NCBI GenBank assembly: GCA_043803225.1
Contig: JAZDKF010000027.1
Span: 22,406 to 86,405 of the forward strand
Direction of reading: 5' to 3'
Length of the DNA stretch: 64,000 nt
DNA from: Candidatus Beckwithbacteria bacterium
GTDB taxonomy: Bacteria; Patescibacteriota; Microgenomatia; UBA1400; CG1-02-47-37
Shown here: positions 1-64,000 of the stretch, one piece after another
Layout of the letters: every line of letters begins with the position of its first letter
How positions within the stretch are numbered: position 1 is the stretch's first letter
Translations under genes and position numbers: made by a program
The notes under the pieces: model-generated
Told to the model about the DNA's origin: nothing
The model's input: the letters and a program-made list of their open reading frames with translations, nothing else
Database searches by the model: none

Positions 1-1
1 G

Positions 2-802
2 GCCACTTTAGAAAATGCAGTAAATTATGCATGGAATAAAGGGGTTGTAGTTGTCGCCGCGGCCGGAAATTCAAACGACTCATCTTATACATATCCGGCT
101 GCATACACAAATTCCATGGCTGTGGCGGCGACTGACAATCAGGATAAAAGAGCATATTTTTCAAGTTATGGTTGGCAATGGGTAGATGTAGCCGCGCCAG
201 GCGTTTTCGTTTACTCAACTTGGAAGAATTCCTCAAGTCATTATGACCCGCAACCTGAATGTGATTTAACCGTTTGTTATAAATACGCTTCCGGCACTTC
301 CATGTCAACACCAATAGTAGCCGGAGTTGCCGGATTGGTCTGGACATCCAATTATAACCAGTCAGCAGCTTCGGTTAGAGCACGAATAGAATCAACGGCG
401 GATAAGATTTCCGGAACGGGAACGTACTGGTCAGCCGGCAGGGTAAATGCGGCAAATGCAGTTTTACTATCTACCTCTCCATCTCCCACACCTAGTCCAA
501 CCCCCACTCCCAATCCAGCGGACACTCAACCGCCAACAGTTTCCATTACCTATCCGGCAAACGGCAGTTTGGTTCCCAGAGGCAAAAGAATCACTATTTC
601 TGCAAGTGCAGCTGATAACGTAGGAGTTAAAAAAGTTGACTTTTATATTAATAATAATTTCTTAAGGACGGATACAACAAAGCCTTACACAGCCTCCTGG
701 CGGGTTCCAAACACAAGGGATGTTGTCTATACAATTAAAGCAACAGCATCTGACACATCAAATAACACCGGACAAACAAGTATTTCCGTTACTTCCCGTT
801 AA
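2..802 (+). CDS. Subtilisin-like (S8) serine protease, C-terminal part, 5' partial. Protease core is followed by a Pro/Thr/Ser linker and an Ig-like/bacterial Ig domain.
   Basis: The frame is open from nt 2. 'VVVAAAGNSN' resembles the subtilase Asn/oxyanion region and 'GTSMSTPIVAGVAGLV' is the canonical S8 catalytic-Ser motif. A 'PSPTPSPTPTPNP' linker leads to a beta-rich tail. The ORF track starts at 116 but translation continues upstream to the window edge. Confidence 0.75.
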   Translation, partial: ATLENAVNYAWNKGVVVVAAAGNSNDSSYTYPAAYTNSMAVAATDNQDKRAYFSSYGWQWVDVAAPGVFVYSTWKNSSSHYDPQPECDLTVCYKYASGTSMSTPIVAGVAGLVWTSNYNQSAASVRARIESTADKISGTGTYWSAGRVNAANAVLLSTSPSPTPSPTPTPNPADTQPPTVSITYPANGSLVPRGKRITISASAADNVGVKKVDFYINNNFLRTDTTKPYTASWRVPNTRDVVYTIKATASDTSNNTGQTSISVTSR

Positions 803-1127
803 GAATTTTTTTGGCTTTTGGTTTAATGGTGAGAATTTCTAGAATTTTGTCGAGCTTGCAGTTGATGGATTCAAGCTGTTCGTTTTTTGGCGATTTAAAA
901 TCTGGTCTTCTTGAATGGCCACCGCCACCATTTTGTTCAAAACAGTCACGGCAATAAACCGGTTTGCTGCCGGTTGGTTCAAAGGGAACTTCACAGTCCT
1001 TGCCGCAATTGCTGCAGACAGCATGATGCATTTGCCTGTCTCTAAAACCACCACGGCCAAAGTCTCTTCTTGGACCCGATGGTCGGCTATTACGATTAAA
1101 ATTTCCCATACAGCTGTAGTTTAACAT
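789..1127 (-). CDS. Small zinc-ribbon protein (CxxC...CxxC) with an RGG/RG-rich basic N-terminal region; hypothetical.
   Basis: Shows 'CSNCGKDC...PVYCRDC' paired Cys motifs and an 'RPSGPRRDFGRGGFRDR' low-complexity basic stretch. No recognisable enzymatic motif. Confidence 0.4.
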   Translation of the reverse strand: MLNYSCMGNFNRNSRPSGPRRDFGRGGFRDRQMHHAVCSNCGKDCEVPFEPTGSKPVYCRDCFEQNGGGGHSRRPDFKSPKNEQLESINCKLDKILEILTIKPKAKKILNGK

Positions 1128-1131
1128 ATTA

Positions 1132-1728
1132 TTGATGAAATTTGATATTATGTTTTATATGAATAATATTTTGCAAACCCAAGAAAACTTGCTGAGAGCG
1201 TTTAGCGGCGAGTCACAGGCAAGAAATAAATATAATGTGTTTGCCAAGATGGCGAGGAAAGAAAACTGGGAATGGATTGCCAGGGTATTTGAAGAAACTG
1301 CAGATAATGAACGAGCTCATGCCGAAGAATTGTTCGAGCAAATAGAAAAACCGATATTTAAAGTTCCGACCGAGCTGGAAATTAAACCTTTTAGCCAAAC
1401 TTTAGATAATCTTAAAACAGCGGCTGAAGGGGAGAAGTATGAGTGGACAAAAATGTATCCGGAGTTTGAAAAGATCGCTCTGCAAGAGAAGCAACCGGAG
1501 GCAGTACGGCTATTCGGCCAGTTAAAGAAAGTGGAAGAAAAACATGAGGAAAGATATCTAATTATTGCCAGGAAGTTAGACAACAAAACTTTATATGATT
1601 CGGATACAGAATTGGAGTGGAAATGCGTTAACTGCGGTTATATCCACAAGGGCAAGCGGCCGCCGGAAAAATGCCCGGTATGTAAAAAACCAATGACTTG
1701 GTATATGCCGTTGGGTTTGGTAAGATAA
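1132..1728 (+). CDS. rbr: Rubrerythrin (ferritin-like di-iron domain plus C-terminal rubredoxin-like CxxC...CxxC).
   Basis: ExxH-containing helices ('ERAHAEE') are followed by a C-terminal 'CVNCGY...CPVCKK' rubredoxin-type zinc/iron ribbon. The ~190 aa size is typical. Confidence 0.75.
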
Positions 1729-1732
1729 CAAA

Positions 1733-2374
1733 ATGAATACAGTGCGGTGGTTAATTGATTTTATCTTGCATATTGATGTGCATTTGGGTGAGCTGATTAG
1801 CCATTATGGACTGCTAACTTATGTAATTTTATGGATAATTATTTTTATTGAAACCGGTTTGGTGTTCACGCCGTTTTTACCCGGAGATTCACTGTTGTTT
1901 GCGGCCGGAGCTTTGGCAGCCTTAGGATCGTTTAATTTATGGCTGCTTTTGGGATTATTAATAACAGCGGCAGTGGTGGGTGATACAGTAAATTACTGGA
2001 TTGGCCATTTTTTCGGAGAGAAACTGATAGCTAATCCCAAACTACCGATAAAAAAAGAACATATTGATAAAACTAAGGCCTTTTTTGATAAACATGGAGG
2101 TAAGACGATAATTTTGGCCAGGTTTGTACCGATGGTGAGGACATTTGCGCCGTTTGTGGCCGGAATCGGCAAGATGCATTACCGGAACTTTATTTCATTT
2201 AATATCATCGGCGGGGTTGCCTGGGTGCTGCTGTTTACTTTGGCCGGATTTTTCTTTGGCAATTTACCCGGAGTAAAGCATAATTTTTCTTTGGTAATTA
2301 TGGGAATTATTTTAGTCTCAGTGCTGCCGATGGTAATCGAGGCAGTTAAACATAAGTTATGCAAAAAGGTTTAA
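1733..2374 (+). CDS. DedA/SNARE-associated (TVP38) family membrane protein.
   Basis: Shows the '[26 protein letters not shown]' hallmark of DedA proteins and multiple TM helices. Confidence 0.7.
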
Positions 2375-2802
2375 AGTTAATTGGAGCAATTGTGGTTTGT
2401 CAGCTGGTGGGCGGATTGGGGGCTTTGGTTACAACTCCGGCGATCAGCGGTTGGTATGCGGATTTGATTAAGCCAAGTTTTAATCCACCTAACTGGATTT
2501 TCGGCCCGGTATGGATAGGATTGTATCTATTGATGGGAATAGCATGGTGGCGGGCTGATAAAGCCGGCAATAAATTATTTTTAGGGCAACTAGGAGTGAA
2601 TTGGCTCTGGTCAATGGTTTTTTTCGGTTTAAAGCAGCCGTGGTTTGGGGTCGGGGTAATCGTAATTTTGTGGGGATTAATTTGGTTAACAATGAAAAAA
2701 TTTATGCGGTTAAGCCGGCTAGCGGGTTGGCTATTATTGCCATATTTATTGTGGGTTAGTTTTGCTACAATATTAAACATTGCGGTCGCAATTTTAAATT
2801 AA
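2359..2802 (+). CDS. tspO: TspO/MBR (tryptophan-rich sensory protein) family membrane protein.
   Basis: Trp-rich 5-TM protein with '[33 protein letters not shown]', matching TspO conserved motifs. Confidence 0.65.
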
Positions 2803-2803
2803 A

Positions 2804-3403
2804 ATGAATCAATTTTACAAACCAGATGAGAGTTTACAAGTAATCGAGGGAGTGTATAAGACGGGAATTGGCGGACTGTGGTATTTGGCGCGAAAACAGT
2901 TTGAGGATGAACGGGGATTTTTTGCCGAGATAGCCCATATTTACAAGCTGGAAAAGTTGACCGGAAAGCCATTTATAGTTAAGCAGGTTAACTATTCAAG
3001 ATCACTGACAAATGTAGTCAGAGGTATGCATGCTGAAGAGTGGAAGAAGATGATTATGGTAACGAACGGGCTGGCATTTTGCGCCCTGGCAGATATTCGG
3101 CCAAGATCAGAGACATTTGGAAGAGTGGTTAACTTTGAGTTAGGAGAGGAAAGTTTGGACGGCTCGTTGTTTGTGGAAGAAGGGATTGCCAACTCTTTTT
3201 GCGTGGTAAAAGGGCCAGTGGACTATATATATTTTGTTGACCGATTGTACGCCGAACGGGATCCAAAAGGAGATGTGGCGATTTCGTTATTTGACCCGGA
3301 TTTAAAGATTGAGTGGCCTTTGAAAAAGGAAGAGATGGTTTTATCCCAAAGGGATAAGAATGCGGTGAGTTTAAGAGACAGGTTTCCGGATAAGTTTAAG
3401 TGA
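2804..3403 (+). CDS. Cupin of the dTDP-4-dehydrorhamnose 3,5-epimerase (RmlC)-like family.
   Basis: 'FEDERGFFAE' and 'RGMHAEEW' resemble RmlC motifs ('DxRGxF', 'RGLH'). Size is ~190 aa. Confidence 0.5.
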   Translation: MNQFYKPDESLQVIEGVYKTGIGGLWYLARKQFEDERGFFAEIAHIYKLEKLTGKPFIVKQVNYSRSLTNVVRGMHAEEWKKMIMVTNGLAFCALADIRPRSETFGRVVNFELGEESLDGSLFVEEGIANSFCVVKGPVDYIYFVDRLYAERDPKGDVAISLFDPDLKIEWPLKKEEMVLSQRDKNAVSLRDRFPDKFK

Positions 3404-3781
3404 GATAATAAAGAGAGTGAGCATAATTAACTGGCAAGCCAGGCAGACCGGGCAGTAAACTTTTTCAACCAATAGTTCCAGCAAAGTGAGCCGGAGACAA
3501 AAAATCATCCCGAAAGTTGACATAAATAGATGGAGTTTTTTAAAGCGCATTAGGGAGGCGTAAAGGATAAAGATGTAGCCGATGAGGCCGATCAGGGAAA
3601 CAGGAATAGAAAGGATTTCAGCTAAGGCCCCTTTGGTAACGGCATCACAGTTAACCGTCGGGCTGATATCGCACAGGCCGGAAGGATTGGGAGAAAGATA
3701 GGAATAAAAAAGATAGATCGCCAGAACAATGCCGATTGAAGAGAGGACAGCAGAAGTTTTCCAAATATTTTTAGGTGACAC
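3371..3781 (-). CDS. Vitamin K epoxide reductase (VKOR) family thiol-disulfide oxidoreductase, membrane.
   Basis: 4 TM segments. A loop Cys pair ('CDISPTVNC') plus a TM-embedded 'CPVC' motif match the VKOR CxxC redox centre architecture. Confidence 0.6.
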   Translation of the reverse strand: MSPKNIWKTSAVLSSIGIVLAIYLFYSYLSPNPSGLCDISPTVNCDAVTKGALAEILSIPVSLIGLIGYIFILYASLMRFKKLHLFMSTFGMIFCLRLTLLELLVEKVYCPVCLACQLIMLTLFIISLKLIRKPVS

Positions 3782-3924
3782 GGATTGATTATGCTAGATT
3801 TATTTACTGCTGGCAAGTGGGAGTTAATTCCTGTACAATCGGGGAGTAAGTTTTTTGTGCAGTAGTCAATTGGTCGCCAGTTAGGTCGCCCATGAGATTC
3901 TGCGGGAAGGGGGGTGAGTAATAA

Positions 3925-4206
3925 ATGAATAAATTATATGTAGGCAATCTTAGCTATGATGTAACTGGAGATCAGTTAGGTACTTTATTTGCCCAAGCCG
4001 GGCAAGTGGTTAGCGCGATTGTAATTTCTGATAGAAATACCGGCCGGTCTAAAGGCTTTGGTTTTGTGGAAATGAGTTCAGCTGAAGAAGCGAAAAAAGC
4101 AATTGAAATGTTTAACGATCAAGATTTTGAAGGCAGAAAATTAAGAGTTAACGAAGCCCGACCGCAAGAACCCAGACAAGATTTTGGTCCAAGAAGGGAT
4201 AATTAA
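3925..4206 (+). CDS. RRM-type RNA-binding protein.
   Basis: RNP-2 'LYVGNL' and RNP-1 'KGFGFVEM' motifs; ~90 aa single RRM with an RG-rich tail. Confidence 0.8.
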   Translation: MNKLYVGNLSYDVTGDQLGTLFAQAGQVVSAIVISDRNTGRSKGFGFVEMSSAEEAKKAIEMFNDQDFEGRKLRVNEARPQEPRQDFGPRRDN

Positions 4207-4208
4207 TT

Positions 4209-4598
4209 GTGACTGGAAAAACTAAAGTATTATTAACTTTAGCCACGCTTGGTTTAGCTGTTTTGCCGGTAATTATCTGGGCGAAGTTAAGTTTTCGCCC
4301 AGAGACGGCAGGCCAATATAATAATCTAGCGAAATGTTTGGCGGAAAAAAAGGCAGTAATGTACGGAGCTTATTGGTGCAGCCACTGTCAAGCGGTGAAA
4401 AAAGAATTTGGCCAATCCTGGCAGTATATAAAGTATGTAGAGTGTTCGGTTACAGGCAGCCAGGAACAAGCGCCAGCATGCAAGGAAGCGGGAATTAAGA
4501 GTTATCCGACCTGGGTGTTAAGTGATGGAGAGAGATTGGAAGGTCAAGTTAAAATAACAGATTTAGCAAATAAAAGCGGGTGCCAGGAGGCATTATGA
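4209..4598 (+). CDS. Membrane-anchored thioredoxin-fold protein (CxxC = 'CSHC'); likely extracytoplasmic disulfide oxidoreductase.
   Basis: N-terminal TM or signal anchor, 'YGAYWCSHCQAVKKEFG' thioredoxin-like active site and a second Cys pair. The stop overlaps the next start (ATGA). Confidence 0.55.
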   Translation: MTGKTKVLLTLATLGLAVLPVIIWAKLSFRPETAGQYNNLAKCLAEKKAVMYGAYWCSHCQAVKKEFGQSWQYIKYVECSVTGSQEQAPACKEAGIKSYPTWVLSDGERLEGQVKITDLANKSGCQEAL

Positions 4599-5107
4599 AA
4601 AAATTTTTAGTAATTTTAGCAGCCGGAGTGTTACTGACAGGTTGTGTGAAGAAAACCGGGACAATTGGAACCGGGCAAAATAAAGTGGAAGAGTTTACCG
4701 GTAATTTAAAAGAAGCGATGGCAAAGAATTTACCGATGAAGTGCGAGTGGAAACAGAACAATAACAGCGGTGCGTCATATGTTAAGGGCGACGATATTTA
4801 TGTGGAGACTATAGTCGACGGTAAAAACGGGTTTATAATTATGAAAGATAACTGTATGTGGAGCTGGGGTGACCAGATGGAGCAGGGAGTGAAGTTTTGC
4901 AGCGAACCGACAGAGGTTGAGGTTAATGAAGATATTAAAAATCAGACAGGCGAGGATAAAGCCGAAGGGGTGGATTGGCAGATGGAATATAAATGCGCGC
5001 CAGCGATCTTTGGCGAGGAGAAGTTTACTCCACCGGCTGGAGTGAAGTTTACGGATATGGACGAGATGCTGCAGGGGTTGGGTAATCCTGGCTCAGACCA
5101 AGAATAA
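4595..5107 (+). CDS. Lipoprotein, hypothetical.
   Basis: Start moved to 'MKKFLVILAAGVLLTGC' (lipobox L-T-G-C). No known domain recognised. Confidence 0.45.
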   Translation: MKKFLVILAAGVLLTGCVKKTGTIGTGQNKVEEFTGNLKEAMAKNLPMKCEWKQNNNSGASYVKGDDIYVETIVDGKNGFIIMKDNCMWSWGDQMEQGVKFCSEPTEVEVNEDIKNQTGEDKAEGVDWQMEYKCAPAIFGEEKFTPPAGVKFTDMDEMLQGLGNPGSDQE

Positions 5108-5114
5108 AATAATC

Positions 5115-5522
5115 ATGAAGAAATGGTTATTTGGTTTGGGGTTGGTAATTTTAGTGGGGATGGTTTTAGGGAGAGAATTAACCGTAGGAAAGGTTAAACT
5201 GGCAGTGGAAGTGCGCGACACAGAAGCGGAGAGAAGCCAAGGTTTATCCGGACGAGAAAAGCTAGGAGAAGATGAGGGGATGCTGTTTGTGTTTGAGAGT
5301 CCGGGAATCCACGGGTTTTGGATGAAAGAGATGAAGTTTGACTTGGATTTTGTCTGGATTTTGGATGATCGCGTGGTAGAGGTGACGGAAAAGGTGGCAG
5401 CGCCAAAAGCGGGCGAGGAACCAATAAACATCAAGCCAAGCCAGCCTGTCAACAAGGTACTGGAAGTAAACAGCGGGTTTGCGGCCAGGCACAAAATTAT
5501 GGTTGGGGATGAGGTAAAATGA
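5115..5522 (+). CDS. DUF192 (COG1430) family protein, secreted.
   Basis: Signal anchor, then 'GLSGRE...EGMLFVF...FWMKEMKFDLDFVW' matching the DUF192 signature. Confidence 0.6.
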   Translation: MKKWLFGLGLVILVGMVLGRELTVGKVKLAVEVRDTEAERSQGLSGREKLGEDEGMLFVFESPGIHGFWMKEMKFDLDFVWILDDRVVEVTEKVAAPKAGEEPINIKPSQPVNKVLEVNSGFAARHKIMVGDEVK

Positions 5523-5526
5523 GGAG

Positions 5527-6330
5527 ATGAATTTATTTCAAACAGCAGAATATTTACAGATATTTACCAGGCATTTTTGCCAAGAAAAAGACATTGTTGA
5601 GGAGGTATGGGAAAAGTACCAAGGAGGATTAATTTTACTAGGAATGAAGCCGGTGCTTAATGGCCAGGAAGTCAGCGATTACGCTAAGACGGATATAAAA
5701 GATTTACCGAAAGGATTTAAAACAATTCAGCTGGATTATGTCAGGGAGGACTGCCAGACTTTTAATAGCCTACGAGGAGACTCCTTGAAGGTTGAGAAAC
5801 AAGAGGTCGCACCTTTTATTAATTTACCCAAGACCTTCGAGGAGTATTTAACTTCATTAAAGAGAAAGTATAGAAAAGAAATAAAAAGAAAGATAAAGCG
5901 GCTGGAAGAGGTGAAGTATGAAGCGGTGAAAGAAGACAACTTGGCTGAATTTATCCGGCTGCACCGGTTGTCTGATCCGGCTAAGGATAAGTTTATGAGC
6001 GAGCAGATGGCAGATTTTTTTAAGGATATGTTTGAAGCGAAAATTCCCGGCTGGGAGCAGCGACTGGATTTTTTAAAGATAGAAGGAAAGTATGCGGCGG
6101 GAATTTTAAGTTTTGTAAACGAGACAGAGTGGTGGTTGTATAACTCAGGTTTTGATCCGGCTTACAGCTACTTTAGCGCCGGAGTGAATTTAAAGGCATT
6201 AAGCATCAAGCAGGCAATTGAGACGGGGAAGACAAAGTATGATTTTTTAAGAGGCAATGAGCGGTATAAGTATGAACTGGGGGCGAAGGACTTACAGCTA
6301 TATAAGCTTTTACTGAAAAAAGTGATATAA
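5527..6330 (+). CDS. FemAB/BioF2/CelD-like GNAT-fold acetyltransferase (Acetyltransf_6-like).
   Basis: C-terminal 'YDFLRGNERYKYELGAKD' resembles the conserved BioF2/CelD-like motif. Size is ~267 aa. Confidence 0.45.
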   Translation: MNLFQTAEYLQIFTRHFCQEKDIVEEVWEKYQGGLILLGMKPVLNGQEVSDYAKTDIKDLPKGFKTIQLDYVREDCQTFNSLRGDSLKVEKQEVAPFINLPKTFEEYLTSLKRKYRKEIKRKIKRLEEVKYEAVKEDNLAEFIRLHRLSDPAKDKFMSEQMADFFKDMFEAKIPGWEQRLDFLKIEGKYAAGILSFVNETEWWLYNSGFDPAYSYFSAGVNLKALSIKQAIETGKTKYDFLRGNERYKYELGAKDLQLYKLLLKKVI

Positions 6331-6340
6331 TCGCTTTTAT

Positions 6341-6366
6341 CCTGCCTTAAGAAAGCAGGTTTTTTA
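6341..6366 (+). terminator. Rho-independent terminator.
   Basis: Stem 'cctgc' / 'gcagg' with loop 'cttaagaaa', followed by 'ttttttat'. The T-run abuts the next start codon. Confidence 0.55.
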
Positions 6367-6866
6367 TGGGAGAACAAGAGAGAACAAGAGTTAAAACAGG
6401 TTTAGCCAGAAGGGTGGATTTAAGCCAGGGAGGTTTATCGTATTCAGAAAGGCAGAGATTTGAACAGGCGGTGGGATTGCTTCAGCTAAATTCTACCGGG
6501 GATATCCAGGACTGGCTGCAAGTAATATTTAGATTGAACAAAGATAAAAGACAATGGTTCACGCTTGATGGAGATATTAGTGTAGAAATGACTCAGTGGG
6601 AAGATCTGAGCCAATCAGGAACTTTTTCGACAATAATTAGGATTCATAATATTTTACTGCCAAGACAAGATAGCAATGTTGTTTGGAAACATTTAGTCAG
6701 GCCAAAGGCAGAAGACCCTAACAAAGGCACTTTAAAATTTATTATTAATTCTAGAGGAGGTTACTGGGCGGCAGTGGAAAAGGGCGTAGTTGAGCAACAA
6801 GGATATAAAACCGACGGTATCGCCACTGTTGAAAATCTAGCGGCAATACTGGCAAAGGTAGAATAA
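6366..6866 (+). CDS. Hypothetical protein (cysteine-free).
   Basis: 166 aa ORF with consistent codon usage and no recognisable motif. Confidence 0.35.
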   Translation: MGEQERTRVKTGLARRVDLSQGGLSYSERQRFEQAVGLLQLNSTGDIQDWLQVIFRLNKDKRQWFTLDGDISVEMTQWEDLSQSGTFSTIIRIHNILLPRQDSNVVWKHLVRPKAEDPNKGTLKFIINSRGGYWAAVEKGVVEQQGYKTDGIATVENLAAILAKVE

Positions 6867-6870
6867 AATT

Positions 6871-8016
6871 ATGGTTTATGAAATATTGGCTAAATCAGAT
6901 AAACCAATGGAAGCCAAGTTAGAGTATTTATCGGCGATTCAGTCTGTTTTAGTGCCAGTTGGTGTTCAGGTAGGGGAAGGTTTAAAGCGTTATGGTTTGG
7001 AATTTGAGGTCGGGAGAACAGAAAAATTCGGTTTAGGTTTAGAAATAATAACCGCATCTCGATATAGAACGTGGCAGGAGTTTGGGGAATGGAAAGGGAA
7101 GGTAGTTGAAGGCAATAGTTGGCCGATTTTGTTAGTTTTGGGCGAAGGGATAAGCAGGGAGGCGGTAGGGAGTTTAAAGATAGACGAGTATGAAAGGTTT
7201 GCTGGAGAACAAGTTCCGGGAGGCCTAAATATTGAAAGGACAAACGATAGGGGAACAAAAAATACTTTATTATCGGCGAGCGTTGAAGCGAGAAGTGGAG
7301 AAGAATGGCATTTAAGAAGAAATGACAGGAATGGATTTTATGCAGTGTCGGTTAACCCTCGGTTGCTCGGAGACAGGAATGAAGTGAGGGTGTTGGCTTT
7401 GCTGTATCAACGAAAAGGTGACGGTTTGCAAATTATTCCATTTTCAGTGGAGACAACCGGCCAATTATTATGGCGATTGAAGACTATTAACTTATTTACC
7501 AGTTTAAATGAGGTGAAAGCAAGAATAGAGGTAGAAACAAAACCAGCAACTGTAAAAGCAAACAGGTTGGTGGATTTGAGCGAAGTCTGGTTGCCTGAAG
7601 GGTATGAATTTTTTGAAGCGGTTAGAGAAATTTTAAAAGCGGGTCCAGATGAATGGGTAAGAGACGGGGTGGTAGGAGAAAAATATAATGTTTCATGGGT
7701 GGATGCTCAAGGTCAGCCGGCAGTAACAGGAAAAGCGCATAAGGCGGGATATTTTGATAAAGAAAAAGTAGTTACCACTCATATTGCAGTGGAGATCGAG
7801 CAAGTTTCAGGATCGGCATTAACGGAAAGAAGGTTGAAATTGGCGGATTCCAAAGATGAGACGGTTAGGGTGAAAATTTTCCTATTGACAGATGGAACGA
7901 TAAAGATGGGAGTAGGCGAGTCTATGAGGGAAATTAAAGAGGTTGGGGAGAAAAAGTTTTGGAAAGCGGTATTAATGCAAATGAGGATTAGTAGTATTAG
8001 TCGAAACCGGCGGTGA
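6871..8016 (+). CDS. Hypothetical protein (381 aa, cysteine-free).
   Basis: Long ORF immediately downstream of the previous one, with an RBS-like 'aggag' upstream. No known motif recognised. Confidence 0.35.
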   Translation: MVYEILAKSDKPMEAKLEYLSAIQSVLVPVGVQVGEGLKRYGLEFEVGRTEKFGLGLEIITASRYRTWQEFGEWKGKVVEGNSWPILLVLGEGISREAVGSLKIDEYERFAGEQVPGGLNIERTNDRGTKNTLLSASVEARSGEEWHLRRNDRNGFYAVSVNPRLLGDRNEVRVLALLYQRKGDGLQIIPFSVETTGQLLWRLKTINLFTSLNEVKARIEVETKPATVKANRLVDLSEVWLPEGYEFFEAVREILKAGPDEWVRDGVVGEKYNVSWVDAQGQPAVTGKAHKAGYFDKEKVVTTHIAVEIEQVSGSALTERRLKLADSKDETVRVKIFLLTDGTIKMGVGESMREIKEVGEKKFWKAVLMQMRISSISRNRR

Positions 8017-8028
8017 TATACTGATTTT

Positions 8029-8226
8029 ATGTGTTTGGTGGTGCCGTTGAAGGTGATAAAAAAACAAAAAGATTTTTGGTTGATGGAAGACGGGAGAAGG
8101 GTAAGAAGTTTAGTCAAAAAAGTCAAGGCCGGGGACTATTTAATCTGCCAGCAGGATTTGGCTATTGAAAAAGTACCGGTCAGTAAGGCACAATTGATAA
8201 GAAATGCATTACAACAAGGGATTTAA
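8029..8226 (+). CDS. hypC: HypC/HybG/HupF family [NiFe]-hydrogenase maturation chaperone.
   Basis: N-terminus 'MCLVVPLKVI' (invariant Met-Cys-Leu/Ile-x-x-Pro of HypC). A central 'GDYLICQQDLAIEKV' aligns with HypC 'GDyvLvHvGfAie'. Size is 65 aa. Confidence 0.55.
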   Translation: MCLVVPLKVIKKQKDFWLMEDGRRVRSLVKKVKAGDYLICQQDLAIEKVPVSKAQLIRNALQQGI

Positions 8227-9115
8227 ACTAGCGTTGATAACGGCCGGATTTTCCGGAGTGGCGGTATTTTTAAACTCGCTGACAGTTAAGGTAGTTGGAG
8301 ATGCTTTAGTGTTTACGACGATAAAAAATCTAGGGGTAGGACTGCTTTTGCTGGGAGTGTTAATAAGAAAGAAAATTAACTGGGTGGAAGTGAAACAAAA
8401 TTGGAAACAGTTGGGACTGATCGGCATCATCGGCGGATCTTTAGCGTTTTACTTATTTTTTAAAGGTTTGATGCTAACTAGTCCAGTGATGGGAAGCATG
8501 ATTCATAAAACTCTGGTGCTGTGGGTGGGGCTGCTGGGATTTGGAGTATTAAAAGAACGGTTAAACTTAAAGCAGGGAATTGCGCTTGCGGGAGTGTTTG
8601 GGGCCAGTGCCTTAATGGGCGGGTTTAACGGTTGGAGCTGGGGCAAAGGAGAGACAATGATTTTAGCAGCAACGATTCTTTGGGCAGTAGAAAATATTTT
8701 AGCTAAAAAAGTATTGAGGAAAGTAAGTGTGGAAACAGTCGCCGGATCCAGGATGATAGTCGGGTCAATAATTTTATTGGCGGTGACTGTCAGCAGCGGG
8801 AAATTGGGCTTAATTTTAAACTTAAACGGCTGGCAGTGGGGAATGACTTTGGTGAGCATTGGGCTGCTTTCTGGCTATGTTTTAAGCTGGTATAAAGCTT
8901 TGTCATTGGCACCAGTGAGTTTAGTAGGGACGGTGCTTTCTTTAGGGAGCTTGATAACTTCGGGTTTAAATTCGGTCTTTATTACTCATTCTTTATCAAT
9001 CGAGTTGATTTATCAGACTTTGTTGCTGAGCATATTTTCTTACATTTTTGTAAAAGAGGCGCAAAAAAATGCAAGGTTTGTTAAGGTGCAGCCGTTACGG
9101 ATTAGCGCCAAATAA
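8204..9115 (+). CDS. EamA/DMT superfamily transporter (10 TM).
   Basis: Two repeated 5-TM halves typical of DMT/EamA; hydrophobic throughout. Confidence 0.55.
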   Translation: MHYNKGFKLALITAGFSGVAVFLNSLTVKVVGDALVFTTIKNLGVGLLLLGVLIRKKINWVEVKQNWKQLGLIGIIGGSLAFYLFFKGLMLTSPVMGSMIHKTLVLWVGLLGFGVLKERLNLKQGIALAGVFGASALMGGFNGWSWGKGETMILAATILWAVENILAKKVLRKVSVETVAGSRMIVGSIILLAVTVSSGKLGLILNLNGWQWGMTLVSIGLLSGYVLSWYKALSLAPVSLVGTVLSLGSLITSGLNSVFITHSLSIELIYQTLLLSIFSYIFVKEAQKNARFVKVQPLRISAK

Positions 9116-9860
9116 GTTAAAGTATTGCGGTCCGGATAAGAATAAAGAACTAGAAGGATATTTAAAAACCAAGACGACTGATTGGGGTTTGGAAAGGATT
9201 TTAAAAGAGTTTAAAGCAATGCAGCCATACTTGAAATTGATTGCCCGGGAAAATGGGATAGCGGATGAGTTTGATGAGCGGGTAGTAGAAGCATATTGGT
9301 TGGGAAATGAGCTGCTGGATAAAGTGAGTTTGAAAGGGTTTTTTGATCACGCTTTAGGCAAGCTGGATAGGAAAAGTTTAAAGTGGTTTGAAGTAAAACT
9401 GGGACGAGGCGCGAAGCCAAACCACAGTTTCCATGTGTTTAATTTTTGGAAGCGGACAGGATATGTGGCAAGATTACACACAATTGAAACTATGGATAAT
9501 TGCAGGATTTCATGCGGTAAAGTTATTCGGCCTATGCTTGGCAATACGAAATTTTTGCGTGCTCACAGCTATCTGACTGAATCAGATGAGACGCTGCGCG
9601 CGCAAAAATCTGTATTTGCCATCGCTGGCCGAAATTCACACAGCCTACTGGTTAACACAGATAGATTGGTTTATAAGAATGGCAAGCTGGGCTTTGAGCC
9701 GGCGGTTAAAGAAATCAGTTTTTTGGAAGGGAAGTATCATCCGGAGGAGTTAGTGACGTTTCACTGGAATATGGTGTGCGAAAAGATTAATAAAACCCAG
9801 AAGGAAAATTTAGACAAATACACCAGATTGGCTTTGAACCTAGCGAATTTAACGGTATAA
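9069..9860 (+). CDS. Hypothetical protein; its reading frame runs straight through copy 1 of the repeated element at 9547-9610.
   Basis: Continuous 263 aa ORF. The segment 'KFLRAHSYLTESDETLRAQKS' is encoded by the repeat element. No known domain recognised. Confidence 0.3.
   Translation: MQGLLRCSRYGLAPNKLKYCGPDKNKELEGYLKTKTTDWGLERILKEFKAMQPYLKLIARENGIADEFDERVVEAYWLGNELLDKVSLKGFFDHALGKLDRKSLKWFEVKLGRGAKPNHSFHVFNFWKRTGYVARLHTIETMDNCRISCGKVIRPMLGNTKFLRAHSYLTESDETLRAQKSVFAIAGRNSHSLLVNTDRLVYKNGKLGFEPAVKEISFLEGKYHPEELVTFHWNMVCEKINKTQKENLDKYTRLALNLANLTV
9547..9610. repeat. Copy 1 of a ~65-75 nt conserved hairpin element (MITE-like or structured-RNA-like), inside an ORF.
   Basis: 'aaatttttgcgtgctcacagctatctgactgaatcagatgagacgctgcgcgcgcaaaaat'. 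The same flanks are at 20335-20404 and 45948-46025. The central stem is 'atctga'/'tcagat'. Confidence 0.7.
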
Positions 9861-9870
9861 TAGCGCCAAG

Positions 9871-10290
9871 ATGAAACAGAAAGTAGAAACAACCAAAGCG
9901 CCGAAAGCAATGGGGCCTTATTCCCAGGCGATAACCGTGGGTAATTTGGTGCTGACTTCCGGGCAGATTCACTTAACCGCAGAGGGGAAATTGTTAAAGG
10001 GGACAATTGAAGCACAGACGCATCAAGTAATGAAAAATTTAGGAGCGGTTTTAGACGCAGCCGGAGTGAGTTTTAAAGAGGTGGTGAAGGCAACAATTTA
10101 TGTGACGGACATGGCGATTTACGGAAAGATTAACGAAGTTTATGGCAGTTATTTTTCGGAGCCATTTCCGGCCAGAGAAACAGTTCAAGCAGCAGCTTTA
10201 CCATTAGGGGCAGAGGTGGAAATCAGCTTGGTAGCGGTGAAGAAAGATTGTTGCAGTGAAGATAATCAAGGAGGCTGTTGTTGTAGTTAA
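9871..10290 (+). CDS. ridA: RidA/YjgF (reactive intermediate deaminase) family protein with a Cys-rich C-terminal tail.
   Basis: 'KAPKAMGPYSQAI...TSGQI' and the overall YjgF pattern. An extra C-terminal 'KKDCCSEDNQGGCCCS' is present. Confidence 0.7.
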   Translation: MKQKVETTKAPKAMGPYSQAITVGNLVLTSGQIHLTAEGKLLKGTIEAQTHQVMKNLGAVLDAAGVSFKEVVKATIYVTDMAIYGKINEVYGSYFSEPFPARETVQAAALPLGAEVEISLVAVKKDCCSEDNQGGCCCS

Positions 10291-10312
10291 ATAAATTAAT
10301 AAATAACAATTT

Positions 10313-10338
10313 AACCTCCTTAAATAGGAGGTTTTTTT
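10313..10338 (+). terminator. Rho-independent terminator whose 3' arm doubles as the Shine-Dalgarno of the next gene.
   Basis: 'aacctcc' / 'ggaggtt' stem with a 7-nt loop and a 'ttttttt' run. 'aggagg' lies 8 nt before the ATG at 10339. Confidence 0.5.
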
Positions 10339-10692
10339 ATGATCAAAATTATTGAAATTACCAAATTAAAACCGCATGAGCGGATTAGAAAAATTCATGC
10401 CAGAAAATTATTAAGGCAAATTATTATTGACGGCCGGTTAAAGAAGCCGATTATTGTTGATGGGAAAACAGGGGTAATTCTTGACGGCCATCACCGTTTT
10501 TGGGCAATTGGGCAGTTGGGTTTAAGCGGTATTCCTGCAAGAATAGTGAATTATCAAGATAAAAATATACAAGTAATTGCGTGGAGAAAAGGAGAGAAAA
10601 TTTCCAAAAGTGAAGTAATCAGAGCCGGAATGACAGGAAAGTTGTTGCGGCCGAAAACTTCCAGACATTTAATTCCTAAGGAACGATTATGA
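10339..10692 (+). CDS. Small ParB/Srx-fold protein (ParB-like nuclease/sulfiredoxin superfamily).
   Basis: 'KLKPHERIR...DGHHR' is a ParB/Srx-type motif (compare Srx 'GCHR', DUF262 'DGQQR'). 117 aa. The stop overlaps the start of the following cysteine synthase gene (ATGA). Confidence 0.45.
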   Translation: MIKIIEITKLKPHERIRKIHARKLLRQIIIDGRLKKPIIVDGKTGVILDGHHRFWAIGQLGLSGIPARIVNYQDKNIQVIAWRKGEKISKSEVIRAGMTGKLLRPKTSRHLIPKERL

Positions 10693-11561
10693 AAAATTTA
10701 TTACAAACAATCGGCAAGACGCCTATGGTGAAACTGGAAAGATATTCCACTAAGCGAGTTAAGATTTTTGCCAAACTGGAAGGCAATAATCCGGGCGGGT
10801 CAATTAAAGACAGGATTGGTTTGCGGATGGTCGAAGAGGCGGAAAAGAAAGGAATAATTCAGGGAAGGGAGTTATTGGAGGCGACCAGCGGCAACACCGG
10901 AATTGCTTTAGCGATGATTTCGGCGATTAAGGGATATAAATTTACCGCAGTAATGCCGGAGAGCGTGAGTTTAGAAAGGCGGAAATTATTGACCGCCTAT
11001 GGGGCGAAAATTATTCTGACAGACGGAGCCAGAGGTACTAATTATGCTATTAAAGTGGCTAAAGAAATAATGAAAGAGAATAAAGATAAATACTTGATGC
11101 TGAACCAGTTTGAAAATAAGGCAAATGTTTTGGCTCACTTTGAAACTACCGGCAGGGAGATTATTGAACAGCAGCCGGAAATAACTCATTTTGTGGCGGG
11201 AATGGGCACGGGCGGGACATTGATGGGCGTGGGGAAAAGATTGAAAGAGTTTAAGGCAAATATTCAAATAATCGGAGTTGAACCAAGAGCCGGGTCCAAA
11301 ATACAGGGCTTAAGAAATATGAAAGAGTATGTGCCCAAGATTTTTAAGGAAAAAAGGCTGGATAAAAAACTAGTAATAAAAGAAGATAAGATTGCGTTTG
11401 AGTTAATGAAGGATTTATTTAAAAAAGAAGGTTTATCGGTAGGAATTTCTTCCGGGGCCGGGCTTTGGGGAGCGATGGAGACAGCGAAAAAAATTAAAAA
11501 AGGAATAATTGTGACTATTTTTCCAGACAGGGGAGACAGGTATCTAAGCAATTGGCTATAA
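10689..11561 (+). CDS. cysK: PLP-dependent cysteine synthase family (CysK/CysM; O-acetyl- or O-phosphoserine sulfhydrylase).
   Basis: 'NPGGSIKDRIG' carries the PLP-Lys. 'SGNTGIALA' and 'GTGGT' loops are typical of the tryptophan-synthase-beta superfamily CysK/CysM. Confidence 0.75.
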   Translation: MKNLLQTIGKTPMVKLERYSTKRVKIFAKLEGNNPGGSIKDRIGLRMVEEAEKKGIIQGRELLEATSGNTGIALAMISAIKGYKFTAVMPESVSLERRKLLTAYGAKIILTDGARGTNYAIKVAKEIMKENKDKYLMLNQFENKANVLAHFETTGREIIEQQPEITHFVAGMGTGGTLMGVGKRLKEFKANIQIIGVEPRAGSKIQGLRNMKEYVPKIFKEKRLDKKLVIKEDKIAFELMKDLFKKEGLSVGISSGAGLWGAMETAKKIKKGIIVTIFPDRGDRYLSNWL

Positions 11562-11569
11562 TTTAACTA

Positions 11570-11923
11570 ATGAAAGTATCAGTGTTTGGGAATAAAGATT
11601 TAATCGAAGACAGGGCGGCAGTGGAGTTAATTCCGTGGCTGAAAAATAAATATCCGAAGGCGGAGATTAAAATTGAAGATCCAACTGAAGGATTGAAGCC
11701 GCCGGAAGACGGCAATTGGGTAGTGGTGGATGCGTGCCAAGGAATTAATAAAATAACCGAGTTTGATAATTTAGACCAGTTTGAAGCGAAAAGAAGAGTT
11801 TCGGTCCATGACTATGAAGTGGTGATGGAATTGAAGTTGATATTGAAGCTAGGCAAAGTGAAAAGCTTAAAGGTAATCGGGGTGCCGATGAAAGTTATTC
11901 GTCCGGGGTCTGGCCAAAAATAG
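11570..11923 (+). CDS. [NiFe]-hydrogenase maturation endopeptidase-like protein (HycI/HybD family, short form).
   Basis: 'VFGNKDLIEDRAA' (GN...[DE] metal ligand), 'VVVDAC' (DA motif), 'SVHDY' (His ligand) and a C-terminal 'VIGVP' (compare 'lIGVe'/'GIQP'). Spacing is similar to HycI/HybD. Confidence 0.45.
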   Translation: MKVSVFGNKDLIEDRAAVELIPWLKNKYPKAEIKIEDPTEGLKPPEDGNWVVVDACQGINKITEFDNLDQFEAKRRVSVHDYEVVMELKLILKLGKVKSLKVIGVPMKVIRPGSGQK

Positions 11924-12524
11924 TAATGGTGGTGCCGGGGTTGTCAGCTGACGCATAGATGCTGCGCTGGCCCTGCAGATCGGGTTGGGCCCAATAAAAG
12001 AGCTGGGCAACTTCTTCGGTTTTCATATTAATACAGCCGTGAGACATGGGGTGGCCGAAGTTGTCATGCCAGTAAGTGCCGTGAAGACCAAAACCGCGGG
12101 ACTTGGGAACTTCATCGCTATAAAAGAACATGGTGTAGGGGACATTGGGGAGGTAGTAGTAGGTATTTAGGGCTTTGGAACCGCCTTCCATTTTAGTATA
12201 GCGAAGCTTGGTCCAGATTTGAAAAGTGCCGGTGGGAGTCCGACCCCATTTTCCGGAAGAAATCAGAAAGTTATAAACAAGATTATTGTCTTCGTAGGCA
12301 TAGAGGCGTTGATTAGTCAGATCGATCTCGATTCTTTTATCAGCAGTGTTTTGACCCAGAACTATAGGTGGAAGGGTGTCGGTTTGAGCCAGGGGAGAAG
12401 ATACAGTCAGATTATTGAAAATTGCCTGAGGCGGAGTGGGATCAAAATCAGCGGAGAGGTGATTAAGGTCGAGGTTTTTTTGGCGGGAAAAAAGCAGGGT
12501 TAAAAAGACGATGAAGAGTTTCAT
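11895..12524 (-). CDS. L,D-transpeptidase (YkuD domain), secreted.
   Basis: Catalytic 'HGTYWHDNFGHPMSHGCINM' (His...SHGC). Start placed at 'MKLFIVFLTLLFS' (signal peptide). The ORF track allows 12569. Confidence 0.7.
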   Translation of the reverse strand: MKLFIVFLTLLFSRQKNLDLNHLSADFDPTPPQAIFNNLTVSSPLAQTDTLPPIVLGQNTADKRIEIDLTNQRLYAYEDNNLVYNFLISSGKWGRTPTGTFQIWTKLRYTKMEGGSKALNTYYYLPNVPYTMFFYSDEVPKSRGFGLHGTYWHDNFGHPMSHGCINMKTEEVAQLFYWAQPDLQGQRSIYASADNPGTTITIFGQTPDE

Positions 12525-13828
12525 TGCTTCCAGTTTATCTTTAAAAAGTGGGAGGCACAACTCATACAAGGATCATAAGCCCTGATTAAGACTTCGATTT
12601 CGTGTTCAAGTTCGGCCTTGAGGTTAGCGTTAAGGGTTTGGTTTTTGAGTTTGTTTTCAACCAGAATTTTGATGTCGTTTTGGATGTTTAGCTGGTTTTG
12701 GCCGGTGGGAACCAGGATTTCTGCATCTTTAACCAGATGATTTTCAATCGAGAGGTGGTGGTAGAGAATTCCCCGGGGAGCTTCAACTACACCGAAGCCT
12801 TCTCCGGAAGAGAGCTGGGATTTAACTAGGGGTTCGGGTTGGAATTTAGCTGAGGGGAGAATGGATAAAGTGTCGTCGATGGCATTTAAGATTTCAATAG
12901 CTTGGGCGAGATTGTTGTGATAGAGGTTGTGGGAGGGAAAAAGTTTTAAAGCAGCAGCAGCGCCGACTTTGGTTTGAGAATTTAAGGAGTTTTTATTGAG
13001 ATTGATTCGAGCCAGAGCGCCAGTAAAGTAAGGTCGGTCTTTATAGGTATAGGCAGAAGCCTGGGAGTACGGCAGGGCAAGGTGGTGGAGTTGGGAGCGG
13101 TAGTTATTTTGATGAATGCAGAGGCCGTCAGAACTGCAGATTTCACCGACAAGGTAAGAATAGTCGGGGTTTTTGTGGGATAAGTAGGGAGTGGAATGAG
13201 TTTGGGTTAAAGGGCAGTCGGCAAAGATGTGGATTAATTTTAAGACGGCCGGTCTGACAGCCTGGAATTTGGCAATGACTGGTTGGATGGTTTGGGGGTT
13301 GGGAAGCTGAGTAAAGCCGCCAACCTGGGGCAGGGGGGCATGGACCGAGCGGCCGCCGGCAAGGATAGAGAGTTGGTTGCCGGCATCTTTGACGTCAAAA
13401 GCATCGTGGACCAGCTGATGTTGTTTAGGGTCAGAGTCGTTAAAGTCTAAAAGGGAGTTCTTTTGAAATAAATCGGGAAGGACAAAGAGGTAAAGATGGA
13501 GGGCATGGTCGCGGATGATCAGGCCGTTGATAATCAGACGACGCAGGAGCATAGTTTGAGCCGAGGGGGTAATTTTTAAAGCGTTTTCCACGGCTTCAAT
13601 CGCGGCGAGGATATGGGCGTTGCTGCAGGTGCCGCAGATGCGGGCGAGAAGGGTAGGGGCGGCCAGGGCGGCTTTGCCGACAACTGCCTGAGTGTAGAAG
13701 CGTTTGTATTCGGTAATTTTAAAGTGGCATTTGGTGACTTGGCCATCCTGGATGGATAGGTCCAAACCAGCAGCACCCTCGATTTTGGAGATTTCTTCAA
13801 GTGATAGGTCTAAATTTATTTGATGCAT
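12521..13828 (-). CDS. [NiFe]-hydrogenase large (catalytic) subunit.
   Basis: N-terminal 'RICGTCSNAH' (RxCGxCxxxH) and C-terminal 'DPCMSCASH' (DPCxxCxxH) Ni-Fe ligand motifs. An 8-residue extension ('FLKINWKQ') follows the His, consistent with endoproteolytic maturation. Confidence 0.75.
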   Translation of the reverse strand: MHQINLDLSLEEISKIEGAAGLDLSIQDGQVTKCHFKITEYKRFYTQAVVGKAALAAPTLLARICGTCSNAHILAAIEAVENALKITPSAQTMLLRRLIINGLIIRDHALHLYLFVLPDLFQKNSLLDFNDSDPKQHQLVHDAFDVKDAGNQLSILAGGRSVHAPLPQVGGFTQLPNPQTIQPVIAKFQAVRPAVLKLIHIFADCPLTQTHSTPYLSHKNPDYSYLVGEICSSDGLCIHQNNYRSQLHHLALPYSQASAYTYKDRPYFTGALARINLNKNSLNSQTKVGAAAALKLFPSHNLYHNNLAQAIEILNAIDDTLSILPSAKFQPEPLVKSQLSSGEGFGVVEAPRGILYHHLSIENHLVKDAEILVPTGQNQLNIQNDIKILVENKLKNQTLNANLKAELEHEIEVLIRAYDPCMSCASHFLKINWKQ

Positions 13829-14286
13829 AATTTATTTATTAATTCGATAAATTTTATTTCGTCCATGGGGCAGCCAGGGACAGAGTAGTCAACGGTAACC
13901 AAGTCGGAAAGTTTATGAACCTGATCGCTGTATTGAAATTTTTCTAAGATTGGTTGAATTTGGGCTTTTTGGTCGGGATTGAAAAGATTTCTTTGAGCCG
14001 AGGGGTGACCGGTGACAGCACAGGAACCGATGGCGACTAAGGTTTTAGCCAAAGAACGGATGATTTTTAATTTTTCGGCATCTTTATCCGAGGAGATAGC
14101 CCCCTCAATAAAAGCAACATCCATTAGGTCTAAAGGGGGAGATTTTCTTAAAGCCTTGGCGTATTTAAAGTCAATTTTAGAAGTCCAGTCCTGCCAATGC
14201 TGGTTTAAAATTTCGAGCATTAAAATGGTTGAGTCTTCAGAACAGGTAAAAGTAAACCAACCAACAGTGAGCTTTCTCATTGACAT
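13816..14286 (-). CDS. [NiFe]-hydrogenase small subunit, short NuoB-like form (proximal 4Fe-4S only).
   Basis: 'GSCAVTG' (GxCAxxG) and 'VPGCPM' (GCPP) motifs. The N-terminal ligand motif is 'TCSED', where NuoB-type subunits have 'CCxxE' and groups 1-3 have 'CxGC'. 156 aa. Overlaps the large-subunit start by 13 nt. Confidence 0.55.
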   Translation of the reverse strand: MSMRKLTVGWFTFTCSEDSTILMLEILNQHWQDWTSKIDFKYAKALRKSPPLDLMDVAFIEGAISSDKDAEKLKIIRSLAKTLVAIGSCAVTGHPSAQRNLFNPDQKAQIQPILEKFQYSDQVHKLSDLVTVDYSVPGCPMDEIKFIELINKLCIK

Positions 14287-14338
14287 AGTGTAACAAATTT
14301 AGTAGATTTAAGCACCTGCCGGAGAAAGGCAGTTTTTT

Positions 14339-14911
14339 ATGAGGAGAGAATATTTATCACAGGATCAGTTAAGGGGATTGTGGGATGGAGTCTATAAACT
14401 GGCATTAGAATCGGTAACCAGTAATATTTTTGGAGAGTCCGGTTTAGTGACAGAATTAGTAAAATTACATGGATTGGGAATAAGATTGGTTAGGCCAAAA
14501 GCGGTCCAAACGAATGAGTTAGAATTATGGCAGAAAGATCCAGGGTTAGTCGATGAATCAGGTCATCTAATTTCCCGGATATTAATAGCGGGAGTTGATG
14601 AAAGAACAGTAAGGAAAGGGAAAGCTATAGCTTATTTAAGAATGGATAGGCGTGATAATAAATTAATAACTTTAGTTTGGAGTGATCAAGAGATAGGAAA
14701 TGTGGGACTAGAACATCATATTGGGGCGGAAGACGATTCTTGGTATGTAAGAGCACCAGATAGTGAAAGTCGAGTGGAAGTAGTTAAAAACAACGTTCTT
14801 TTTACAGCAGTTTTATTGCCAAAAGTTAATTTATTAATGCCGGCGGGGTTGCCAGCAGGATACAAACAGGTATTTGATCATAAAACCGGGATGATGATTG
14901 CGAGACCATAA
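14339..14911 (+). CDS. Hypothetical protein (AT-rich gene).
   Basis: 190 aa ORF, divergent from the hydrogenase genes. No known motif recognised. Confidence 0.3.
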   Translation: MRREYLSQDQLRGLWDGVYKLALESVTSNIFGESGLVTELVKLHGLGIRLVRPKAVQTNELELWQKDPGLVDESGHLISRILIAGVDERTVRKGKAIAYLRMDRRDNKLITLVWSDQEIGNVGLEHHIGAEDDSWYVRAPDSESRVEVVKNNVLFTAVLLPKVNLLMPAGLPAGYKQVFDHKTGMMIARP

Positions 14912-14957
14912 CTTTGGCTTGACATCGGGATTTGCTTTTAAGTATAAAGAAAGGAGA

Positions 14958-16205
14958 ATGTTACTACATAAAATCATGGATTTAATCAAAGAAATGGTGG
15001 AAGTCCGGGAGGGAAAAGTCACGGCGGTAGTGGAGAATAACTTGAAAGAAAGATGGGATGAATTAGCGGAAAAGGCGGTGTTTGGAGATGAAGAAGAGAA
15101 GCGGCAGGCGGGGTGGGTAATTTGGGAAGTAGGCCAGTTTGTCGGAGTCAGACCGGCCTCAATTAATGATTTATACATGGCCAGAGGCAGAGGCGAGGCG
15201 CCCTTAAATTTTACCGTACCGGCGATTAATGTCCGGGGGATGGCTTATGATTTTAGCCGGGCGATATTTAAAAGTGCCCAAGAGAGCCGGGTGGGAACCC
15301 TGATTGTAGAGATAGCTAAAAGCGAGCTTGATTATACCGGGCAAACACCGGAAGAGCTGGTAACAGTGGTATTGGCGGCGGCGATTCGGGAAGGTTGGCG
15401 GGGAGGGTTGGCATTTCAGCTGGATCATTGGGAAAATCCAGACGGTGTGGCGGAAGCCATAAAGGCAGGATTTTTAAACATTGATATTGATAAATCATTA
15501 TTACCTTTAAAAGCAAATATTAATCAAACAGTGAAAATGATCGAGCTAATCCGGGGAATAGAACCGGAAGGAGTGACAATGTCTTTGGGCGGAGAAATCG
15601 GCCATATCGGCGATAAAAATACGACGACGGCAGAAGTGGAAGCTTATATTAACGGAATTAATCAGAGTTTGAAAAAAGGGATAGTAGGTTTAAGTAAGAT
15701 TAGTGTGGCGACCGGAACCCATCACGGCGGAGTAATGTTGGCTGACGGGACTTTAGCAGAGGTAAAAGTAGACTTTAAAGCATTAGGGGAGATATCCAGA
15801 ATTTGCCGGCGATCAGGAATGGCGGGAGCGGTCCAGCACGGAGCTTCAACTTTAAGAGAGAAATATTTTAAAGAGTTTGTAAAATCTGAAACAGCGGAAG
15901 TTCATTTAGCCACAGAATTTCAAAATATTATTATGGATCATCCAAGTTTTCCTAAAGATTTATTGGAAAAGATGTACCAGTGGCTGGACAGTGAAGATGT
16001 TGAGCCAGCTCACTATAGTTTAAGGAAAAAGGCTTGGGGGAAGTTTAAAAAAGAGTGTTGGCAGATAGACAGCGGAGTCAGGGAAAAGATCAGGGAGGCG
16101 CTGGAACAGAAGTTAAAGTTTTTCTATAAAGAGTTAGGGGTGGAAGGAACAGGATTGCTGGCAAAAAAGTGGCTGAAACCGGTTGAACGGCATAAAGAAT
16201 TATGA
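14958..16205 (+). CDS. Class II (metal-dependent) fructose/tagatose-bisphosphate aldolase family, long form.
   Basis: 'NFTVPAINVRGMAYDFSRAIFKSAQESRVGTLIVEIA' parallels FbaA 'vPAfNv.N.E...Ai.eaA.e..sPvIlq.s'. A later 'HGAS' region is present. Start chosen at the Met with 'aaggag' RBS (14951-14956). Confidence 0.5.
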   Translation: MLLHKIMDLIKEMVEVREGKVTAVVENNLKERWDELAEKAVFGDEEEKRQAGWVIWEVGQFVGVRPASINDLYMARGRGEAPLNFTVPAINVRGMAYDFSRAIFKSAQESRVGTLIVEIAKSELDYTGQTPEELVTVVLAAAIREGWRGGLAFQLDHWENPDGVAEAIKAGFLNIDIDKSLLPLKANINQTVKMIELIRGIEPEGVTMSLGGEIGHIGDKNTTTAEVEAYINGINQSLKKGIVGLSKISVATGTHHGGVMLADGTLAEVKVDFKALGEISRICRRSGMAGAVQHGASTLREKYFKEFVKSETAEVHLATEFQNIIMDHPSFPKDLLEKMYQWLDSEDVEPAHYSLRKKAWGKFKKECWQIDSGVREKIREALEQKLKFFYKELGVEGTGLLAKKWLKPVERHKEL

Positions 16206-17215
16206 ATAAAAAAACAGTGAGAGACATAAATTTAAGAGGAAAAAAGATTTTATTGCGGGTGGATTATAATGTGGTTTTAGAGAATGGGCAGGTAGCAGAG
16301 GAATTGAGAATAAAACAGACAGTTCCGACAATAGAATATTTATTAAAGCAGGATAGCCAGCTGATTTTAATGTCGCATTTAGGCCGGCCGGAGGGAAAAG
16401 TGGTGGCAGAATTATCTTTGCGGCCGATAGCCGAGTATTTACAGAAGTTATTAAAAAAAGAAGTTAGTTTTATTGAACCACAGGGGCAAATTACGCTTTT
16501 GGAAAATGTCCGATTTGATCCCGGAGATGAAACTAATGACCCGGGGTTTAGCCAGCAGTTGGCCAGTTTGGGAGAGATTTTTGTAAATGATGCTTTCGGA
16601 GTTTGCCACCGGGCGCAGGCATCAACGGTAGGCATAACCAAGTTTTTACCGGCTGTGGCCGGGCTGCTGCTGGAAAAAGAAGTGGAGATGATTATGAAAG
16701 TAATGGAAAATCCGCTAAGGCCGTTGGTGGTAATAATCGGAGGGGCAAAGCTGGAGACAAAAATCGGAGTGATTAAGAAGTTATTAATCAAAGCGGATCA
16801 AATATTAATCGGCGGAGCAGTAGCCAATAAGTTGTTGGAAGAACCGGCCGGGGATAAAAAAATAATCCTGCCAGTCGACGGGGTACCACAGTTTTTCCAG
16901 ATGAAAGATATTGGATTAAGAACTCGAGAGCGGTTTGGCCAGATTATCAGTAGGGCAAAAACGATAATTTGGAACGGGCCGATGGGAATGTTTGAAGAGC
17001 TGAAGTTTAGCGGGGGAACGGATTTTATTTATGAGGCAATTAAAAAGAATAAACAAGCATTATCAATAGTCGGCGGCGGGGATACGCTAGGGGCATTAAA
17101 TAAAAATAAAGATTTTGAGACAAGTTTTACCCACGTGTCTACCGGCGGCGGAGCAATGCTGGAGCTGATTGAAAAAGGGACTCTTCCCGGCATTGAGGCG
17201 CTTGAAGACAAATAA
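16202..17215 (+). CDS. pgk: Phosphoglycerate kinase.
   Basis: 'LLRVDYNVV', 'SHLGRPEG', 'WNGPMGMFE' and 'GGGDTLGA' PGK motifs. Compact 337 aa form. Confidence 0.8.
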   Translation: MNKKTVRDINLRGKKILLRVDYNVVLENGQVAEELRIKQTVPTIEYLLKQDSQLILMSHLGRPEGKVVAELSLRPIAEYLQKLLKKEVSFIEPQGQITLLENVRFDPGDETNDPGFSQQLASLGEIFVNDAFGVCHRAQASTVGITKFLPAVAGLLLEKEVEMIMKVMENPLRPLVVIIGGAKLETKIGVIKKLLIKADQILIGGAVANKLLEEPAGDKKIILPVDGVPQFFQMKDIGLRTRERFGQIISRAKTIIWNGPMGMFEELKFSGGTDFIYEAIKKNKQALSIVGGGDTLGALNKNKDFETSFTHVSTGGGAMLELIEKGTLPGIEALEDK

Positions 17216-17243
17216 TTTGACTTATAGGTTATAATTTTGGCAA

Positions 17244-17840
17244 ATGAATCTTCGAGAAGTATTTATTCCAGCAGAGGTTAAACCAGGGGAAGAAATAAAA
17301 GCTTTCCAACTAGAATTAAACAAGTGGTCATTTGGGGGAACTAATTTTAGTGAATATTCGATTGGAAAGATACGCTGGCTGGATTATTTTAGATTTTTAT
17401 CAGAAAAGGGATTATTAACCGATCAAGACGGGCAAGGTTTTCAGGAATACAAACCGATTACCGGGATTAATTTTGTTTATTCAGGTGGACCATTGAAGTT
17501 GGCGGTGGGTATGGGTGATGGTTCTGTGACAATATTCAATGAAAGAACTTCGGAAAATTCACCATCTTTTTGCGCCTGGCCGGCGGCTTATTTACTGGAA
17601 AGACACTTAAGAGATAAAAAGACAAGTTTGACTGAATTGACTAAATTAGGCAAATGGTTTGTGGAAATCAGCAAGATAAACTATCAAGGTAAAGAATTTA
17701 GAGCCGGAGCCTATCTGTGGCAGGGAGAAAAAGGAGAGTTAAGAATAATGGCAACCGGAGCTAGGCTGGAAGAACTGGCATTTATTGGAGATTGGAAAAG
17801 ACCTGATTTTAAACTTGATTTTGGGATTAGAATGGATTAA
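17244..17840 (+). CDS. Hypothetical protein.
   Basis: 198 aa ORF. No known motif recognised. Confidence 0.3.
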   Translation: MNLREVFIPAEVKPGEEIKAFQLELNKWSFGGTNFSEYSIGKIRWLDYFRFLSEKGLLTDQDGQGFQEYKPITGINFVYSGGPLKLAVGMGDGSVTIFNERTSENSPSFCAWPAAYLLERHLRDKKTSLTELTKLGKWFVEISKINYQGKEFRAGAYLWQGEKGELRIMATGARLEELAFIGDWKRPDFKLDFGIRMD

Positions 17841-17863
17841 ACTCCTACCAGAAAGGTGGGAGT

Positions 17864-18244
17864 ATGTTAAAGATTTCCAGAGAGTTAGATTTGGGGCTGC
17901 TGTTAATGAGCGAGCTTTATGGAAAAAAAAGCTTAAGTTTGTCAGGGTGGGCAAAAGAAAAAAAACTGCCTTATAGATTTTTATGCAAGATTGCCGGGAA
18001 GTTGAAGCGAGCTGGACTAATTAAGAGTCGGGAAGGAAGAAGCGGCGGCTATTATTTAACCCGGAAGATAGGAGTGGGGGAGATTTTTAAGGCGATTGAA
18101 GGAGAGATAGCACCAGTGGCTTGTTTACAGGGAAAACAGTGTGCGGCGGCGAAGTTTTGCAAGCAGAAGAAGCTGCTAGAGTTTTTAAGCCGGGGAATAG
18201 AGAAGGAGTTAAATAACTTAAGCTTGGAGCAACTATGCTGTTAG
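17864..18244 (+). CDS. Rrf2-family (IscR/SufR-like) transcriptional regulator.
   Basis: 'MLKISRELDLGLLLM' plus 'LCKIAGKLKRAGLIKSREGRSGGYYLTR' winged-HTH typical of Rrf2. Cys residues lie downstream ('VACLQGKQCAAAKFC'). Confidence 0.65.
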   Translation: MLKISRELDLGLLLMSELYGKKSLSLSGWAKEKKLPYRFLCKIAGKLKRAGLIKSREGRSGGYYLTRKIGVGEIFKAIEGEIAPVACLQGKQCAAAKFCKQKKLLEFLSRGIEKELNNLSLEQLCC

Positions 18245-18999
18245 AGGTTGTCAACTTAAAAGTTAAGGCAGAAGGGAAAGAAGTATTAAAAGGGGTAAAT
18301 TTACAGGTGGGGGTTGGGGAGACGGTGGCTTTAATGGGGCCAAACGGCAGCGGGAAAAGCAGTTTAGCTTACAGTTTGTTGGGACTGCCTAATTATCAAG
18401 TGAGTGAGGGAAGGGTGAGTTTGGAGGGAAAGGATTTGTTTAAAATGTCAGTAACCGAACGAGCCAAAATAGGTTTGTTTTTGGGCTGGCAGCAGCCAAT
18501 CGGAGTCAAGGGTGTCAGTTTGGAGCAGTTGCTGAGAACAGCGGTAATGAGCTGCAAGAATGCGGCTTGTGAGCGGACGGGACAGGCGAAAAAATGTTTC
18601 CAACTGGATGAGTTTAGAAGAGAGTTGAACAGGAAAGTTAAGCTGTTAAAGATTGAACCAAATTGGTTAAACCGGTCGATAAATGTGAAGTTTTCCGGCG
18701 GGGAAAAGAAAAAACTGGAAGTACTGCAGCTGTTAATGTTAAAGCCAGCTTTGGCGATCTTAGATGAGCCGGATTCAGGCTTGGACATTGATAGTTTGCG
18801 GGTAGTCAGCCGGGGGATTGTTGAGGCAAAAAAAGAAAACCCAAAACTAGGATTATTACTGATTACTCATTATCAACGGCTGTTAAAGCAGGTAAAACCA
18901 GACCGGGTGGTGGTAATGAAGGCGGGGCAGATAGTTAAAGAGGGAGGGTTAGAATTGCTGGTGAGGTTGGAAAAGGAGGGGTATGCAGGGTTTGAATAG
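18235..18999 (+). CDS. sufC: SufC Fe-S cluster assembly ATPase.
   Basis: Walker A 'GPNGSGKSSL', signature 'FSGGEKKK' and Walker B 'ILDEPDSGLD'; ~250 aa. Confidence 0.8.
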   Translation: MLLEVVNLKVKAEGKEVLKGVNLQVGVGETVALMGPNGSGKSSLAYSLLGLPNYQVSEGRVSLEGKDLFKMSVTERAKIGLFLGWQQPIGVKGVSLEQLLRTAVMSCKNAACERTGQAKKCFQLDEFRRELNRKVKLLKIEPNWLNRSINVKFSGGEKKKLEVLQLLMLKPALAILDEPDSGLDIDSLRVVSRGIVEAKKENPKLGLLLITHYQRLLKQVKPDRVVVMKAGQIVKEGGLELLVRLEKEGYAGFE

Positions 19000-20308
19000 A
19001 GCAGTAGTTGAAGTGATTTCTAAACAAAAACAAGAGCCGGCGTGGATGAGGCAGAAGCGGTTTGAAGCCTTAGAGGTGTTTGAAAAAGCGGCTTGGCCGA
19101 GGTTTGGGATTGATCAAAAAGAGCTTGATTTGGAGAAAATAAATTATTTTAACAGTCCAAAAGATTTAAAAAAGAAAAACTGGAGTCAAGTCGATAAAAA
19201 GATAAAAAAAACTTTTGAGCGGCTGGGAATTCCCCAGGCAGAAAGACGGGTGTTGGCCGGAGTCGGAGCCCAATGGGACAGTACAATGGTTTATCAGAAT
19301 TTTAAGCAAAGACTAAAAAAGCAGGGAGTGGTTTTTGGCGATATGGATGAAGCAGTAAAAAAGTATCCGCGGCTGGTTAAAAAATATTTTATGACCCAAG
19401 CGGTAACCATCAATAACAACAAGTTCAGCGCGCTTCACGGAGCAGTGTGGAGCGGAGGCAGTTTTGTTTATGTGCCCAAAGGGGTAAAGGTTAAAGAGCC
19501 GGTGCAGGGATATTTTTGGCTGAATTTAGAGCGCGGCGGACAGTTTGAACATACTATAATAATTGCCGAAGCAGGGGCGCAAATTCATTATATTGAAGGC
19601 TGTAGCGCGCCGAAGTATTCGAGCCAGGCGTTACACAGCGGAGTGGTGGAGATTTTTGTGGGAAAAGGGGCGAAAGTCAGGTATTCAACCATACAGAACT
19701 GGACTAAAAATATTTACAATTTGGCAACCAAGCGGGCAATCGTGGAAACAGACGGAACAATGGAGTGGGTGTCGGCTAGTTTGGGAAGCAAGCTAACCAT
19801 GGTTTATCCCTGCAGTGTGTTAAAAGGCGACCGGGCGAAGAGCGACCATTTAAGTTTAAGTTTAGCGGGCAAGGGGCAGGTGTTGGATACAGGCGGCAAG
19901 GTAATTCATGCGGGTAAAGATACCGGTTCGAATATTGTATCTAAGTCGATCAGCCAGGCCGGTGGCAAAACTGTTTACCGAGGATCAGTGAAGATTTTAC
20001 CAGGGGCAAAAGGGGCTAAAAGTTCTGTTTCCTGCGAGTCATTGATTTTAGATAAACGAAGCCAGGCGGTGACAGTTCCTAAAATGGAGGTTTTAGAGAA
20101 CGAGGTGGTAGCCATGCACGAAGCGAAAACCGGAAAGATAGCTGAAGAGGAATTAAATTATTTAATGAGCCGGGGGTTAGCTGAAGCCGAGGCGATGGCA
20201 ATGATTGTGAACGGGTTTATGGAGCCGGTGGTGAAACAGCTGCCTTTAGAATATGCAGTGGAAATGAACCGGCTGATTGAGATGGAGATGGAAGGGAGCG
20301 TGGGATGA
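18983..20308 (+). CDS. sufB: SufB/SufD family Fe-S cluster assembly scaffold (single sufBD-type gene).
   Basis: Beta-helix-type repeat region with conserved 'GSF...VPKG' and a C-terminal helical domain. Lies immediately after sufC. Confidence 0.65.
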   Translation: MQGLNRAVVEVISKQKQEPAWMRQKRFEALEVFEKAAWPRFGIDQKELDLEKINYFNSPKDLKKKNWSQVDKKIKKTFERLGIPQAERRVLAGVGAQWDSTMVYQNFKQRLKKQGVVFGDMDEAVKKYPRLVKKYFMTQAVTINNNKFSALHGAVWSGGSFVYVPKGVKVKEPVQGYFWLNLERGGQFEHTIIIAEAGAQIHYIEGCSAPKYSSQALHSGVVEIFVGKGAKVRYSTIQNWTKNIYNLATKRAIVETDGTMEWVSASLGSKLTMVYPCSVLKGDRAKSDHLSLSLAGKGQVLDTGGKVIHAGKDTGSNIVSKSISQAGGKTVYRGSVKILPGAKGAKSSVSCESLILDKRSQAVTVPKMEVLENEVVAMHEAKTGKIAEEELNYLMSRGLAEAEAMAMIVNGFMEPVVKQLPLEYAVEMNRLIEMEMEGSVG

Positions 20309-20334
20309 TAGAATATAACTTGTTTATTACTCGA

Positions 20335-20404
20335 CAAACAAAATTTTCTGCGTGCTCACAGCTATCTGACTGAATCAGATGAGACGCTGCGCGCGCAAAA
20401 ATTT
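20335..20404. repeat. Copy 2 of the conserved hairpin element, in the sufBD-sufS intergenic spacer.
   Basis: 'caaacaaaattttctgcgtgctcacagctatctgactgaatcagatgagacgctgcgcgcgcaaaaattt'. Nearly identical to copy 1. Confidence 0.7.
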
Positions 20405-20426
20405 ATTTGTCTCGTTAAACCTACCT

Positions 20427-21638
20427 ATGCTAAACATTAAACAAATTAAAAAAGATTTCCCGATTCTTTCCAGAAAAATTAACGGGAAGCGGTTGGTGTA
20501 TCTGGACAATGCGGCGACGAGCCAGCGGCCGATTCAAGTAATTAAAGCAGTGCAAGATTTCCAAAAAAAACATAATGCCAATGTCCATCGGGGATTACAC
20601 AGTTTATCAGAAGAGGCCAGCGAGCGATATGAAAAGGCCAGAGAGATAGTGGCAGAGTTTATTGGCGCCAGGGCAGACGAGCTGATTTTTGTTAAAAATA
20701 CGACTGAAGCGATTAACTTGGTTGCTTGGGCTTGGGCAAGAAAGCAGGTGAGAGAAAAAGGAGAAATTTTAACTACCATAATGGAGCATCACAGCAACCA
20801 ACTGCCGTGGCAGCAGCTGGGCAGGGAAGTGAAATTTGTCAATGTAACTGAAGAAGGAATTTTAGATATGAAAGACCTGGAAAGAAAGTTAAGTAAAAAA
20901 ACTAAGCTGATAGCCGTAGGGCAGATGTCCAATATGACCGGAACGATTAATCCTCTGGAAAGAATAATTAAATTGGCTAAAAAAGCCGGGGCGAAAGTTT
21001 TGATTGATGGAGCTCAAGGCGTTCAACATGTGGGAATAGATGTTAAAAAAATCAACGGTGATTTTTTGGCTTTTTCCGGACATAAGATGCTGGGGCCGAT
21101 GGGAATCGGGGCTTTGTATATTAAGAAAGAGCGGCAGGAGGAAATGGAGGTATTTTTAACCGGTGGGGGAATGATTTCAGAAGTTTATATTGACAAGCCG
21201 GCAGTTTGGGCCAAGGGGGTGGAAAAATGGGAAGCGGGAACGCCGAACGTGGAGGGGGCAGTGGGGCTGGCGGCGGCCTGCGAGTACCATCAACGCCTGG
21301 GTATGAAATATATCCGGCAGCATGAAAAAGAATTAACGGCTTATGCTTTAAAAGAATTGTCAAGATTTAAAGAAATTAAAATTTACGGACCGAAAAACGT
21401 GGAGATAAGAGGCGGAGTAATCAGCTTTACTTTTAAGGGTATTCATGCCCATGATGTGGCTCAAATTTTGGACAGCGAAGGGGTGGCGGTCAGATCCGGA
21501 CATCACTGCACTCAGCCATTGCACCGGAGGTTTGGATTGGCGGCGACAACCAGAGCCAGTTTTTATATTTATAATGATAAAAAAGACGTGGATAAATTAA
21601 TCGAAGGATTATTAAAAGTTAAACAGGTATTTAAATAA
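20427..21638 (+). CDS. sufS: Cysteine desulfurase (SufS-type, class V aminotransferase).
   Basis: 'SGHKMLGPMG' (PLP-Lys) and 'RSGHHCTQPL' (SufS active-site Cys loop). Start set at 'MLNIKQIKKDF'; the ORF-track start at 20379 lies inside the repeat element. Confidence 0.8.
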   Translation: MLNIKQIKKDFPILSRKINGKRLVYLDNAATSQRPIQVIKAVQDFQKKHNANVHRGLHSLSEEASERYEKAREIVAEFIGARADELIFVKNTTEAINLVAWAWARKQVREKGEILTTIMEHHSNQLPWQQLGREVKFVNVTEEGILDMKDLERKLSKKTKLIAVGQMSNMTGTINPLERIIKLAKKAGAKVLIDGAQGVQHVGIDVKKINGDFLAFSGHKMLGPMGIGALYIKKERQEEMEVFLTGGGMISEVYIDKPAVWAKGVEKWEAGTPNVEGAVGLAAACEYHQRLGMKYIRQHEKELTAYALKELSRFKEIKIYGPKNVEIRGGVISFTFKGIHAHDVAQILDSEGVAVRSGHHCTQPLHRRFGLAATTRASFYIYNDKKDVDKLIEGLLKVKQVFK

Positions 21639-21664
21639 ACAAGGTTCGTAACCTTGTTTAATAT

Positions 21665-22030
21665 ATGGATATATATAGGCAAGAAATACTGGATCATTTT
21701 AAACATCCGCGGAACTTTGGAGAATTAACCAAAGCGACGCATAAAGCAATGGATCGAAATGCCAGTTGCGGGGATGTTTTGGAGATGAGTTTGAGGGTAG
21801 AAAAAGGCAAGGTGGTAGAAGTTAAGTTTAAAGGCGAGGGTTGCGCAGTGTCGATGGCCGGGGCAAGCATGCTGACAGAAATGATTAAAGGTAAAAAAGC
21901 AGTAGAGATAATGAAGCTGGGGGATAAAGATATCGAAAGAATGTTGAAGATAAAAATTAGTCCGGCGAGAAAAAAGTGCGCCGGGTTAGGATTAGTGGTA
22001 TGTCAAAAATCACTCTTAACAGCAATTTAG
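21665..22030 (+). CDS. sufU: SufU/IscU-like Fe-S scaffold or sulfur acceptor.
   Basis: 'HFKHPRNFG', 'ASCGDVLEMSLRV' and 'KGEGCAVSMAGASM' match the NifU/IscU/SufU signature with three Cys. Confidence 0.7.
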   Translation: MDIYRQEILDHFKHPRNFGELTKATHKAMDRNASCGDVLEMSLRVEKGKVVEVKFKGEGCAVSMAGASMLTEMIKGKKAVEIMKLGDKDIERMLKIKISPARKKCAGLGLVVCQKSLLTAI

Positions 22031-22227
22031 GCGAGATAGTAGAGAAGTATCCAGAGTTGGGAGAGATTTTGCGGGAGGAGTATGGGTTGCACTGCGTCGG
22101 CTGTATGGCGGCCAGTTTTGACAGTTTGGAACAGGGGGCAAAAGCCCATGGTTTTGACGACGGGGAGATTAAAAAGATGGTGGAAAGATTAAATCAGGTT
22201 TTCAAGAAGAAGCGCCGAAAGAAGTAA
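22000..22227 (+). CDS. DUF1858-like small redox disulfide protein (CxxC).
   Basis: 'LGEIVEKYPELGEILREEYGLHCVGCMAA' resembles the DUF1858/hybrid-cluster-associated disulfide domain. Start set at 'MSKITL'. Confidence 0.45.
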   Translation: MSKITLNSNLGEIVEKYPELGEILREEYGLHCVGCMAASFDSLEQGAKAHGFDDGEIKKMVERLNQVFKKKRRKK

Positions 22228-23011
22228 TTTTTTTAGCCGCGGCTTGAGTGGCGATTTTCATTGATGCAAGAATGTTATTGGTTTTATAGTAGCTGATTAG
22301 AAAGTTGGCAAGATAAGTGTCGCCGGCGCCGGTAGTGTCAACGGATTTAATCTTTTGAGCCGGGCAGAAGTAGTTGTTTTTATCAGTAAAAACTTGGCTG
22401 CCTTGATGTCCATGAGTAACCAGGCAAAGTTTATGATGTTTAACAGCTAATTGTTTTAATAGAGCAAGGGCAGTGGAGTCAGTAAGTTCTTGGCTAGTGA
22501 TAATAAAGTCAACAAAGGGGAAGTAAGTTTTAATAGTAGATAAGGAAGGGCTGTAAATTGAACCGCCGGCAAAGTCAGCGACTTTAATGGCTTTGGTTTT
22601 CAGCTGGCAAAATTGTTTAAAGATTGGCAGAAGAGGTTTAAGGCAGATAGCCCGGATGACAGATTGAGTAGTAAGGAACTTGAGCTGGGATTGATTGAGA
22701 CGGAAAGATTTAAGGACGCCCAGCTGCCAGCCATGGAAGATCGGCCGATGCCGGGAATCAAGATCAATCTCAACCTGGCTGGTTTTTCCGGGGAGGACGG
22801 ATAAGTAGTCAGTATTAATATGTTGCTTTTTGCAGGCGAGCAGATATTTTTTACCCCAGTCATCCTGGCCGACAGCAGAAACAAGGCTGGTTTTCGTACC
22901 CAGACGGGAGGCGGTTAAGCAAAAATTGTAGCTGGTGCCGCCAAGAAAGTATTGATCTAAGCTTGGATAAATATCAACGCAAATATCGCCAAGAGCCGTT
23001 AATTTAAGCAT
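22202..23011 (-). CDS. PfkB-family carbohydrate/nucleoside kinase (ribokinase-like).
   Basis: C-terminal 'DTTGAGDTYLANFL' is the PfkB signature. The N-terminal GG dinucleotide region is present. Confidence 0.65.
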   Translation of the reverse strand: MLKLTALGDICVDIYPSLDQYFLGGTSYNFCLTASRLGTKTSLVSAVGQDDWGKKYLLACKKQHINTDYLSVLPGKTSQVEIDLDSRHRPIFHGWQLGVLKSFRLNQSQLKFLTTQSVIRAICLKPLLPIFKQFCQLKTKAIKVADFAGGSIYSPSLSTIKTYFPFVDFIITSQELTDSTALALLKQLAVKHHKLCLVTHGHQGSQVFTDKNNYFCPAQKIKSVDTTGAGDTYLANFLISYYKTNNILASMKIATQAAAKKITSFGASS

Positions 23012-23036
23012 AGCTTTGCTATAATATCACACGTTT

Positions 23037-23606
23037 ATGATAAGTAATGAAATAATTAGGGCTGCAGAAGGTCAATGTGATTGGCACCGCGCTGATCATG
23101 GTTTTCGAACAATGTTTTTAGGAGGGGAAATATTTGAATTAGAGCTGGTTACAGCTCCGGAAGAAGTGAAACAAAATCCGAATTATTTTAGAGAAGTATT
23201 AAATTGGACGGCGGTATTACATGATCGGGAGATGCCAATGACAGATAAATATGATTTTACTCATGGGAAAAAAGCTGCCGACCGGGTGGATGAGATTATT
23301 GGGGAAGCGGTTAGCCCAGAGGGGAGAGAGTTAATAAAGTTTTTGTGTGAATTTCATGTTCCGGATGATAGCGAGATTACGGGGTTAACTGACACACAAA
23401 GGTGGTTGCTAAGCGTGTTTAAAGATGCAGATGCTTTAGATCGGGTGAGATTTGATAATGGCGACACTTTGGATAAAAGTCATCTTAGGTTTGGCAGTAG
23501 TAGAGAATTGATTCCACAAGCCCAGGAGTTATGGGAAAGAACTAAACAAGGGCTTGATTCACCTCAAGCAGCTTTTGACGCTGTGTTTGGAAATAGGGTA
23601 GAATGA
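23037..23606 (+). CDS. Hypothetical protein (possible HD-like hydrolase).
   Basis: 189 aa with scattered H/D residues ('VLHDRE', 'FHVPDD') but no clear motif. Confidence 0.3.
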   Translation: MISNEIIRAAEGQCDWHRADHGFRTMFLGGEIFELELVTAPEEVKQNPNYFREVLNWTAVLHDREMPMTDKYDFTHGKKAADRVDEIIGEAVSPEGRELIKFLCEFHVPDDSEITGLTDTQRWLLSVFKDADALDRVRFDNGDTLDKSHLRFGSSRELIPQAQELWERTKQGLDSPQAAFDAVFGNRVE

Positions 23607-24310
23607 TTTTTATGGCAGCAGTGCAACAATACTTAGCCAAAGTAAATGAACACTTTGCTTATAATGAGAAGTACCATTGTTTTAAGTTTGAATTAGTGAA
23701 ACCAGCTTTACTGGAGTTCTTGGCCGGACAATATATTTCCATTGAAGTCGGGGAGGGATTGAGGCGGTCATATTCAATAGTGAATCAGCCGAGCGTGAAT
23801 CACATGGTGGAGCTGTGTGTGGATGTTTTGCCAGATGGGAAAGGAACTGGCTACTTAAAGAATTTAAAACCAGGCGATGAGGTTAAGTTTTTAGCACCTT
23901 TGGGTATTTTCAAGGCAGAGCAGGAAAGCAAGCTGTTGTTTATGGCAACCGGCTGCGGAATTGCACCGATTAAAAGCATGCTGTTTGATTTGTTGGAAGA
24001 TAAAAAAGATACAAGACAGATGGTTTTGGTTTGGGGATTAAGACACGCAGAGGAGATGTTTTGGGAAGAAGAGCTGAGGCGGCTGGAAGAGTATTATAAA
24101 AATTTTAAATTACAGATAATTTTAAGCCAACCGCCGGAGAAGTGGCCGCTTCCAGCCGGGCATATAACCGATTATATTAAAACTGAAATGAGTTTGGATA
24201 AAGGTTGGGGAATATATCTTTGTGGCAGCAGGGAGATGGTGGAGGAAGGGAAGGTGTTGGTTGAGAGTTTGGGCGTACCTAAAGAACAAATTCATTTTGA
24301 AAAATTTTAA
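23603..24310 (+). CDS. Ferredoxin-NADP reductase (FNR)-like FAD/NAD(P)-binding oxidoreductase.
   Basis: 'RRSYSIVN' (RxYS FAD motif) and 'MATGCGIAPIKSM' (NAD(P)-binding GxGxxP). No C-terminal 2Fe-2S Cys cluster. Confidence 0.6.
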   Translation: MIFMAAVQQYLAKVNEHFAYNEKYHCFKFELVKPALLEFLAGQYISIEVGEGLRRSYSIVNQPSVNHMVELCVDVLPDGKGTGYLKNLKPGDEVKFLAPLGIFKAEQESKLLFMATGCGIAPIKSMLFDLLEDKKDTRQMVLVWGLRHAEEMFWEEELRRLEEYYKNFKLQIILSQPPEKWPLPAGHITDYIKTEMSLDKGWGIYLCGSREMVEEGKVLVESLGVPKEQIHFEKF

Positions 24311-24324
24311 GGAGGTGTATTTTT

Positions 24325-24552
24325 ATGGCAAAGTATAAGATTAAAATCATCAAGGATAAGTGCATTGGTGCGGCCGCCTGCGCGGGAATTGCGCCGAATA
24401 CTTATAAGCTGGATGAGAATAACATTGCTTATGTCTTGAGCGAAGACGGGGACTCGGCAGAGAATGTTTTACTGGGGGCGCAGAGCTGTCCGACGAATGC
24501 AATTGAGATCTATGACGTTCAAACCAATGAGAAAGTTTGGCCGAAAGAGTAA
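24325..24552 (+). CDS. Small single-cluster ferredoxin.
   Basis: 'DKCIGAAACAGIAP...SCPTNAI' resembles Pyrococcus-type 3Fe/4Fe-4S ferredoxins (CxxxxxC...CP). Confidence 0.65.
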   Translation: MAKYKIKIIKDKCIGAAACAGIAPNTYKLDENNIAYVLSEDGDSAENVLLGAQSCPTNAIEIYDVQTNEKVWPKE

Positions 24553-24612
24553 TTATCCTATAATCTTCTTGAGGTGTTCCTCTTGACAATCGGGTAAGGA
24601 TTAGTCTAGGCT

Positions 24613-24861
24613 ATGCTTAAGATAACAAATATCTGTATAGCAAATCAAAAGGGGGTGAGCAGCATGGCTTATTCATTCAAAAACTCTAAAGGGGTAACTT
24701 ATTACCTTCACTTCAAAGATGTTAATCTTCGCGGCGGCAAAAAACAAAGAATTTATTTCTTTGCCCGCGACGTTAGAAGTGGATCTTTAGATTCAGTTCC
24801 TGCTGGTTATAAAGTGATGGAAACATCAAGAACCGGCATGCCAGTTTTAAAGAAAGCTTAA
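24613..24861 (+). CDS. Small hypothetical protein.
   Basis: 82 aa ORF with a terminator downstream. Confidence 0.3.
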   Translation: MLKITNICIANQKGVSSMAYSFKNSKGVTYYLHFKDVNLRGGKKQRIYFFARDVRSGSLDSVPAGYKVMETSRTGMPVLKKA

Positions 24862-24881
24862 AGATAAGTAAACTTTAAACT

Positions 24882-24912
24882 AACCCGCCTCTTTTTAGGG
24901 GCGGGTTTTTAG
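24882..24912. terminator. Bidirectional intrinsic terminator between convergent genes.
   Basis: 'acccgcc' ... 'ggcgggt' stem followed by 'ttttt'. Sits between a + gene ending at 24861 and a - gene ending at 24909. Confidence 0.55.
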
Positions 24913-26039
24913 GAGAGAAAAGAGTGGATTAACTTAAGGGTTTTTTGAGGGGTGTTAAGGTACTTCCGGCGGTGGCGGCTAATCCCTGGTTGAAAGGATT
25001 TAAGCATGGCGGGGTTTTTAATGATTTGTTTTAAGACAGATAAGGTCCGGAGGGGTCGATGGGTAACAATGCCTAAGTGGCGGCGGGTAATGTAGCGGTA
25101 GTTGCCGAGTTCCTGGCACAGCGGTTCGCTAGTGGCAATAAACGGTTTATTAAGCATTAGGCTTTCGAAGAGAATGTTGGGGCCAGGTTTGCCAACCACG
25201 AAATCACTGGCAGCAATTAATTGGGGGATTTGGTCGGTGTAACCAAAAGCGTTTAGAGGTAGTCGTTTAAGACGGGTTAAAAGAGAGCGGTTTTTGCCGG
25301 CAACGACTATCAGTTGGTTGTGAGTGGAGAAGTTTGACAGCTTAAGAAGGCTGGTAATTAGTGGGTAGATTTGGCCATGGCCTTCACCGCTGCCGCCGAT
25401 AAACAGGGTAAGTTTATTAGGATTAAGGCCGAGTTTTTTACGGACAAGGCTGACCTGAGAAAGCGGTTGATAGAAAGCCAGCCTTAAGGGAAGGCCGGTT
25501 AAGCTGATCCGATTGGCTGGGATATGGCGGTAAATTAATGTTTGTTTGGCTTCAGGGGTCGGAACCAAGTAGTGGTTGGCTTGTTTGTAGGTGGTCCAGC
25601 CATGATGAATAGTAAAAGGGTCAGCTAAAACAACCAAGTGGGGCAGTTTAAGATTAAGATAATCCAGGGCAGATCGAAGTTCAAAGGTAGCAAAACCGGA
25701 AGTAGAAATAATTAGATCTGGCCGGGTAAGTCTAATTTCCCGAACGATTTTTGACAGAGTAAGTTGAGTGTTAAATAAATGAGCAAGATAGGCAGATTTG
25801 GGATTGTTGCTTTTCTGCCATTGCTGGTGATGAAGCTTAATAAAGTGTTCACCAATTAAGCGGTAAGCGGGAGAGACGATTTTAGGAGTGGTAATAAAGG
25901 TGACTGGTTTAATTGGCAGGGAAGAGGTTCTTAAGTATTGTTCCAGAGCTGAAGCAATAGCTAGGTGGCCGCCGCCGGCGGCTGAGGCAAGGATTAAGAC
26001 TTTTTTTTGGGTTGATTTCACGGTTTGCGTATAATACAT
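24909..26039 (-). CDS. GT28-like glycosyltransferase (MurG/MGDG-synthase/UgtP family).
   Basis: N-terminal 'KVLILASAAGGGHLAIASAL' (GGH motif of the MurG/MGDG-synthase N-domain). C-terminal GT-B half is present. Confidence 0.5.
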   Translation of the reverse strand: MYYTQTVKSTQKKVLILASAAGGGHLAIASALEQYLRTSSLPIKPVTFITTPKIVSPAYRLIGEHFIKLHHQQWQKSNNPKSAYLAHLFNTQLTLSKIVREIRLTRPDLIISTSGFATFELRSALDYLNLKLPHLVVLADPFTIHHGWTTYKQANHYLVPTPEAKQTLIYRHIPANRISLTGLPLRLAFYQPLSQVSLVRKKLGLNPNKLTLFIGGSGEGHGQIYPLITSLLKLSNFSTHNQLIVVAGKNRSLLTRLKRLPLNAFGYTDQIPQLIAASDFVVGKPGPNILFESLMLNKPFIATSEPLCQELGNYRYITRRHLGIVTHRPLRTLSVLKQIIKNPAMLKSFQPGISRHRRKYLNTPQKTLKLIHSFLS

Positions 26040-26087
26040 TATAACTGAAGGTTTAATTAATTAAATTTAATAATAAAAGGGGGAGGT

Positions 26088-26621
26088 ATGAATAAAAATA
26101 AAATAGCTTTAGGGTTATTAGTCGCCGCCGCAGTGATGGGAATAATTATCGGAGTCAGCCGGAGTAAAAAACCAGAGGAAGCAGTGAATCCGGAAATTAC
26201 TTTAGAGTCAAATAAGATGATGGATAGTGATGCGGGGTTAGTGCCGGCGATGAGCGAGGCAGAAAAACGGCAGATCGAAGACACTTTTGCTAAGGATGGA
26301 GCCGAGATGACGATGTTAAAAGATGTGGCTGGTGGTCAGGCGGTCGGAACAGCTTGGAGAAATTTTGATGGGAACAGTTTTGCCCACAAAGTGGAAGTGA
26401 ATAATCTGCCGGCATTAGAGAAGGGATATTTTTTTGAAGGCTGGTTGGTAGGAGCAGAAGGGTTTTTTTCAACCGGCAGGATGGCGGCAATCGATGGTCA
26501 GGGAAAACTGTATTATAAAGCTGGAGAAGACAAGAGCGCGTTTAAGGGTGTAGTGATTACTTTAGAGCCTGAAGATGGGATTGAGGCTCCTGATAAACAT
26601 ATTGTTGAAGGAAGTTTTTGA
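26088..26621 (+). CDS. Secreted or membrane-anchored hypothetical protein.
   Basis: N-terminal signal anchor 'IALGLLVAAAVMGIIIGV'. No known motif recognised. Confidence 0.3.
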   Translation: MNKNKIALGLLVAAAVMGIIIGVSRSKKPEEAVNPEITLESNKMMDSDAGLVPAMSEAEKRQIEDTFAKDGAEMTMLKDVAGGQAVGTAWRNFDGNSFAHKVEVNNLPALEKGYFFEGWLVGAEGFFSTGRMAAIDGQGKLYYKAGEDKSAFKGVVITLEPEDGIEAPDKHIVEGSF

Positions 26622-27226
26622 TGCTGAAAAACATTGCTTTTTTTGGCTACTCGGATTTTAAGAAAACAGATGATGAATATGTGGAGGCGTTTGAGACAGC
26701 CAAGTTGCTGGCTCAAAAAGGCTATACGATAGTGAATGGCGGCGGGGCAGGAATAATGAATGCGTCAACTCAGGGAGCCGAGGCGGTCGGAGGGGAGACG
26801 ATCGCAATTACGTTTTCGCCTTCAGATGCGCCGGGATTTGAGGGCAGGTATCTTGCCAATCGGGTGGACAAAGAGATTAAAACCAAGAACTATATTGAAA
26901 GAATGTTTAAGTTAATGGAACATGCTGACGCTTATATTATTTTCAGGGGCGGAACCGGAACCGTGTCTGAGTTTAGTACGGCCTGGGCTTTGGCAAAACT
27001 ATACTATCCGCATCATAAGCCGTTTATTCTCTATGGCCGGTTTTGGCATAAAATTGTTCAGACAATTCAAGAGAAGATGATGATTAGAAAAGAAACCATG
27101 AAGGTGTTTAAAATAGTCGAAACCAAAGAAGAAATATTGGATGCCCTGGTTGACTTAGACCGGGAAATGGCCGAATATGATCATAGCCATTGTGCAATTT
27201 GCCAGGATAAGGCTTTCATGACATGA
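26618..27226 (+). CDS. LOG family (TIGR00730; cytokinin riboside 5'-monophosphate phosphoribohydrolase-like).
   Basis: 'VNGGGAGIMNA' and 'IIFRGGTGTVSEF' (PGGxGTxxE) motifs. Confidence 0.7.
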   Translation: MMLKNIAFFGYSDFKKTDDEYVEAFETAKLLAQKGYTIVNGGGAGIMNASTQGAEAVGGETIAITFSPSDAPGFEGRYLANRVDKEIKTKNYIERMFKLMEHADAYIIFRGGTGTVSEFSTAWALAKLYYPHHKPFILYGRFWHKIVQTIQEKMMIRKETMKVFKIVETKEEILDALVDLDREMAEYDHSHCAICQDKAFMT

Positions 27227-27669
27227 TTTATTTAGGGAGCGACCATGGGGGGTTTGAATTAAAAGAAAAAATTAAGGTATGGCTTAATACTCAAAATATT
27301 GAGTTTGAGGATTTGGGCAATACTATTTATGATCCGGTGGATGATTTTGTTGATTTTGGCGTGAAGGTGGCGGAGAAAGTGAAGGGGAGTCAAGATAAGG
27401 GAGTGTTGTTTTGCCGGGCTGGAGGAATGGCTTTGGTAGCTAATAAATTTAAAGGAGTTCATGCGGTTGAAGTTTGGAGCCTGGAAACTGCCAGACACGC
27501 AAAGGAACATCGTGATGCTAACATATTAGGAATTCCGGCAGATTATGTGGATGAAAAATTAGTGAAAGAGATGATTAAAATTTGGTTAGAGAGTAGTTTG
27601 CTAACCGAGGAGAAATATCAAAGAAGAATTGATAAAATAAAAGCTATTGAAGAAAGGAATTTTTTATGA
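27223..27669 (+). CDS. rpiB: Ribose-5-phosphate isomerase B (RpiB/LacAB family).
   Basis: 'MIYLGSDHGGFELKEKI' N-terminal motif and 'RAGGMALVANK'. 148 aa. Confidence 0.75.
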   Translation: MIYLGSDHGGFELKEKIKVWLNTQNIEFEDLGNTIYDPVDDFVDFGVKVAEKVKGSQDKGVLFCRAGGMALVANKFKGVHAVEVWSLETARHAKEHRDANILGIPADYVDEKLVKEMIKIWLESSLLTEEKYQRRIDKIKAIEERNFL

Positions 27670-28664
27670 AGAAAGTGGCGATTAACGGTTTTGGCAGAAT
27701 TGGGAGATTGGCTTTAAGGGCGGCACTGATGAAGCATAAACAGGGTTTAAAAATCGTGGCGATAAATACTTCCGGCAATATGGAGACAGCCGGCTGGGCA
27801 CATTTATTTGAGTATGATTCAACCTATGGCCGGTATCAGGGGAAGGTAGAGGCAAGCGGCCAATATATAATTGTTGACGGAGAGAAGATTTTGGTCCTTT
27901 CAGAGCTAAATCCAAAAAAACTGCCTTGGAAAAAATTGGGAATTGATTTAGTAATTGAGAGCACAGGTATGTTTCGAAAAGCAGAAGAAGTTGATGACCA
28001 TTTGGAGGCCGGAGCCAAACAAGTATTGTTGTCAGCGCCGCCTAAAGGGGGAAAGGTTAATATTTATATCCGCGGGATAAACTGTAAAAATTTAAGGGGC
28101 GATAAAGTATTTTCCAATGCTTCGTGTACAACCAATTGTGCGGTGCCGGTAGCCCAGGTGATTTCGAGTAGTTTTGGAGTGTTAAAGGCAGGAATGACGA
28201 CAATTCATGCTTACACTTCGGACCAAAGGTTATTAGATAATTCGCACAAAGATTTAAGACGAGCCAGAGCGGCGGCGGTAAATATTATCCCGACTTCAAC
28301 CGGAGCGGCTGATGCGGTCGGAGCGGTCCTGCCGGAATTGACAGGAGTTTTTGACGGAATCGCGATCAGAGTGCCGGTGGTAACCGGCTCTTTGACAGAT
28401 TTTACTTTTTTAGTAAAAAGAAAAGTGACGGCTGAAGAAGTTAATCGGGCTTTAACTCAAGCGTCTGAAACCTATTTAAAGGGAATTTTGGAAGTAACCG
28501 ATAAACCAATAGTTTCCAGTGATGTGATTGGCTGTGAAAACTCGGCCTTAGTAGATCTGGAAATGACCAGCGTCATTGACGGCGATTTAGTCAAGATTTT
28601 AGCCTGGTATGACAATGAGTGGGGTTATGTTATTAGGATGATGGAGCTGGCTAGCCAAGCATGA
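27666..28664 (+). CDS. gap: Glyceraldehyde-3-phosphate dehydrogenase (type I).
   Basis: 'INGFGRIGR' NAD-binding motif, 'SNASCTTNC' catalytic Cys region and 'WYDNEWGY' near the C-terminus. Confidence 0.85.
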   Translation: MKKVAINGFGRIGRLALRAALMKHKQGLKIVAINTSGNMETAGWAHLFEYDSTYGRYQGKVEASGQYIIVDGEKILVLSELNPKKLPWKKLGIDLVIESTGMFRKAEEVDDHLEAGAKQVLLSAPPKGGKVNIYIRGINCKNLRGDKVFSNASCTTNCAVPVAQVISSSFGVLKAGMTTIHAYTSDQRLLDNSHKDLRRARAAAVNIIPTSTGAADAVGAVLPELTGVFDGIAIRVPVVTGSLTDFTFLVKRKVTAEEVNRALTQASETYLKGILEVTDKPIVSSDVIGCENSALVDLEMTSVIDGDLVKILAWYDNEWGYVIRMMELASQA

Positions 28665-29305
28665 TTGTAATTACCCCGACAATTTTTGTGAGAAACTCTC
28701 AAGTTTTAGAGGAAAGATTAGAGTTGTATGAGGAGATGGTAGAGAGAGTTCAATTGGATGTGGCGGATGAAGAGTTTACTTTAAAACCAACATTGGGGGT
28801 GGAAAAATTGTTAAAAGCTCCGACAACTTTGGAAAGGGATATTCATTTAATGACGGTGGAGCCGATTGATTGGCTAGATTACTGTCAGGAGGAGGGAGTC
28901 AGGACAGCGATTGGCCACATTGAATATATGGGCAGCCAGAAAGAGTTTGTAGAAGAAGCGATAAGATTGGGTTTAAAGGCAGGCTTAGCGGTGGATTTAG
29001 AAACTGATTTTAAAGAGCTGGATTGGCCGATAGCCAAGACCGCAGACATGATATTAATTATGGCAGTTAGAGCCGGGAAAGAAGGCCAGCAGTTTAATGG
29101 GGAAAGTTTAAGGCGGGTAAAAGAGTTAAGGAGATTAGGCTTTAAAAAAGAGATTTGCATCGATGGCGGAGTGAATGAGGCGACGATCGCTAAGTGTGTT
29201 AAAGCCGGAGCTGATGTGTTAGCGGTCGGCAGCTGTTTATGGCAGGCGGAAGAAGTGGAAAAACAGTGGCAGAGATTAACTCGGCTGGCAGAGGGGGCGT
29301 TATGA
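28661..29305 (+). CDS. Ribulose-phosphate 3-epimerase-like TIM-barrel protein (divergent).
   Basis: C-terminal 'ICIDGGVNEATIAKCVKAGADVLAVGS' matches RPE 'vDGGvn...aGAd..VaGSa'. The N-terminal metal-binding His/Asp positions look substituted ('QLDVADEEF'). Confidence 0.45.
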   Translation: MIVITPTIFVRNSQVLEERLELYEEMVERVQLDVADEEFTLKPTLGVEKLLKAPTTLERDIHLMTVEPIDWLDYCQEEGVRTAIGHIEYMGSQKEFVEEAIRLGLKAGLAVDLETDFKELDWPIAKTADMILIMAVRAGKEGQQFNGESLRRVKELRRLGFKKEICIDGGVNEATIAKCVKAGADVLAVGSCLWQAEEVEKQWQRLTRLAEGAL

Positions 29306-30258
29306 AATTTGAGGTGGTGACATTCGGCAGCAGCTTTGTGGATGTTTATTTGTCAAGTAAAGAATTTAAAATGGTCAGAACCGGCAGCAGCCCAACCGGG
29401 GTGGCAATGTGCGAGGTTTACGGAGGTAAGATCGGAGTGGATAAATTGGTAATCACTACCGGCGGCGGAGCAACCAACACTGCCGTAGGTTTTGAGCGGC
29501 TGGGAATGCAGACCGGCTGCGTGACTTGCGTCGGTAAAGATCATTGGGGTTTATTTATAAGGCAAGAGTTAAGGAAAGAAGGGGTAAGTCCGCTTTACAT
29601 TCAGCAGGTTAACGAGCCGACCAGCTATTCAACGATTTTAGTAGGAGAAGACGGCGGCCGGTCGGCTTTAATTTACCGCGGGGCCAGCAGCAAATTATCC
29701 TGGCACAAGGTTGATTGGGAAAAGCTTGAAGCTGATTGGTATTACATTTCATCTTTAGGCGGCGATTTAAATTTATTAACTAAAATAGTAAGAACGGCTA
29801 AGGAAAAAAAGATTAAGGTGGCGTTTAATCCCGGCACAAGCGAAATTTCCGCGCAGGAAAAATTAAAAGCATTTTTACCAGAAGTGGAAGTGTTAATTGT
29901 CAATCGCCAGGAAGCGGCTAGGATCACGAAGCACGAATTTAAGAACAAAGAAGAGATTCTGACGGATTTAAGAAAGTTGGGACCAAGGCTGGTGACAGTA
30001 ACTGAGGGGAGAAAAGGGGCAACTTTAATGGAAGGCAGAAAAATTATCAGTTTGCCGGCGATTAAGAGGGAAGTAGTAGAAGAAACCGGAGCCGGCGATG
30101 CTTTTGGCTGTGGTTTGGTGGCCGGATTAATTCGTTACTCGAGTTTGGAAAAGGCTTTGAAACTGGGACTTTGCAACGGCGCATCAGTGGTAGAGCACTT
30201 TGGACCGAAACAAGGTTTGCTGTTCAGTCCGGAGGTAGAAATATGGATGAAGATTTAA
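29302..30258 (+). CDS. PfkB-family sugar kinase.
   Basis: 'GGGATNTAVG' and C-terminal 'TGAGDAFGCGLVAGL' signatures. Start set at 'MKFEVVTFG'. Confidence 0.6.
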   Translation: MKFEVVTFGSSFVDVYLSSKEFKMVRTGSSPTGVAMCEVYGGKIGVDKLVITTGGGATNTAVGFERLGMQTGCVTCVGKDHWGLFIRQELRKEGVSPLYIQQVNEPTSYSTILVGEDGGRSALIYRGASSKLSWHKVDWEKLEADWYYISSLGGDLNLLTKIVRTAKEKKIKVAFNPGTSEISAQEKLKAFLPEVEVLIVNRQEAARITKHEFKNKEEILTDLRKLGPRLVTVTEGRKGATLMEGRKIISLPAIKREVVEETGAGDAFGCGLVAGLIRYSSLEKALKLGLCNGASVVEHFGPKQGLLFSPEVEIWMKI

Positions 30259-31292
30259 GAAGCAGGGATTTTGTTAATCAAGGCGACGAGTCAGAGCAAG
30301 TTAAAAAAAAACGAATACGCAAGACGATCGGTGAAGAAGGCAACCGGAAGCAGACCTTGATTGGTTTACTAGTAACAGTTGGACTGGGACTGGCTTTTTA
30401 TTTACCGCCACAGATTAAACAGTGGTGGCAGGGAATGGATTTAAATATTAATTTGGGCAAAGAAAGTGAAGTCATCAGGATTGAAAAACCAGTAGGCGAT
30501 AAAAAGAATGTTTCGGAAGTGGTGGGGTTTAAAGTGGAGATTAAACAGAAAGAGGATGCCGAGACGGTGGTGAAACAGATGCTGGGAGATTTGGCGGGCA
30601 GTTATGGACTGTATGTAGAAAAGTTGGCTGGGGGAGAGAAGTTTGGGATTAATGAGGGAGAAGTGTTTACGGCAGCATCAGTGATTAAGCTGCCGATTTT
30701 AGTTGTTTACTATCAGGCAGTCGATAAAAATCAGCTTGACCCTAAAACAAAATATGTTTTAGCCGAGGAAGATAGATTGGTTTATGGCACCGGCAGCATG
30801 CAGAATCAGCCGAACGGAACTAAGTTTAGTTATCAGCGGATTGCTTTACTAGCGGCCAATGAAAGCGATAATATGGCAGCTGAGCTGTTAATTAAGTTTT
30901 TAGGCGGAGAAACCAAAGTGCAGGCGAAGTTAACCGCCTTGGGTTTAAAAGACACTAAGATTAAAGAAAATAAAACCACCCCGAAAGAAATAGCTGATTT
31001 ATTGAAGCGAATTTATCAAGGTGGGTTGTTAAGCCAGAACAGCAGGGAAGAATTAATGGATAATTTAACCAAGACAATCTTAGAAGATAGAATTACTGCC
31101 GGAGTGCCCAGTAATATCAAAGTGATTCATAAGTTTGGCAGCGAAGGCGGGGTAGTGAACGACTGCGGAATAGTTGAGGCTAAAAATCCTTATACAATCT
31201 GCGTATTATCAACAGGAGTCAACGACGGCGAGGCGATGGAGTTATTGCCTAAGATCAGCCGGGTGATTTGGGAGTGGGGTAGTAGAGACTAG
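30243..31292 (+). CDS. Class A beta-lactamase-like serine hydrolase (PBP/beta-lactamase fold), membrane-anchored.
   Basis: N-terminal TM, then 'FTAASVIKLPIL' (SxxK), 'ANESDNMAAELL' (SDN) and 'HKFGSEGG' (KTG-like K[TS]G). Confidence 0.55.
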   Translation: MDEDLRSRDFVNQGDESEQVKKKRIRKTIGEEGNRKQTLIGLLVTVGLGLAFYLPPQIKQWWQGMDLNINLGKESEVIRIEKPVGDKKNVSEVVGFKVEIKQKEDAETVVKQMLGDLAGSYGLYVEKLAGGEKFGINEGEVFTAASVIKLPILVVYYQAVDKNQLDPKTKYVLAEEDRLVYGTGSMQNQPNGTKFSYQRIALLAANESDNMAAELLIKFLGGETKVQAKLTALGLKDTKIKENKTTPKEIADLLKRIYQGGLLSQNSREELMDNLTKTILEDRITAGVPSNIKVIHKFGSEGGVVNDCGIVEAKNPYTICVLSTGVNDGEAMELLPKISRVIWEWGSRD

Positions 31293-33649
31293 TTTGTGGT
31301 GGCGCCGGTAAGGATTTTATCGCGCTCTTCCTGGTCTTTTTTAGCTTTTTCTTCCTGAATGGCCTTAATTTGTTCAGCTGAGCAGGCTTGTTTCGGCTCA
31401 GTGCCGGGAATAAAGTATTCAAGCTTAGAGGGGCAGCCTTCGCAGCTGAGTTGACCGGTAATTGAGCAGATGTTGACTTTAATTAAGTCAGTTGGAGGAG
31501 TAAAGACATGGGGAGGCTGGTCATTAAGTAAAAGAGTCATGATTTTATTCCAGATAGGCGAGGCGCCGGTGATACCGGAAGCAACTTGGGACATCGGAGT
31601 ATTATCATTATTGCCAACCCAGACAATGGTGAGAAAATCAGTGGTATAGCCAATAGTCCAGTTGTCCCGCTTATCATTAGTAGTGCCGGTTTTAACCGCA
31701 ACTTGATGGTTTAAGACATTAAGATAGCTGCGGCTGCCGAACGCGGGAATGCGGGCGATCGGATCAGCCAAAATATCGGTTAAGATAAAGCTGGTAGCAG
31801 GGAGGAGAATGGTTTCCGGGTTGCAGTAAAGATGTTTTTGGGCGGCAAAGGCATCAGGTTGGAGATCAGCTTGACGGTCAGGAAGATTGATGGCAGGGAA
31901 GTCGTCGCAGTTAAAGTCCAATAGGACTTTGTTTTTAGCATCAGTGACTTTAAGAATCGGGTGGAGATTAACCCGTTTTCCCTGATTGCTTAGGGTAGCG
32001 TAGACTACGGCCATATCGGTCATGGTGACTTCAGCGCCACCCAGAGTCAGAGACAGGCCGTAGCGTTCCGGCTGATTCCAGGTAGAGATGCCCATTTTTT
32101 TACCTTGTTCGATCATTTTTTCGACGCCATAGCTGGCTAATACTTTAACCGCCGGAACATTGTAAGAATTAGCCAGAGCGTTTCTTAAGGTAACCGGGCC
32201 ATTAAAGTTGCCGCTGTAGTTGACCGGAGAGTAAGGTTTGGAACCGGGAATATCGTAAGTAACCGGACTGTCTTGGATAATTGAGACGGCAGTAAAACCA
32301 TGTTCTAAGGCGTAGGCATAGTTAACCGGTTTAATGGAAGAACCGGGTTGGCGGAGAGCCGTAGTTAGATTAACCTGGCCGTCCCGGTCGACGTCAAAGT
32401 AGTCCCGGGAGCCGACCATGGCCAGGATTTCGCCGGTTTTGGGATTAGTGATCAGGGCGGCACCATTAGTAATATGTAAGGGAAAAAGTTGGTTGATTTC
32501 TTGGGTAACAATAGTCTGAACCTGTTCTTGTAGATTAAGATCAAGCGAAGTGATTACGGTCAGGCCGCCTTGCTCAACCGTAGTTTCGCCAAATTCCTGA
32601 GCGAGCAGGTCTTTAATATACATAACAAAGTGAGGGGCGCGGATGTTTTGATATTGGGGGGCGAGGCGAATTTTTTGTTGTTTAGCCAGTTCGGCTTCCT
32701 GCGGAGCAATAAATTTTTCTTCAACCATCCGGTTTAAAACTTGGTGTTGGCGGTAAATAGAAAGATAGGGATTGGGTCCGAAAGGGGAGTAAGTGGTCGG
32801 CGAAGCTGGTAAACCGGCAAGCAGAGAGGCTTCGGCCAAGCTAATGTTTTTAATAGATTTGCCAAAGTAGGTTTGGGCTGCCTGCTCAGCACCATAAGCG
32901 GTGCCGCCGTAGGAGACCTGGTTAAAATACATTTCCAGAATTTCGTCTTTAGAAAAAAGCAGTTCAGTTTCTATGGTTAAAATTAGTTCTTTGAGTTTGC
33001 GAATTAGGGTCCGTTCAGGGGTAAGCAGGGCATTTTTAACCAATTGTTGGGTAATGGTAGAACCGCCTTGGAGTTGTTGGTTAAAAATAATTTGATTTAA
33101 GGAGCGAAGAATACCGGACCAGGAAATACCTTGGTGATGATAAAAACGGCTGTCTTCGATAGCCAGGGTCGCTTGGATAAAGTGCTGAGGCAGTTGGTTT
33201 AAGCTGATTAAGGATCGGTTTTGATCTTTGTAAAAAGTAAACAGGAGATTTTCATAACGGTCATAGATTTTAGTGGAGAGGCTGGGCGGACGATTGATCA
33301 GATCAGTAGGGCTGGGAAGGTCTTTTACGATAAAGAAGTAGAAAAAGCCGGAGAAAATTAAAATCGACGAACCAATTAGGACAGTTCGTTTAGAGAAAGA
33401 CAAACGGGGCAGTTGAAAGCGGGGTAGTTTAATGCCCGGAAGTTTTAATTGCCTAGTTTTAACTTTAGGCAGTTTGAGTTTGATTTCCAGAGAGGTAAGA
33501 AAACGATAGGCAGAGCGAAAGTTTTTGATAAATACCACAAGGCTGTTGAAAAACAGCTTGATTGCAAAAAAGATTGATTGGTAAGTGGTCCGACCGATAG
33601 TTTCCAGAATCAGGCCAGGCCAGCGCCAGAATTTGACCATGGGGGGCAT
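31289..33649 (-). CDS. Class A penicillin-binding protein (PBP1A-type: GT51 transglycosylase plus transpeptidase).
   Basis: GT51 'AIEDSRFYHHQG' and 'GGSTITQQLVKN'. Transpeptidase 'PGSSIKP' (SxxK), 'NSYNVP' (SxN) and 'KTGTT' (KTG). N-terminal TM. Confidence 0.8.
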   Translation of the reverse strand: MPPMVKFWRWPGLILETIGRTTYQSIFFAIKLFFNSLVVFIKNFRSAYRFLTSLEIKLKLPKVKTRQLKLPGIKLPRFQLPRLSFSKRTVLIGSSILIFSGFFYFFIVKDLPSPTDLINRPPSLSTKIYDRYENLLFTFYKDQNRSLISLNQLPQHFIQATLAIEDSRFYHHQGISWSGILRSLNQIIFNQQLQGGSTITQQLVKNALLTPERTLIRKLKELILTIETELLFSKDEILEMYFNQVSYGGTAYGAEQAAQTYFGKSIKNISLAEASLLAGLPASPTTYSPFGPNPYLSIYRQHQVLNRMVEEKFIAPQEAELAKQQKIRLAPQYQNIRAPHFVMYIKDLLAQEFGETTVEQGGLTVITSLDLNLQEQVQTIVTQEINQLFPLHITNGAALITNPKTGEILAMVGSRDYFDVDRDGQVNLTTALRQPGSSIKPVNYAYALEHGFTAVSIIQDSPVTYDIPGSKPYSPVNYSGNFNGPVTLRNALANSYNVPAVKVLASYGVEKMIEQGKKMGISTWNQPERYGLSLTLGGAEVTMTDMAVVYATLSNQGKRVNLHPILKVTDAKNKVLLDFNCDDFPAINLPDRQADLQPDAFAAQKHLYCNPETILLPATSFILTDILADPIARIPAFGSRSYLNVLNHQVAVKTGTTNDKRDNWTIGYTTDFLTIVWVGNNDNTPMSQVASGITGASPIWNKIMTLLLNDQPPHVFTPPTDLIKVNICSITGQLSCEGCPSKLEYFIPGTEPKQACSAEQIKAIQEEKAKKDQEERDKILTGATTN

Positions 33650-33680
33650 TATAACCTATAATGTCAGAAAAAGGGAGAGG

Positions 33681-35855
33681 TTATTTTAGATTAATAGTGT
33701 AGGCAGGTTCGGTGATTTTGCCTTTATCGTCGATGGGTTTGGGACAGTCGAGACAGTAATCGGTTTGCACCGGATCGGAAAGCAGAAGATGATCCTGCAT
33801 TTCTAAGTTTTCCGTGACCCCGGGAAGAGGCGGATGGTTGGTGGTTTTATCAATCCAGACGCCTTTTTTTAACTGAGGTTCAATTCCCGGCTCTTGGCCT
33901 TTAATAAAGTATTCAAAGCGAGTTTCGCAAGGGGAGTCGGGGTTAGGGCGGTAACCAGTCAAAGAGCAAACAGATAGACCGACAACAGTTTCCGGTTTGG
34001 CCGGCCATTCGTCCGGCTGATCAGCCAGCAGATAGGTCATCAGGTCGTGCCAGATAGGGGCGGCGCCGGAGACACCGGAAACCAACCAGGGAGACATCGG
34101 CGTATTATCGTTGTTGCCAGTCCAGACAGCGATTAAAAATGAGGGAGTATAGCCGATAGTCCAGTTGTCCCGAAGATCGTCAGTGGTGCCAGTTTTAACT
34201 GAGACAGCATGGTTTCTAATGACTAGTTCTGAGTTAGAACCAAAAGCTTGAGACCGAGCATTGTTGTCTAAAAGTATATGAGAGATAAGGTAGGCAATTT
34301 CCGGAGAAATAGCTTTAGTACCGCTGGGCAGTTGGTTTTCCAGATCAATTTGTTCCAAGACTTCGCCAGTGTAGGTCTCGACTTTTAGGATCGGAGTCAA
34401 GTCGACTTTTAAACCGGCATTGGCAAAGACGCCAAAAGCTACGGCCATGTCAACCATTTTAACTTCACCGCCGCCAAGGGTTAAAGACAGGCCGTAGCGG
34501 GACGGGTCGGTAAAGGTGGTAATGCCCATAGCTGAAGCAGTGGCAATCATTGATTCAACTGAGTTGGCGGCGAGCATTTTCACTGCGGGAATGTTAAAAG
34601 AGTTGCCGAGAGCAAAACGCATTTGGACCGGGCCGTGGAAAGTAGCGTCATAGTTTTTGGGACAGTAGCTTCTTTGGCCGGGCACATTAAAACAAACCGG
34701 AACATCCAAAAACATAGTCGATGGGGTAAAGCCTTTGGCTAAACCGACAGCGTAGTTAATCGGTTTGATAGATGAACCAGGCTGGCGCAGGCGGGTAGTA
34801 ACGTTAACATTACCGTCGATAGATTCATCGAAGTAATCTTTGGAGCCGACCATGGCCAGAATTTCTCCGGTTCTGGGTTTGGTAATCAAAGCGGCGGCGT
34901 TGGTGACATTGGCTTTGGCTAACTTAGCGGTTTCGGTGGCAATAGCCGCTTCGGCAAACTGCTGGAGGTTTAAATCCAGGGAAGTGGTAACCCTAAGGCC
35001 GCCTTTTTCAACTAAGGGCAGGCCGTATTTATCGACTAAGATTTCTTTAATATAAAGAGAAAAATGGGGGGCAAGGATCGATTGAGTCGGGGGCTTAAGC
35101 TCAAGCGGTTGGTTTATAGCTGAGTCAAATTCTTCCCTAGAAATGTATTTATCTTCCAACATCCGACTTAAGACTTGCTGCTGGCGGCTTTTAGCCAGAT
35201 CCGGGTTAGCGCCAAAAGGGGAGTAGCGCGTGGGGGCTTGGGGCAGTCCGGCCAGCAGGGCGGCTTCAGCCAAAGTCAGCGCTTGGGCGCTTTTGCCAAA
35301 GTAGGTTTGAGCGGCCTGTTCAATGCCATAACTGGTGCCGCCGTAAGGGATGTGGTTTAAGTACATTTCCAGGATTTCTGTTTTGGAGTAGCGGACTTCG
35401 GTGGCAAAGGAAAGAATGGCTTCTCTTATTTTTCGCTTAATGGTCCGTTCCGGGGTAAGCAGGGTGGTTTTGACCAGTTGCTGGGTAATGGTGGAGCCGC
35501 CCTGGAGTTTTTGTTTAAAGATGGTGTTTAAAAAAGCCCGGGTGATGCCTTCCCAGGCAAAACCATGATGTTTATAAAAGTTTTTGTCTTCAATGGCGAT
35601 GGTGGCTTGTTTAATATAGTCGGGAAGGTCGGTTAACTTGATTGGAGTGCGGTTTTGGTCAGCGTAGATTTCATAAAGCAACTGGCCGTGGCGATCCAGG
35701 ATTTTGGTGGAAACGGGAAAAGCATCAGAATTGAGTTTTCCCGGAGAAGGCAAGTCATTGAAAATAATGATTAAGCCGACGAGAAAGATTAAAGCAGCGC
35801 CGATGATAAAGACCGCCTGGCGGGGGTGAGTTTTAAAAAAGGGTTTTTTGACCAT
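33681..35855 (-). CDS. Second class A penicillin-binding protein paralog (PBP1A-type).
   Basis: 'AIEDKNFYKHHG', 'GGSTITQQLVK', 'PGSSIKP', 'NSFNIP', 'KTGTT'. N-terminal TM. Confidence 0.8.
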   Translation of the reverse strand: MVKKPFFKTHPRQAVFIIGAALIFLVGLIIIFNDLPSPGKLNSDAFPVSTKILDRHGQLLYEIYADQNRTPIKLTDLPDYIKQATIAIEDKNFYKHHGFAWEGITRAFLNTIFKQKLQGGSTITQQLVKTTLLTPERTIKRKIREAILSFATEVRYSKTEILEMYLNHIPYGGTSYGIEQAAQTYFGKSAQALTLAEAALLAGLPQAPTRYSPFGANPDLAKSRQQQVLSRMLEDKYISREEFDSAINQPLELKPPTQSILAPHFSLYIKEILVDKYGLPLVEKGGLRVTTSLDLNLQQFAEAAIATETAKLAKANVTNAAALITKPRTGEILAMVGSKDYFDESIDGNVNVTTRLRQPGSSIKPINYAVGLAKGFTPSTMFLDVPVCFNVPGQRSYCPKNYDATFHGPVQMRFALGNSFNIPAVKMLAANSVESMIATASAMGITTFTDPSRYGLSLTLGGGEVKMVDMAVAFGVFANAGLKVDLTPILKVETYTGEVLEQIDLENQLPSGTKAISPEIAYLISHILLDNNARSQAFGSNSELVIRNHAVSVKTGTTDDLRDNWTIGYTPSFLIAVWTGNNDNTPMSPWLVSGVSGAAPIWHDLMTYLLADQPDEWPAKPETVVGLSVCSLTGYRPNPDSPCETRFEYFIKGQEPGIEPQLKKGVWIDKTTNHPPLPGVTENLEMQDHLLLSDPVQTDYCLDCPKPIDDKGKITEPAYTINLK

Positions 35856-35893
35856 GGCATAATTGTAACAAATATGTAAAAATAGCGGTTAAG

Positions 35894-36505
35894 ATGAAGT
35901 ATAGAAATGTAACTATTTCCGGCTTGCCTGGTTCAGGGTCATCAACTTTGGCTAGAAGTTTAGCTAAAAAGCTTGGTTGGGAGTATTTTGGCGGCGGCGA
36001 GTTTATGAGGCAGTATGCAATTGAAAAAGGCCTGTTTAATAAAGAATTAAAAATCCATCATTTAGCGACAGTTTACGGGGATGATTTTGACAGGAAAGTG
36101 GATTATGGGATGAGAGACTGGCTAAAAGAAAAATCCGGCCGGGTAGTGGATTCATGGCTGTCAGGGTTTGTCGCTCAGGGAGTTAAGGGAACTTTAAAGG
36201 TTTTAATGTTTTGTTCAATGGATGAGTTAAGGATTGACCGATTGGTAAACCGGGATGGAATTTCGATAGAAGAAGCCAAAAAACATATATTTGAAAGAGA
36301 AGAAAAAAATTTAGGAAAATGGACAAGATTGTACGGGAAAGAATGGCGGCTTTGGGTGCCAAAATCCAGCCAGGGTTTCAGACGGGGCAAGTATTTTGAT
36401 TTTTACCACCCGAGTTTGTATGATTTAGTGATTGATACATATTCTTTGGATAGAGACTCTTGTTTAAAAAAAACTTTGGAGGCTTTATGTTTAAAAAAAT
36501 CTTGA
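35894..36505 (+). CDS. P-loop NTPase, cytidylate-kinase-like.
   Basis: 'ISGLPGSGSSTLARSLAKKLG' Walker A near the N-terminus. ~200 aa. Confidence 0.4.
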   Translation: MKYRNVTISGLPGSGSSTLARSLAKKLGWEYFGGGEFMRQYAIEKGLFNKELKIHHLATVYGDDFDRKVDYGMRDWLKEKSGRVVDSWLSGFVAQGVKGTLKVLMFCSMDELRIDRLVNRDGISIEEAKKHIFEREEKNLGKWTRLYGKEWRLWVPKSSQGFRRGKYFDFYHPSLYDLVIDTYSLDRDSCLKKTLEALCLKKS

Positions 36506-37317
36506 TTAGCTTAGCAATGTTAATGCTGTTGATGACTACGGGTGTCGGAGCTGTGGCAGAAAGCATAGAGAGCAGTAAACCGGTTGATTATTATCTGTCT
36601 TATCCGGGAGTGTTACCGGACAGTCCGCTTTATTGGCTGAAAATGATCAGAGACCGGGTTCAGCTGATATTAACCTCGGCGACATTACCAAAAGCAGAAA
36701 AGCTGTTACTATATGCCGATAAACGGTTGGGAGCCGGCTGGACTTTGGTTGATGGGAATAAGCTGGCATTAGGGGTAAGCACCTTAACTAAAGCAGAGAA
36801 GTATTTAGACCAGGCAGTCAATCTAAGCCAAGGGTTGGGAGAAACAGAGCCAGAAAAGCAGTTTAAGAATCGATTAACTTTAGCGACAAAAAAACATTTA
36901 GAAGTGTTGAATTTATTAAAAGAAAAAGTGAGTGATGAGTCTAAAGAAGTGATGGAAGAAATGATAGAAGGGTTAAAGTTAAAGGTGGAAAGCAGGGGTG
37001 AAACAGAAGCGGAAAAGCTGTTGGAGGAAGTGGAGCTGGGAATAGATTTTGGCGATGGCAAGGAGGCAATGGAGTTGGTTCAAGCCGGGACGGTGCTTGA
37101 GGCCTTGCAGGCGGCGGCCAGCAATCGGGGATTTGAAATAACTCTGAAAGAGTCTGATTTCGGAAGTTTAGTGGAAAGCATTAACGGCTATAGCAACCGG
37201 ACTGATAAAGCCTGGATTTATTTTATTAATGGCCAATCAGGAACCGTAGCGGCGGATAAGCAAGGATTAAACTCAGGGGATTTAGTTGAGTGGAAGTATA
37301 TTAAACCAGCGTTCTAA
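36487..37317 (+). CDS. Secreted protein with a C-terminal DUF4430-like (transcobalamin/intrinsic-factor beta-domain-like) region; candidate cobalamin-binding protein.
   Basis: Signal peptide 'MFKKILISLAMLMLLMTTGVGAVA', then a helical region. The C-terminus 'WIYFINGQSGTVAADKQGLNSGDLVEWKY' is recalled as the DUF4430 signature (x-NG-x...GD-x-[IV]-x-[FW]-x-Y). Assignment is from memory and not searched. Confidence 0.35.
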   Translation: MFKKILISLAMLMLLMTTGVGAVAESIESSKPVDYYLSYPGVLPDSPLYWLKMIRDRVQLILTSATLPKAEKLLLYADKRLGAGWTLVDGNKLALGVSTLTKAEKYLDQAVNLSQGLGETEPEKQFKNRLTLATKKHLEVLNLLKEKVSDESKEVMEEMIEGLKLKVESRGETEAEKLLEEVELGIDFGDGKEAMELVQAGTVLEALQAAASNRGFEITLKESDFGSLVESINGYSNRTDKAWIYFINGQSGTVAADKQGLNSGDLVEWKYIKPAF

Positions 37318-37844
37318 TGATGAAAAAGATTTTATTGGCTTTAGTTTTAGTGTCGGCGGCAGTGGCCGAGAGACTGTGGTTTGATTTGGGGCCGAATATT
37401 GAGCTAATAACGACCGTAAGCGTAATCGCTTCAATTTATTTAGGCAAGCGCTGGGGGGCGGGAGTAGCAGTAATGGCTTTAGTCTTGTCAGACTTAGTGA
37501 TCGGCAATACAATGATACTGCTTTTTACCTGGAGTGCATTCGGACTGATTGGTTATCTGGGACGATGGTTAAAAGGTAAGGCTTGGTGGGTGGCCGGGGG
37601 TTATGGTTTGGGAGCATCGTTGTTTTTTTACTTTTACACTAATTTTGGAGTTTGGCTGATCAGCAGTTTATATCCGCATAATTTAAAGGGTTTAGTGGAT
37701 TGTTATGTGATGGGATTGCCGTTTTTACGCTTACAGGCAGTGAGCAACCTAATAATATTGACAGGAACATTAGCAATTATTAAATATTTAACTTCAAGTA
37801 TTTGGGTAAGCCGGTGGAAGTCCGGCACTGTGCCGCAACTGTAA
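37317..37844 (+). CDS. Small polytopic membrane protein (5-6 TM); possible ECF-type substrate-capture (S) component.
   Basis: 175 aa, hydrophobic throughout. TGATG start overlaps the preceding stop. No ATPase or T component is adjacent. Confidence 0.3.
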   Translation: MMKKILLALVLVSAAVAERLWFDLGPNIELITTVSVIASIYLGKRWGAGVAVMALVLSDLVIGNTMILLFTWSAFGLIGYLGRWLKGKAWWVAGGYGLGASLFFYFYTNFGVWLISSLYPHNLKGLVDCYVMGLPFLRLQAVSNLIILTGTLAIIKYLTSSIWVSRWKSGTVPQL

Positions 37845-37909
37845 ATCGTTTTAAACGATAAGTCAGAAAACCAGATTTGAAGTAGTTTTCTCCCGAGCAG
37901 GAGGCGAAT

Positions 37910-39493
37910 GTGGTTGGACATGAAGTTTTTGATCAGATAGCTGAAGTGAATTCTTTTAAAGGGTATAGGGCGAAGTTAGCAGCGGAAAATCCGGATTTAA
38001 GCCCAGAAATTATTTTTAAGCAGGCTTTAATTGGATTTAATACAATGATGTTTCCCAGGCAGGTGGAAACGTATTTGGCTGAGAAAGCCGGAGAGTTGGT
38101 CAGCCAGGTTGAACAAAAATATGAAGTGGTTGACGGCCGGTTAGTTGATCCGTTTTACGGTCTATTTCAAAAGATGATTGATTTTGCCAGCAGCGATGAG
38201 GAAAGAGAAACGTTAATCGCTTTTGAGAAGGAAGCAATTGGAGCAAAGCCCGGAGAAATTATCAATGTTTTGGATGCCAGCGCTTTGGGTAGAGGCGGGG
38301 GAGTGAAATATATGGATACATTTGAGAAGGAGATGGACGGATCGGTCAGACATAAGGATAGAATTGATTTAACCGGCGAGGGAGAAGACTTAAGTTTTGA
38401 GGAGGCAAAGTTGAAACTGGAGTTTCTAAAACAAAGTCAAGACTTTGAAGAGATATTAGTTCGACCGACGAGGTCTCTCCTTGAAGGCAAGGGACTACAA
38501 CCGTTAGCAACAGCGGCTAGCAGTTGGGATGCAGTTGGGCGGGCAAAACCCGCAAGGTTGAATCCTGAAGTCGAAGTTAAAATTGGATTAGTGTTTCAGT
38601 CGGAGAATAAAAATGAAGAGAAAGAAATGAAAACAGTTGAACCAGGAGCAGAATCGAGAAGACCTACAAGGACAGACCTCGTAGGTGAAATCAGAACTGT
38701 TTCTGATGTAGCCCTGGTGGTGAAAACATCAGAGTTAGATACAGAAACGACACCATTAATAATGAAAGCGGCAAAGCCGGAGGAGCCAACTTTTAGAATA
38801 GAAGAGATTATTGAAGCGCCGGCGACTTCAAAGATAGTCCCTAAAGTCACATTGCTGGAGATTCAACCGGCAATGACGGCAAAGCAAAGTATTCGACCTA
38901 CGAAGTTTGTCTTTGGAGTAATTGACCCTAAAGCAACAGTAACACCAGTGGTAAAGACATCAGAATTAGAGACAGAAACGACACCATTAATAATGAAAGT
39001 CGTAAGGCCTGAGGCGGTGATAGAGCCAGCAGAAGAAGAGGGGGAAAGTTTGGAAGCGAGAGTTGAGCTAGAGGTTAAAACTTCAAGGACTGTCCTTGTA
39101 GGCCCTGAAAAACAGGAAATAGCTGCACCAGCGGCAGGCAAGCCTACAAGGAGAGACCTTGTAGGTATTAAAGAAGAAGGGATTGTTTATCAAGCAGGTG
39201 AAACAGAAATACCAGAGATAATAACACCGGTAATAAGTGAAGAAGATAAACCTATTCCAATTTACCAAGTGCGGTGGCCGAAGCTGCAACCGTTAATAGG
39301 CATTCCGGAGTGGGTTTGGCAGCCGCAGGCAGCGAGTATTGATGAAGCGGTTGATTGGAATTTGTTTTTAGTAATAGTGTTTTATGCGTTATTGAACACA
39401 AAATCACTACTAAGAATAGATAGAGAAGATCAAATAAATGATTGGCCGGGGGAGGGGGTGAAGGAAAAAGTTAAAAGCAGACCGGTTTCTTGA
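37910..39493 (+). CDS. Repeat-containing acidic protein with a C-terminal TM helix; hypothetical.
   Basis: Internal duplicated blocks: 'VVKTSEL[DE]TETTPLIMK' twice with ~90% nucleotide identity, and a short 'PTR[RT]DLVG' motif four times. C-terminal 'LFLVIVFYALL' hydrophobic segment. Confidence 0.4.
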   Translation: MVGHEVFDQIAEVNSFKGYRAKLAAENPDLSPEIIFKQALIGFNTMMFPRQVETYLAEKAGELVSQVEQKYEVVDGRLVDPFYGLFQKMIDFASSDEERETLIAFEKEAIGAKPGEIINVLDASALGRGGGVKYMDTFEKEMDGSVRHKDRIDLTGEGEDLSFEEAKLKLEFLKQSQDFEEILVRPTRSLLEGKGLQPLATAASSWDAVGRAKPARLNPEVEVKIGLVFQSENKNEEKEMKTVEPGAESRRPTRTDLVGEIRTVSDVALVVKTSELDTETTPLIMKAAKPEEPTFRIEEIIEAPATSKIVPKVTLLEIQPAMTAKQSIRPTKFVFGVIDPKATVTPVVKTSELETETTPLIMKVVRPEAVIEPAEEEGESLEARVELEVKTSRTVLVGPEKQEIAAPAAGKPTRRDLVGIKEEGIVYQAGETEIPEIITPVISEEDKPIPIYQVRWPKLQPLIGIPEWVWQPQAASIDEAVDWNLFLVIVFYALLNTKSLLRIDREDQINDWPGEGVKEKVKSRPVS

Positions 39494-39542
39494 GGGAAAA
39501 GAAAAGCTGATCTAGTTTGACTTAGATATTGGTAGTTGACGA

Positions 39543-39558
39543 CACTATTAGTAGTGTC
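39543..39558 (+). promoter_or_regulatory. NrdR box 1 (operator).
   Basis: 'acactattagtagtgt': the palindromic arms 'acacta'/'tagtgt' fit the NrdR-box consensus acaCwAtaTaTwGtgt. Preceded by 'ttgac'. Confidence 0.6.
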
Positions 39559-39573
39559 ATAAATTTTATGTTG

Positions 39574-39589
39574 ACACTAGCTATAGTGT
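39574..39589 (+). promoter_or_regulatory. NrdR box 2 (operator), 31 bp downstream of box 1.
   Basis: 'acactagctatagtgt' has the same arms. The 31-bp centre-to-centre spacing matches typical tandem NrdR boxes. Overlaps a 'ttgaca' -35-like hexamer at 39571-39576. Confidence 0.6.
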
Positions 39590-39623
39590 TTTTATTTTTC
39601 ACGAGTTTGGAGGTTAATTTAGT

Positions 39624-40070
39624 ATGAAATGTCCTTTTTGCGAACATGGTCAGTCGTCAGTGCTTGAGTCTAGAGATAGTGAAGATAATCAGGTGACTCG
39701 AAGAAGACGGAAGTGCGAGCAGTGCCAAAAAAGGTTTACCACTTATGAAAGAGTGGAAGGGCCGCAGTTGGTGGTAATTAAAAAAGACGGCAGCCGGGAA
39801 AACTTTGACCGAGAAAAAGTCAGACGGGGAATTAACCGCGCCTGTGAAAAAAGACCGATCAGCACCGATTTAGTGGAAGATATTTTAGATAAGGTTGAGC
39901 AGGAGATGCTGAAGAAAAAAAGCAGCGAAGTTTCCAGCCAGCAGATTGGGAACTCGGTATTAAAGCAGTTAAAAAAAATTGACAAGGTGGCTTATGTGCG
40001 GTTTGCCAGCGTTTATTTAGATTTTGACAATATTGAGGATTTTACCAGTTTAATAAAGGAGATTTTGTAA
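39624..40070 (+). CDS. nrdR: NrdR transcriptional repressor (zinc ribbon plus ATP-cone).
   Basis: 'MKCPFCEHGQSSVLESRD...RRRRKCEQCQKRFTTYE' Zn-ribbon, then ATP-cone 'VIKKDGSRENFDREKVRRGI'. 148 aa. Confidence 0.85.
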   Translation: MKCPFCEHGQSSVLESRDSEDNQVTRRRRKCEQCQKRFTTYERVEGPQLVVIKKDGSRENFDREKVRRGINRACEKRPISTDLVEDILDKVEQEMLKKKSSEVSSQQIGNSVLKQLKKIDKVAYVRFASVYLDFDNIEDFTSLIKEIL

Positions 40071-41975
40071 ATGGGCCGGCCGAAAAAGATTAAATTAACT
40101 GATAATGCGATAACGGTTTTAACCAAACGGGATTATTTAAAGCGGGATAAGGACGGCCGGGTGGTGGAAACAGCTGAACAGATGTTCAGGCGGGTAGCCA
40201 GAGCAATAGCGGCAGTGGAGAAAAACTATGGCGGAAATAAAGCGGTAAAGGAGTACGAGAAAAGATTTTATGAGGCCATGGTGAGTTTAAATTTTTTGCC
40301 AAATTCACCGACCTTAATGCATGCCGGCACCAAATTTAATCAACTATCAGCTTGTTTTGTACTGCCTTTAGAGGATAATTTGGCCAGTATTTTTAAAACT
40401 ATGGAACAGGCTGCGGTAATTGCCAGAACCGGCGGCGGAGTAGGAATTCCCTTGTCGAACTTACGTCCCAGGGGGGCAAAAATCCGCTCAACCGGGGGCA
40501 TTACTTCAGGACCGATTTCTTTTTTACAACTGTTTAATCAAGTAGCCAATGTAATTAACGAGGGCTCGAGCCGCCGGGTAGCGCTGATGGCAGTTATGGA
40601 TGTTCACCATCCGGATATTTTGGACTTTATTTTTAGCAAAGGAGTCGAGGAAGAAGTATCGAATTTTAATATTTCAGTCGGGGTCAGCGATGAATTTATG
40701 AAGGCGGCTTTGAGCAATAAGGAGTATGAGCTGAGAATGCCAGTAAGTAATGAAGTAGTGAAAAAGACTTCGGCCAGAAGGGTGCTGGATATGATTACCT
40801 TTCAGGCCTGGAAGACGGCTGATCCGGGCATGGTGTTTATCGAGCGGATGAATGATAGCAGTCCGGTAAATCATTTGGGCAAGATTGAGACGACTAATCC
40901 CTGCGGGGAGCAGCCACTGTTGCCATATGAAAGCTGTAATTTAGGCAGTATTAATTTAAGAGAGTGTTTAAAGGTAAACAACCGGGACAAGCTGGAGGTG
41001 GATTGGGATAAGCTGGAGCGCTTAATCAGGCTGGCAGTCAGGTTTTTAGACGATGTAATTGATGTCTGCAAATATCCGATTAAAGAAATTGAAACAATGA
41101 CGCGAAGAACCAGAAAGATCGGTTTGGGAGTAATGGGATTTGCGGATATGTTAATTCAATTAAAAATTGCTTATGCTTCAAACGAGGGTTTAAGAATGGG
41201 AGAGAGGCTGTCGAAGTTTATCCATGATACGGCGGTGAGCGAGTCAAAGGCTTTGGGGAAAGAGAGAGGTTCGTTTCCAGGATTTAGCGGCAGTCAGTGG
41301 GAAAAGCAGGGATTTAAGACTATGCGCAACAGCACGGTTAATACGGTAGCGCCAACCGGCACGATTTCAATCATTGCTGACTGTTCTTCGGGTATTGAGC
41401 CATTGTTTGCCCTTTCTTATATGAGAAAAAATATCTTAGATGTTAATAATACTCAGTTGGTGGAGAGTAATTGGTGGTTTGAACAGGCAGCCAAACGGGG
41501 CGGATTTTATTCTAAGGAACTGATTCGCCAGATCAGCGAGACGGGCGGAATTGACGGGTTGAAAGGAGTGCCGAATGAGATAAGGGAGATTTTTAAGGTT
41601 AGCCACGAGATTGATTGGTCCTGGCATGTGAAGATGCAGGCGGCCTGGCAGAAACATATTGACGCGGCGGTGTCCAAGACGATTAATATGTCGGCAAGCG
41701 CGACCCCGGATGATGTCAGAGAGGCTTATGAGTTAGCTTATGAATTAGGCTGTAAAGGAATTACGGTTTACCGGGACGGCAGTAAAGCCAGACAGGTATT
41801 AAACGTAGGGATTAACAAAGCAGTCAGCCAGCCGATTGTGGATGATAAACGCAAGTGGGTGGGCAATGGCCATCGGGAGGAAGAGTTGTGTCCGGAGTGC
41901 GGCGGCGAATTAACATTTAAAGAAGGGTGCGCGACCTGCTTGGGTTGCGGCTATTCAAGATGTTCGGTCAGTTAA
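40071..41975 (+). CDS. nrdJ: Class II (adenosylcobalamin-dependent) ribonucleotide reductase, paralog 1 (no ATP-cone).
   Basis: 'SACFVLP', thiyl-radical 'TNPCGEQPLLPYESCNLGSINL' and C-terminal 'CPECGG...CATCLGCGYSRCS' zinc ribbon. Abuts the nrdR stop. Confidence 0.8.
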   Translation: MGRPKKIKLTDNAITVLTKRDYLKRDKDGRVVETAEQMFRRVARAIAAVEKNYGGNKAVKEYEKRFYEAMVSLNFLPNSPTLMHAGTKFNQLSACFVLPLEDNLASIFKTMEQAAVIARTGGGVGIPLSNLRPRGAKIRSTGGITSGPISFLQLFNQVANVINEGSSRRVALMAVMDVHHPDILDFIFSKGVEEEVSNFNISVGVSDEFMKAALSNKEYELRMPVSNEVVKKTSARRVLDMITFQAWKTADPGMVFIERMNDSSPVNHLGKIETTNPCGEQPLLPYESCNLGSINLRECLKVNNRDKLEVDWDKLERLIRLAVRFLDDVIDVCKYPIKEIETMTRRTRKIGLGVMGFADMLIQLKIAYASNEGLRMGERLSKFIHDTAVSESKALGKERGSFPGFSGSQWEKQGFKTMRNSTVNTVAPTGTISIIADCSSGIEPLFALSYMRKNILDVNNTQLVESNWWFEQAAKRGGFYSKELIRQISETGGIDGLKGVPNEIREIFKVSHEIDWSWHVKMQAAWQKHIDAAVSKTINMSASATPDDVREAYELAYELGCKGITVYRDGSKARQVLNVGINKAVSQPIVDDKRKWVGNGHREEELCPECGGELTFKEGCATCLGCGYSRCSVS

Positions 41976-41976
41976 T

Positions 41977-43725
41977 ATGAAGATAATTGAACCGAAACAA
42001 TCAGCAGTCGCCTTAGAGATAACCCGGAAACGGTATTTGATGACTGACCGGCGGGGTCGGGTGATCGAGACAGTCGGAGAGATGCTGTGGCGGGTAGCCC
42101 AGCATATGGCCAAGCCGGAAGTAATTTGGTCGGATAACGGCGAGATGAAGGAAATCGCCGAGAGGTTTTATGAGCGGATGGTGACGAAGAAGTTTGTGTG
42201 TTCAGGCAAGGCAATGTTTGAGGCGGGCAATCCGGACGGGATAGGCCAATTAGCGGCTTGTTTCGTACTGCCGATCGAAGATAGCATTGAGCGGATTTTT
42301 AAGACTCTAGGCGAGGCGGCAGTGATTCATAAGAATAATGGCGGAACCGGATTTAACTTTTCTAAAATTAGGCCGCATGGAGACAAGGTAAAAAATGTTT
42401 TGGGGGCAGCTTCGGGCCCGGTTGATTTTATTAAGGCTTTCAGCGCGGCTTTGTCCAAGATTTTACAGGGAGCCAAAAGACAGGGCGGCAATATTGCGAT
42501 TTTAAACGCGGATCATCCGGACGTGGAAGAGTTTATCAGGATGAAGACTGAAGACGGGACGATTAAGAACTTTAATATTTCCGTGGGAGCCACCGATGAG
42601 TTTATGAAGGCGGTTTTAGATAAAAAAATGTGGGCTTTAATTAATCCGAGAAACAAAGAGGTAATAAAAAAGATTAGGGCGGATAAGTTGTTTGATCTGA
42701 TCGTGGATTATGCCTGGAAGACGGCTGATCCGGGAATGGCATTTTTAGACACCATGGAACAGGATAATCCAACACCAAGTTTGGGTCGGTTGGAAGCAAC
42801 TAATCCTTGTGGAGAAATTCCTCTTTTACCCTATGAATCATGTAATTTGGGGTCGATTAATTTAAGCCTACATATAAAAGACGGCCAGATTTTATGGGAG
42901 GAGTTAAGGAAAACTGTCCAGTTGGGAGTGAGGTTTTTAGATAACATGGTGGAGGTGAATAACTATCCGTTAGAACAGATCAGCCGGATGGTAAAAGAGG
43001 GCAACCGGCGGATCGGTCTGGGAGTGATGGGGTTGGCTCATTTGTTTTTTAAACTGGGAATTTGCTATGACAGCCAGGCGGCGGTGGAGTTGTCAGAAAA
43101 GCTGGCAAAGTTTATCCGCCAGGAAGCAGACAGGGAAACAGAGAGACTGGGAAAGGCAAGAGGAAATTTCGGGAATTTTGACAGCAGTATTTATGCTCAA
43201 ACCGGCAAAGCCAGGCGGAATTGTGCGACAACGATGATTGCGCCAACCGGAACAATTTCTTTGTTTAGCGATTGTTCTTCCGGAATCGAACCGGTGTTTA
43301 GTTTGGTAACCAAGCGGCGGACGTTTTTTGAAGACAGTCGGAAGAACAGCGCAACCAAAGAAATAATAATGGAAGACCCGGTTTATAAAGCGTATAAAAA
43401 CAAGTTTGATAAAAAGGTGTTTGTCACCAGCCGCGAGATTGATTGGTCCTGGCATGTGAAAATGCAGGCGGCCTGGCAAAAGCACTTTGATAACAGCGTT
43501 TCCAAGACAATTAATTTTCCGGCTCAAGCTACAAAAGATGAGGTTAGGCAAGCATTCCTTTTGGCCTGGAAGTTGAAGTGCAAAGGGATTACGGTTTACC
43601 GGGACGGCAGTAAGAATGATCAGGTGCTAAATGCTGTTAAATGCCTGGAGTGTGGGGTGGAGTTGGAAGTTAAAGAAGGGTGCGCGACCTGCAAGACTTG
43701 TGGATTTTCGAGGTGCTCATTATGA
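41977..43725 (+). CDS. nrdJ: Class II ribonucleotide reductase, paralog 2 (no ATP-cone).
   Basis: 'AACFVLP', 'TNPCGEIPLLPYESCNLGSINL' and C-terminal 'CLECG...CATCKTCGFSRCS'. Starts 1 nt after the paralog-1 stop. Confidence 0.8.
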   Translation: MKIIEPKQSAVALEITRKRYLMTDRRGRVIETVGEMLWRVAQHMAKPEVIWSDNGEMKEIAERFYERMVTKKFVCSGKAMFEAGNPDGIGQLAACFVLPIEDSIERIFKTLGEAAVIHKNNGGTGFNFSKIRPHGDKVKNVLGAASGPVDFIKAFSAALSKILQGAKRQGGNIAILNADHPDVEEFIRMKTEDGTIKNFNISVGATDEFMKAVLDKKMWALINPRNKEVIKKIRADKLFDLIVDYAWKTADPGMAFLDTMEQDNPTPSLGRLEATNPCGEIPLLPYESCNLGSINLSLHIKDGQILWEELRKTVQLGVRFLDNMVEVNNYPLEQISRMVKEGNRRIGLGVMGLAHLFFKLGICYDSQAAVELSEKLAKFIRQEADRETERLGKARGNFGNFDSSIYAQTGKARRNCATTMIAPTGTISLFSDCSSGIEPVFSLVTKRRTFFEDSRKNSATKEIIMEDPVYKAYKNKFDKKVFVTSREIDWSWHVKMQAAWQKHFDNSVSKTINFPAQATKDEVRQAFLLAWKLKCKGITVYRDGSKNDQVLNAVKCLECGVELEVKEGCATCKTCGFSRCSL

Positions 43726-45935
43726 CTGATTTAACCAAGATTATTAAAAGAGACGGCCGGGTGGCGGCGTTTGAGGAGGAAAAGATTATTAAGGCAATTG
43801 TGGCGGCGTTCGCGGCTGTTGGAGAAGTTAGCGGTGAAATAAAACGAAGAAAAGAAGCTGAACGATTAACCAAGATTGTGATTAATATTCTGAAGCGGGG
43901 AGTGAATGGGGAAATTCCGACCGTAGAACAAGTCCAGGACGTAGTCGAACAGGTATTAATGGCCGCCGGCCATTATGAAGTGGCTAAGGCCTATATTTTA
44001 TACCGGGAGCAGCATGAGATGGTAAGAAAAACCAAAGAGTGGCTAGGAGTTAAGGATGATTTAGGCTTGTCGATTAATCAGATAAAAGTTTTAGAAAACC
44101 GGTTTTTACGGCATGATGAATCAGGGCAAGTAATTGAGACTCCGAGACAACTGTTTAGACGGGTGGCCAAGTTTATAAGCGGTCAGGAAAAGCCAGCCAG
44201 CCAGCAACAGTGGGAAGATAAGTTTTTTGAAACAATTTCAAGACTGGAGTTTGTACCCGGAGGCACATACTTTCGCGGAGCCGGAACCAAGTCGGCGATG
44301 CTGGCTAATTGTTTTGTGCTGCCGGTTGAGGATCAAATGGGAGAGATATTTGATGCGGTTAAGTGGCTGGCTTTGATTCAACAGGCCGGGGGAGGAACCG
44401 GCTTTAATTTTTCCAAGTTGAGGCCAAAAGGCGATTATGTAAAGAGTTCGGGCGGGTTTGCGACCGGGCCGGTTTCATTTATGAAAGTATTTGATGCGGC
44501 GACCGGCCAGGTGATGCAGGGCGGTTACCGGATGGGAGCGAATATGGGGATTTTAGACGTTGATCATCCGGACATCCTCGAATTTATCACTTGTAAAACT
44601 GAAGAGGGGGAGATCTCGAACTTTAATATTTCGGTAGGGACGACGGATAAATTTATGCAGGCAGTGAAGGAGAATAAAGAATTTAATTTAGTTAATCCGC
44701 GAACTGGGGAAATGGTACGGACGGTTAAAGCCAGGCAGTTGTTTTCCCAGATGGTTAATTTGGCTTGGCGGACCGGGGATCCGGGAATGATTTTCTTAGA
44801 CACAATTAATAAAAAGAATCCGGTATTAAAAACTTTAGGGCCATTAAAAGCCACCAATCCCTGCGGGGAACAACCATTACATCCGTTTGATGTGTGCAAT
44901 TTGGGTAGTATTAATTTAGCGAAGATGGTGGTCTTAAGCCAAGGCCGACACGAGGTGGATTGGCGGCGACTTGAGGAAGTAGTGCGAATTGCAGTGAGGT
45001 TTTTGGATGATGGGGTGGATGCGAGCCGATATCCTTTGGAACAGGTGGAAAAGATGGCCAAGGCTAATCGTAGAATCGGCTTGGGAATTATGGGGTTTGC
45101 AGATATGCTGTATCAATTAGAGGTGGGGTATAACACTGACGAAGGAGTAAGGTGGGCGGAGAAGGTGATGAAAGCGGTCAACCAAGCGGCAGTAGATGAG
45201 TCGGTAAAGTTGGCGAAAGAAAAAGGTTGTTTCAAGAATTGGAAGGGGAGTGAGTACGAGACAAAAGGAATCAAGCGGCGAAACTTGGCGGTAACCACGA
45301 TTGCACCGACGGGAACGATTTCCATGGTGGCGGATTGTTCGTCCGGAATTGAGCCAAACTTTGCTTTAGCTTACATTAAAAACGTAATTGATGATCAAGG
45401 TTTGCATTATGTTAATCCTTATTTTAAAGCGGCAGTAGAGAAGAGCAATTTAAGTTTAGAGCAGAAAAATGATGTCTATCAAAGGGTGGCTAAAACAGGC
45501 CAATGCAGTGATATTGAGTACTTATCAGCGAAAATTAAAGAGATTTTTGTAACCGCTTATGGGATTAAGCCGGAGTGGCATGTAAAGATGCAGGCCGGGT
45601 TTCAAAAGTATACGGAAAATGCTGTCAGCAAGACAATAAATTTTCCCAATACGGCCAGCCAAACGGATATTGAAAAAGCCTATATTTTAGCTTGGGAATT
45701 AAAGTGCAAGGGAATTACGATTTACCGTTCCGGAAGCCGCGAGGGTCAGGTACTGCAAGCGCCGGAAACAAAAAAGACGGCGCCGAAAAAGAAAGAACAA
45801 ATTATGCAAAGCAAGATTAGAATTAAGCCGTTAAAGCAGAAGAAGGATGTTTGTTCGGAATGCGGGGAAATGATGGAAATGGTTGAAGGCTGTGCGACTT
45901 GCAGAAAGTGCGGATTTTCCAAATGCAGTATCTAA
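43722..45935 (+). CDS. nrdJ: Class II ribonucleotide reductase, paralog 3, with N-terminal ATP-cone.
   Basis: ATP-cone 'IIKRDGRVAAFEEEKIIKAIVAAF', then 'ANCFVLP', 'TNPCGEQPLHPFDVCNLGSINL' and 'CSECGE...CATCRKCGFSKCS'. ATGA overlap with paralog 2. Confidence 0.8.
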   Translation: MTDLTKIIKRDGRVAAFEEEKIIKAIVAAFAAVGEVSGEIKRRKEAERLTKIVINILKRGVNGEIPTVEQVQDVVEQVLMAAGHYEVAKAYILYREQHEMVRKTKEWLGVKDDLGLSINQIKVLENRFLRHDESGQVIETPRQLFRRVAKFISGQEKPASQQQWEDKFFETISRLEFVPGGTYFRGAGTKSAMLANCFVLPVEDQMGEIFDAVKWLALIQQAGGGTGFNFSKLRPKGDYVKSSGGFATGPVSFMKVFDAATGQVMQGGYRMGANMGILDVDHPDILEFITCKTEEGEISNFNISVGTTDKFMQAVKENKEFNLVNPRTGEMVRTVKARQLFSQMVNLAWRTGDPGMIFLDTINKKNPVLKTLGPLKATNPCGEQPLHPFDVCNLGSINLAKMVVLSQGRHEVDWRRLEEVVRIAVRFLDDGVDASRYPLEQVEKMAKANRRIGLGIMGFADMLYQLEVGYNTDEGVRWAEKVMKAVNQAAVDESVKLAKEKGCFKNWKGSEYETKGIKRRNLAVTTIAPTGTISMVADCSSGIEPNFALAYIKNVIDDQGLHYVNPYFKAAVEKSNLSLEQKNDVYQRVAKTGQCSDIEYLSAKIKEIFVTAYGIKPEWHVKMQAGFQKYTENAVSKTINFPNTASQTDIEKAYILAWELKCKGITIYRSGSREGQVLQAPETKKTAPKKKEQIMQSKIRIKPLKQKKDVCSECGEMMEMVEGCATCRKCGFSKCSI

Positions 45936-45947
45936 GGAATAACTCGG

Positions 45948-46025
45948 CAAACAAAATTTTCTGCGTGCTCACAGTTATCTGGCTAGCTAAAGCTACCAGA
46001 TGAGATGCTGCGCGCGCAAAATTTG
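45948..46025. repeat. Copy 3 of the conserved hairpin element, downstream of nrdJ paralog 3.
   Basis: 'caaacaaaattttctgcgtgctcacagttatctggctagctaaagctaccagatgagatgctgcgcgcgcaaaatttg'. Same flanks as copies 1 and 2. The central stem sequence differs but base pairing is preserved. Confidence 0.7.
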
Positions 46026-46044
46026 TATACTGAGTTATTAATTT

Positions 46045-46662
46045 ATGAAAATTATACTGGCCTCGGATTCGCCACGGAGAAAGCAGTTACTGTTTTTGCT
46101 GGGATTAAAATTTACAGCCGTCAGCCACAAAATTAAAGAGGAAGAGTATGTGGGTTCAGATGCCGAAGACTTAGTTGGACAGTTAGCAATTGCAAAAGCG
46201 ACTTCGATCGAGCCGCCAAAAGGAGGAATAGTCATTGGTTCGGATTTAGTGGTGGTAAAAAGAGATAGATTCATGGGTAAGCCAAAAGATTTGCAGCAAG
46301 CAAGAGAATATTTAAAACTTTTGTCTGGCAAAACTCATTCGGTTTTTTGCGGCGTTGCCGTTGCCTCTAAAAACAAAGTTTTGATGAGTGTGGCGAGAAG
46401 CTGGGTGGGGATGAAACGCTACAATGAAAAAATTATTGAGGCATATATTAACAAATTTCAGGTATTGGATAAGGGTGGGGGATATGCCATTCAATTTGAG
46501 CTGCCGGGGTATGGCAGTTTAGTCGAAACTTTTGGAGGTGGAATTACCACGATTATCGGTTTGCCGTTGGAGTATTTAGTTAATTTACTCAAAGAGTTTG
46601 GAGTCAAAGTTGATTCTAACTGGCGGGAAAAGTGTAAAATAGAAACAGGTTATGAGAACTAA
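46045..46662 (+). CDS. maf: Maf-family nucleoside triphosphate pyrophosphatase.
   Basis: 'MKIILASDSPRRKQLL' N-terminal Maf motif. ~200 aa. Confidence 0.75.
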   Translation: MKIILASDSPRRKQLLFLLGLKFTAVSHKIKEEEYVGSDAEDLVGQLAIAKATSIEPPKGGIVIGSDLVVVKRDRFMGKPKDLQQAREYLKLLSGKTHSVFCGVAVASKNKVLMSVARSWVGMKRYNEKIIEAYINKFQVLDKGGGYAIQFELPGYGSLVETFGGGITTIIGLPLEYLVNLLKEFGVKVDSNWREKCKIETGYEN

Positions 46663-47173
46663 ACAGGGATTAGTTTATGTGTTTACCGGCGAGGGAAAAG
46701 GTAAAACCTCGGCGGCCCTGGGAGTAGCAGTTAGGGCGGCCAGTACGGGAGTGAAGGTGGGCTGGGTGAGCTGGTACAAGGAAAAGAAATGGCCGATCAG
46801 TGAAATGAAATTGAAACTTAACAACTTAAAGATGTATTTTATAGGGGAGGGATTTTATAAGTTGCCGACAGACCACGCAACGCCGGCTCAGCATCACAAA
46901 GCGGCTCTGGCAGGACTGAAGCTGGCAGAAAAATTAATCGATAAAGTTGACGTGTTGGTTTTGGATGAAATCAATAATGCGATTAGTGATAAATTAATTA
47001 AACTTGAGCAGGTGATGAAGTTAATAAAGAATCGAGGCAAAACCCATTTAATTTTAACCGGCAGAGGGGCTACGAGGAGACTCCTTGTAGGCGCAGACTT
47101 GGTGACGGAGATGAAAAAAATCAAGCACCCGTTTGACAAAGGAGTGAAGGCAGTGAAGGGTTTAGATTATTGA
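46652..47173 (+). CDS. cobO: ATP:cob(I)alamin adenosyltransferase, BtuR/CobA/CobO type.
   Basis: 'VFTGEGKGKTSAALG' P-loop, 'VLVLDEINNA', 'LILTGRGA' and C-terminal 'KHPFDKGVKAVKGLDY' align with the E. coli BtuR 'KHAFDAGVKAQMGIDY' end. Confidence 0.7.
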   Translation: MRTKQGLVYVFTGEGKGKTSAALGVAVRAASTGVKVGWVSWYKEKKWPISEMKLKLNNLKMYFIGEGFYKLPTDHATPAQHHKAALAGLKLAEKLIDKVDVLVLDEINNAISDKLIKLEQVMKLIKNRGKTHLILTGRGATRRLLVGADLVTEMKKIKHPFDKGVKAVKGLDY

Positions 47174-47207
47174 CTTGAAAGATAATAGTGCTATATTACA
47201 GGTTATT

Positions 47208-47235
47208 AGTCTGCCATTTGAGCAGACTTTTTATT
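47208..47235 (+). terminator. Rho-independent terminator after cobO.
   Basis: 'agtctgc' / 'gcagact' stem, 7-nt loop and 'tttttatt'. Confidence 0.55.
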
Positions 47236-47250
47236 ATAAAAGGAGAAAAA

Positions 47251-47724
47251 ATGGCTTTAGATTTTATAAGAGATAGGAGAGCTGAGGAACTGGAAAGTCA
47301 AGAAGAAATTGATATACAAACTTTAGCATTACAGAACATTAAAGATAAGTTTGTACAATTATTAATTCGGGAAGGAAAAGAGACAAAAAAACACACTTTA
47401 ATTAATAGATTAATCGCAAATTACGAAACCAAAGTAACATTTGAGGGTAAGTGGCAAGAGGAAGATGCTCAAGTGGAAATATCGGCCTCTGTTTTTATGG
47501 ATAAATTAATTTCTGAGAATAAACATTTTCCGATTTATGTACAGCTTAATATGGGTCATTTTAGCTCTCAATACTCTTTAAACTCAGATGTCAGTACAAG
47601 CCATGCTTTTTTATATGAAAATGGCGAAATTAGAGATTTTTATCCCAGTAATTTTTGTTTAGGATTGGAACAAGTGTTGGAGGCAATCCACAGCGGACAA
47701 TTTGTTGCTGTTCAAGCAAAATAG
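47251..47724 (+). CDS. Hypothetical protein (AT-rich).
   Basis: Start at 'MALDFIRD' with 'aaaggag' RBS. No known motif recognised. Confidence 0.3.
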   Translation: MALDFIRDRRAEELESQEEIDIQTLALQNIKDKFVQLLIREGKETKKHTLINRLIANYETKVTFEGKWQEEDAQVEISASVFMDKLISENKHFPIYVQLNMGHFSSQYSLNSDVSTSHAFLYENGEIRDFYPSNFCLGLEQVLEAIHSGQFVAVQAK

Positions 47725-47751
47725 AAGCGGATGTTGTGCTAATATTACGGT

Positions 47752-48030
47752 GTGGATAAGCAAACGGTTTACTTGCAGTTAAAAGAATTAGAAAAAGAGC
47801 TAGTGGAGGCGTTTGCCCATTTTCGAAGGGTGTTTAATGAAGTGGCTGATCCGAGAAAACAGTTATCTAACCAGGAAATTTACGATAAGCTTCAGGGAGA
47901 TATTAAGGAATACCATGAAGAAATTGAGGAGATTAAGAAAAAAACTTTGGAGATTATGAATAAGATCCAAAGAGAGTATGATCAGCTAGCCTACCAAAAA
48001 ATATTAAGTAATTTGGAAATAAAGCCCTAA
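47752..48030 (+). CDS. Small coiled-coil hypothetical protein.
   Basis: 92 aa, heptad-rich and K/E-rich. Confidence 0.3.
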   Translation: MDKQTVYLQLKELEKELVEAFAHFRRVFNEVADPRKQLSNQEIYDKLQGDIKEYHEEIEEIKKKTLEIMNKIQREYDQLAYQKILSNLEIKP

Positions 48031-48054
48031 CAAAAATTGTGTTATCATTAACTC

Positions 48055-48492
48055 ATGACAGACCTGCCCGATGATTCACAACAGAAACCGCCAGCGCCAC
48101 CGATAATAACCGGCCAGCCGGTAGGAGGGAAGGAAAGAGTTGATAATAAGCCCGCCGCAGCTGAGAGCTCTGGCGAGGCGAAGCAAGAAGAAACGCCGGT
48201 AACTGAGTTTACCCGGAATATAGATTTGGAACCGGAAGTGGAGGGCTGGCTGGAAAAGGTGGAAAAAGAAGACAGCCAAGCGCCTCAAGCGATCAAAGAT
48301 GATAAAGGTCAGGTAGTGCTGGATGATACGGCTCAGCCAGGGGCGGGTTTTAAAGTCGTGTTACCTTTGACTAAAGATGAAGTCGATAAAGGGTTGCAGC
48401 ATAAAGTGCTGGATAGCATCAGGTGGCTGGCAGAGTGGTGTATCAGAATGGTAAAGATGTTTGGCAGTAAAGTTGCCTACAGGAGAAAATAA
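48055..48492 (+). CDS. Pro/Glu-rich hypothetical protein, translationally coupled to the downstream ATPase.
   Basis: 145 aa with a low-complexity N-terminal half. TAATG overlap with the next gene. Confidence 0.3.
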   Translation: MTDLPDDSQQKPPAPPIITGQPVGGKERVDNKPAAAESSGEAKQEETPVTEFTRNIDLEPEVEGWLEKVEKEDSQAPQAIKDDKGQVVLDDTAQPGAGFKVVLPLTKDEVDKGLQHKVLDSIRWLAEWCIRMVKMFGSKVAYRRK

Positions 48493-50822
48493 TGGATAAA
48501 GTAACCATATTAATTGAACAAGCCAAGTATTTACTCTTAATTGCTTTTCTCTTAGGAATAGGCATGGTGATGTTGGCGGGTTTAGGTTATGTGGTGATCC
48601 ACTGGCTGAAGTTTAAGGATCGGGAGAAAAGATCTTTGGAGTTTGTCGTCTTGCAAATAGCCGTACCCAGAGATAATGAAGTGAAAATTGACGGTGCCGA
48701 GCAAATGTTTGCCTCGCTTTTCAGCGTGAAGAAAGGCGGCGGCCTGTTTAAATTTTTAAAGCCCCAGGATCATTTAAGCTTTGAGATTGTGGCTAAAAAA
48801 GAAGATATCAGGTTTTATGTATCGATTCCTAATAAATTGAAAGATTTGGTAGAAAAACAAATTCACGGAACTTACCCGGGTGCAGATGTCAGAGAAGTGG
48901 ACGAGTACAATATTTATGCCGACCACGGCAAGGTGGCGTTTGCGGCGATGAAACTAGGCAGCGCCTCGCATTTTCCGATTCAGATTTACAAGGATTTGCC
49001 GACGGATCCGTTAAGCTCAATTACTTCCGGACTGGCGAAAATGGGGGAAAACGAAGGGGCGGTAATGCAGGTGTTGATTTCGCCGGCGGATAACAAATGG
49101 CAGAAGTCCGGCCGGTCGTATATTGCCAAAACGAAAAAAGCCGAGGCAGATCCGGAGACGGCTAAATACACAGTGGACCCGAAAACTTATGAAGAAATTG
49201 AGAATAAGTGTTCAAAGCCGGGGTTTGAAACCACGATCAGAATGGTGGTGTCGTCCACGACCAAAGAATCAGCCGAGGCGCATTTGTCCAACCTGACTTC
49301 GGCTTTTTCCCAGTTTAATTCTGACCATAACAGTTTTACCAAGATGAAGATCAGGCTGAAAAAACTATTTATGATTGATTTTATTTACCGGTATCAGCCG
49401 CTGTTCGGATCAAAAAGCATTTTGTCGACCGAAGAATTGGCAACGATTTATCACTTTCCCAATAAGAGTATTGAGACGCCGCATATTTATTGGTTGAATG
49501 CCAAACGGGCGCCGGCGCCGGCTTTGATTCCGAAAGAAGGTTTATTTTTAGGCAAGAGCGTTTACCGGGGAGTGACCCGGCCGGTATATATTAGCGAGGA
49601 CGACCGGTTGAGGCACACCTATATTATTGGGAAGACCGGGGTGGGAAAGTCGGAGCTTTTAATTGAGATGATTATGCAGGATATCCGGGCCGGCAAGGGA
49701 GTGTGTTTTATTGACCCGCATGACACAGTCGAAAAGATTTTGGAAATGATTCCGCCGGAACGGGCAGAGGACGTAATTTACTTTAATCCTTCAGATACAG
49801 AAAGACCGCTGGGGCTTAATATGCTGGAGGCAAGAACTGAAGAAGAAAAACACTTTGTGACGACTTCAATCGTGGGTTTGATGTACAAGCTTTATGATCC
49901 GCACAAAACCGGAATTATCGGGCCGCGGTTTGAACACGCGATCAGAAATGCAATGCTGACAGTGATGAGCGAGCCGGGGAATACGTTTGTGGAAGTGGTC
50001 CGGGTGTTAACCGATGCCAAGTATGTGCAGGAGCTGCTGCCGAAAGTGACTGATCCGATGGTCAGACGATACTGGACTGACCAGATTGCCCAGACTTCGG
50101 ACTTCCATAAATCAGAAGTGTTGGACTACATTGTTTCCAAGTTCGGCCGGTTTGTGACTAATAAGATGATGAGAAATATAATCGGCCAGTCAGAAAGTGC
50201 GTTTAATTTTAGAAAAGTAATGGATGAGGGGAAGATTTTACTGATTAATTTAGCCAAGGGGAGAATTGGGGAAGAGAACAGCCAATTTTTAGGCCTGATT
50301 TTAGTGCCGAAGATTTTGATCGGGGCGATGAGCCGGCAGGATATTCCGGAAGAGCAGAGAAAGCCGTTTTATTTATATGTAGACGAGTTTCAGAATTTTG
50401 CCACGCCGGATTTTGCTCAGATTTTATCCGAGGCGAGAAAGTTTGGTTTGGCGTTGACAGTAGCGAATCAGTTTATCGGCCAAATGGAGGAGGAAGTCAA
50501 GAACGCGATTTTTGGCAACGTGGGAACTTTAATCTCCTTTCGGGTCGGAGTAAATGATGCTAATTATCTGCAGCATGAGTATCAACCGGTGTTTTCCGAA
50601 ACAGATTTGATTAATATTGAACGGTTTAATGCCTACATTAAAACTTTGGTTCATAATGAGCCGGCGCAGCCGTTTTCTTTGGATCTGACAAAAGATATGA
50701 GCAAGGCAAAAGAGGAGAGAAGCCTGAAGATGGCAGAGATGGTGAAACAGCTGTCCAGGTTAAAGTATGCCCGGGACTTGCGGGTGATTGAGGCGGAAAT
50801 TAGCCAGCGGTCGAAGTTGTAA
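48492..50822 (+). CDS. Membrane-anchored FtsK/HerA-superfamily P-loop ATPase of VirB4/TraC- or VirD4-like (T4SS/conjugation-type) architecture.
   Basis: N-terminal TM 'LLLIAFLLGIGMVMLAGLGYVVIHWL', a ~330 aa middle domain, Walker A 'HTYIIGKTGVGKS' followed by 'CFIDPHD', and Walker B 'FYLYVDEFQNF'. 776 aa, in the VirB4 size range. Confidence 0.45.
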   Translation: MDKVTILIEQAKYLLLIAFLLGIGMVMLAGLGYVVIHWLKFKDREKRSLEFVVLQIAVPRDNEVKIDGAEQMFASLFSVKKGGGLFKFLKPQDHLSFEIVAKKEDIRFYVSIPNKLKDLVEKQIHGTYPGADVREVDEYNIYADHGKVAFAAMKLGSASHFPIQIYKDLPTDPLSSITSGLAKMGENEGAVMQVLISPADNKWQKSGRSYIAKTKKAEADPETAKYTVDPKTYEEIENKCSKPGFETTIRMVVSSTTKESAEAHLSNLTSAFSQFNSDHNSFTKMKIRLKKLFMIDFIYRYQPLFGSKSILSTEELATIYHFPNKSIETPHIYWLNAKRAPAPALIPKEGLFLGKSVYRGVTRPVYISEDDRLRHTYIIGKTGVGKSELLIEMIMQDIRAGKGVCFIDPHDTVEKILEMIPPERAEDVIYFNPSDTERPLGLNMLEARTEEEKHFVTTSIVGLMYKLYDPHKTGIIGPRFEHAIRNAMLTVMSEPGNTFVEVVRVLTDAKYVQELLPKVTDPMVRRYWTDQIAQTSDFHKSEVLDYIVSKFGRFVTNKMMRNIIGQSESAFNFRKVMDEGKILLINLAKGRIGEENSQFLGLILVPKILIGAMSRQDIPEEQRKPFYLYVDEFQNFATPDFAQILSEARKFGLALTVANQFIGQMEEEVKNAIFGNVGTLISFRVGVNDANYLQHEYQPVFSETDLINIERFNAYIKTLVHNEPAQPFSLDLTKDMSKAKEERSLKMAEMVKQLSRLKYARDLRVIEAEISQRSKL

Positions 50823-50862
50823 AGAGTTGATTTTCTTCTGGATTATCCTATAATGTCCGAAT

Positions 50863-51852
50863 ATGAATTTGGAAAATGAGGTGCTACTGCCGCAGCCTGA
50901 AGTAATTAAACAAGAAAGAGCCGAACAGTTGGTAATAGGTGGAGAGTTTTGTGGAGTTAGTGAGGTAAATAAACTACTGGGAAAATTGGGTTTTACGACT
51001 GTTTCAGCGGGTAAGTTACTCAACATTTTTGATAGTGATGAGTTGGTTCAATCAGTGATAAGATATCCGAGAAATGAGTTTGTTCAATTGGGGAGAACAA
51101 TTATTGTTAGAGTAGATATAGCCCCTAGCGTATTAAAAAATGAACTGACATTAAGACTTAAGCAAATGAATAAAAATTCTGAAAAATTAACGGTTGTCCG
51201 AGATGAAATATTGGGTAATGGCGGTCAGTTTATGGCAGAGTCAGGTTTGATTATTGGCCCGGAGATATATTTTGATGAACGGGTAAATAAAGTTTTAGAT
51301 ACAACCGATTGCCATGATTGGAAAAGAGTGGCTTTGCCTACTCCTTCGATGAATGATTATTATTCTTGGTTGAATAGCCAAAGATCAAAGAAATACTTTC
51401 AAGAGTTAGGGGAAAAGTTGTCGGAAACGGAAGTAACTTATTTAAAAAATTATTATAATCAGAAATCATTAGGAAAATATCCGGATTTGGACCTTTTTGC
51501 CAATATTGGTACAGATAATCAGGTTCGGCCGAGGGTTTTATTAGACGATCTTTATGCGGAGATTTATCCTGTGGCAGAAGAAAGGGTAACTAGCCACAAT
51601 GTGACAGTTCATCGGATAAGTGCTTGGGAAGCCAATCGTTTTCTAGCTGATAACTTTTTGTCTTTGGGGAGGTCAGCGGCTGGCAGAGTGGTTTTTGTCA
51701 GTGAAGGCAGCACCGAGACGCAGCAATTATTAAGAGAAGAATTAAATTATAAAGAAATTGTTGGAGGGCAGCTTGATTTAGTAGTAGACAGACAACATGG
51801 GGCGGGATGGCACTGCCGGTTTAATGTGATTGACCTAAGCGTGTTTAAATAA
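50863..51852 (+). CDS. Hypothetical protein (AT-rich, soluble).
   Basis: 329 aa ORF. No known motif recognised. Confidence 0.3.
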   Translation: MNLENEVLLPQPEVIKQERAEQLVIGGEFCGVSEVNKLLGKLGFTTVSAGKLLNIFDSDELVQSVIRYPRNEFVQLGRTIIVRVDIAPSVLKNELTLRLKQMNKNSEKLTVVRDEILGNGGQFMAESGLIIGPEIYFDERVNKVLDTTDCHDWKRVALPTPSMNDYYSWLNSQRSKKYFQELGEKLSETEVTYLKNYYNQKSLGKYPDLDLFANIGTDNQVRPRVLLDDLYAEIYPVAEERVTSHNVTVHRISAWEANRFLADNFLSLGRSAAGRVVFVSEGSTETQQLLREELNYKEIVGGQLDLVVDRQHGAGWHCRFNVIDLSVFK

Positions 51853-51870
51853 TGGTAAAATACAGTTTAC

Positions 51871-51944
51871 AGGCCGGTAGCTCAGTTGGTTAGAGCGTCA
51901 AGCTTATACCTTGAATGTCGGAGGTCCGACTCCTCCCCGGCCTA
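51871..51944 (+). tRNA. tRNA with anticodon UAU (tRNA-Ile reading AUA); atypical T-loop.
   Basis: Manual cloverleaf: acceptor 'aggccgg'/'ccggcct', D-arm 'gctc..gagc', anticodon stem 'tcaag'/'cttga' with loop 'cttatac' (anticodon tat), T-stem 'ggagg'/'cctcc' with loop 'tccgact' (C at position 55). No encoded CCA. Confidence 0.6.
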
Positions 51945-51975
51945 CTCGTTTAATAATTTTCCTGCCCAAAAATTT

Positions 51976-52926
51976 ATGACGCAGGAATATTTAGCAAATT
52001 TAGGGGTGAATTGCGAAGGCAAGCCAATTACGCCTTGGGTAGAGCGGAATTTAATCTTTGGTTTGGGGCTACCGGAACCGGACAATGAATTAGTATTACT
52101 TCCCGAAGACAGGTTTAAAATCGATTGGCCTGGAAGGGAAATTAGCAATAGTGGCGCTTTTTCGAAGATTATTCTAGGCTTTGACTGCAAATTGAATCGG
52201 GAAGTGGCCATTAAAGTCCAAGTCATGAAGGACGAGGTTAAGGTTGCGCCAGAAATAATGATTCAGGATTTTGCCAGGGAGGCGAGGTTGATGATGATAC
52301 TTGATCATCCGAACATTCCGGAAGCATTCGGTTTAAGCGTGATTAAAGACAGGGGTGAATTTATCCCGGCAATCGTTATGGAGAGGGCTGATGGCGATCT
52401 TGAGGGCCAGCGATGGCTTGATCCAAAAAAAGTCAGTGAAATGGTTATGACTATTGGTGGAGTTGTAGACTATGCCAGAAGTAGAGGGGTGGTTCATTCA
52501 GATATTCGTCCGGCAAACATCCTGATTAAGGGAGACAAGTTTTTCTTAGGTGATTGGGGAGCGGCAGTAGATTTTAAAGGTAGAGATGAATTAATAGGTT
52601 TTTATACTTATGCGGCTCCGGAATTATTGCGATTAGCTAAATTACATCGATGGATTTATCCCGGGGAGATTCTAGCAGTTGACCAGCATGCTTTAGCGGC
52701 GACAGCCTATGATATACTGACTCTTTTTACCTCAACTTATATTTGGACAGAAGCTGGCGAAAATAGAGATGATCATCAGGATGAGGATGTTGTTTTAAGC
52801 CCACATAAGAAGATAAATGAAGAGGTTTATCAGGTTTTAGCAAGGGCGACAAGTTTTAAGCCAGAGGATAGGTTTAGCAGTTGTATAGAATTCGGTTTGG
52901 CGTTAAACGAAGCGATTAGGGCTTAA
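51976..52926 (+). CDS. Eukaryotic-like Ser/Thr protein kinase-like protein.
   Basis: 'VAIKV' (beta3 Lys), catalytic loop 'HSDIRPANIL' (HRDxKPxN-like), 'DWG' (DFG-like) and 'APE'. Start moved downstream of the tRNA to 'MTQEYL'. Confidence 0.5.
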   Translation: MTQEYLANLGVNCEGKPITPWVERNLIFGLGLPEPDNELVLLPEDRFKIDWPGREISNSGAFSKIILGFDCKLNREVAIKVQVMKDEVKVAPEIMIQDFAREARLMMILDHPNIPEAFGLSVIKDRGEFIPAIVMERADGDLEGQRWLDPKKVSEMVMTIGGVVDYARSRGVVHSDIRPANILIKGDKFFLGDWGAAVDFKGRDELIGFYTYAAPELLRLAKLHRWIYPGEILAVDQHALAATAYDILTLFTSTYIWTEAGENRDDHQDEDVVLSPHKKINEEVYQVLARATSFKPEDRFSSCIEFGLALNEAIRA

Positions 52927-53786
52927 AGTTCTTCCAGGGTGGTGGGGGCGGAGTCGGGTTTTTTAACGACCAATAAATATTTTTCCGTGGTAGAGAGGCG
53001 TTTGTGACCGACCAGTTTAGAGATTAAAGTTAAAGGCGTACCGGATTCGAGCTGGTGGGCGATAAAGGTATGGCGCAGATCATTGACTTTGGCATTTTTA
53101 ATATCAGCCAGTTTAAAGTAGCGGTCGATAGCAGTGCGGATATTCCGGATTAAAAACGGTTTACCGGTTTTAGTGATGAAGACTTGGTTGGTCCGGCTTT
53201 TGGGCCGGCTTTTTAAATAAGTGGTTAAGGCGACCTGAGCGGCTTTGTTTAAAGGGACTTCGCGCTGGGAGTGGGATTCGTAGGGTTTGATGTTGATTTT
53301 ATCGGTGTCGATATCATTTAAAGTTAAGTTAGCCAGTTCGCCGATGCGGATGCCGGTTTGCAGCAGCAGTTCCACAATAGCACAGAGACGGATATCTTCC
53401 CGGCAGACGTCGCGTAAACTGCGGTATTCCATTTTAGTTAAGATCCGAGGCGGCTTAACGTCGTATTTGGGGTGAGTGATATCAACGGCCGGGTTAGTTT
53501 GAATCAGGCCTTGACTGATAAGAAAACGGCAGAAAGTTTTAATGGAATTGAGCTTTCGGGAAACTGATTTGGCAGTGTAGTTGGTTTGGCTTAAGTGAGT
53601 TTTAAAATTTTCAATCTGCTCCGGAGTTAAATTTTGAGGAGAGGTAATTTTATCTTTGGCAATAAAATCAAAAAGTTGGGAGACGTCTTTAGAATATGCT
53701 AGGATGGTAGAAATAGAACGGCCTTTTTTCTTAAGGTCAGCCACAAAGGTTTTATGAGCAGCAGTCAGGGTTACATTATCAATCAT
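52923..53786 (-). CDS. Tyrosine site-specific recombinase, XerC/XerD-like.
   Basis: C-terminal 'LRHTFIAHQLESG...LVGHKRLSTTEKYL' (R..H-x-x-R..Y catalytic residues). N-terminal SAM-like 'TLTAAHKTFVADL'. Start set at the internal Met (288 aa); the ORF track allows 53936. Confidence 0.65.
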   Translation of the reverse strand: MIDNVTLTAAHKTFVADLKKKGRSISTILAYSKDVSQLFDFIAKDKITSPQNLTPEQIENFKTHLSQTNYTAKSVSRKLNSIKTFCRFLISQGLIQTNPAVDITHPKYDVKPPRILTKMEYRSLRDVCREDIRLCAIVELLLQTGIRIGELANLTLNDIDTDKINIKPYESHSQREVPLNKAAQVALTTYLKSRPKSRTNQVFITKTGKPFLIRNIRTAIDRYFKLADIKNAKVNDLRHTFIAHQLESGTPLTLISKLVGHKRLSTTEKYLLVVKKPDSAPTTLEEL

Positions 53787-53829
53787 ATCATGAGGTAAAA
53801 GTGTCTTATAATAACAATTAGGGGGATAG

Positions 53830-54198
53830 ATGTCAACGAGTAAAAAACGATTATTAGCGTATACCGTATTGGTTTTGAGTATATTAATGTCAATTAAGCT
53901 GGTTAAAGACATTGTTAAATTAAAGTCGGCTGACACCAGATTAACTGAGGCAGAAACAGAGTTTCAAGCAGCACAACAGGAACAGGCAGAATTGAAACAG
54001 CAGCTAATTGAGATTGAAGATAAAAGTTGGTGGGAAAAGCAAGTGAGAAATATTTTAAAAATGGCCAAACCGGAAGAGATTATTGTAGTAGTTCCGGACG
54101 AAGTGAAGAATAGCCGGGAGAGTCCAACAGAAGCTCAAAGTGAGGCAGTAACGGAGTTGCCAAATTGGCAGCAGTGGTGGCAGGTGGTAGTTGACTAG
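53830..54198 (+). CDS. FtsB/DivIC-like septum-formation initiator (TM plus coiled coil).
   Basis: N-terminal TM 'LLAYTVLVLSILMSI', a leucine-zipper-like 'QQEQAELKQQLIEIE' and 'WWEKQVRNILKMAKPEEII' resembling the FtsB gamma-domain. Confidence 0.4.
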   Translation: MSTSKKRLLAYTVLVLSILMSIKLVKDIVKLKSADTRLTEAETEFQAAQQEQAELKQQLIEIEDKSWWEKQVRNILKMAKPEEIIVVVPDEVKNSRESPTEAQSEAVTELPNWQQWWQVVVD

Positions 54199-54216
54199 AT
54201 GGTATAATAGTTTGAT

Positions 54217-54921
54217 ATGGGGTTATTTGATAAGTTAATTTTTAAGCAGGTAAAACGTAGGGAAATGGTGTTGAAAGTAGTGCCAAGCTTTGACAAGGGT
54301 TATAAGAAGTTTAGAATGAAGCCGTTTATTACGATTTCCCGTGAGGCAGGCAGCGGGGGGAAGCCGATAGCGAAGATTGTAGCCAAAAAGCTTAAATATA
54401 ATTTTTACGATAAACAGCTGATTAATTTAATTGCCAGGAAAGCAAACAAGCGGAAAGCCTTAATTGAGTCTTTGGATGAAAAAGAGCGGGGGATGATCGA
54501 AGATATTGTGCATTCGTTTTTTAACCCTGATTATGTAGCCGAAGAAACGTATTTTAAACATCTTTGTCAGATTACCATGACTTTGGCGAGAAAAGGCAAT
54601 TGCGTTATTGTGGGCCGAGGAGCAAATTTTATTACCAGTGATTATGGGGGGCTGCACGTCAGGATTGTGGCGCCGTTTTTAGTCCGGTCCGGCTATACCG
54701 CCCAATATGAAGGTTATTCGATTTATGAAGCCAGGGAAAGAGTGCAACAGCATGATAAGGAGAGAAAAGAGTTTATTAAAAACCATTTCAGCAAAGATCC
54801 GTCAAATGCCAATTATTATGATTTAGTGATCAATACGGCTGATTTGAAACAGGAGACTGTGGTAGAAATTATTATTACGGCCTTTAAAAAGAAGTTCCCT
54901 AACTGGAAAAACTTTAGATAA
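54217..54921 (+). CDS. Cytidylate-kinase-like family P-loop protein.
   Basis: 'ITISREAGSGGKPIAKIVAKKL' matches the cytidylate-kinase-like family N-terminus (ISRExGSGG). Confidence 0.5.
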   Translation: MGLFDKLIFKQVKRREMVLKVVPSFDKGYKKFRMKPFITISREAGSGGKPIAKIVAKKLKYNFYDKQLINLIARKANKRKALIESLDEKERGMIEDIVHSFFNPDYVAEETYFKHLCQITMTLARKGNCVIVGRGANFITSDYGGLHVRIVAPFLVRSGYTAQYEGYSIYEARERVQQHDKERKEFIKNHFSKDPSNANYYDLVINTADLKQETVVEIIITAFKKKFPNWKNFR

Positions 54922-55032
54922 ATTGGTAAAATAAGGGTTGTTCTTTGACTTTTAGCGGGTGGGAGGTAAGTATCTCGTGAGGCTCATAATCTCACTTAAC
55001 CTAGGAGCGTTACCTAGGACCCGCTACAAATT

Positions 55033-55056
55033 CCCCGTCATTATTGGCGGGGTTTT
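55033..55056 (+). terminator. Intrinsic terminator immediately upstream of tRNA(CAU).
   Basis: 'ccccg'...'cgggg' stem followed by 'tttt'. Confidence 0.45.
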
Positions 55057-55072
55057 GGTAAAATAGAAGCAT

Positions 55073-55145
55073 GGCAGGGTAGCTCAGTTGGTAGAGCACG
55101 GGATTCATAAACCCGCGGTCGCGAGTTCAATTCTCGCCCCTGCTA
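55073..55145 (+). tRNA. tRNA with anticodon CAU (elongator Met or lysidine-type Ile2).
   Basis: Acceptor 'ggcaggg'/'ccctgct' (G1-U72), D-arm 'gctc/gagc', anticodon loop 'ttcataa', T-arm 'gcgag ttcaatt ctcgc'. The 11:24 pair is C:G (elongator-like). A31-A39 mismatch. Confidence 0.65.
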
Positions 55146-55202
55146 CTAAAAAAATAAGTTTGTGATATACTTTATTTTATTAAACTGCCCTGTGGCAGTT
55201 TT

Positions 55203-56069
55203 TTGAAAAATATGGCAAATACTGAACAAGTTAGAGAATTAAGCCGAAATGCATTTTATAGCAATGCAAAAGCGCAAAAAGAGCTGACTAATTTATTTGG
55301 TCGTGTAGTTGCTAGCAGCGAGATGGATAAGTTTAAGGAGATGGTTTGGTCTTTGCAGGTAGAAATATATAATGGTATTGGTCAAGGGGAGCAATTACAG
55401 CAACTATGCCGCTGGCTGCCCGAGGATCAAAAAGAAGGGTTTAAAGTCATGCTGGCCAAGCTGATTGAACCGGAAAATCTACCAGTGTTTTCGGATAAAC
55501 CATTTAATGAAGTTGATTTACAGGAACAAGAAGCTAGATTGACTGCCGGCCAAATTTTTTCAGCGATTTGCTGGTTGCCAGGAGAAACAGTTGAGTCCAG
55601 GCAAGCGATCACCACTTCAGCGACGAAGTTTACAGAAAGCAATAATCCAGGATTGATGCTGGGAAGAAATAGAGGCGATAATGGTGAAGCTCCAGCGTGG
55701 ACAATAATTATCAATAATCAAACGGATAGGCGGTTAGAAGATTTTTGGAGAGATCGACTTAAAAGAGGATATGAGATAGGGTTTAAAGGTTTGATGTGTT
55801 TGCCTTCACTGGAAGCTAGAGACAGTAATGATTGGGTTTCTCTGCCGATGGATATAGCACCTGGGGTTATGAAAGAATATATCAGAATGTTTGGCGATGT
55901 AGGGGATTTAAACATAAGAAACAGGGTTATTGATAATATATTGACGTATTTTAACGATAAGAAGCCAGGGGAATTTAAAGAGCTGATAGAAAAGGCGGAT
56001 TTTTCAAACTGGTCAGGATGGATTAAAGATGGAGTTAATTATTGGTTAAAGGGTGTGTTGAAAACTTGA
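55203..56069 (+). CDS. Hypothetical protein (AT-rich).
   Basis: 288 aa ORF. No known motif recognised. Confidence 0.3.
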   Translation: MKNMANTEQVRELSRNAFYSNAKAQKELTNLFGRVVASSEMDKFKEMVWSLQVEIYNGIGQGEQLQQLCRWLPEDQKEGFKVMLAKLIEPENLPVFSDKPFNEVDLQEQEARLTAGQIFSAICWLPGETVESRQAITTSATKFTESNNPGLMLGRNRGDNGEAPAWTIIINNQTDRRLEDFWRDRLKRGYEIGFKGLMCLPSLEARDSNDWVSLPMDIAPGVMKEYIRMFGDVGDLNIRNRVIDNILTYFNDKKPGEFKELIEKADFSNWSGWIKDGVNYWLKGVLKT

Positions 56070-56388
56070 TAAGTTTTTCGTGATTGTCGTTTTTGGAGGC
56101 TTTGTTGCGGGTGATTTTGCCACAAGTTTCGCACTGGTGGAAAATAATATATTTGCCGCTTTTAATTTGTAAGCCAATGGGTTTCATTAAACCAAGACAG
56201 GGGGAATTTCGGTCACCGGGGATGAGTTCGTCAACGTGTTTGGAGTAGAGACAATGGGGGCAGTGGTTGGTATAGCCGTTACCCCAGACCGGCTGGCGGC
56301 AGTGAGCGCAGAAAAAATCTTCGCGGACTTTAATAAAGTGTCTGGGCATAAATTTGACTAAGTTAATTTTAGTGCTAAAATACAACAA
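56035..56388 (-). CDS. RNHCP-domain zinc-binding protein.
   Basis: 'NGYTNHCPHC' carries the name-giving R/N-H-C-P motif plus additional 'CAHC' and 'CETCGK' Cys pairs. 117 aa. Confidence 0.4.
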   Translation of the reverse strand: MLYFSTKINLVKFMPRHFIKVREDFFCAHCRQPVWGNGYTNHCPHCLYSKHVDELIPGDRNSPCLGLMKPIGLQIKSGKYIIFHQCETCGKITRNKASKNDNHEKLIKFSTHPLTNN

Positions 56389-56540
56389 TTGACAATTTAA
56401 ATAAACGCAGTGAACCGGAGGGTTGGAACCGGTGAGCGGACTCTAATCAAGTACGGAGGCAAAACCGTAAAAAGACAGCAGCGAGTGTCGTAAACTAACG
56501 GAGCTCGTCATAAATGAGGTTAAACTCATTGGTTTTGACG

Positions 56541-56563
56541 ATCCGCCGTGGGCGGATTTTTTT
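56541..56563 (+). terminator. Intrinsic terminator 2 nt upstream of tRNA-Trp.
   Basis: 'atccgcc' gtg 'ggcggat' followed by 'ttttttt'. Confidence 0.55.
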
Positions 56564-56565
56564 GT

Positions 56566-56638
56566 AGGGATGTAGCTCAGCTGGTAGAGCGTCTGTCTCC
56601 AAAACAGAAGGTCGTAGGTTCGAAACCTACCATCCCTG
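56566..56638 (+). tRNA. tRNA-Trp (anticodon CCA).
   Basis: Acceptor 'agggatg'/'catccct', D-arm 'gctc agctggta gagc', anticodon stem 'tctgt'/'acaga' with loop 'ctccaaa', T-arm 'gtagg ttcgaaa cctac', discriminator g. Confidence 0.75.
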
Positions 56639-56641
56639 CCT

Positions 56642-57352
56642 ATGATTAAAACTAATCATCAACCAATTGCGATTTTAGGCGGGATGGGTCCCGATGCTTC
56701 AGCGCGGCTTTATCAGTTGATGATAGAACTAGCTAGAAGCGAGTTTGGCGCGGTTCAAAACCATGACTATCCGGAAATAGTGATTGATTCAGTCCCGGTA
56801 AGAGAGTTTTTTTCTTCTCCTCAAAAAGCAACGGAAGCGATTATTAGCCTGCAAGACAGGATAAAAAAACTTGACGGTTTTCAACCTAGCTGTTTGGCTT
56901 TGGCCTGCAATACGGCTCACACAATTCTGATGGATTTGGCACAGGAAACTAAGACGCCGTTTGTGTCAATTATTGAAGAAGTGGTAAAAGAGACGGTTAA
57001 GAGAGGATATAAAAAAGTAGGATTATTAGCTTCGCCGACAACGATTTTTTCCGGCGTTTACCAGACAGAATTTATAGATAAAGGAGTGGAGTTAGTTTTG
57101 CCGGAAAATGGCTATATCGAACAGCTGGGAGAGATTATCGGCCAAATAGTCGGCGGCGAGTTTAAAAAGCCAAAAGCCAGATTATTAAAAATCGCCAATA
57201 GTTTGAAAAAGAAAAAAGTTGAGGCAATGGTTTTGGGTTGTACTGAGCTGCCGTTAGTTTTTCCCATGAACTATAGTTTGCCAATTATAAATAGTTTGGA
57301 AGTACTAGGAAGAAGTCTATTAACAAGATATTATAAAGGAGAGGATATATGA
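56642..57352 (+). CDS. Aspartate/glutamate racemase family (aspartate racemase-like).
   Basis: 'IAILGGMGPDASARLY' N-terminal motif and a 'LGCTELP' second catalytic-Cys region. Confidence 0.65.
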   Translation: MIKTNHQPIAILGGMGPDASARLYQLMIELARSEFGAVQNHDYPEIVIDSVPVREFFSSPQKATEAIISLQDRIKKLDGFQPSCLALACNTAHTILMDLAQETKTPFVSIIEEVVKETVKRGYKKVGLLASPTTIFSGVYQTEFIDKGVELVLPENGYIEQLGEIIGQIVGGEFKKPKARLLKIANSLKKKKVEAMVLGCTELPLVFPMNYSLPIINSLEVLGRSLLTRYYKGEDI

Positions 57353-58377
57353 AAGATAAATATTCGATTTTGACAGGGATAACGCCGTCGGGGAGCGGGG
57401 AGATTCATATTGGCAATTATTTCGGGGCAGTAGTGCCTTTTTTAGAGCTGCAGAAAAAGGCCGATAAGGTTTACTTTTTTATGGCTGATCTGCATGCTTT
57501 AACCACGGTTCAAGATAAAGCGCAACTGCAAAGAAATGTTGAAAATCAAATATTGGCTTATTTAGCCTGTGGTTTGGATCCGAAAAAAGTGGTGTTCTAC
57601 CGCCAGTCGGATATTGGTTTACATCCGGAATTGCAGTGTATTTTAAATAATGTGACGCCTTTGGGACTGATTAAGCGCTGCCATGCATATAAGGATAAGC
57701 TGCAAAAAAACATTGATGAAGAGAGTGTAAATATGGGATTATTTAATTATCCAATTTTAATGGCGGCAGACATTTTATTATATGAGCCGGACTATGTGCC
57801 GGTCGGGGATGATCAAAGACAACATATTGAGGTGGCTCGGGATATTGCCGGTGCTTTTAATAAAATTTACGGACAAACTTTCAAGCTTCCGGATATATAT
57901 AATGTCAAAGAAACAGCGCGGTTAATCGGTACAGACGGCAAGAGAAAGATGAGTAAAAGTTTGAATAATTATATTTCGGTGTTTGAAAGCGAGGCCAAAA
58001 TTAAGCAGCAGATAATGAGTTGTTTTACTGACCCGAATAGGATTAAATTGACTGATCCAGGCCGGGTAGAGGGCAATCCGATATTTATTTACCACGATTT
58101 AGTGAATAAAGATAAAGATGAAGTGACAGAGCTAAAGATAAGATATCAAGAGGGGAAAGTAGGAGATGTGGAAGTGAAAGAAAAACTTTTAAAGGCATTG
58201 TTAAAAAGATTTAAGGATGAAAGAGTTTGTTATCAGGAATTGCAAGATAATCCAAAAAAGATTACTAAAATATTAAAAGACGGGGCGGAGAAAGCCAGAA
58301 AACAGGCAGAAAAAAAGATGATCGAGATCAGAGAAAAAATCGGCATCACTAATAAGTATTCATTTTTTAAGTATTAA
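57349..58377 (+). CDS. trpS: Tryptophanyl-tRNA synthetase.
   Basis: 'TGITPSGSGEIHIGNY' (HIGH-type), 'KMSKS' ('GKRKMSKSL'). 342 aa. Adjacent to tRNA-Trp. Confidence 0.85.
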   Translation: MKDKYSILTGITPSGSGEIHIGNYFGAVVPFLELQKKADKVYFFMADLHALTTVQDKAQLQRNVENQILAYLACGLDPKKVVFYRQSDIGLHPELQCILNNVTPLGLIKRCHAYKDKLQKNIDEESVNMGLFNYPILMAADILLYEPDYVPVGDDQRQHIEVARDIAGAFNKIYGQTFKLPDIYNVKETARLIGTDGKRKMSKSLNNYISVFESEAKIKQQIMSCFTDPNRIKLTDPGRVEGNPIFIYHDLVNKDKDEVTELKIRYQEGKVGDVEVKEKLLKALLKRFKDERVCYQELQDNPKKITKILKDGAEKARKQAEKKMIEIREKIGITNKYSFFKY

Positions 58378-58458
58378 TATGAGATTTTTTAACTGGTGGC
58401 AGGGACGATATTTATGGCGGGCTAGAAATTAGCTTTTGTGTTTTTATTAATTTAATTA

Positions 58459-58483
58459 CCCCCGCCAAACAAGCGGGGTTTTT
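58459..58483 (+). terminator. Rho-independent terminator after trpS.
   Basis: 'ccccgc' caaacaa 'gcgggg' followed by 'ttttt'. Confidence 0.55.
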
Positions 58484-58486
58484 CAT

Positions 58487-59143
58487 ATGTTTCAAATTGC
58501 AGATTTTATTGACCGAATAGTGGTTAGAGAGCCGCGGTCAGGAGAAAACTTAATTAAGACAGAACGGTTGATAACTCAGACCTTAAAGTGTTGTGGTTTA
58601 AAGTATCAAAAACAGCGGTTGAGTGAGGTTGATACCATAAATATTCTGGCGGGCAATTTAGTTAAACCGTGGTCAATTCTGCTGACTCATTTTGATGCGA
58701 TCGGGCCGGGAGCTTTAGACAATGCTTCTGGGGTGGCTGTGTGTCTGAAAATATTAATTGAACGGTCTGATTTTGCCCAAGATAATTTAGCGGTTTTTTC
58801 CGGGAGCGAAGAAACCTCAAAGGAAAGACCGATATATTGGGGTTATGGTTACCGTCGGTTTGAACAAAAGTACGGCCGGTTATTGAAAAACTGCCGGGCA
58901 ATTTATGTGGTTGATTGTGTCGGTAACGGTCGGTTGCATTTTTTCCAAGGCGACTACTACTTTCATGAGGCGGTACCGTTGCAAAATTTAGCGGCGGTTA
59001 AAGATAAATTGTTTGTGTTGACAGGGTCGGTAAAGAAATTACTGGCGGTTTGCCATACCCGAAAGGATACGGCCGAGAAGCTAGATAAGAAATATTTGGA
59101 GGCCAGCTATAACCAGTTGGTAAAAAAATGTTGCCGGAATTAA
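58487..59143 (+). CDS. M28/M20-like metallopeptidase-fold protein (short).
   Basis: 'LLTHFDAIGPGALDNASGVAVCL' resembles the Zn-ligand region (HxD...DNxSG) of M28 aminopeptidases. Confidence 0.35.
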   Translation: MFQIADFIDRIVVREPRSGENLIKTERLITQTLKCCGLKYQKQRLSEVDTINILAGNLVKPWSILLTHFDAIGPGALDNASGVAVCLKILIERSDFAQDNLAVFSGSEETSKERPIYWGYGYRRFEQKYGRLLKNCRAIYVVDCVGNGRLHFFQGDYYFHEAVPLQNLAAVKDKLFVLTGSVKKLLAVCHTRKDTAEKLDKKYLEASYNQLVKKCCRN

Positions 59144-60081
59144 GAACCCTGGAGGGTTTGGAGGCATTACGCGAGGCGGGATATGGTTTCAGTGCGTTTG
59201 ATTTACCGCGGCAATTTAAAATGCAGGCGGAGATTGTAGCATCAGCAGTTAAGGTTATTCAGAATTTAACGGATGAGCCGAAGATAGTTTACGATACCGC
59301 CTACCTGATTTTAGACAGTTTGTTAGCCGCCCCCAACGGTTTACAATTTTTCTCCCGTTTTCCCAAAGAAGAGATAGCACAGTTTGGCTATTTGGCAGTT
59401 GCCAGCCGGTTAAACCATCAACCAGTGCCGGTGGTTTGTCCGGTTTGTCCTGACTACCGAGGCCATTATCAGATTGGTGACGGAATCAGCCGGACGGCTG
59501 AGGCAGTGATGGTGAAGATACCGACGATTAAAGAGTTTTTTGAAAAGAGAGGGTTGTCAGTGTTTATCGCCATACAATTGGCAGACGTAGAAGCATACGA
59601 TCAGTTTATTCTGGAGGCCTCCGGGGAGACAGAGGCAGGTTTTTTAGGAAAAACAAGGACTTCAATTGAGAAGATTCAAACACGGATAGATGAGTTAGGA
59701 TTAGCCGGGATAGTCCAAGCAGAGTCGATGTCAGAGGCGCTAGGGCGTTCGGGGATTGATTATTTTTACTTAAAAGAAGTAAAGGCGGAGCAGATTAGTA
59801 AAAGTGAGAATAGAAAAGTGAGAAGGGCAATTGAAGCATTAGTGACTGAGAGGCAAAAGTTGGGGGACTTTGAGACGATCAGTAAGCCAGACAGGAGAAG
59901 TATGGTGGTGAGAGAGTTGGCAGATTATAGTGTTTATGGAGATTATGTTGGCGGCCGGGCGGTAATTTTGTCTGCGGACGCACTGAGCGCCGTGCCGGCT
60001 TATAACTTTTTACGCGGCAAGGAGAAGGCTATAAGTCCAACGGTATATTTAAAAGATGTTAAAATTGCTTATGACAGATAA
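59128..60081 (+). CDS. Hypothetical protein.
   Basis: 317 aa with a 'VVCPVCPDY' Cys motif. No family recognised. Confidence 0.3.
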   Translation: MLPELRTLEGLEALREAGYGFSAFDLPRQFKMQAEIVASAVKVIQNLTDEPKIVYDTAYLILDSLLAAPNGLQFFSRFPKEEIAQFGYLAVASRLNHQPVPVVCPVCPDYRGHYQIGDGISRTAEAVMVKIPTIKEFFEKRGLSVFIAIQLADVEAYDQFILEASGETEAGFLGKTRTSIEKIQTRIDELGLAGIVQAESMSEALGRSGIDYFYLKEVKAEQISKSENRKVRRAIEALVTERQKLGDFETISKPDRRSMVVRELADYSVYGDYVGGRAVILSADALSAVPAYNFLRGKEKAISPTVYLKDVKIAYDR

Positions 60082-60397
60082 AATCAGCATCCAAGATTTT
60101 GCCAAAGTAGAGATAAGAGTGGGGAAGGTGGTGGAGGCAGAGGGGGTTGAAAAAAGCGAAAAATTGATCCGGCTGACTGTGGATTTTGGGGATTATGAAA
60201 GGACGATTTTTACCGGAGTAAGGAGCTATGGTTACATGGTGGAGGATTTTGTAGGGAAGCAGTTTTTATTTGTGACTAACCTGGAACCGAAAAAGATTAT
60301 GGAAGAGGAAAGCCAGGGGATGATTTTGGCGGTGGGAGAAGATAGGCCAATCTTTATTGAGGTTAAAGATATGCCCATAGGGGCAAAAGTAAGATAG
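60056..60397 (+). CDS. tRNA-binding domain protein (CsaA/Trbp111/EMAP-like OB fold).
   Basis: 'DFAKVEIRVGKVVEAE...KLIRLTVDFGD...LFVTNLEPKKIMEEESQGMILA' matches the MetRS-C/CsaA tRNA-binding domain pattern. Confidence 0.6.
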   Translation: MLKLLMTDKISIQDFAKVEIRVGKVVEAEGVEKSEKLIRLTVDFGDYERTIFTGVRSYGYMVEDFVGKQFLFVTNLEPKKIMEEESQGMILAVGEDRPIFIEVKDMPIGAKVR

Positions 60398-60403
60398 AAT
60401 TAT

Positions 60404-61405
60404 ATGATGGGTAACGAGTGGAGCGCCAGATTTGAAGCAGTAAACCCCATGGATTTTTACCGGTCTGTAGTTGAACAAGCGCTGCATTTTGTTCCGACAC
60501 AAGACGCTTTCCGAAAAACGAGAAATAAAGCGCTAATTTTCGCCCAGAAAAAAGCGCAAGATAAATTTCCCAACGACGAAGTAAGTTTAACGCAAGAAAT
60601 AAATCAGGAGCTAAGGGAGGTTCAGAAGAGATTACAGCAAGGCAGGACGGTGATAGAAACACAGAGCTTTGGTGAAAGAATTTGGCCGGTAGCCCCGGTT
60701 GAACTGAAATTGACCAGCAAAATAAAAAAGCGCGCTCTGTGGTGGAATCAGCGGGCAATGGTGGTACTGGAAAGCAGCGGCATTGAGGGGTTGATTAACG
60801 ACCCGTCTTTTGTCTGTTTAGCATTAGGAACAGGGCAGTGGCTGGATGCGGGAAATTTTATGGTAGAGCCAAGGTTTGTGGGTGACAGCTTAGAGATAGC
60901 GAAAAAAAACGGAGTGGATTTATATAAGGAATTTGGCTTACAAAAAGAAGATTTTGTGTTTTTCCCTCATATGAAACACAAGCCGGGATTTTATAATGAA
61001 ACATATTCCCATTTATTATTTGGCGATCGAGTGACAGAAGTAAGTTTTAAAAAATCATACCGTTTAATTCTGGAGTTGATGGAAAAAAATGAGCAAAATG
61101 TTTTATTGGTGCCGGGAACTTGGTTTTACGATCCAAATTTACCTAAAGTCGATTCAAAGTTTTTCTGGGTTCCTCAGACAGCGGAGAAGATTGTGCTTCT
61201 CGGTAAAGCCGCTAAGATCGACCCGATCCAGTTTGAGTTTGCCGTTGATCAAAGCGCAAGAAGAAAAGAGTTAAACAAAACCGGGGAGTATGAACCTCAG
61301 ATAGCGGCGGCTTACAGCACGCGGGAATTTTTAAGAACTATGATAGAATCAGATTATCATGAAAGTGAAAAAACCAAAGCAACAACCTCAGCCGGAATTG
61401 GATAA
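60404..61405 (+). CDS. Hypothetical protein.
   Basis: 333 aa ORF. No known motif recognised. Confidence 0.3.
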   Translation: MMGNEWSARFEAVNPMDFYRSVVEQALHFVPTQDAFRKTRNKALIFAQKKAQDKFPNDEVSLTQEINQELREVQKRLQQGRTVIETQSFGERIWPVAPVELKLTSKIKKRALWWNQRAMVVLESSGIEGLINDPSFVCLALGTGQWLDAGNFMVEPRFVGDSLEIAKKNGVDLYKEFGLQKEDFVFFPHMKHKPGFYNETYSHLLFGDRVTEVSFKKSYRLILELMEKNEQNVLLVPGTWFYDPNLPKVDSKFFWVPQTAEKIVLLGKAAKIDPIQFEFAVDQSARRKELNKTGEYEPQIAAAYSTREFLRTMIESDYHESEKTKATTSAGIG

Positions 61406-63257
61406 GATTAAGAAAGTTTTGGAGCAGCAGACCGGCGGGCCGGTAAATATAAAACAGATTAAGTTTAATCCGAAAAGGATTATTATTTGGCTGATCGTGG
61501 TGTTTTTTGTACTGCCGTTTTTCCTGTCTTTGTTTAGCGGCCCCTTGCCGGTGGATAAAGTGGGTTTAAGCCAGCTGTTAACTGATATTAAAGGGGCAAA
61601 GGTGGAAAAGATTTCGGTGGAAGAAGAAAAGCTGATGGTGAAGTATAAAGACAAGGAAGGGTTGTATGAGTCCAGGAAAGAAGCGAGTGAAAGTTTTGTC
61701 GAGGTGCTGTCTAACGCGGGGATTGATCCGACGACGGTGAATTTTGAAACTAAGGATACATCAGCGACTCAAGCTTGGGCGAATATTTTGGAGATTTTAC
61801 TACCGGTAGTGTTAACCGGAGCAATTTTCTTGTTTATTTTCAAACAAGCCAGAGGGTCGCAGGACGGGCTGTTTAGTTTTGGGCGATCGAGGGCAAAACT
61901 ATTTATGAAAGGTAAACAGGATGTAACTTTTAATGACGTGGCCGGCGTAAATGAAGCGAAGAAAGAGCTGGAAGAAATTGTGGATTTTTTGAAACATCCG
62001 AAAAAGTACAAAGCAATGGGAGCAAGAACACCGAAAGGCGTGATTTTGGTCGGTCCGAGCGGAGTAGGGAAAACTCTTTTGGCAAGGGCAGTCGCCGGCG
62101 AAGCCGGGGTGACTTTTTTCTCGATGGCCGGGTCGGAGTTTATGGAGATGCTGGTGGGTGTCGGGGCTTCCCGGGTCAGGGATTTGTTTGACAGCGCGAA
62201 AAAGAAAGCGCCGGCGATTATTTTTATTGATGAAATTGATGCGATCGGCAGGCAAAGATCACGGTCTTTAACCGGCGGCCATGATGAGCGGGAACAGACA
62301 TTAAATCAAATTTTGGTGGAGATGGACGGATTTACGGCTAATGAACAAGTGATTGTTATGGCAGCGACCAACCGGGGTGATTTATTGGATCCGGCTTTAA
62401 TCAGGCCGGGACGGTTTGATCGGCGGATTGTGCTGGATATGCCGGACATTGAGGGCAGGAAGCGGATAATGGCGATTCATGCCAAGGGCAAGCCGTTTGC
62501 AGCCAAAATGGATTGGGAAAAGATCGGCAAGCGGACAGTAGGTTTTTCCGGAGCAGATCTGGAAAACATGCTGAATGAAGCAGCGATTGCCGCCGCCAGA
62601 GAGAGTAAAAAGGCGATTGAGATGAAGGATTTGGAAGAAGCGGCTTTAAAGGTAAAACTGGGTCCGGAAAAGAAGTTAACCCAGAGCCAGGATGATTTAA
62701 AGATGACGGCTTACCATGAAGGCGGGCATGCAGTCGTGACTTACTATCTAAAGGATATGGATTCGGTCCACCGGATCAGCATAGTGTCTCGCGGCACTTC
62801 CTTGGGCCACACGTTGATTCCGCCGAAAACCGACCGGTACACTGAAACCAGATCGCATTTAATCGCGGAGATTACTTCGCTGCTCGGGGGAAGAACCGCG
62901 GAAAAATTGGTGTTTAATGAGTTAACCGGCGGAGCCGCCTCGGATATTGGCAGAGCCACCGAGATAGCCAGGGCAATGGTAGTCAAGATGGGAATGAGCG
63001 AGCTGGGGCCGTTGAATTTGGGGCCAAGAGTGGATATTTCCGAACTAGGAATGAACTGGTATGAACCGGAGCAGTTATCAGAATCAATGCGGTCTAAGGT
63101 GGATGAACAGATTAAAAAGATTATTGATAAAGCTTTAGTCAAAGCAGAGCAAATTATTACTAAAAACAGGGGAAAGTTAGATTTACTAGCTAAAGAATTG
63201 TTGGAAAAAGAAACAATAGAAGCAGAAGAATTTGAAGAAATAATGAAACGAAAATGA
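61359..63257 (+). CDS. ftsH: FtsH ATP-dependent zinc metalloprotease.
   Basis: N-terminal TMs, AAA 'GPSGVGKTLLARAVAGEAGV', Walker B 'IIFIDEIDA', SRH, and Zn site 'HEGGHAV'. Confidence 0.85.
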   Translation: MKVKKPKQQPQPELDKIKKVLEQQTGGPVNIKQIKFNPKRIIIWLIVVFFVLPFFLSLFSGPLPVDKVGLSQLLTDIKGAKVEKISVEEEKLMVKYKDKEGLYESRKEASESFVEVLSNAGIDPTTVNFETKDTSATQAWANILEILLPVVLTGAIFLFIFKQARGSQDGLFSFGRSRAKLFMKGKQDVTFNDVAGVNEAKKELEEIVDFLKHPKKYKAMGARTPKGVILVGPSGVGKTLLARAVAGEAGVTFFSMAGSEFMEMLVGVGASRVRDLFDSAKKKAPAIIFIDEIDAIGRQRSRSLTGGHDEREQTLNQILVEMDGFTANEQVIVMAATNRGDLLDPALIRPGRFDRRIVLDMPDIEGRKRIMAIHAKGKPFAAKMDWEKIGKRTVGFSGADLENMLNEAAIAAARESKKAIEMKDLEEAALKVKLGPEKKLTQSQDDLKMTAYHEGGHAVVTYYLKDMDSVHRISIVSRGTSLGHTLIPPKTDRYTETRSHLIAEITSLLGGRTAEKLVFNELTGGAASDIGRATEIARAMVVKMGMSELGPLNLGPRVDISELGMNWYEPEQLSESMRSKVDEQIKKIIDKALVKAEQIITKNRGKLDLLAKELLEKETIEAEEFEEIMKRK

Positions 63258-63667
63258 ATAATTTAATCAAGAAGATTCCCAGAGACAATCATTTTAAAAA
63301 ATATTTACTGGCTTTAGTTATATTATCTTTGTTGTTGAGTATTTTGATTGTACCGGTGGAATTGGGGAACAAGATTAATGACATCGGCGATGGGTTGTGG
63401 TGGGCAATTACTACCGTGACCGGGGTGGGTTACGGCGATTTAGTGCCGGTAACCGGTTTGGGCAGGGCAATCGGGGCAGTACTGATGACGGTAGGGCTGG
63501 TGCTGTTTTCGTTGATTGTAGCGATTTTATCCGGACAGATAATGAAAAAAGAAGAGAAGTATTGGCGGTTGAGAATGAAAAAAGATTTGGAATCAATCAA
63601 TAACAAACTGTACCGGCTGGAGGAAAAAATTGAGTTTCTGATTAAAGAGAAGACTCGACTTGGCTGA
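63254..63667 (+). CDS. Small 2-TM potassium channel (KcsA-like) with a C-terminal coiled coil.
   Basis: Selectivity filter 'TTVTGVGYGDLVP' between two TM helices. Confidence 0.7.
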   Translation: MNNLIKKIPRDNHFKKYLLALVILSLLLSILIVPVELGNKINDIGDGLWWAITTVTGVGYGDLVPVTGLGRAIGAVLMTVGLVLFSLIVAILSGQIMKKEEKYWRLRMKKDLESINNKLYRLEEKIEFLIKEKTRLG

Positions 63668-63691
63668 GGAAAGTGATATTATTAGGATTAA

Positions 63692-63720
63692 CCTGCCAAA
63701 AAATTTATGGCAGGTTTTTT
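63692..63720 (+). terminator. Rho-independent terminator.
   Basis: 'cctgcca' aaaaatttat 'tggcagg' followed by 'tttttt'. Confidence 0.55.
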
Positions 63721-64000
63721 ATGATGGATTTGGAAAAGTCAATTATTCCAGCGGTTCCTGATTATAGTCCGGAACTTTCAGTGACTGAAAGTTGGGGAGG
63801 ACGGGCTAGGAGTTTATGGGGAGATCGATTGGGAAGATTGGCAGAGTTAGCTTCAAAAAGTTGCGAATTATTTTTTACAGAAATAGGCATGTCGGTACCA
63901 GGGATTAGGGAACCAGGCAATAGATTAATAGTCCATAAAGACGGGTCGGTTTTACCTGATTTGGGGAAGTTAATGGAGTTTAATAAGCTGTCTCAATTGC
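63721..64000 (+). CDS. Hypothetical protein, 3' partial (runs off the window).
   Basis: ORF starts 'MMDLEKSIIPAV' and has no stop before the window end. Confidence 0.3.
   Translation, partial: MMDLEKSIIPAVPDYSPELSVTESWGGRARSLWGDRLGRLAELASKSCELFFTEIGMSVPGIREPGNRLIVHKDGSVLPDLGKLMEFNKLSQL

Follow-up and report, generated by a model that had tools for sequence, protein, structure and literature searches.

How does a 263-aa open reading frame of a Candidatus Beckwithbacteria genome come to have a long hairpin in its middle, and does it represent one gene or two? A preliminary description of the 64,000-nt stretch of DNA analyzed here (the window) placed a hairpin element at 9547-9610 within this ORF, and proposed either that a palindromic element has inserted in-frame and is tolerated as a peptide, or that an intergenic element separates two shorter genes which the ORF call has merged. 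The ORF (9069-9860) indeed runs without a stop codon across 9547-9610, where its translation reads ...GNTKFLRAHSYLTESDETLRAQKSVFA.... The features of the region, with copy 1 as a member of a repeat family that we term A-type, are as follows:

9069..9860, + strand: host gene, DUF6390 family protein, 263 aa (Pfam PF19927, E = 6.6e-43)
9526..9633, + strand: full paired region, consisting of copy 1 and an outer 'shell' stem TTCGGCC...GGCCGAA (RNAfold)
9536..9623, + strand: copy 1 (c1), A-type, in-frame (covariance model R1, 90.2 bits, E = 6e-18, full length 1-89)
9551..9558, + strand: left arm TTTTTGCG, without the bulged C of the canonical TTTTCTGCG (sequence comparison)
9556..9609, + strand: core, 100% identical to copy 2 at 20349-20402 (blastn, 54/54)
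residues ~156-185: coding content of copy 1, MLGNTKFLRAHSYLTESDETLRAQKSVFAI (translation)

For the copy 1 segment, folding gives a long hairpin of -38.1 kcal/mol (z = -5.3), equaled in stability by none of 200 shuffles, and RNAfold of 9520-9640 gave -51.8 kcal/mol. A hairpin repeat is therefore present where it was first placed, but the proposed size of 64 nt is too small, since the covariance model extends it to 9536-9623 and the pairing to 9526-9633. An exact core of 49 nt occurs at two places, 9556-9604 and 20349-20397, where shuffled sequences predict none. The single-nucleotide difference in the left arm that had been pointed out is likewise real: copy 1 reads TTTTTGCG and copies 2 and 3 (c2 and c3) read TTTTCTGCG, the extra C of which forms a bulge in the stem.

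Several observations show that the ORF is a single gene. The Pfam family DUF6390 (PF19927) matches it in two stretches, the better of which covers residues 2-155, and the product is 100% identical to an NCBI "DUF6390 family protein" of a Candidatus Beckwithbacteria MAG. Most of the 671 DUF6390 homologs are 226-244 aa long, and the genes in 80 DUF6390 loci taken from species-representative genomes mostly have ~243 codons. An alignment of 37 homologs is conserved on both sides of the insert, with 44 invariant columns from M1 to N260, and the linker at the insert site comprises 46 residues here and 9-13 in most relatives. The insert is thus in-frame as proposed, but larger than the ~21 aa initially assumed: compared to the shortest orthologs, 37 aa are extra (linker of 46 versus 9 residues), an excess over the 226-aa orthologs that fits the ~108 nt of the paired region, and overall we estimate its length at about 30-37 aa. 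A peptide such as AHSYLTESDETLR would span the insert junction in the DUF6390 protein.

An AlphaFold model of the protein, based on the 37-sequence alignment, has a mean pLDDT of 77.6, with values below 50 at residues 159-171 and 175-187 and of at least 90 in the flanking blocks. The poorly predicted insert lies between the confident strands E148-156 and E191-203, which form one sheet. Because pLDDT drops below 50 between two confident strands, we interpret the insert as a loop at a beta-turn, and it is predicted to occupy a surface position that the fold tolerates.

That the ORF call joins two shorter genes over an intergenic element is rejected as extremely unlikely in light of these data. 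All that favors it beforehand is the intergenic location of the remaining two copies in the window, whereas DUF6390 is a single family of ~226-244 aa whose element-free orthologs continue unbroken across the site, both halves of the ORF are matched by the Pfam model, and the predicted structure is one fold with the strands on either side of the insert in a sheet. The other proposal, a palindromic element that is carried in-frame as a tolerated peptide, is supported: in DUF6390 relatives that lack the segment the protein runs on unbroken, the segment is one member of a dispersed repeat family, and this family is also found in-frame in MnmA and in an ATP-grasp-like gene.

A-type is a dispersed, non-coding, imperfect-palindrome repeat of ~85-97 nt in Beckwithbacteria-like Patescibacteria, with the consensus GACTCGGCATACGAAATTTTCTGCGTGCTCACAGC - variable apical hairpin - GAGACGCTGCGCGCGCAAAAATTTGTATTGCCTGCGTC. 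The other two copies in the window are:

20328..20415, + strand: copy 2 (c2), intergenic (R1, 94.4 bits)
45941..46036, + strand: copy 3 (c3), intergenic, diverged (R1, 74.2 bits)

According to the Pfam matches of the neighboring genes, copy 2 starts 19 nt past SufBD (18983-20308) and lies ahead of SufS (ATG at 20427), and copy 3 starts 5 nt past the third of three tandem ribonucleotide reductase genes (43680-45935) and lies ahead of Maf (46045-46662). Copy 3 has both arms in common with copy 1, and its apical stem is longer and carries a compensatory A-U to G-C change. A DNA-pattern scan of a metagenome collection yielded 21 loci, and the covariance model R1 was built from 16 copies. Among the window, the loci of relatives and the metagenome contigs, R1 recovers 18 distinct sequences, which score 74-103 bits in one orientation and ~20 bits when the opposite strand is read. 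Besides the three copies in the 64-kb window, two copies each were found in loci L095, L102, and L108. A search with R1 of those 76 of the 80 DUF6390 loci that come from distant Patescibacteria relatives (L016-L091, 1.17 Mb) gave no match.

In the A-type alignment 95.6% of the cells are paired, both sides have changed in 11 of the 29 pairs, and none of 500 shuffles reached the same level; slid-register controls were 33-56% paired. As the alignment was fitted to the R1 model, these pairing figures are biased toward the specified structure. The apical modules plainly differ between copies, yet they stay paired. Rfam 15 contains no family that accounts for the element: for copy 1 there was no match at the gathering threshold and none that is credible at E <= 10 (the best was a microRNA model with 15.8 bits versus a threshold of 93 bits), and for copy 3 as well as the in-gene and downstream copies of L001 there was none at E <= 1. 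Judged by eye, hammerhead, twister and other ribozyme cores, integron attC sites, and an SRP-like motif were dropped as their core motifs are absent, and an intrinsic terminator was dropped as the GC stem is not directly followed by a U-tract. A concatenated 66-aa query of the element-encoded peptide retrieved from the protein database only P0121, a 103-aa ORF with an element-derived segment that is probably spurious. The papers searched included reviews on MITEs and on Rickettsia palindromic elements, but no description of such elements in Patescibacteria.

The search pattern (CTGCGTGCTCACA...GGCTGCGCTCGCAG) is also fitted by a GC-rich (67%) hairpin-like sequence on four contigs, L097 (12874-12940), L099, L109, and L112 (5372-5438), one of them labelled as plant metagenome. 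This sequence reaches only 19 bits with R1 (E = 0.2) and is either a chance match or a very distant A-type relative; the four matches were left out of the family count.

Several further features were noted. The longest ORF of SufS begins at an ATG inside copy 2 (20379), and an in-frame ATG follows at 20427 just past the element; the latter is the more plausible start, and gene callers may over-extend starts into A-type repeats. The ribonucleotide reductase paralogs upstream of copy 3 (40071-45935, + strand) are 634, 582, and 751 aa long, with an ATP-cone in the third only. Approximately 2.2 kb upstream of them lies an AdoCbl riboswitch (37779-37910; Rfam, 58.5 bits), which is directly followed by a 527-aa ORF without a Pfam match and with internal repeats (38708-38783 and 38939-39014). 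On the - strand, 31289-35855 encodes a tandem pair of class A penicillin-binding proteins (Transgly and Transpeptidase domains), paralogs that are ~75% identical over repeat blocks. Outside the window, locus L004 of a related genome contains a SufB gene with an intein (10689-12629; Hint, Intein_splicing, and LAGLIDADG matches in Pfam).

In-gene copies are not confined to DUF6390. The DNA-pattern scan revealed A-type copies in two further genes:

L095 12070-12157, sense: A-type in MnmA (tRNA 2-thiouridylase domains)
L108 2159-2246, sense: A-type in a 514-aa ATP-grasp-like protein
L110 4154-4239, sense: A-type in the 510-aa ortholog of the L108 protein, at the same position

As they were found by DNA pattern, these metagenome copies are not biased for ORF integrity. 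All three are free of stop codons and are read in the frame of copy 1 (...TK[FS]...DETLRAQ...), so that DUF6390, MnmA, and the ATP-grasp-like protein each harbor a sense, stop-free A-type copy in one common frame; these genes make up 3 of the 14 independent sites. The MnmA site is filled in L095, empty in L110, and contains a centre-deleted remnant (STRHTKFS) in L108, and the ATP-grasp-like site is filled in L108 and L110 and empty in L095.

Comparison of the in-gene copies shows how the frame is kept. The left arm is read as KFSACSQLSG if the C is present and as KFLRAHSYLT if it is absent, and because of these two frames the encoded peptide is conserved in one half only. An apical segment of either 12 or 13 nt brings the reading back into frame. 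Copy 1, with its TTTTTGCG arm and a 13-nt apical segment (CTGACTGAATCAG), has a total length that fits the reading frame, and the same combination of missing C and 13 nt is found in L110; L095 and L108 combine the C with 12 nt, and all of them are in-frame. The intergenic copy 2 has both the C and 13 nt, and would be out of frame inside a gene. Thus, copy 1 is partly held in frame by its single-nucleotide difference, since the missing C is compensated by the 13-nt segment.

The same data bear on whether the element might be excised like an intron, or bypassed in translation, to yield a protein without the insert. A very stable hairpin in a coding region would suit such a scheme, and nothing further speaks for it. 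By contrast, all in-gene copies are stop-free and compatible in length, even the three that came solely from the DNA-pattern scan, and frame shifts inside them are compensated, the apical segment measuring 13 nt where the C is missing and 12 nt where it is present; a removed element would be under no such constraint. As there is also no match to a ribozyme or intron family, we regard excision or bypassing as very unlikely. Given the intact ORF, copy 1 is most likely read through and translated.

When was the DUF6390 site filled? We compared the DNA of ten DUF6390 orthologs in 13 loci. Most DUF6390 relatives lack the segment, as a lineage-specific insert would have it, but many of the closest orthologs carry a related hairpin with a different interior at the position of copy 1, which argues against one insertion in this genome. 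One interior, B-type, has the form GCTCAATCGTTTGCGACTCC...CTCGCCAGACATCTT, C-type is a further kind, and R1 detects three of the orthologous inserts weakly, at 22-34 bits; viral contigs scanned for the A-type and B-type cores gave no match. Within the outer shell TTCGGCC...TGGCCGAAAT, the interior is A-type in the window and B-type in L001, L004, L113, and L114, and almost nothing is left in L010; L003 and L008 have A-like arms around a B-type core. In a tree of DUF6390 calculated without the linker, long inserts are patchily distributed, with P0020 and P0021 among short-linker relatives. Since many of the closest orthologs contain related inserts at this position, the site appears to have been occupied early and/or repeatedly rather than once, with exchange of interiors. 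The arms of copy 1 resemble those of the orthologous L003 and L008 hairpins and its core is that of copy 2 from its own genome, which suggests that the interior of copy 1 was converted or replaced from this sister copy.

The inserts of L001 and L004 have a common nucleotide sequence that is read in different frames, PQQLRRAQSFATP versus ATATASGSIVCDS, before the proteins rejoin at LRATFAVGRN. As the nucleic acid is conserved while the reading frame differs, the insert peptide is a passenger.

Related modules also occur outside the DUF6390 coding region. Directly after the DUF6390 stop codon, L001, L003, and L008 contain a full A-type copy, L010 only a left arm (CGACTCGGCATACGAAATTTTCTGAGTGCC, 5714-5745), and the window genome a 10-nt spacer without a copy. 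In L013, a more distant relative with 53% identity, an intergenic hairpin downstream of DUF6390 (10770-10815) contains the B-type apical module of L008, CTCCGACGCTTCGGTCGGAG, and a fragment at 13310-13334 matches the right arm of the L006 C-type. As they are present intergenically in L013, B- and C-type modules are not limited to the DUF6390 gene.

In L009 (1290-1340) and L011, 228-aa short alleles were found whose first 450 nt are ~100% identical to the insert-bearing L008 and L001, respectively. The linker in these alleles, ACCCATTCGACTTCGCTCAGGGT, is similar to CCCCTTCGACTGCGCTCAGGGT, which forms the apical loop in the L003 in-gene hairpin (6520-6560), with the apex kept and the arms gone, a pattern that one simple deletion does not account for. 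The apex of the short alleles may represent the ancestral linker, or the assemblies may be chimeras of strains.

Such near-identical N-terminal halves with different linkers (L008/L009 and L001/L011) could reflect strain mixing, and the window itself stems from a MAG, which raises the question whether assembly has mis-joined a repeat into the DUF6390 gene. Related hairpins, however, occupy this very codon position in no fewer than nine distinct DUF6390 genes from NCBI, ENA, JGI, and Logan assemblies, all of these inserts are in-frame, and their flanks are conserved, so that the probability of an artefact is close to negligible.

Taken together, we consider it highly probable that copy 1 represents a palindromic repeat with present or past mobility, which inserted or was regenerated at a loop where DUF6390 tolerates it, and that its translation yields a passenger loop. 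According to this model, an A-type copy would sit in DUF6390 at the turn between two beta-strands, nested in an older hairpin shell. Its length and frame would leave the ORF open, and the ribosome would read through to produce a disordered surface loop of ~30-37 residues, the sequence of which would be a by-product of the DNA. The repeat may have spread as a mobile (MITE-, RPE-, or REPIN-like) element or by recombination between copies, and a c2-like copy may have supplied the interior of copy 1 by replacement or conversion, the loss of one C restoring the frame. The compensated stems, and cores that are better conserved than the coding flanks, are not obviously expected of a decaying selfish insert and weigh against this model.

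No autonomous parent element or transposase was found in the element-bearing loci, and a tblastn search for IS200 TnpA in ~0.3 Mb of these loci (a weak test) detected nothing. The copies are flanked by AT-rich, mutually complementary sequences (ATTT...element...AAAT) without clear direct repeats; imperfect direct repeats are present only at the MnmA site and at the junction of the NiFe hydrogenase small and large subunit genes, and the loci compared include no filled/empty pair with near-identical flanks. Because neither a transposase nor a parent element nor a clean target-site duplication was found, we infer mobility only from the dispersed copies and from presence/absence at orthologous sites. 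Among the latter, the hydrogenase junction is filled in L006 and L094 and empty in L003.

Details of this junction are of interest by themselves. Where the element is absent (L003), the two subunit genes overlap. The small-subunit ORF of L006 enters the element, from which its last ~13 residues and its stop codon are derived, and L004 retains a remnant of only 12 nt (GCGCAGGCAAAT).

The elements show a pronounced strand polarity. At each of the 14 independent sites (23 loci), the G-rich strand is the one that carries the element in sense orientation, with skews from +0.11 to +0.42. GC skew is uniformly very strong over window positions 1-64000 (+0.26 to +0.35 on the + strand), ~85% of the window genes (ORFs of at least 150 aa) are on the + strand, and related loci resemble the window in both respects. 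With respect to the neighboring genes, 11 sites are in sense orientation, one is antisense, and two lie between convergent genes; most intergenic copies are located 1-25 nt past a stop codon. The antisense site is the hydrogenase junction (L006 6926-7011, L094 5347-5432, and L107 13881-13966), where the element is still on the G-rich strand, and this single case hints that orientation tracks the replication or majority strand and not local transcription. The fold energies of the two strands are about equal (mean difference of 1.3 kcal/mol), so that no RNA-strand signature is seen.

This polarity, together with the conservation of the hairpins, could indicate that they are functional cis-acting structures under selection, acting in mRNA stability or translation, as a protein-bound DNA site, or as a strand-polar signal. 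Such a role overlaps with the model of a mobile repeat. Among four orthologous B-type hairpins within the gene, double compensatory changes are seen at four pairs; L001 and L113 are 89% identical over the insert and 96% in its core bins, compared to 71% and 66% for the coding flanks; and the A-type arms are nearly alike even where the DUF6390 proteins of the genomes share only 52-69% identity. These three observations, the G-rich-strand orientation at 14 of 14 sites, and the position of most intergenic copies shortly after a stop codon speak for selection. On the other hand, there is no clear RNA-strand signature, the inner structures of A-type and B-type differ, copies decay by internal deletion (L010, MnmA in L108, and the hydrogenase junction in L004), and many orthologs lack the element. 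Moreover, template switching from arm to arm or gene conversion between repeats can mimic compensation and concerted evolution without any function, and orientation is confounded with gene direction because ~85% of the genes are on the G-rich strand. Conservation, compensation, and polarity thus fit selection on a structure or binding site and mechanistic homogenization (template switching, gene conversion) alike, and we see selection on the structure as a tentative and somewhat unlikely reading. A further, more speculative and rather improbable reading is a hitherto undescribed type of strand-oriented element of ultra-small-genome (CPR) bacteria that targets, or is regenerated at, the apices of existing hairpins; this would give rise to nested in-gene hairpins, the structure of which would be actively maintained through an RNA or DNA function or through single-strand, replication-coupled copying, and would not decay as ordinary selfish DNA does.

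Compared with known repeats, the family of copy 1 appears RPE- or MITE-like, a likeness that does not imply membership in any named family. Rickettsia palindromic elements (RPE) are ~100-150 bp long and occur between genes as well as in-frame within genes, with 19 of 44 sites in genes (Ogata et al. 2000, as cited in PMC10969869 and PMC2229807). The Rickettsia gmk gene has been expressed both with and without its insert. Like RPE, A-type is a short palindromic repeat with a predicted long stem-loop that is found both intergenically and in-frame in conserved genes of a small-genome bacterium, where an extra peptide in one recurring reading frame is tolerated. In both cases the inserts are compatible with the protein fold, the A-type insert lying in a loop modeled with low confidence. 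In contrast to RPE, whose hosts are Alphaproteobacteria, A-type is found in Patescibacteria and is shorter (85-97 nt); the two are likened by features and not by sequence. Furthermore, the A-type peptide is conserved in one half only, the in-gene share is smaller (3 of 14 versus 19 of 44 sites), and A-type copies differ far less from each other, have mosaic or nested interiors, and follow a strict strand orientation.

Features typical of MITEs are also apparent: A-type is below ~300 bp and too short for a transposase gene, its arms pair end to end as terminal inverted repeats over 29 pairs, copies are dispersed (in the window, L095, L102, and L108), and presence/absence is seen at orthologous sites (ATP-grasp, MnmA, the hydrogenase junction, and DUF6390). 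With the 107-bp form of the Correia/NEMIS elements and with ERIC, which are MITEs (PMC2229807), it has in common the small size, the non-autonomous nature, the end-to-end pairing into one stem-loop, the many copies with frames open for in-frame fusion, and the mostly intergenic location close to gene ends. Unlike these elements, A-type has no TA or other clear target-site duplication and no cognate insertion sequence was found; in addition, its stem runs into copy-specific pairing flanks (ATTT...AAAT, GAC...GTC, AGC...GCT).

A-type also resembles REPINs in forming a hairpin from two inverted arms and in its long-term persistence and conservation across related species, and single-strand, replication-linked mobilization could explain its orientation bias. 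REP sequences and REPINs are mobilized by RAYT transposases, which are IS200/IS605-like Y1 enzymes, and a REPIN forms a hairpin of ~70-110 nt from two inverted arms, each itself a small palindrome. REPINs are almost exclusively extragenic, whereas A-type is intragenic at 3 of 14 sites. The weak tblastn test of the element-bearing loci (~0.3 Mb) revealed no RAYT/IS200-like gene.

In-frame palindromic repeats in genes are already known, and in conserved genes they are best known from Rickettsia; what is new here is the lineage, the recurrence in three genes, the nested and mosaic architecture, and the strand polarity. The Patescibacteria also have very small genomes, and to judge from their case, 'selfish' peptide inserts that the host tolerates may be a recurring feature of genome reduction. 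For annotation, it means that in these MAGs the repeat, and not a new domain, accounts for length differences of 30-40 residues in conserved proteins and for some starts or C-termini that are extended. Finally, the combination of polarity, mosaic interiors, and compensated stems may make the family useful for studying the spread and persistence of hairpin repeats.

Follow-up and report, generated by a model that had tools for sequence, protein, structure and literature searches.

The hyd2 clade of [NiFe]-hydrogenases in CPR bacteria was described by Jaffe et al. (2020, BMC Biol 18:69; PMC7304191). According to the sections of that paper drawn on here, hyd2 enzymes combine a large subunit related to group 3b with a consistently truncated small subunit (mean 164 aa), occur without consistent beta or gamma subunits, and have a HypC-like family nearby, and flavoproteins of family PF07992 and Fe-S proteins lie near a subset of them (PMC7304191). 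Among better known enzymes, the P. furiosus sulfhydrogenase SHI (group 3b; PDB 9nez and 9e15) is a heterotetramer whose delta subunit, 261 aa long, has a first motif of the CxxC type and carries three clusters. HoxY of the group 3d NAD+-reducing hydrogenase and HydS of the electron-bifurcating HydABCSL complex are shorter (~180 aa), have the proximal cluster only, and are permanently docked to Fe-S and flavin subunits (HoxFU and HydABC, respectively).

The locus studied here lies in a 64,000-nucleotide stretch of a metagenome-assembled Candidatus Beckwithbacteria genome (the window; contig JAZDKF010000027.1), and its features are collected in Table 1. A first-pass annotation had proposed an unusual, minimal two-subunit hydrogenase; its ORF positions were all confirmed, and its calls of a maturation protease and hypC agree with the Pfam HycI matches of most relatives of the former and the HupF_HypC match of the latter. 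The enzyme matches the known hyd2 class, however, and is not a new class: as far as the same sections of PMC7304191 describe hyd2, the window locus shares the CPR host, the 3b-related large subunit (hydL) and the truncated small subunit (hydS, 156 aa against a mean of 164 aa), has a HypC-like gene but no proximal beta or gamma genes on the same strand, and differs in nothing essential. We found no mention in those sections of the cysteine motif variants, of the HycI-like, DUF6390 and EamA genes, or of the archaeal members described below. Relatives occur in at least 557 GTDB species genomes of ultra-small bacteria, including Roizman- and Chisholmbacteria of the kind analysed by Jaffe et al.

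Table 1. Genes of the hyd2 locus and candidate electron partners in the window
Feature	Length (aa)	Coordinates	Strand	Basis
hypC-like chaperone	65	8029..8226	+	Pfam HupF_HypC
EamA/DMT-family transporter (eamA)	303	8204..9115	+	Pfam EamA in related loci
DUF6390 protein	263	9069..9860	+	Pfam DUF6390
hycI-like endopeptidase, divergent	117	11570..11923	+	Pfam HycI matches of its family
YkuD L,D-transpeptidase		11895..12569	-	Pfam YkuD
hydL, [NiFe] large subunit	435	12521..13828	-	Pfam NiFeSe_Hases
hydS, single-cluster small subunit	156	13816..14286	-	Pfam Oxidored_q6
FNR-type NAD(P)H:ferredoxin reductase, candidate electron partner (inferred)	235	23603..24310	+	Pfam FAD_binding_6, NAD_binding_1
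Single-cluster ferredoxin, candidate electron partner (inferred)	75	24325..24552	+	Pfam Fer4_13, Fer4_15

Large subunit

Judged by its sequence, hydL is a group-3b-related large subunit. It matches Pfam NiFeSe_Hases (PF00374) with an E-value of 3.7e-30, and its translation contains both Ni-Fe motifs (L1, RICGTCSNAH; L2, DPCMSCASH) followed by an eight-residue tail, FLKINWKQ, which bears out the two-subunit minimal hydrogenase with a short cleavable tail that was first proposed. Related large subunits carry L1 in 82 of 82 cases and L2 in 81, and most have a tail of 7 aa. The best NCBIfam matches are the group 3b references ShyA (219 bits) and HydA (206 bits), ahead of FrhA (114) and VhuA (86), every score being far under the equivalog cutoffs of 700-880. 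The closest PDB sequence, which is also the closest solved large subunit, is SHI alpha (9nez_D); it aligns end to end (E = 1.4e-56) and is likewise short-tailed, with 4 aa past the His. At the E-values found for hydL and hydS, chance is no concern.

The rest of the locus departs from group 3b. Small subunits of that group are ~240-260 aa long with three clusters, against the 156 aa of hydS, and the beta (Fe-S) and gamma (FAD/NADP) genes that adjoin them are not found beside hydSL. A six-frame motif scan with Pfam searches of ~50 ORFs in the window detected no diaphorase, membrane or Fe-S subunit genes, and no beta or gamma family is enriched in 89 related loci, in keeping with the original remark that partner subunits are not adjacent.

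Small subunit and its proximal cluster

The hydS gene overlaps hydL by 13 nucleotides and may really start at Met3 (position 14280). Its product matches Pfam Oxidored_q6 (E = 8.5e-18) and covers positions 3-153 of the 261-position NCBIfam HydD model; in a profile alignment it matches only residues 2-149 of SHI delta. Because only these N-terminal ~150 residues align, the domain holding the medial and distal clusters is absent.

The first-pass annotation called this subunit NuoB-like, but its predicted fold is that of HoxY and HydS. The AlphaFold2 model (pLDDT 93.8) has as its top Foldseek matches HydS (7t2r_E, TM 0.86) and HoxY (5xf9_C, TM 0.84), and it superposes on the N-terminal domain of the SHI small subunit at TM 0.82, whereas complex I PSST/NuoB subunits reach only 0.55-0.60. 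Unlike HydS and HoxY, hyd2 is not accompanied in the 89 loci by genes for Fe-S and flavin subunits of the HydABC or HoxFU type. Against NCBIfam nuoB_fam the protein scores 16 bits (E = 0.0065; cutoff 143), and its HMMER alignment with NuoB is limited to the C-terminal GCP region. NuoB/PSST and group 4 small subunits also have a single cluster, and the first motif of NuoB, CCxxE, holds cluster N2 with two adjacent Cys. The consensus first motif in hyd2, CCEDS, is likewise tandem-Cys, and it is by this motif only that hydS relatives resemble NuoB. We rejected assignment of hydS itself to the group 4/NuoB subunits, as it carries C-S-E-D-S, with Ser for the second tandem Cys, has low TM scores and is without membrane subunits.

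The cluster motifs of hydS are FTFTC15-S16-E-D18-S19, GSC89AVTG and GC139PM. The lack of one proximal Cys that was first noticed is confirmed, the first motif being C-S-E-D-S. Among the 120 closest homologues in the database, 29 have Cys-Ser at this site, as do 10 of 81 GTDB and related loci, and the others have Cys-Cys; because of this recurrence Ser16 is not a sequencing error. Its codon, TCT, is a single transversion away from TGT. Over 199 sequences position 16 is exclusively Cys or Ser. The tree requires at least six switches between the two, and no other Cys makes up for the missing one. C15, C89 and C139 are invariant among relatives and D18 is nearly so, which agrees with the earlier proposal of three Cys and possibly an acidic ligand; the non-Cys candidates at the site are S16 and D18. 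The ligand assignment is ambiguous: sequence alignment places canonical Cys1 at position 16 and canonical Cys2 at Ser19, whereas the helix start in the AlphaFold2 model would suit C15 and D18 as ligands instead. Neither the CCEDS motif and its Cys/Ser switch nor the HoxY- and HydS-like fold is reported in the hyd2 literature searched.

Non-Cys ligation of Fe-S clusters has precedents: in the group 1h actinobacterial hydrogenase the proximal cluster is of the 3Cys-1Asp type, and P. furiosus has an Asp-ligated ferredoxin. The hydS site likewise offers three Cys and, close by, the conserved carboxylate of D18 or the hydroxyl of S16, but it differs in hydrogenase group and in the position of the motif, and ligation by these residues is putative.

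A conserved, putative maturation module

The maturation genes looked scattered in the first-pass annotation, but they belong to a conserved module. In the majority of the 77 distinct loci the hypC, eamA, DUF6390 and hycI-like genes accompany hydSL as direct neighbours, and in the window genome the module is broken up by lineage-specific insertions. Across the 89 loci the six commonest families are the small subunit, the large subunit, the HycI-like protein, DUF6390, EamA and HypC; the next family is present in only 23. The module also occurs in metagenome-assembled genomes titled DPANN archaea. Neither the conserved module nor the archaeal members are reported in the literature searched. The YkuD gene downstream of hydL is an insertion outside the hydrogenase system, and occupies this position only in the window and a few related loci (L006, L010 and L013).

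The hycI-like gene is beside hydL in 64 of the 77 loci. Pfam HycI is matched by 47 of 66 family members (best E = 1.9e-6); the window protein itself has an NCBIfam match (E = 0.0044) and no Pfam match, and a PDB profile search with it retrieved no protease. G7, D14, D54 and H80 are invariant in the 66 sequences, and the last three, the metal-ligand residues, align with the GNP..DD, DA and HD positions of a canonical HycI (hhalign E = 0.0019). This endopeptidase presumably cleaves the hydL tail.

The hypC-like ORF passes the cutoff of Pfam HupF_HypC (PF01455; 30.1 bits against 28.5) and matches NCBIfam hypC_hupF (E = 5e-7). The protein begins with Met-Cys (MCLVVPLKV...) and has the motif GDYLICQQD where canonical HypC carries a conserved His. 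The gene was detected in at least 34 of the 77 loci, and the shortness of the ORF makes this count too low. Overlapping both it and the DUF6390 gene is eamA, whose family lies within 5 kb of hydL in 56 of the 77 loci; an EamA-DUF6390 fusion protein also exists (P0241).

DUF6390 genes are within 5 kb of hydL in 60 of the 77 loci, and the family is also fused to HTH domains as well as to EamA. The window protein (AlphaFold2 pLDDT 85) consists of an N-terminal helical domain of ~140 aa with conserved C7, C20, H119 and H122, and a C-terminal HypC-like OB domain that contains C145 and H232 and is followed by a helix. Pfam HupF_HypC is matched by 45 of 119 family members, all under the gathering score; the top three PDB matches of the C-terminal profile are HypC structures, at weak E-values (0.003-0.01), and hhalign with HypC gives a probability of 33%. 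In comparison with HypC, HupF and HybG, 'C-x-x-x-x-G-x-V' aligns with 'C2-L-A-V-P-G-K-V' and 'GDLVTxHWGW' with 'GDWVIVHTGF', but the DUF6390 Cys is internal, behind the helical Cys/His domain, rather than N-terminal. We regard DUF6390, which is mentioned in no paper of the literature searched, as a possible metal chaperone or sensor for the hydrogenase.

As noted at first, HypA, HypB, HypD, HypE and HypF are absent from the window by both six-frame hallmark-motif scan and Pfam searches of ~50 ORFs, and their hallmark motifs are also absent from 88 related neighbourhoods (1.35 Mb). According to the part of the review PMC12134894 consulted here, the Fe(CN)2CO cofactor cannot be made without HypD, HypE and HypF. 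Should these three be genuinely absent, the enzyme might not work as a hydrogenase.

Electron partners and proposed function

The FNR-like protein and ferredoxin of the window had been suggested as partners, a suggestion that gains some indirect support from other lineages. Both genes are 9.3 kb from hydSL, with unrelated genes between. Ferredoxin homologues are directly upstream of hydS in two related loci (L048 and L065) and nearby in two more (L077 and L007). In L048 and L065, the ferredoxin, a Pyr_redox_2 reductase, hydS and hydL follow one another on the same strand with gaps of at most 15 nucleotides, so that the operonic reductase is a different flavoprotein from that of the window; a reductase gene also abuts hydS in L064 and L082. 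Homologues of the FNR-type reductase are 1.5-10 kb from hydS in L028, L015 and L013, which makes four loci with the window. Altogether ferredoxin or reductase genes adjoin hydSL in only ~10% of loci, and their operonic arrangement is not reported in the literature searched. The Cys pattern of the window ferredoxin is C13-x2-A-x2-C19...C55-P; the potential of a 3-Cys ferredoxin may be too high for efficient H2 evolution.

We favour, at roughly even odds for all its parts taken together, a ferredoxin-linked, cytoplasmic hyd2-type [NiFe]-hydrogenase that serves NAD(P)H/ferredoxin redox balancing. In this proposal hydL pairs with a HoxY-like hydS that would carry the proximal Fe-S cluster only. 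Most hyd2 relatives would use four Cys ligands, including the tandem Cys-Cys; because the second of these is Ser in the window protein, its cluster may be held by Cys15, Cys89 and Cys139 and, through oxygen, by Ser16 or Asp18; alternatively, it may be a [3Fe-4S] cluster. The adjoining HypC-like chaperone, EamA transporter and DUF6390 protein could act in maturation, with the HycI-type protease trimming the eight-residue tail. Because medial and distal clusters are lacking, as are beta and gamma subunits, we infer that the single cluster passes electrons directly to a small soluble ferredoxin, such as that of the window, and a separate flavoprotein reductase, here perhaps the FNR-type protein, would link the ferredoxin to NAD(P)H. 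The net reaction would be a reversible NAD(P)H/ferredoxin:H+ oxidoreduction that balances redox in a fermentative cell.

Other readings place the enzyme in a different context. A standard group 3b (sulf)hydrogenase, tetrameric and coupled to NADPH, with beta and gamma encoded elsewhere in the genome, would agree with the resemblance of hydL to ShyA, HydA and SHI alpha, and an FNR-like protein of the window is weakly similar to HydG (E = 7e-12) and ShyC (E = 3e-8). We consider it quite unlikely, since hydS is without the entire C-terminal domain that wires delta to beta in SHI, hydL reaches 219 bits against a cutoff of 700, and the lack of beta/gamma enrichment in our neighbourhoods parallels the absence of consistent beta and gamma subunits with hyd2 in the sections of PMC7304191 drawn on here. 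The small size, missing electron-transfer subunits and odd proximal cluster might instead suggest a regulatory H2 sensor rather than an energy or redox enzyme, as had been suggested at first. Large subunits of group 2b sensors have no C-terminal extension and do not need a protease, but hyd2 has conserved both a tail of ~7-8 aa and a HycI-like gene dedicated to it, its neighbourhoods share no kinase or regulator family, and both sequence and fold are those of group 3, making a sensor highly improbable.

It is possible, if rather unlikely, that the partner is not a ferredoxin but, for example, rubrerythrin or an unrecognised CPR-specific protein, and that H2 is used as reductant and not produced. 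The window encodes a rubrerythrin (1132-1728), superoxide dismutase and ferric-reductase genes lie near the module in Beckwithbacteria relatives, and ferredoxin adjacency is confined to a minority of loci; these three families are not conserved past close relatives, however, and the sole redox proteins repeatedly operonic with hydSL are ferredoxin and flavoprotein reductase. The missing Hyp proteins could also mean that the conserved pair is not an active [NiFe]-hydrogenase, but has another metal site or a non-catalytic role, because organisms lacking HypDEF would have no Fe(CN)2CO. This seems quite unlikely to us: hundreds of species have kept the four Ni-Fe Cys and the residues around them in L1 and L2, along with the tail and the protease, HypC-type proteins are kept in the module, and the neighbourhoods amount to ~2% of each genome, so that absence from them says little about the remainder. 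A similarly long shot is that hyd2 genomes of CPR and DPANN organisms are truly without HypD, HypE and HypF, and that hypC, eamA, DUF6390 and hycI form a self-contained minimal maturation system, in which DUF6390 would replace the HypCD scaffold and EamA would take up a metal, or a precursor of the cofactor, from the host. Such a module, if real, would mean that organisms with ~1-Mb genomes make the [NiFe] active site in a new way.

Significance

Hyd2, with one catalytic and one single-cluster subunit, is possibly the smallest architecture among natural [NiFe]-hydrogenases. It is widespread in ultra-small bacteria and, by record title, occurs in some archaea. The Cys/Ser ligand switch and the six-gene module with DUF6390 yield concrete hypotheses, and the enzyme could become a compact scaffold for engineering once its partner and maturation needs are known. 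Should hypDEF prove absent from hyd2 genomes, the question of maturation would be important for the whole field. The partner and maturation needs of hyd2 bear on how reduced organisms shed or gain reductant.

The hyd2 hydrogenase of the window

Group-3b-related hydrogenases of CPR bacteria have been divided into hyd1 and hyd2 (Jaffe et al. 2020, PMC7304191). That paper calls the hyd2 clade CPR-specific and places it on a long tree branch, with a hypC-like family nearby and without proximal beta and gamma subunits; a subset has PF07992 flavoproteins and Fe-S proteins nearby, and the function is termed "uncertain" (PMC7304191). The window locus agrees with this description on all points that can be tested, and a literature search found no later papers on hyd2. 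We consider it highly probable (about 0.9) that the hydrogenase is a hyd2-type [NiFe] enzyme under selection. The finding is real and its class is known, the window locus being a further member of an uncharacterised kind. The small subunit shares 100% identity with a protein from a MAG named Candidatus Beckwithbacteria bacterium, which marks the window as CPR/Patescibacteria DNA.

All ORFs named in the first-pass annotation were recovered in place in the window (see table). The large subunit, hydL, does contain the Ni-Fe motifs attributed to it, RICGTCSNAH and DPCMSCASH, and the latter is followed by a short tail of eight residues, FLKINWKQ. Among protein families it scores highest against sulfhydrogenase alpha subunits (NCBIfam ShyA, 219 bits, and HydA, 206 bits), although these scores fall well short of the equivalog cutoffs (700 and 880), and its best solved relative is the alpha subunit of P. 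furiosus SHI (E 1.4e-56, residues 3-430 aligned). The SHI alpha precursor has four residues after the His, and the 9e15 chain is four residues shorter (424 versus 428 amino acids), which is consistent with removal of the tail. In the hyd2 family the tail after the His is mostly seven residues long (60 of 81 large subunits).

Features of the window
Feature	Position	Strand	Remarks
381-aa ORF	6871-8016		
hypC	8029-8226		
eamA	8204-9115		DMT-family transporter
DUF6390 gene	9069-9860		
Three-gene insertion	9871-11561		this genome only
RidA	9871-10290		part of insertion
ParB/Srx-like 'DGHHR' protein	10339-10692		117 aa; no Pfam match; part of insertion
PALP/CysK enzyme	10689-11561		part of insertion
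hydL	12521-13828	minus	large subunit, 435 aa; Pfam NiFeSe_Hases, E 3.7e-30
hydS	13816-14286	minus	small subunit, 156 aa; Pfam Oxidored_q6
Rrf2-SufC-SufB-SufS-NifU operon	17864-22030		Fe-S assembly
FNR-type reductase	23603-24310		
Ferredoxin	24325-24552		75 aa
TraG/VirD4-like coupling protein, Ser/Thr protein kinase, tyrosine integrase	48492-53936		possible integrated mobile element

A conserved gene module

Neighbourhoods were taken from exact-protein look-up, GTDB species genomes and the window itself. Relatives are encoded in at least 557 GTDB species genomes, from which the analysis retained the 80 best loci. When ORFs from 89 loci were clustered (the 88 fetched loci amount to 1.35 Mb; L numbers denote loci throughout), the most widespread families were those of the large subunit (82 loci), the small subunit (81), a HycI-like protein (71), DUF6390 (68), EamA (63) and a HypC-like protein (38, an undercount for a protein of about 65 amino acids). 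The next most widespread family is present in 23 of the 89 loci and reflects lineage-specific synteny. Within 5 kb of the large-subunit gene, which 77 distinct loci contain, are found the small subunit (72 loci), the HycI-like protein (64), DUF6390 (60), EamA (56) and HypC (34).

The commonest gene order is hydS> hydL> <hycI-like <DUF6390 <eamA <hypC, and the order in MAGs titled Woese-, Micr- or Burarchaeota is <DUF6390 <eamA hydS> hydL> ... <hycI-like. That these genes recur in two independent orders speaks for a functional link, and the six genes seem to form a dedicated module, a reading that is part observation and part interpretation. In the window, hypC, eamA and the DUF6390 gene are mutually overlapping, an insertion of three genes separates DUF6390 from the hycI-like gene, and a YkuD gene follows hydL. 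What the first-pass annotation took for scattered maturation genes is instead a disrupted copy of this conserved module. The inserted ParB/Srx-like and PALP/CysK genes resemble the archaeal pair of serine kinase and cysteine synthase.

The module is also present in MAGs whose titles name Woese-, Pace- or Micrarchaeota or Burarchaeum (L039, L040, L044, L046, L052, L063, L079, L083, L087). Large subunits with such titles form a separate branch on the tree (n=7 included); the Pfam content of the flanking genes is not diagnostic of archaea, and 'archaeal' refers here to the record title only. The titles 'uncultured Gammaproteobacteria' or 'Pseudomonadales' stand on many GTDB records with a CPR-type locus (L009, L010, L013, L014, L020-L022 and others). 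These titles look like placeholder misassignments, because the loci agree with those of Patescibacteria in gene content and synteny.

At L007 (3732-9810), a DUF6390 gene and a HycI-like gene form a pair that has no hydrogenase within 8 kb and adjoins NifS, NifU, a Fer4_13/15 ferredoxin and a Pyr_redox_2 reductase. The 156-aa ORF between the two genes has no Pfam match and is not a small subunit. The Suf operon of the window lies 3.6 kb from hydS, and a similar proximity is seen in Beckwithbacteria-type loci (L001, L006, L014, L015); this may reflect synteny within the lineage and not a shared function.

Strand asymmetry in the window is unusually strong and independent of gene orientation. GC skew is about +0.3 in nearly all 2-kb bins (1-64000), with 0.08 in the first bin and 0.20-0.29 in several bins after 32 kb, and it persists through the minus-strand genes at 12-14 kb.

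Fold and cluster ligands of the small subunit

The hydS and hydL genes overlap by 13 nt. Alignment of hydS to SHI delta (261 residues) is confined to the first ~150 residues, so the domain with the medial and distal clusters is missing. The AF2 model of hydS (pLDDT 93.8) most resembles, according to Foldseek, two proteins with a single cluster, HydS of the bifurcating HydABCSL (7t2r_E, TM-score 0.86) and HoxY (5xf9_C, 0.84), followed by the N-domain of SHI delta (0.82); complex I PSST/NuoB scores 0.55-0.60. The earlier description of the small subunit as NuoB-like thus suits the motif of its relatives, but not its fold, which is that of group 3.

The motifs of hydS are F-T-F-T-C15-S16-E17-D18-S19, G-S-C89-A-V-T-G and G-C139-P-M, and the Ser16 codon, TCT, is one transversion from TGT. 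Among the 120 closest database homologues, all of which have the GxCA and GCPM motifs, the first motif is CCEDS in 89, CSEDS in 27, and CSQDS and CSTDS in one each, with two truncated at the N-terminus. Among 81 small subunits from GTDB and the other loci, it is CCEDS in 66, CSEDS in 10, CCEDN in three and CCEGS in one, and one did not match the regular expression. C15, D18, S19, C89 and C139 are invariant in the alignment (n=118).

Two placements of the first motif can be weighed. With HMMER, positions 16 and 19 take up the canonical CxxC of two reference proteins, P. furiosus SHI delta and a Vhu small subunit. On this alignment the second canonical Cys would have been lost (it is now Ser or Asn) and an extra Cys gained directly before the first, giving a tandem Cys-Cys of the kind familiar from NuoB (CCxxE). 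The model, in which a helix starts at D18, would be just as compatible with C15 and D18 in the canonical places. Position 16 is exclusively Cys or Ser, and a neighbour-joining tree built from 71 large subunits requires at least six changes between the two, located in branches of Beckwithbacteria, of Gottesmanbacteria and of archaeal-titled records; limited in this way, it behaves like a ligand position. We found no compensating Cys in small subunits of the Ser16 type. Cys154, near the C-terminus, was rejected as a replacement ligand because it shows no enrichment, being present in 6 of 29 small subunits of the Ser16 type and 22 of 89 of the Cys16 type. Together, the motif and conservation data suggest that the cluster of hydS is held by three Cys plus Ser16 or Asp18, or else is a [3Fe-4S] cluster. 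The substitution that leaves three Cys had been noticed at first reading with a worry about mis-alignment, and it is confirmed by alignment.

Candidate electron partner

Among the ORF families of the 89 loci, no Fe-S, flavin or membrane subunit is conserved with hyd2. Directly upstream of hydS, in the same orientation and at gaps of at most 15 nt, L048 and L065 carry genes for a Fer4_13/15 ferredoxin and a 414-aa Pyr_redox_2/Reductase_C flavoprotein. A Pyr_redox_2 reductase abuts hydS in L064 and L082, and a ferredoxin/reductase pair, or the reductase alone, is nearby in L077, L084, L088 and L007. The window ferredoxin is homologous to the ferredoxins of these loci (E 1e-10 to 1e-15) and adjoins an FNR-type reductase, whose homologues are found 1.5-10 kb from hydS in L028, L015 and L013. 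It has three Cys only, in a CxxAxxC...CP pattern that suggests a [3Fe-4S] cluster.

Thus, two unrelated types of NAD(P)H-ferredoxin reductase recur near hyd2, and the accompanying ferredoxin, where present, belongs to one family. Of the possible partners, a dissociable ferredoxin/reductase chain therefore has the best support, although this comes from about a tenth of the loci. The enzyme would be a heterodimer with one cluster and a soluble ferredoxin as its likely partner; we give a ferredoxin-coupled mechanism an even chance or slightly less.

Maturation

HypA, HypB, HypD, HypE and HypF had been reported absent from the window, and a six-frame motif scan and Pfam searches of about 50 ORFs likewise detected none there. 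Hallmark motifs revealed none in the 88 neighbourhoods, each of which is ~2% of a ~1-Mb genome, so that absence from the genomes is not implied. This gap underlies a less probable reading in which genomes with hyd2 would lack HypD, HypE and HypF and the module would mature the enzyme without them. Three hallmark matches (in L027, L080 and L065) are due to chance and lie outside retained ORFs. The 381-aa ORF was considered as a hidden Hyp protein and rejected, having no cysteines, no Pfam match and no relatives in other loci. A literature search on hyp genes in CPR or DPANN found nothing relevant, and the supplements of Jaffe et al. (PMC7304191) hold neither hyp data nor hyd2 labels.

The window HycI-like protein alone has no Pfam match and reaches only E 0.0044 with an NCBIfam hydrogenase maturation protease. 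As a family, however, 47 of 66 members match Pfam HycI (best E 1.9e-6), the only family to recur; G7, D14, D54, H80 and D81 are invariant. In a profile comparison (hhalign) with the canonical HycI of locus L093, the residues GN..D, D and HD fall into register (E 0.0019), and profiles searched against PDB sequences gave no protease match. We accept the window protein as a probable short, divergent HycI-type endopeptidase.

No paper on DUF6390 was found by name. Among 119 homologues, C20, H119, H122, C145 and H232 are invariant and C7 and C237 nearly so. The AF2 model (pLDDT 85) consists of a helical N-domain, a beta domain and a helix; as a whole it gave weak OB-fold matches (ribosomal S17) in Foldseek, none with E <= 0.001. 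A resemblance to HypC emerged instead from domain-level profiles. Pfam HupF_HypC is matched by 45 of the 119 members (best E 4.2e-5; the next family by 8), the top three PDB matches of the C-terminal domain profile are HypC structures (3d3r, 2z1c and 3vyr, E 0.003-0.01), and hhalign relates DUF6390 to the neighbouring HypC-like proteins (E 4.5e-4). C145 aligns with Cys2 of HypC, and GDLVTxHWGW with GDWVIVHTGF. On these profile matches, DUF6390 appears to be a HypC-domain protein with an internal key Cys.

DUF6390 homologues form 1466 clusters among 1.84 billion representative proteins searched. One is fused to EamA (P0241) and others to HTH domains of the PadR, XRE, GntR and ArsR types; such fusions occur outside CPR (proteins P0241, P0264, P0269, P0298, P0300, P0336). 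In all three loci looked up, the HTH fusion lies just upstream of transporter genes, as the first gene of the operon or close to it. The GntR fusion (L089) precedes an ABC system whose binding protein is of the SBP_bac_1 family and whose ATPase contains TOBE_2; a standard small-subunit gene is 8 kb away. The PadR fusion (L091) has an SBP_bac_5 ABC system, with one unannotated gene between, and the ArsR fusion (L093) has an MFS transporter, this locus being a standard [NiFe] cluster that includes NicO, HycI and HypA. By inference, DUF6390 would bind a metal, or an intermediate of the cofactor, during hydrogenase maturation, and it may couple this binding to transport, or to regulation in the HTH fusions.

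Follow-up and report, generated by a model that had tools for sequence, protein, structure and literature searches.

The three repeats described here are probably copies of a selfish palindromic mobile element that lies three times in the window (the whole 64,000-nucleotide stretch of Candidatus Beckwithbacteria DNA that was analysed). Our best reading, which leans in part on analogy with repeats of other bacteria, is that it would be a non-autonomous palindromic element of Microgenomates (CPR) bacteria that works in the manner of an RPE or a MITE. Such an element would spread to new sites, and the surviving copies would be those in intergenic spacers and those that are in frame and free of stop codons in tolerant protein loops, where they would contribute ~30 extra residues. 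We rate the element family as new and its kind, palindromic mobile elements, as already known.

The three copies and their secondary structure

The initial annotation of this DNA claimed three near-identical copies of one element, and all three are present at the places it gave, on the + strand. Exact matches to TGCGTGCTCACAG occur three times in the window, at 9556, 20349 and 45962, and exact matches to GCTGCGCGCGCAAAA also three times, at 9593, 20386 and 46007; the numbers expected by chance with mismatches allowed are ~0.5 and ~2, respectively. The covariance model that the annotation had suggested was built from ten copies and applied to the full window with its filters disabled, and it reports these three sites only, at 90–107 bits (E 1e-20 to 1e-25); the rest of the window scores no higher than 13 bits, apart from these sites read on the reverse strand (22–29 bits). 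The annotated length of 65–75 nt is too short, as copies elsewhere reveal extra paired arms and the unit is ~85–102 nt long in the window.

The sequence contexts are also as annotated: copy 1 is within an ORF, copy 2 is in the spacer between the SufD-like and SufS genes, and copy 3 follows the ribonucleotide reductase genes. Copy 1 (type A, + strand) spans positions 9533–9626 in the covariance model and 9538–9621 as a palindrome, scores 96.7 bits and folds at -39 kcal/mol; its host gene (9069–9860, + strand) encodes a 263 aa DUF6390 family protein (Pfam PF19927, E 6.6e-43), which is 100% identical to an NCBI protein of a Candidatus Beckwithbacteria MAG. Copy 2 (type A, + strand, 20326–20419, palindrome 20329–20415, 107.1 bits) occupies most of a 118-nt spacer between the stop of the SufD-like gene at 20308 and the SufS start ATG at 20427, and the ORFs on its two sides match the Pfam families SUFBD_core and Aminotran_5. 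Copy 3 (type A, + strand, 45939–46039, 89.6 bits) is an inverted repeat with a palindrome at 45938–46039; it has the long inner hairpin of its subtype, GGCTAGC-TAAA-GCTACC, and occupies the spacer between the stop of the third ribonucleotide reductase gene at 45935 and the maf ATG at 46045; the ORFs on both of its sides have Pfam matches.

Read from the outside in, the element has A/T-rich outer arms, TTGRCTCGGCAKACGAAATTTT ... AAAATTTGTATTGCCTGCGYCAA, then an invariant G/C stem (TGCGTGC/GCGCGCA), an asymmetric internal loop with TCA opposite C, a CAGC/GCTG helix, and finally a variable tip hairpin. The ends of the element are TTGRCTCGGCATACGAAATTTT ... AAAATTTGTATTGCCTGCGYCAA, and in the alignment they read TTGRCTCGG... 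and ...CTGCGYCAA; the terminal arms are 22–27 nt long and 74–82% complementary. Three features give the structure a polarity, namely the TCA bulge opposite a single C, a GAGAC loop and two T-G wobbles, both of which are unchanged in 15 of 15 copies. The finer structural claims made at the outset stand as well, namely that the ends are inverted so that the whole unit is one long imperfect hairpin, that the central stem is ATCTGA/TCAGAT in copies 1 and 2 and the longer ATCTGGCTAGC/GCTACCAGAT in copy 3, and that CAGT/GCTG replaces CAGC/GCTG in copy 3 with a wobble pair.

All 19 full elements of types A and B (type B is introduced below) fold into a single long hairpin of -31 to -51 kcal/mol, and they do so on either strand; their G-U counts are 40 on the + strand versus 53 on the - strand, so there is no + strand enrichment. 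Covariation was measured on an alignment of 15 copies with a 36-pair structure. Standard pairs fill 89% of the cells, against 33–56% in a control with slid partners, 11 of the 36 pairs have changed on both sides (8 of these are in the outer helix), and none of 500 shuffles attains the observed covariation score. Subtype A2 has two adjacent swaps in the G/C stem, which there reads GCAGTGC/GCGCTGA. The sequence change with retained pairing that had first been taken as the mark of a structured nucleic acid is therefore real covariation, and it reaches the arms too. Covariation alone does not favour RNA over DNA: the same pattern arises from a palindrome in DNA, or from template-switch correction of quasi-palindromes. 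The short core on the + strand has folding z-scores of -4.5 to -5.1; a strand-specific RNA fold was rejected because these better + strand scores of the core vanish over the full element.

Related copies, empty sites and in-frame insertions

The initial annotation had proposed counting copies in related genomes and had allowed that the element might be unique to these three sites; further copies were found. Pattern scans together with the covariance model give a type A total of ~15 copies at ~13 sites in ~9 related CPR genomes or populations, and a sister type B has similar arms, the GTGCTCA motif in common with type A, and a different core. Scanning of species-representative genomes with an exact pattern turned up three loci (L001–L003), one in a candidate division WWE3 genome and two in MAGs labelled "uncultured Pseudomonadales"; judged by gene order the latter label is wrong, because the order in both MAGs matches that of the CPR window. 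The metagenome scan gave 29 loci, among which are 13 real copies at six sites (L004/L024, L008/L018/L023, L013/L020-22, L026, L029 and L031), two of them sites already found in the genome scan; the remaining 16 of the 29 loci are G+C-rich chance matches with unrelated flanks and were discarded. Viral contigs gave zero matches with three patterns. Diverged copies recognised by the covariance model lie at L026 310–400, L008 138–227, L001 4881–4977, L033 6924–7015 and L035 7732–7820, and L001, L008, L026, L033 and L035 have two to four copies each. A run of N in L002 was considered as a further copy; it is exactly 100 N long, and the corresponding stretch of metagenome contig L008 is 60 nt long and codes normally, so the run is an assembly gap and no evidence of a copy. 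From these scans, we judge that the family is rare in public data and that its copy number is low.

Comparison of strains for presence or absence, another check proposed at the start, finds that syntenic relatives differ, with sites filled in some and empty in others. The junction of the hydrogenase small and large subunit genes is empty in the window (13816–13828), and it is filled by subtype A1 in L024/L004 and by subtype A2 in L033/L034. The nrdR/RNR1 and RNR1/RNR2 genes abut in the window (40070/40071 and 41975/41977, respectively), and the nrd operon of L001 has copies at both of these junctions and at RNR3/maf, the last of which is occupied both in the window (by copy 3) and in L001. The subtype with the long inner hairpin is found after RNR3 in the window, after RNR1 in L001 (4881–4977) and after a DUF5673 gene in L031 (859–960); these loci are unrelated, and the subtypes are therefore untied to locus.

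Decayed and nested copies are also present. The MnmA gene of L026 has only a left arm where that of L002 carries a copy, at L026 1214–1259 the arms are fused and the core is deleted, L001 has an orphan type A right arm after its type B copy at 743–855, and L024 has additional outer arm fragments around its copy. Copy 1 itself is nested between ~10-nt arm remnants of an older palindromic element: the left outer-arm remnant CGGCCTATGC (9528–9537, + strand) matches the start of the left arm in L036, CGGCCACAGC, and the right outer-arm remnant TCGCTGGCCGAAAT (9622–9635, + strand) matches the end of the right arm in L036, GCTGTTGGCCGAAAT, where the older element type is still whole at the DUF6390 site. 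Between genomes the element is 74–77% identical versus 43–59% for the flanking coding DNA. We read this high conservation as a probable result of recent movement or replacement and not of conservation in place, because of the filled and empty sites, the scatter of subtypes, the remnants and the nesting. The flanks of ~15 copies have no common direct repeat, and the filled and empty genomes compared are too diverged to place the junctions exactly.

Of the type A copies, four are inside ORFs, as are several of type B. The reading frame of the DUF6390 gene runs through copy 1 without a stop and reads there as ...GNTKFLRAHSYLTESDETLRAQKSVFAIAG..., and the Pfam DUF6390 match is broken into two stretches around it. 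DUF6390 homologues of 226–228 aa are without the insert, and many others have 25–37 additional residues at exactly the copy 1 position, encoded by type A, type B or intermediate elements. AlphaFold models the DUF6390 protein with only moderate overall confidence (mean pLDDT 60.5); in this model the insert (residues 158–189) has pLDDT <50 and lies between a strand at 148–153 and a confident C-terminal sheet that begins at 192. We note that several DUF6390 homologues retain the peptide F-A-V-G-R-N at the right outer-arm remnant, and that AHSYLTESDETLR would be a tryptic peptide of a translated copy 1. The L002 copy is in frame within an MnmA-like protein. Those of L003 and L026 are in frame within ATP-grasp proteins that are homologous to each other, and both occupy the same position there. 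In all three families (DUF6390, MnmA-like and ATP-grasp) the second half of the in-frame copies always reads ...DETLRAQ..., and the frame of the first half is one of two, according to the length of the tip.

Since every copy inside an ORF keeps the frame open, these copies are evidently translated and not removed from the mRNA. An intron, excision at the RNA level and ribosomal bypass were rejected on the same observation, as being stop-free and in frame is needed only if the copies are translated; at its short length the element could, besides, be neither a group I nor a group II intron. A peptide search, with an index lossy enough that a concatenated-peptide query overlooked the window's own protein, gave no in-frame peptide in other proteins except in P0121, a probably spurious ORF over an intergenic copy. 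A HMMER search of representative proteins with the in-frame peptide gave only weak matches to unrelated repeat proteins.

Strand orientation, mechanism and rival explanations

The window is 42–45% G+C, its GC skew stays close to +0.3 from end to end, and the + strand carries almost all of its genes. The locally G-rich strand carries 19 of 19 copies, a bias that is confounded by the ~85% of genes that are also on this strand, so that two copies at one site are the ones that discriminate. Most copies are co-oriented with genes. The L024 and L033b copies, with a hydrogenase gene on either side, are antisense to both genes but are on the G-rich strand all the same; being of different subtypes, they may represent independent insertion events. 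This favours a link between orientation and replication strand rather than transcription, at this one site only. Beckwithbacteria and their relatives have one G-rich strand round the whole chromosome, and replication in one direction has been suggested for them (PMC7143001).

Four features together suggest that the element would move as a folded single strand, on the strand that is exposed during replication: its strand bias is strict, its asymmetric bases are conserved, no target duplication is clear, and it inserts into older hairpins. Given that the repeats are a selfish palindromic mobile element, we put this mechanism forward as a tentative proposal, one that we think could well be right but would not yet call probable. 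The G-rich strand is taken here to be the lagging-strand template, on general knowledge combined with the above-cited work on this group. The mobiliser would be an enzyme of the HUH/Y1 type, such as an IS200/IS605 transposase or a RAYT. No such HUH/Y1-type enzyme was found in the available sequence (window and related loci), the Y1 transposase domain being absent from all ORFs scanned in the window and the fetched loci; neither a transposase nor a parent element with the same ends was found among ~70 window ORFs (Pfam/NCBIfam), and no transposase was found in the called genes of L033–L038.

The element could instead be a classic cut-and-paste MITE, whose arms are terminal inverted repeats for a DDE transposase encoded elsewhere in the genome and whose hairpin is a by-product. 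The outer 20–25 nt of both arms are indeed similar inverted repeats that covary between subfamilies, the element is short, multi-copy and non-autonomous, and the TA/TTA-like bases that flank copies 2 and 3 could be a short duplication. However, ~15 copies lack a consistent target duplication, pairing is kept over the full length including the centre, which binding of the ends does not need, a 19 of 19 strand bias is unexpected for a double-strand mechanism, and the scanned window ORFs include no DDE transposase; we regard this explanation as unlikely. A cis-acting structured RNA, that is, an mRNA-stabilising or RNase III-processed hairpin or a translational pause selected at gene junctions, would account for folding far above shuffles (the + strand core z-scores given above), the compensatory changes, a core and G-U pairs that are invariant across genomes, a core better conserved than the adjacent coding DNA, and the co-orientation of the majority of copies with genes. 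RNA had been among the readings first proposed, and it fares badly: the full element folds equally on both strands with no excess of G-U on the + strand, the hydrogenase-operon copies are antisense, in close relatives the genes abut at orthologous junctions, which are thus empty, core-deleted remnants persist, and the element is found in protein loops, in spacers and on both the 5' and 3' sides of genes. At gathering score Rfam reports only three tRNAs and an AdoCbl riboswitch in the window and does not match the element, and over copy 2 it gives nothing meaningful even at E up to 10. There is no terminator signal on the + strand. Taken together, we consider a cis-acting RNA function somewhat less likely still than a cut-and-paste MITE. 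Two particular RNA identities were rejected separately. A hammerhead was considered as CAGATGAG resembles CUGAUGAG, but it has A in place of the essential U4 and no Rfam ribozyme match, and on the - strand CUGUGAG fails too. An intrinsic terminator was discarded in that copies 2 and 3 have no + strand signal and other copies are within ORFs; the - strand terminator scan of copies 2 and 3 gave one weak 5-pair site with a tail starting AAAA.

The last of the initially proposed readings, a site for site-specific recombination, would make the element an attC-like folded site, or an Xer/dif-like one, used by the tyrosine recombinase encoded within the window at 52923–53936. Like attC it is an imperfect palindrome in the 60–140 nt range, with conserved outer parts and a variable centre, and it has a strand bias as well as a polarity that comes from unpaired bases. 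The reading fails on motifs and context and is to our minds very improbable: RYYYAAC and GTTRRRY are missing from the ends, the copies are in ORFs and between housekeeping genes and not in a cassette array, and the recombinase, the one Xer-like gene of the window, is best matched by generic XerC/XerD and reaches 79.8 bits with the integron integrase model, far below its 265-bit cut-off. The dif site has a 28-bp layout that the element does not resemble. Thus the known families that the annotation had named as ones the element might match include attC and terminators, neither of which fits. The reading as a REP/MITE-like mobile palindrome, also among those first offered, is the one that has held up, with in-frame copies in three unrelated protein families, filled and empty sites, and remnants.

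Several observations can be set against this mobile reading. The low copy number and the rarity of the family in public data, the confounded strand bias, the flanks with no common direct repeat, and the scanned ORFs with neither a transposase nor a parent element all weigh against it. In addition, the core does not vary between genomes that have only 60–70% protein identity, and the DUF6390 loop, the ATP-grasp loop, the hydrogenase junction and the RNR3/maf junction are occupied in several lineages. As an alternative, the invariant core and the same-site occupancy could reflect purifying selection on a function. A further possibility, which we think rather improbable, is a CPR-specific, strand-locked hairpin that would home into older copies and into the same positions of conserved genes by means of a new single-strand DNA enzyme, on a chromosome that replicates in one direction, or that would be kept by selection for a role in the mRNA or protein. 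Homing or selection of this sort would explain both the invariant core at 60–70% protein identity and the repeated occupancy of sites by different subtypes.

Significance and comparison with known elements

At least one closed Microgenomates genome has been reported to be without recognisable mobile elements (PMC7143001). If the repeats are a selfish mobile element as preferred here, a palindromic element would still be spreading in the tiny genomes of CPR/Patescibacteria, so that selfish DNA persists in spite of streamlining and is tolerated even inside essential genes such as that for MnmA. It would also be a second, independent case of Rickettsia-style repeats that add protein insertions of ~30 residues. 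On the practical side, such elements break metagenome assemblies (L002 has its 100-N gap where other genomes carry the element) and inflate the apparent divergence of proteins, and they can cause gene calls to be extended or mis-started, as with the SufS start called at 20379 and the C-terminal extension of the L034 hydrogenase small subunit. Should the complete strand bias hold genome-wide, it would offer a handle on chromosome replication and on the mobilising enzyme; interest in the element could rise through this bias, the re-use of sites by different subtypes and the invariant core.

In the full-text literature searched, we came across no account of elements like these in CPR bacteria. 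Among the small palindromic elements of other bacteria, MITEs (Correia/NEMIS of Neisseria, ERIC/IRU of enterobacteria, BOX/RUP of pneumococcus and Nezha of cyanobacteria) are likewise small, non-autonomous and palindromic, lie at gene junctions and show insertion polymorphism between relatives, and they are sometimes intragenic with open frames (PMC10969869). In those families the terminal repeats and target duplications are defined (TA, for example, in Correia) or the parent insertion sequence is known. For a MITE in the strict sense our element has the terminal inverted repeats, but its flanks gave no common direct repeat and the ORFs scanned include no autonomous IS with the same ends. Its orientation bias, with 19 of 19 copies on the G-rich strand, is a likeness to hairpin elements derived from IS200/IS605 (PATE-like). 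With attC sites it has in common an imperfect palindrome, a centre that is conserved in structure and variable in sequence, and a polarity given by unpaired bases, and attC sites act as a folded single strand, as we propose the element may do; in contrast to attC, the sequence of its arms and core is strongly conserved, its copies are also inside genes, and there is no integron integrase.

The REP/REPIN-RAYT system offers a nearer likeness in form: a unit of ~100 nt that makes one long hairpin from two inverted arms, with conserved asymmetric bases, no obvious target duplication, proposed use of single-stranded DNA and an orientation linked to the replication strand. REPs and REPINs differ in being extragenic, usually present in hundreds of copies and marked by a 5' GTAG/GGAG signature, whereas the present element has few copies, is partly within ORFs and lacks GTAG/GGAG at the starts of its arms; no RAYT gene was seen among the scanned ORFs. 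The behaviour of RPEs, as in-frame selfish DNA in housekeeping genes, is known here from the account of Ogata et al. (2000) that is summarised in PMC10969869. As far as that summary describes them, RPE-1 to RPE-10 are, like our element, short palindromic repeats with several copies per genome and no coding capacity of their own, a large share of which are in frame and stop-free in unrelated housekeeping genes, where they add a conserved peptide, the rest being intergenic; both have hosts with reduced genomes, and in both the transposase is unassigned. Set against the same summary, the host phylum is unrelated (Microgenomates/CPR here), the element is shorter (85–113 nt versus ~100–150 nt) and has far fewer copies in our data, its strand bias is complete, its copies are often nested, and different subtypes have re-used the same sites. 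Membership in the RPE families by descent is very unlikely, because the host is a Candidatus Beckwithbacteria MAG, and the likeness would rest on behaviour. By host and defining signatures, and probably by sequence as well, the element falls outside both the RPE and the REPIN family, and by analogy we judge its behaviour to be closest to that of RPEs and its shape and proposed mechanism to be closest to those of REPINs.

The element and the calling of genes around it

The palindromic element distorts gene calls, those of SufS in the window and of the hydrogenase small subunit in the related locus L034. The longest SufS ORF takes its start from an ATG within copy 2 of the element (window 20379-20426), and the true start likely lies at 20427. 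In L034 (3526-3582) the reading frame of the hydrogenase small subunit extends into the element for about 19 codons and then meets a stop codon.

Within the ATP-grasp gene of the related locus L002 there is a run of exactly 100 N (727-826), at the position occupied by the element in locus L003 and metagenome contig L026. In L008, a metagenome contig that matches L002, the place of the 100 N is taken by 60 nt of ordinary coding sequence. The N run probably marks a gap in the assembly that arose from differences between strains at this site. The same site in L008 (10380-10445) is A-rich, carries repeated ACTCAAAAC/ACGAAAA motifs and codes for SKLKTKNEKLT; this stretch may be an eroded remnant of an element arm.

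Ribonucleotide reductase and other genes of the window

An AdoCbl riboswitch (37779-37910, 58.5 bits) lies upstream of a 527-aa ORF (37910-39493) that has no Pfam or NCBIfam match; downstream are nrdR and three consecutive ribonucleotide reductase (RNR) genes of 634, 582 and 751 aa, a three-gene layout also found in the related locus L001. The stretch as a whole spans 37779-46039. The 527-aa ORF contains a separate inverted repeat (39081-39164; 23-nt arms, 87% complementary, 38-nt spacing) that shares no sequence similarity with the palindromic element.

The region 48492-53936 opens with the gene of a coupling ATPase of the VirD4/TraD type (48492-50822). After it come a 329-aa ORF with no annotation, a tRNA (51871-51944), a Ser/Thr kinase gene and, on the - strand, the gene of a Xer-like tyrosine recombinase (52923-53936). 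These genes may belong to an element that is integrated or conjugative, or to a type IV system of CPR bacteria. The phosphoglycerate kinase (16202-17215) is only 337 aa long, its Pfam match is split in two with the best stretch covering model positions 1-222 of 379, and it may be shortened or rearranged. We note that SufB of a related genome (L036, 10689-12629) contains an intein that includes a LAGLIDADG endonuclease, as shown by Pfam matches to Hint_2, Intein_splicing and LAGLIDADG_3; the Suf genes of the window have no insert of this kind.

Relatives of the window and strand asymmetry

Loci L001, L002 and L035 (GenBank CAZDQA01, CAZYUF01) come from MAGs labelled "uncultured Pseudomonadales". 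This label looks wrong, because they are syntenic with the CPR window, sharing the gene orders HypC-EamA-DUF6390-RidA-hydrogenase and nrdR-RNR-RNR-RNR-maf, and have its equally strong GC skew. Throughout the window (1-64000) each 4-kb block has a GC skew close to +0.3, and the + strand carries about 85% of the genes; skew and gene-strand bias match the whole-chromosome G/C strand disparity published for Beckwithbacteria and their relatives (PMC7143001).
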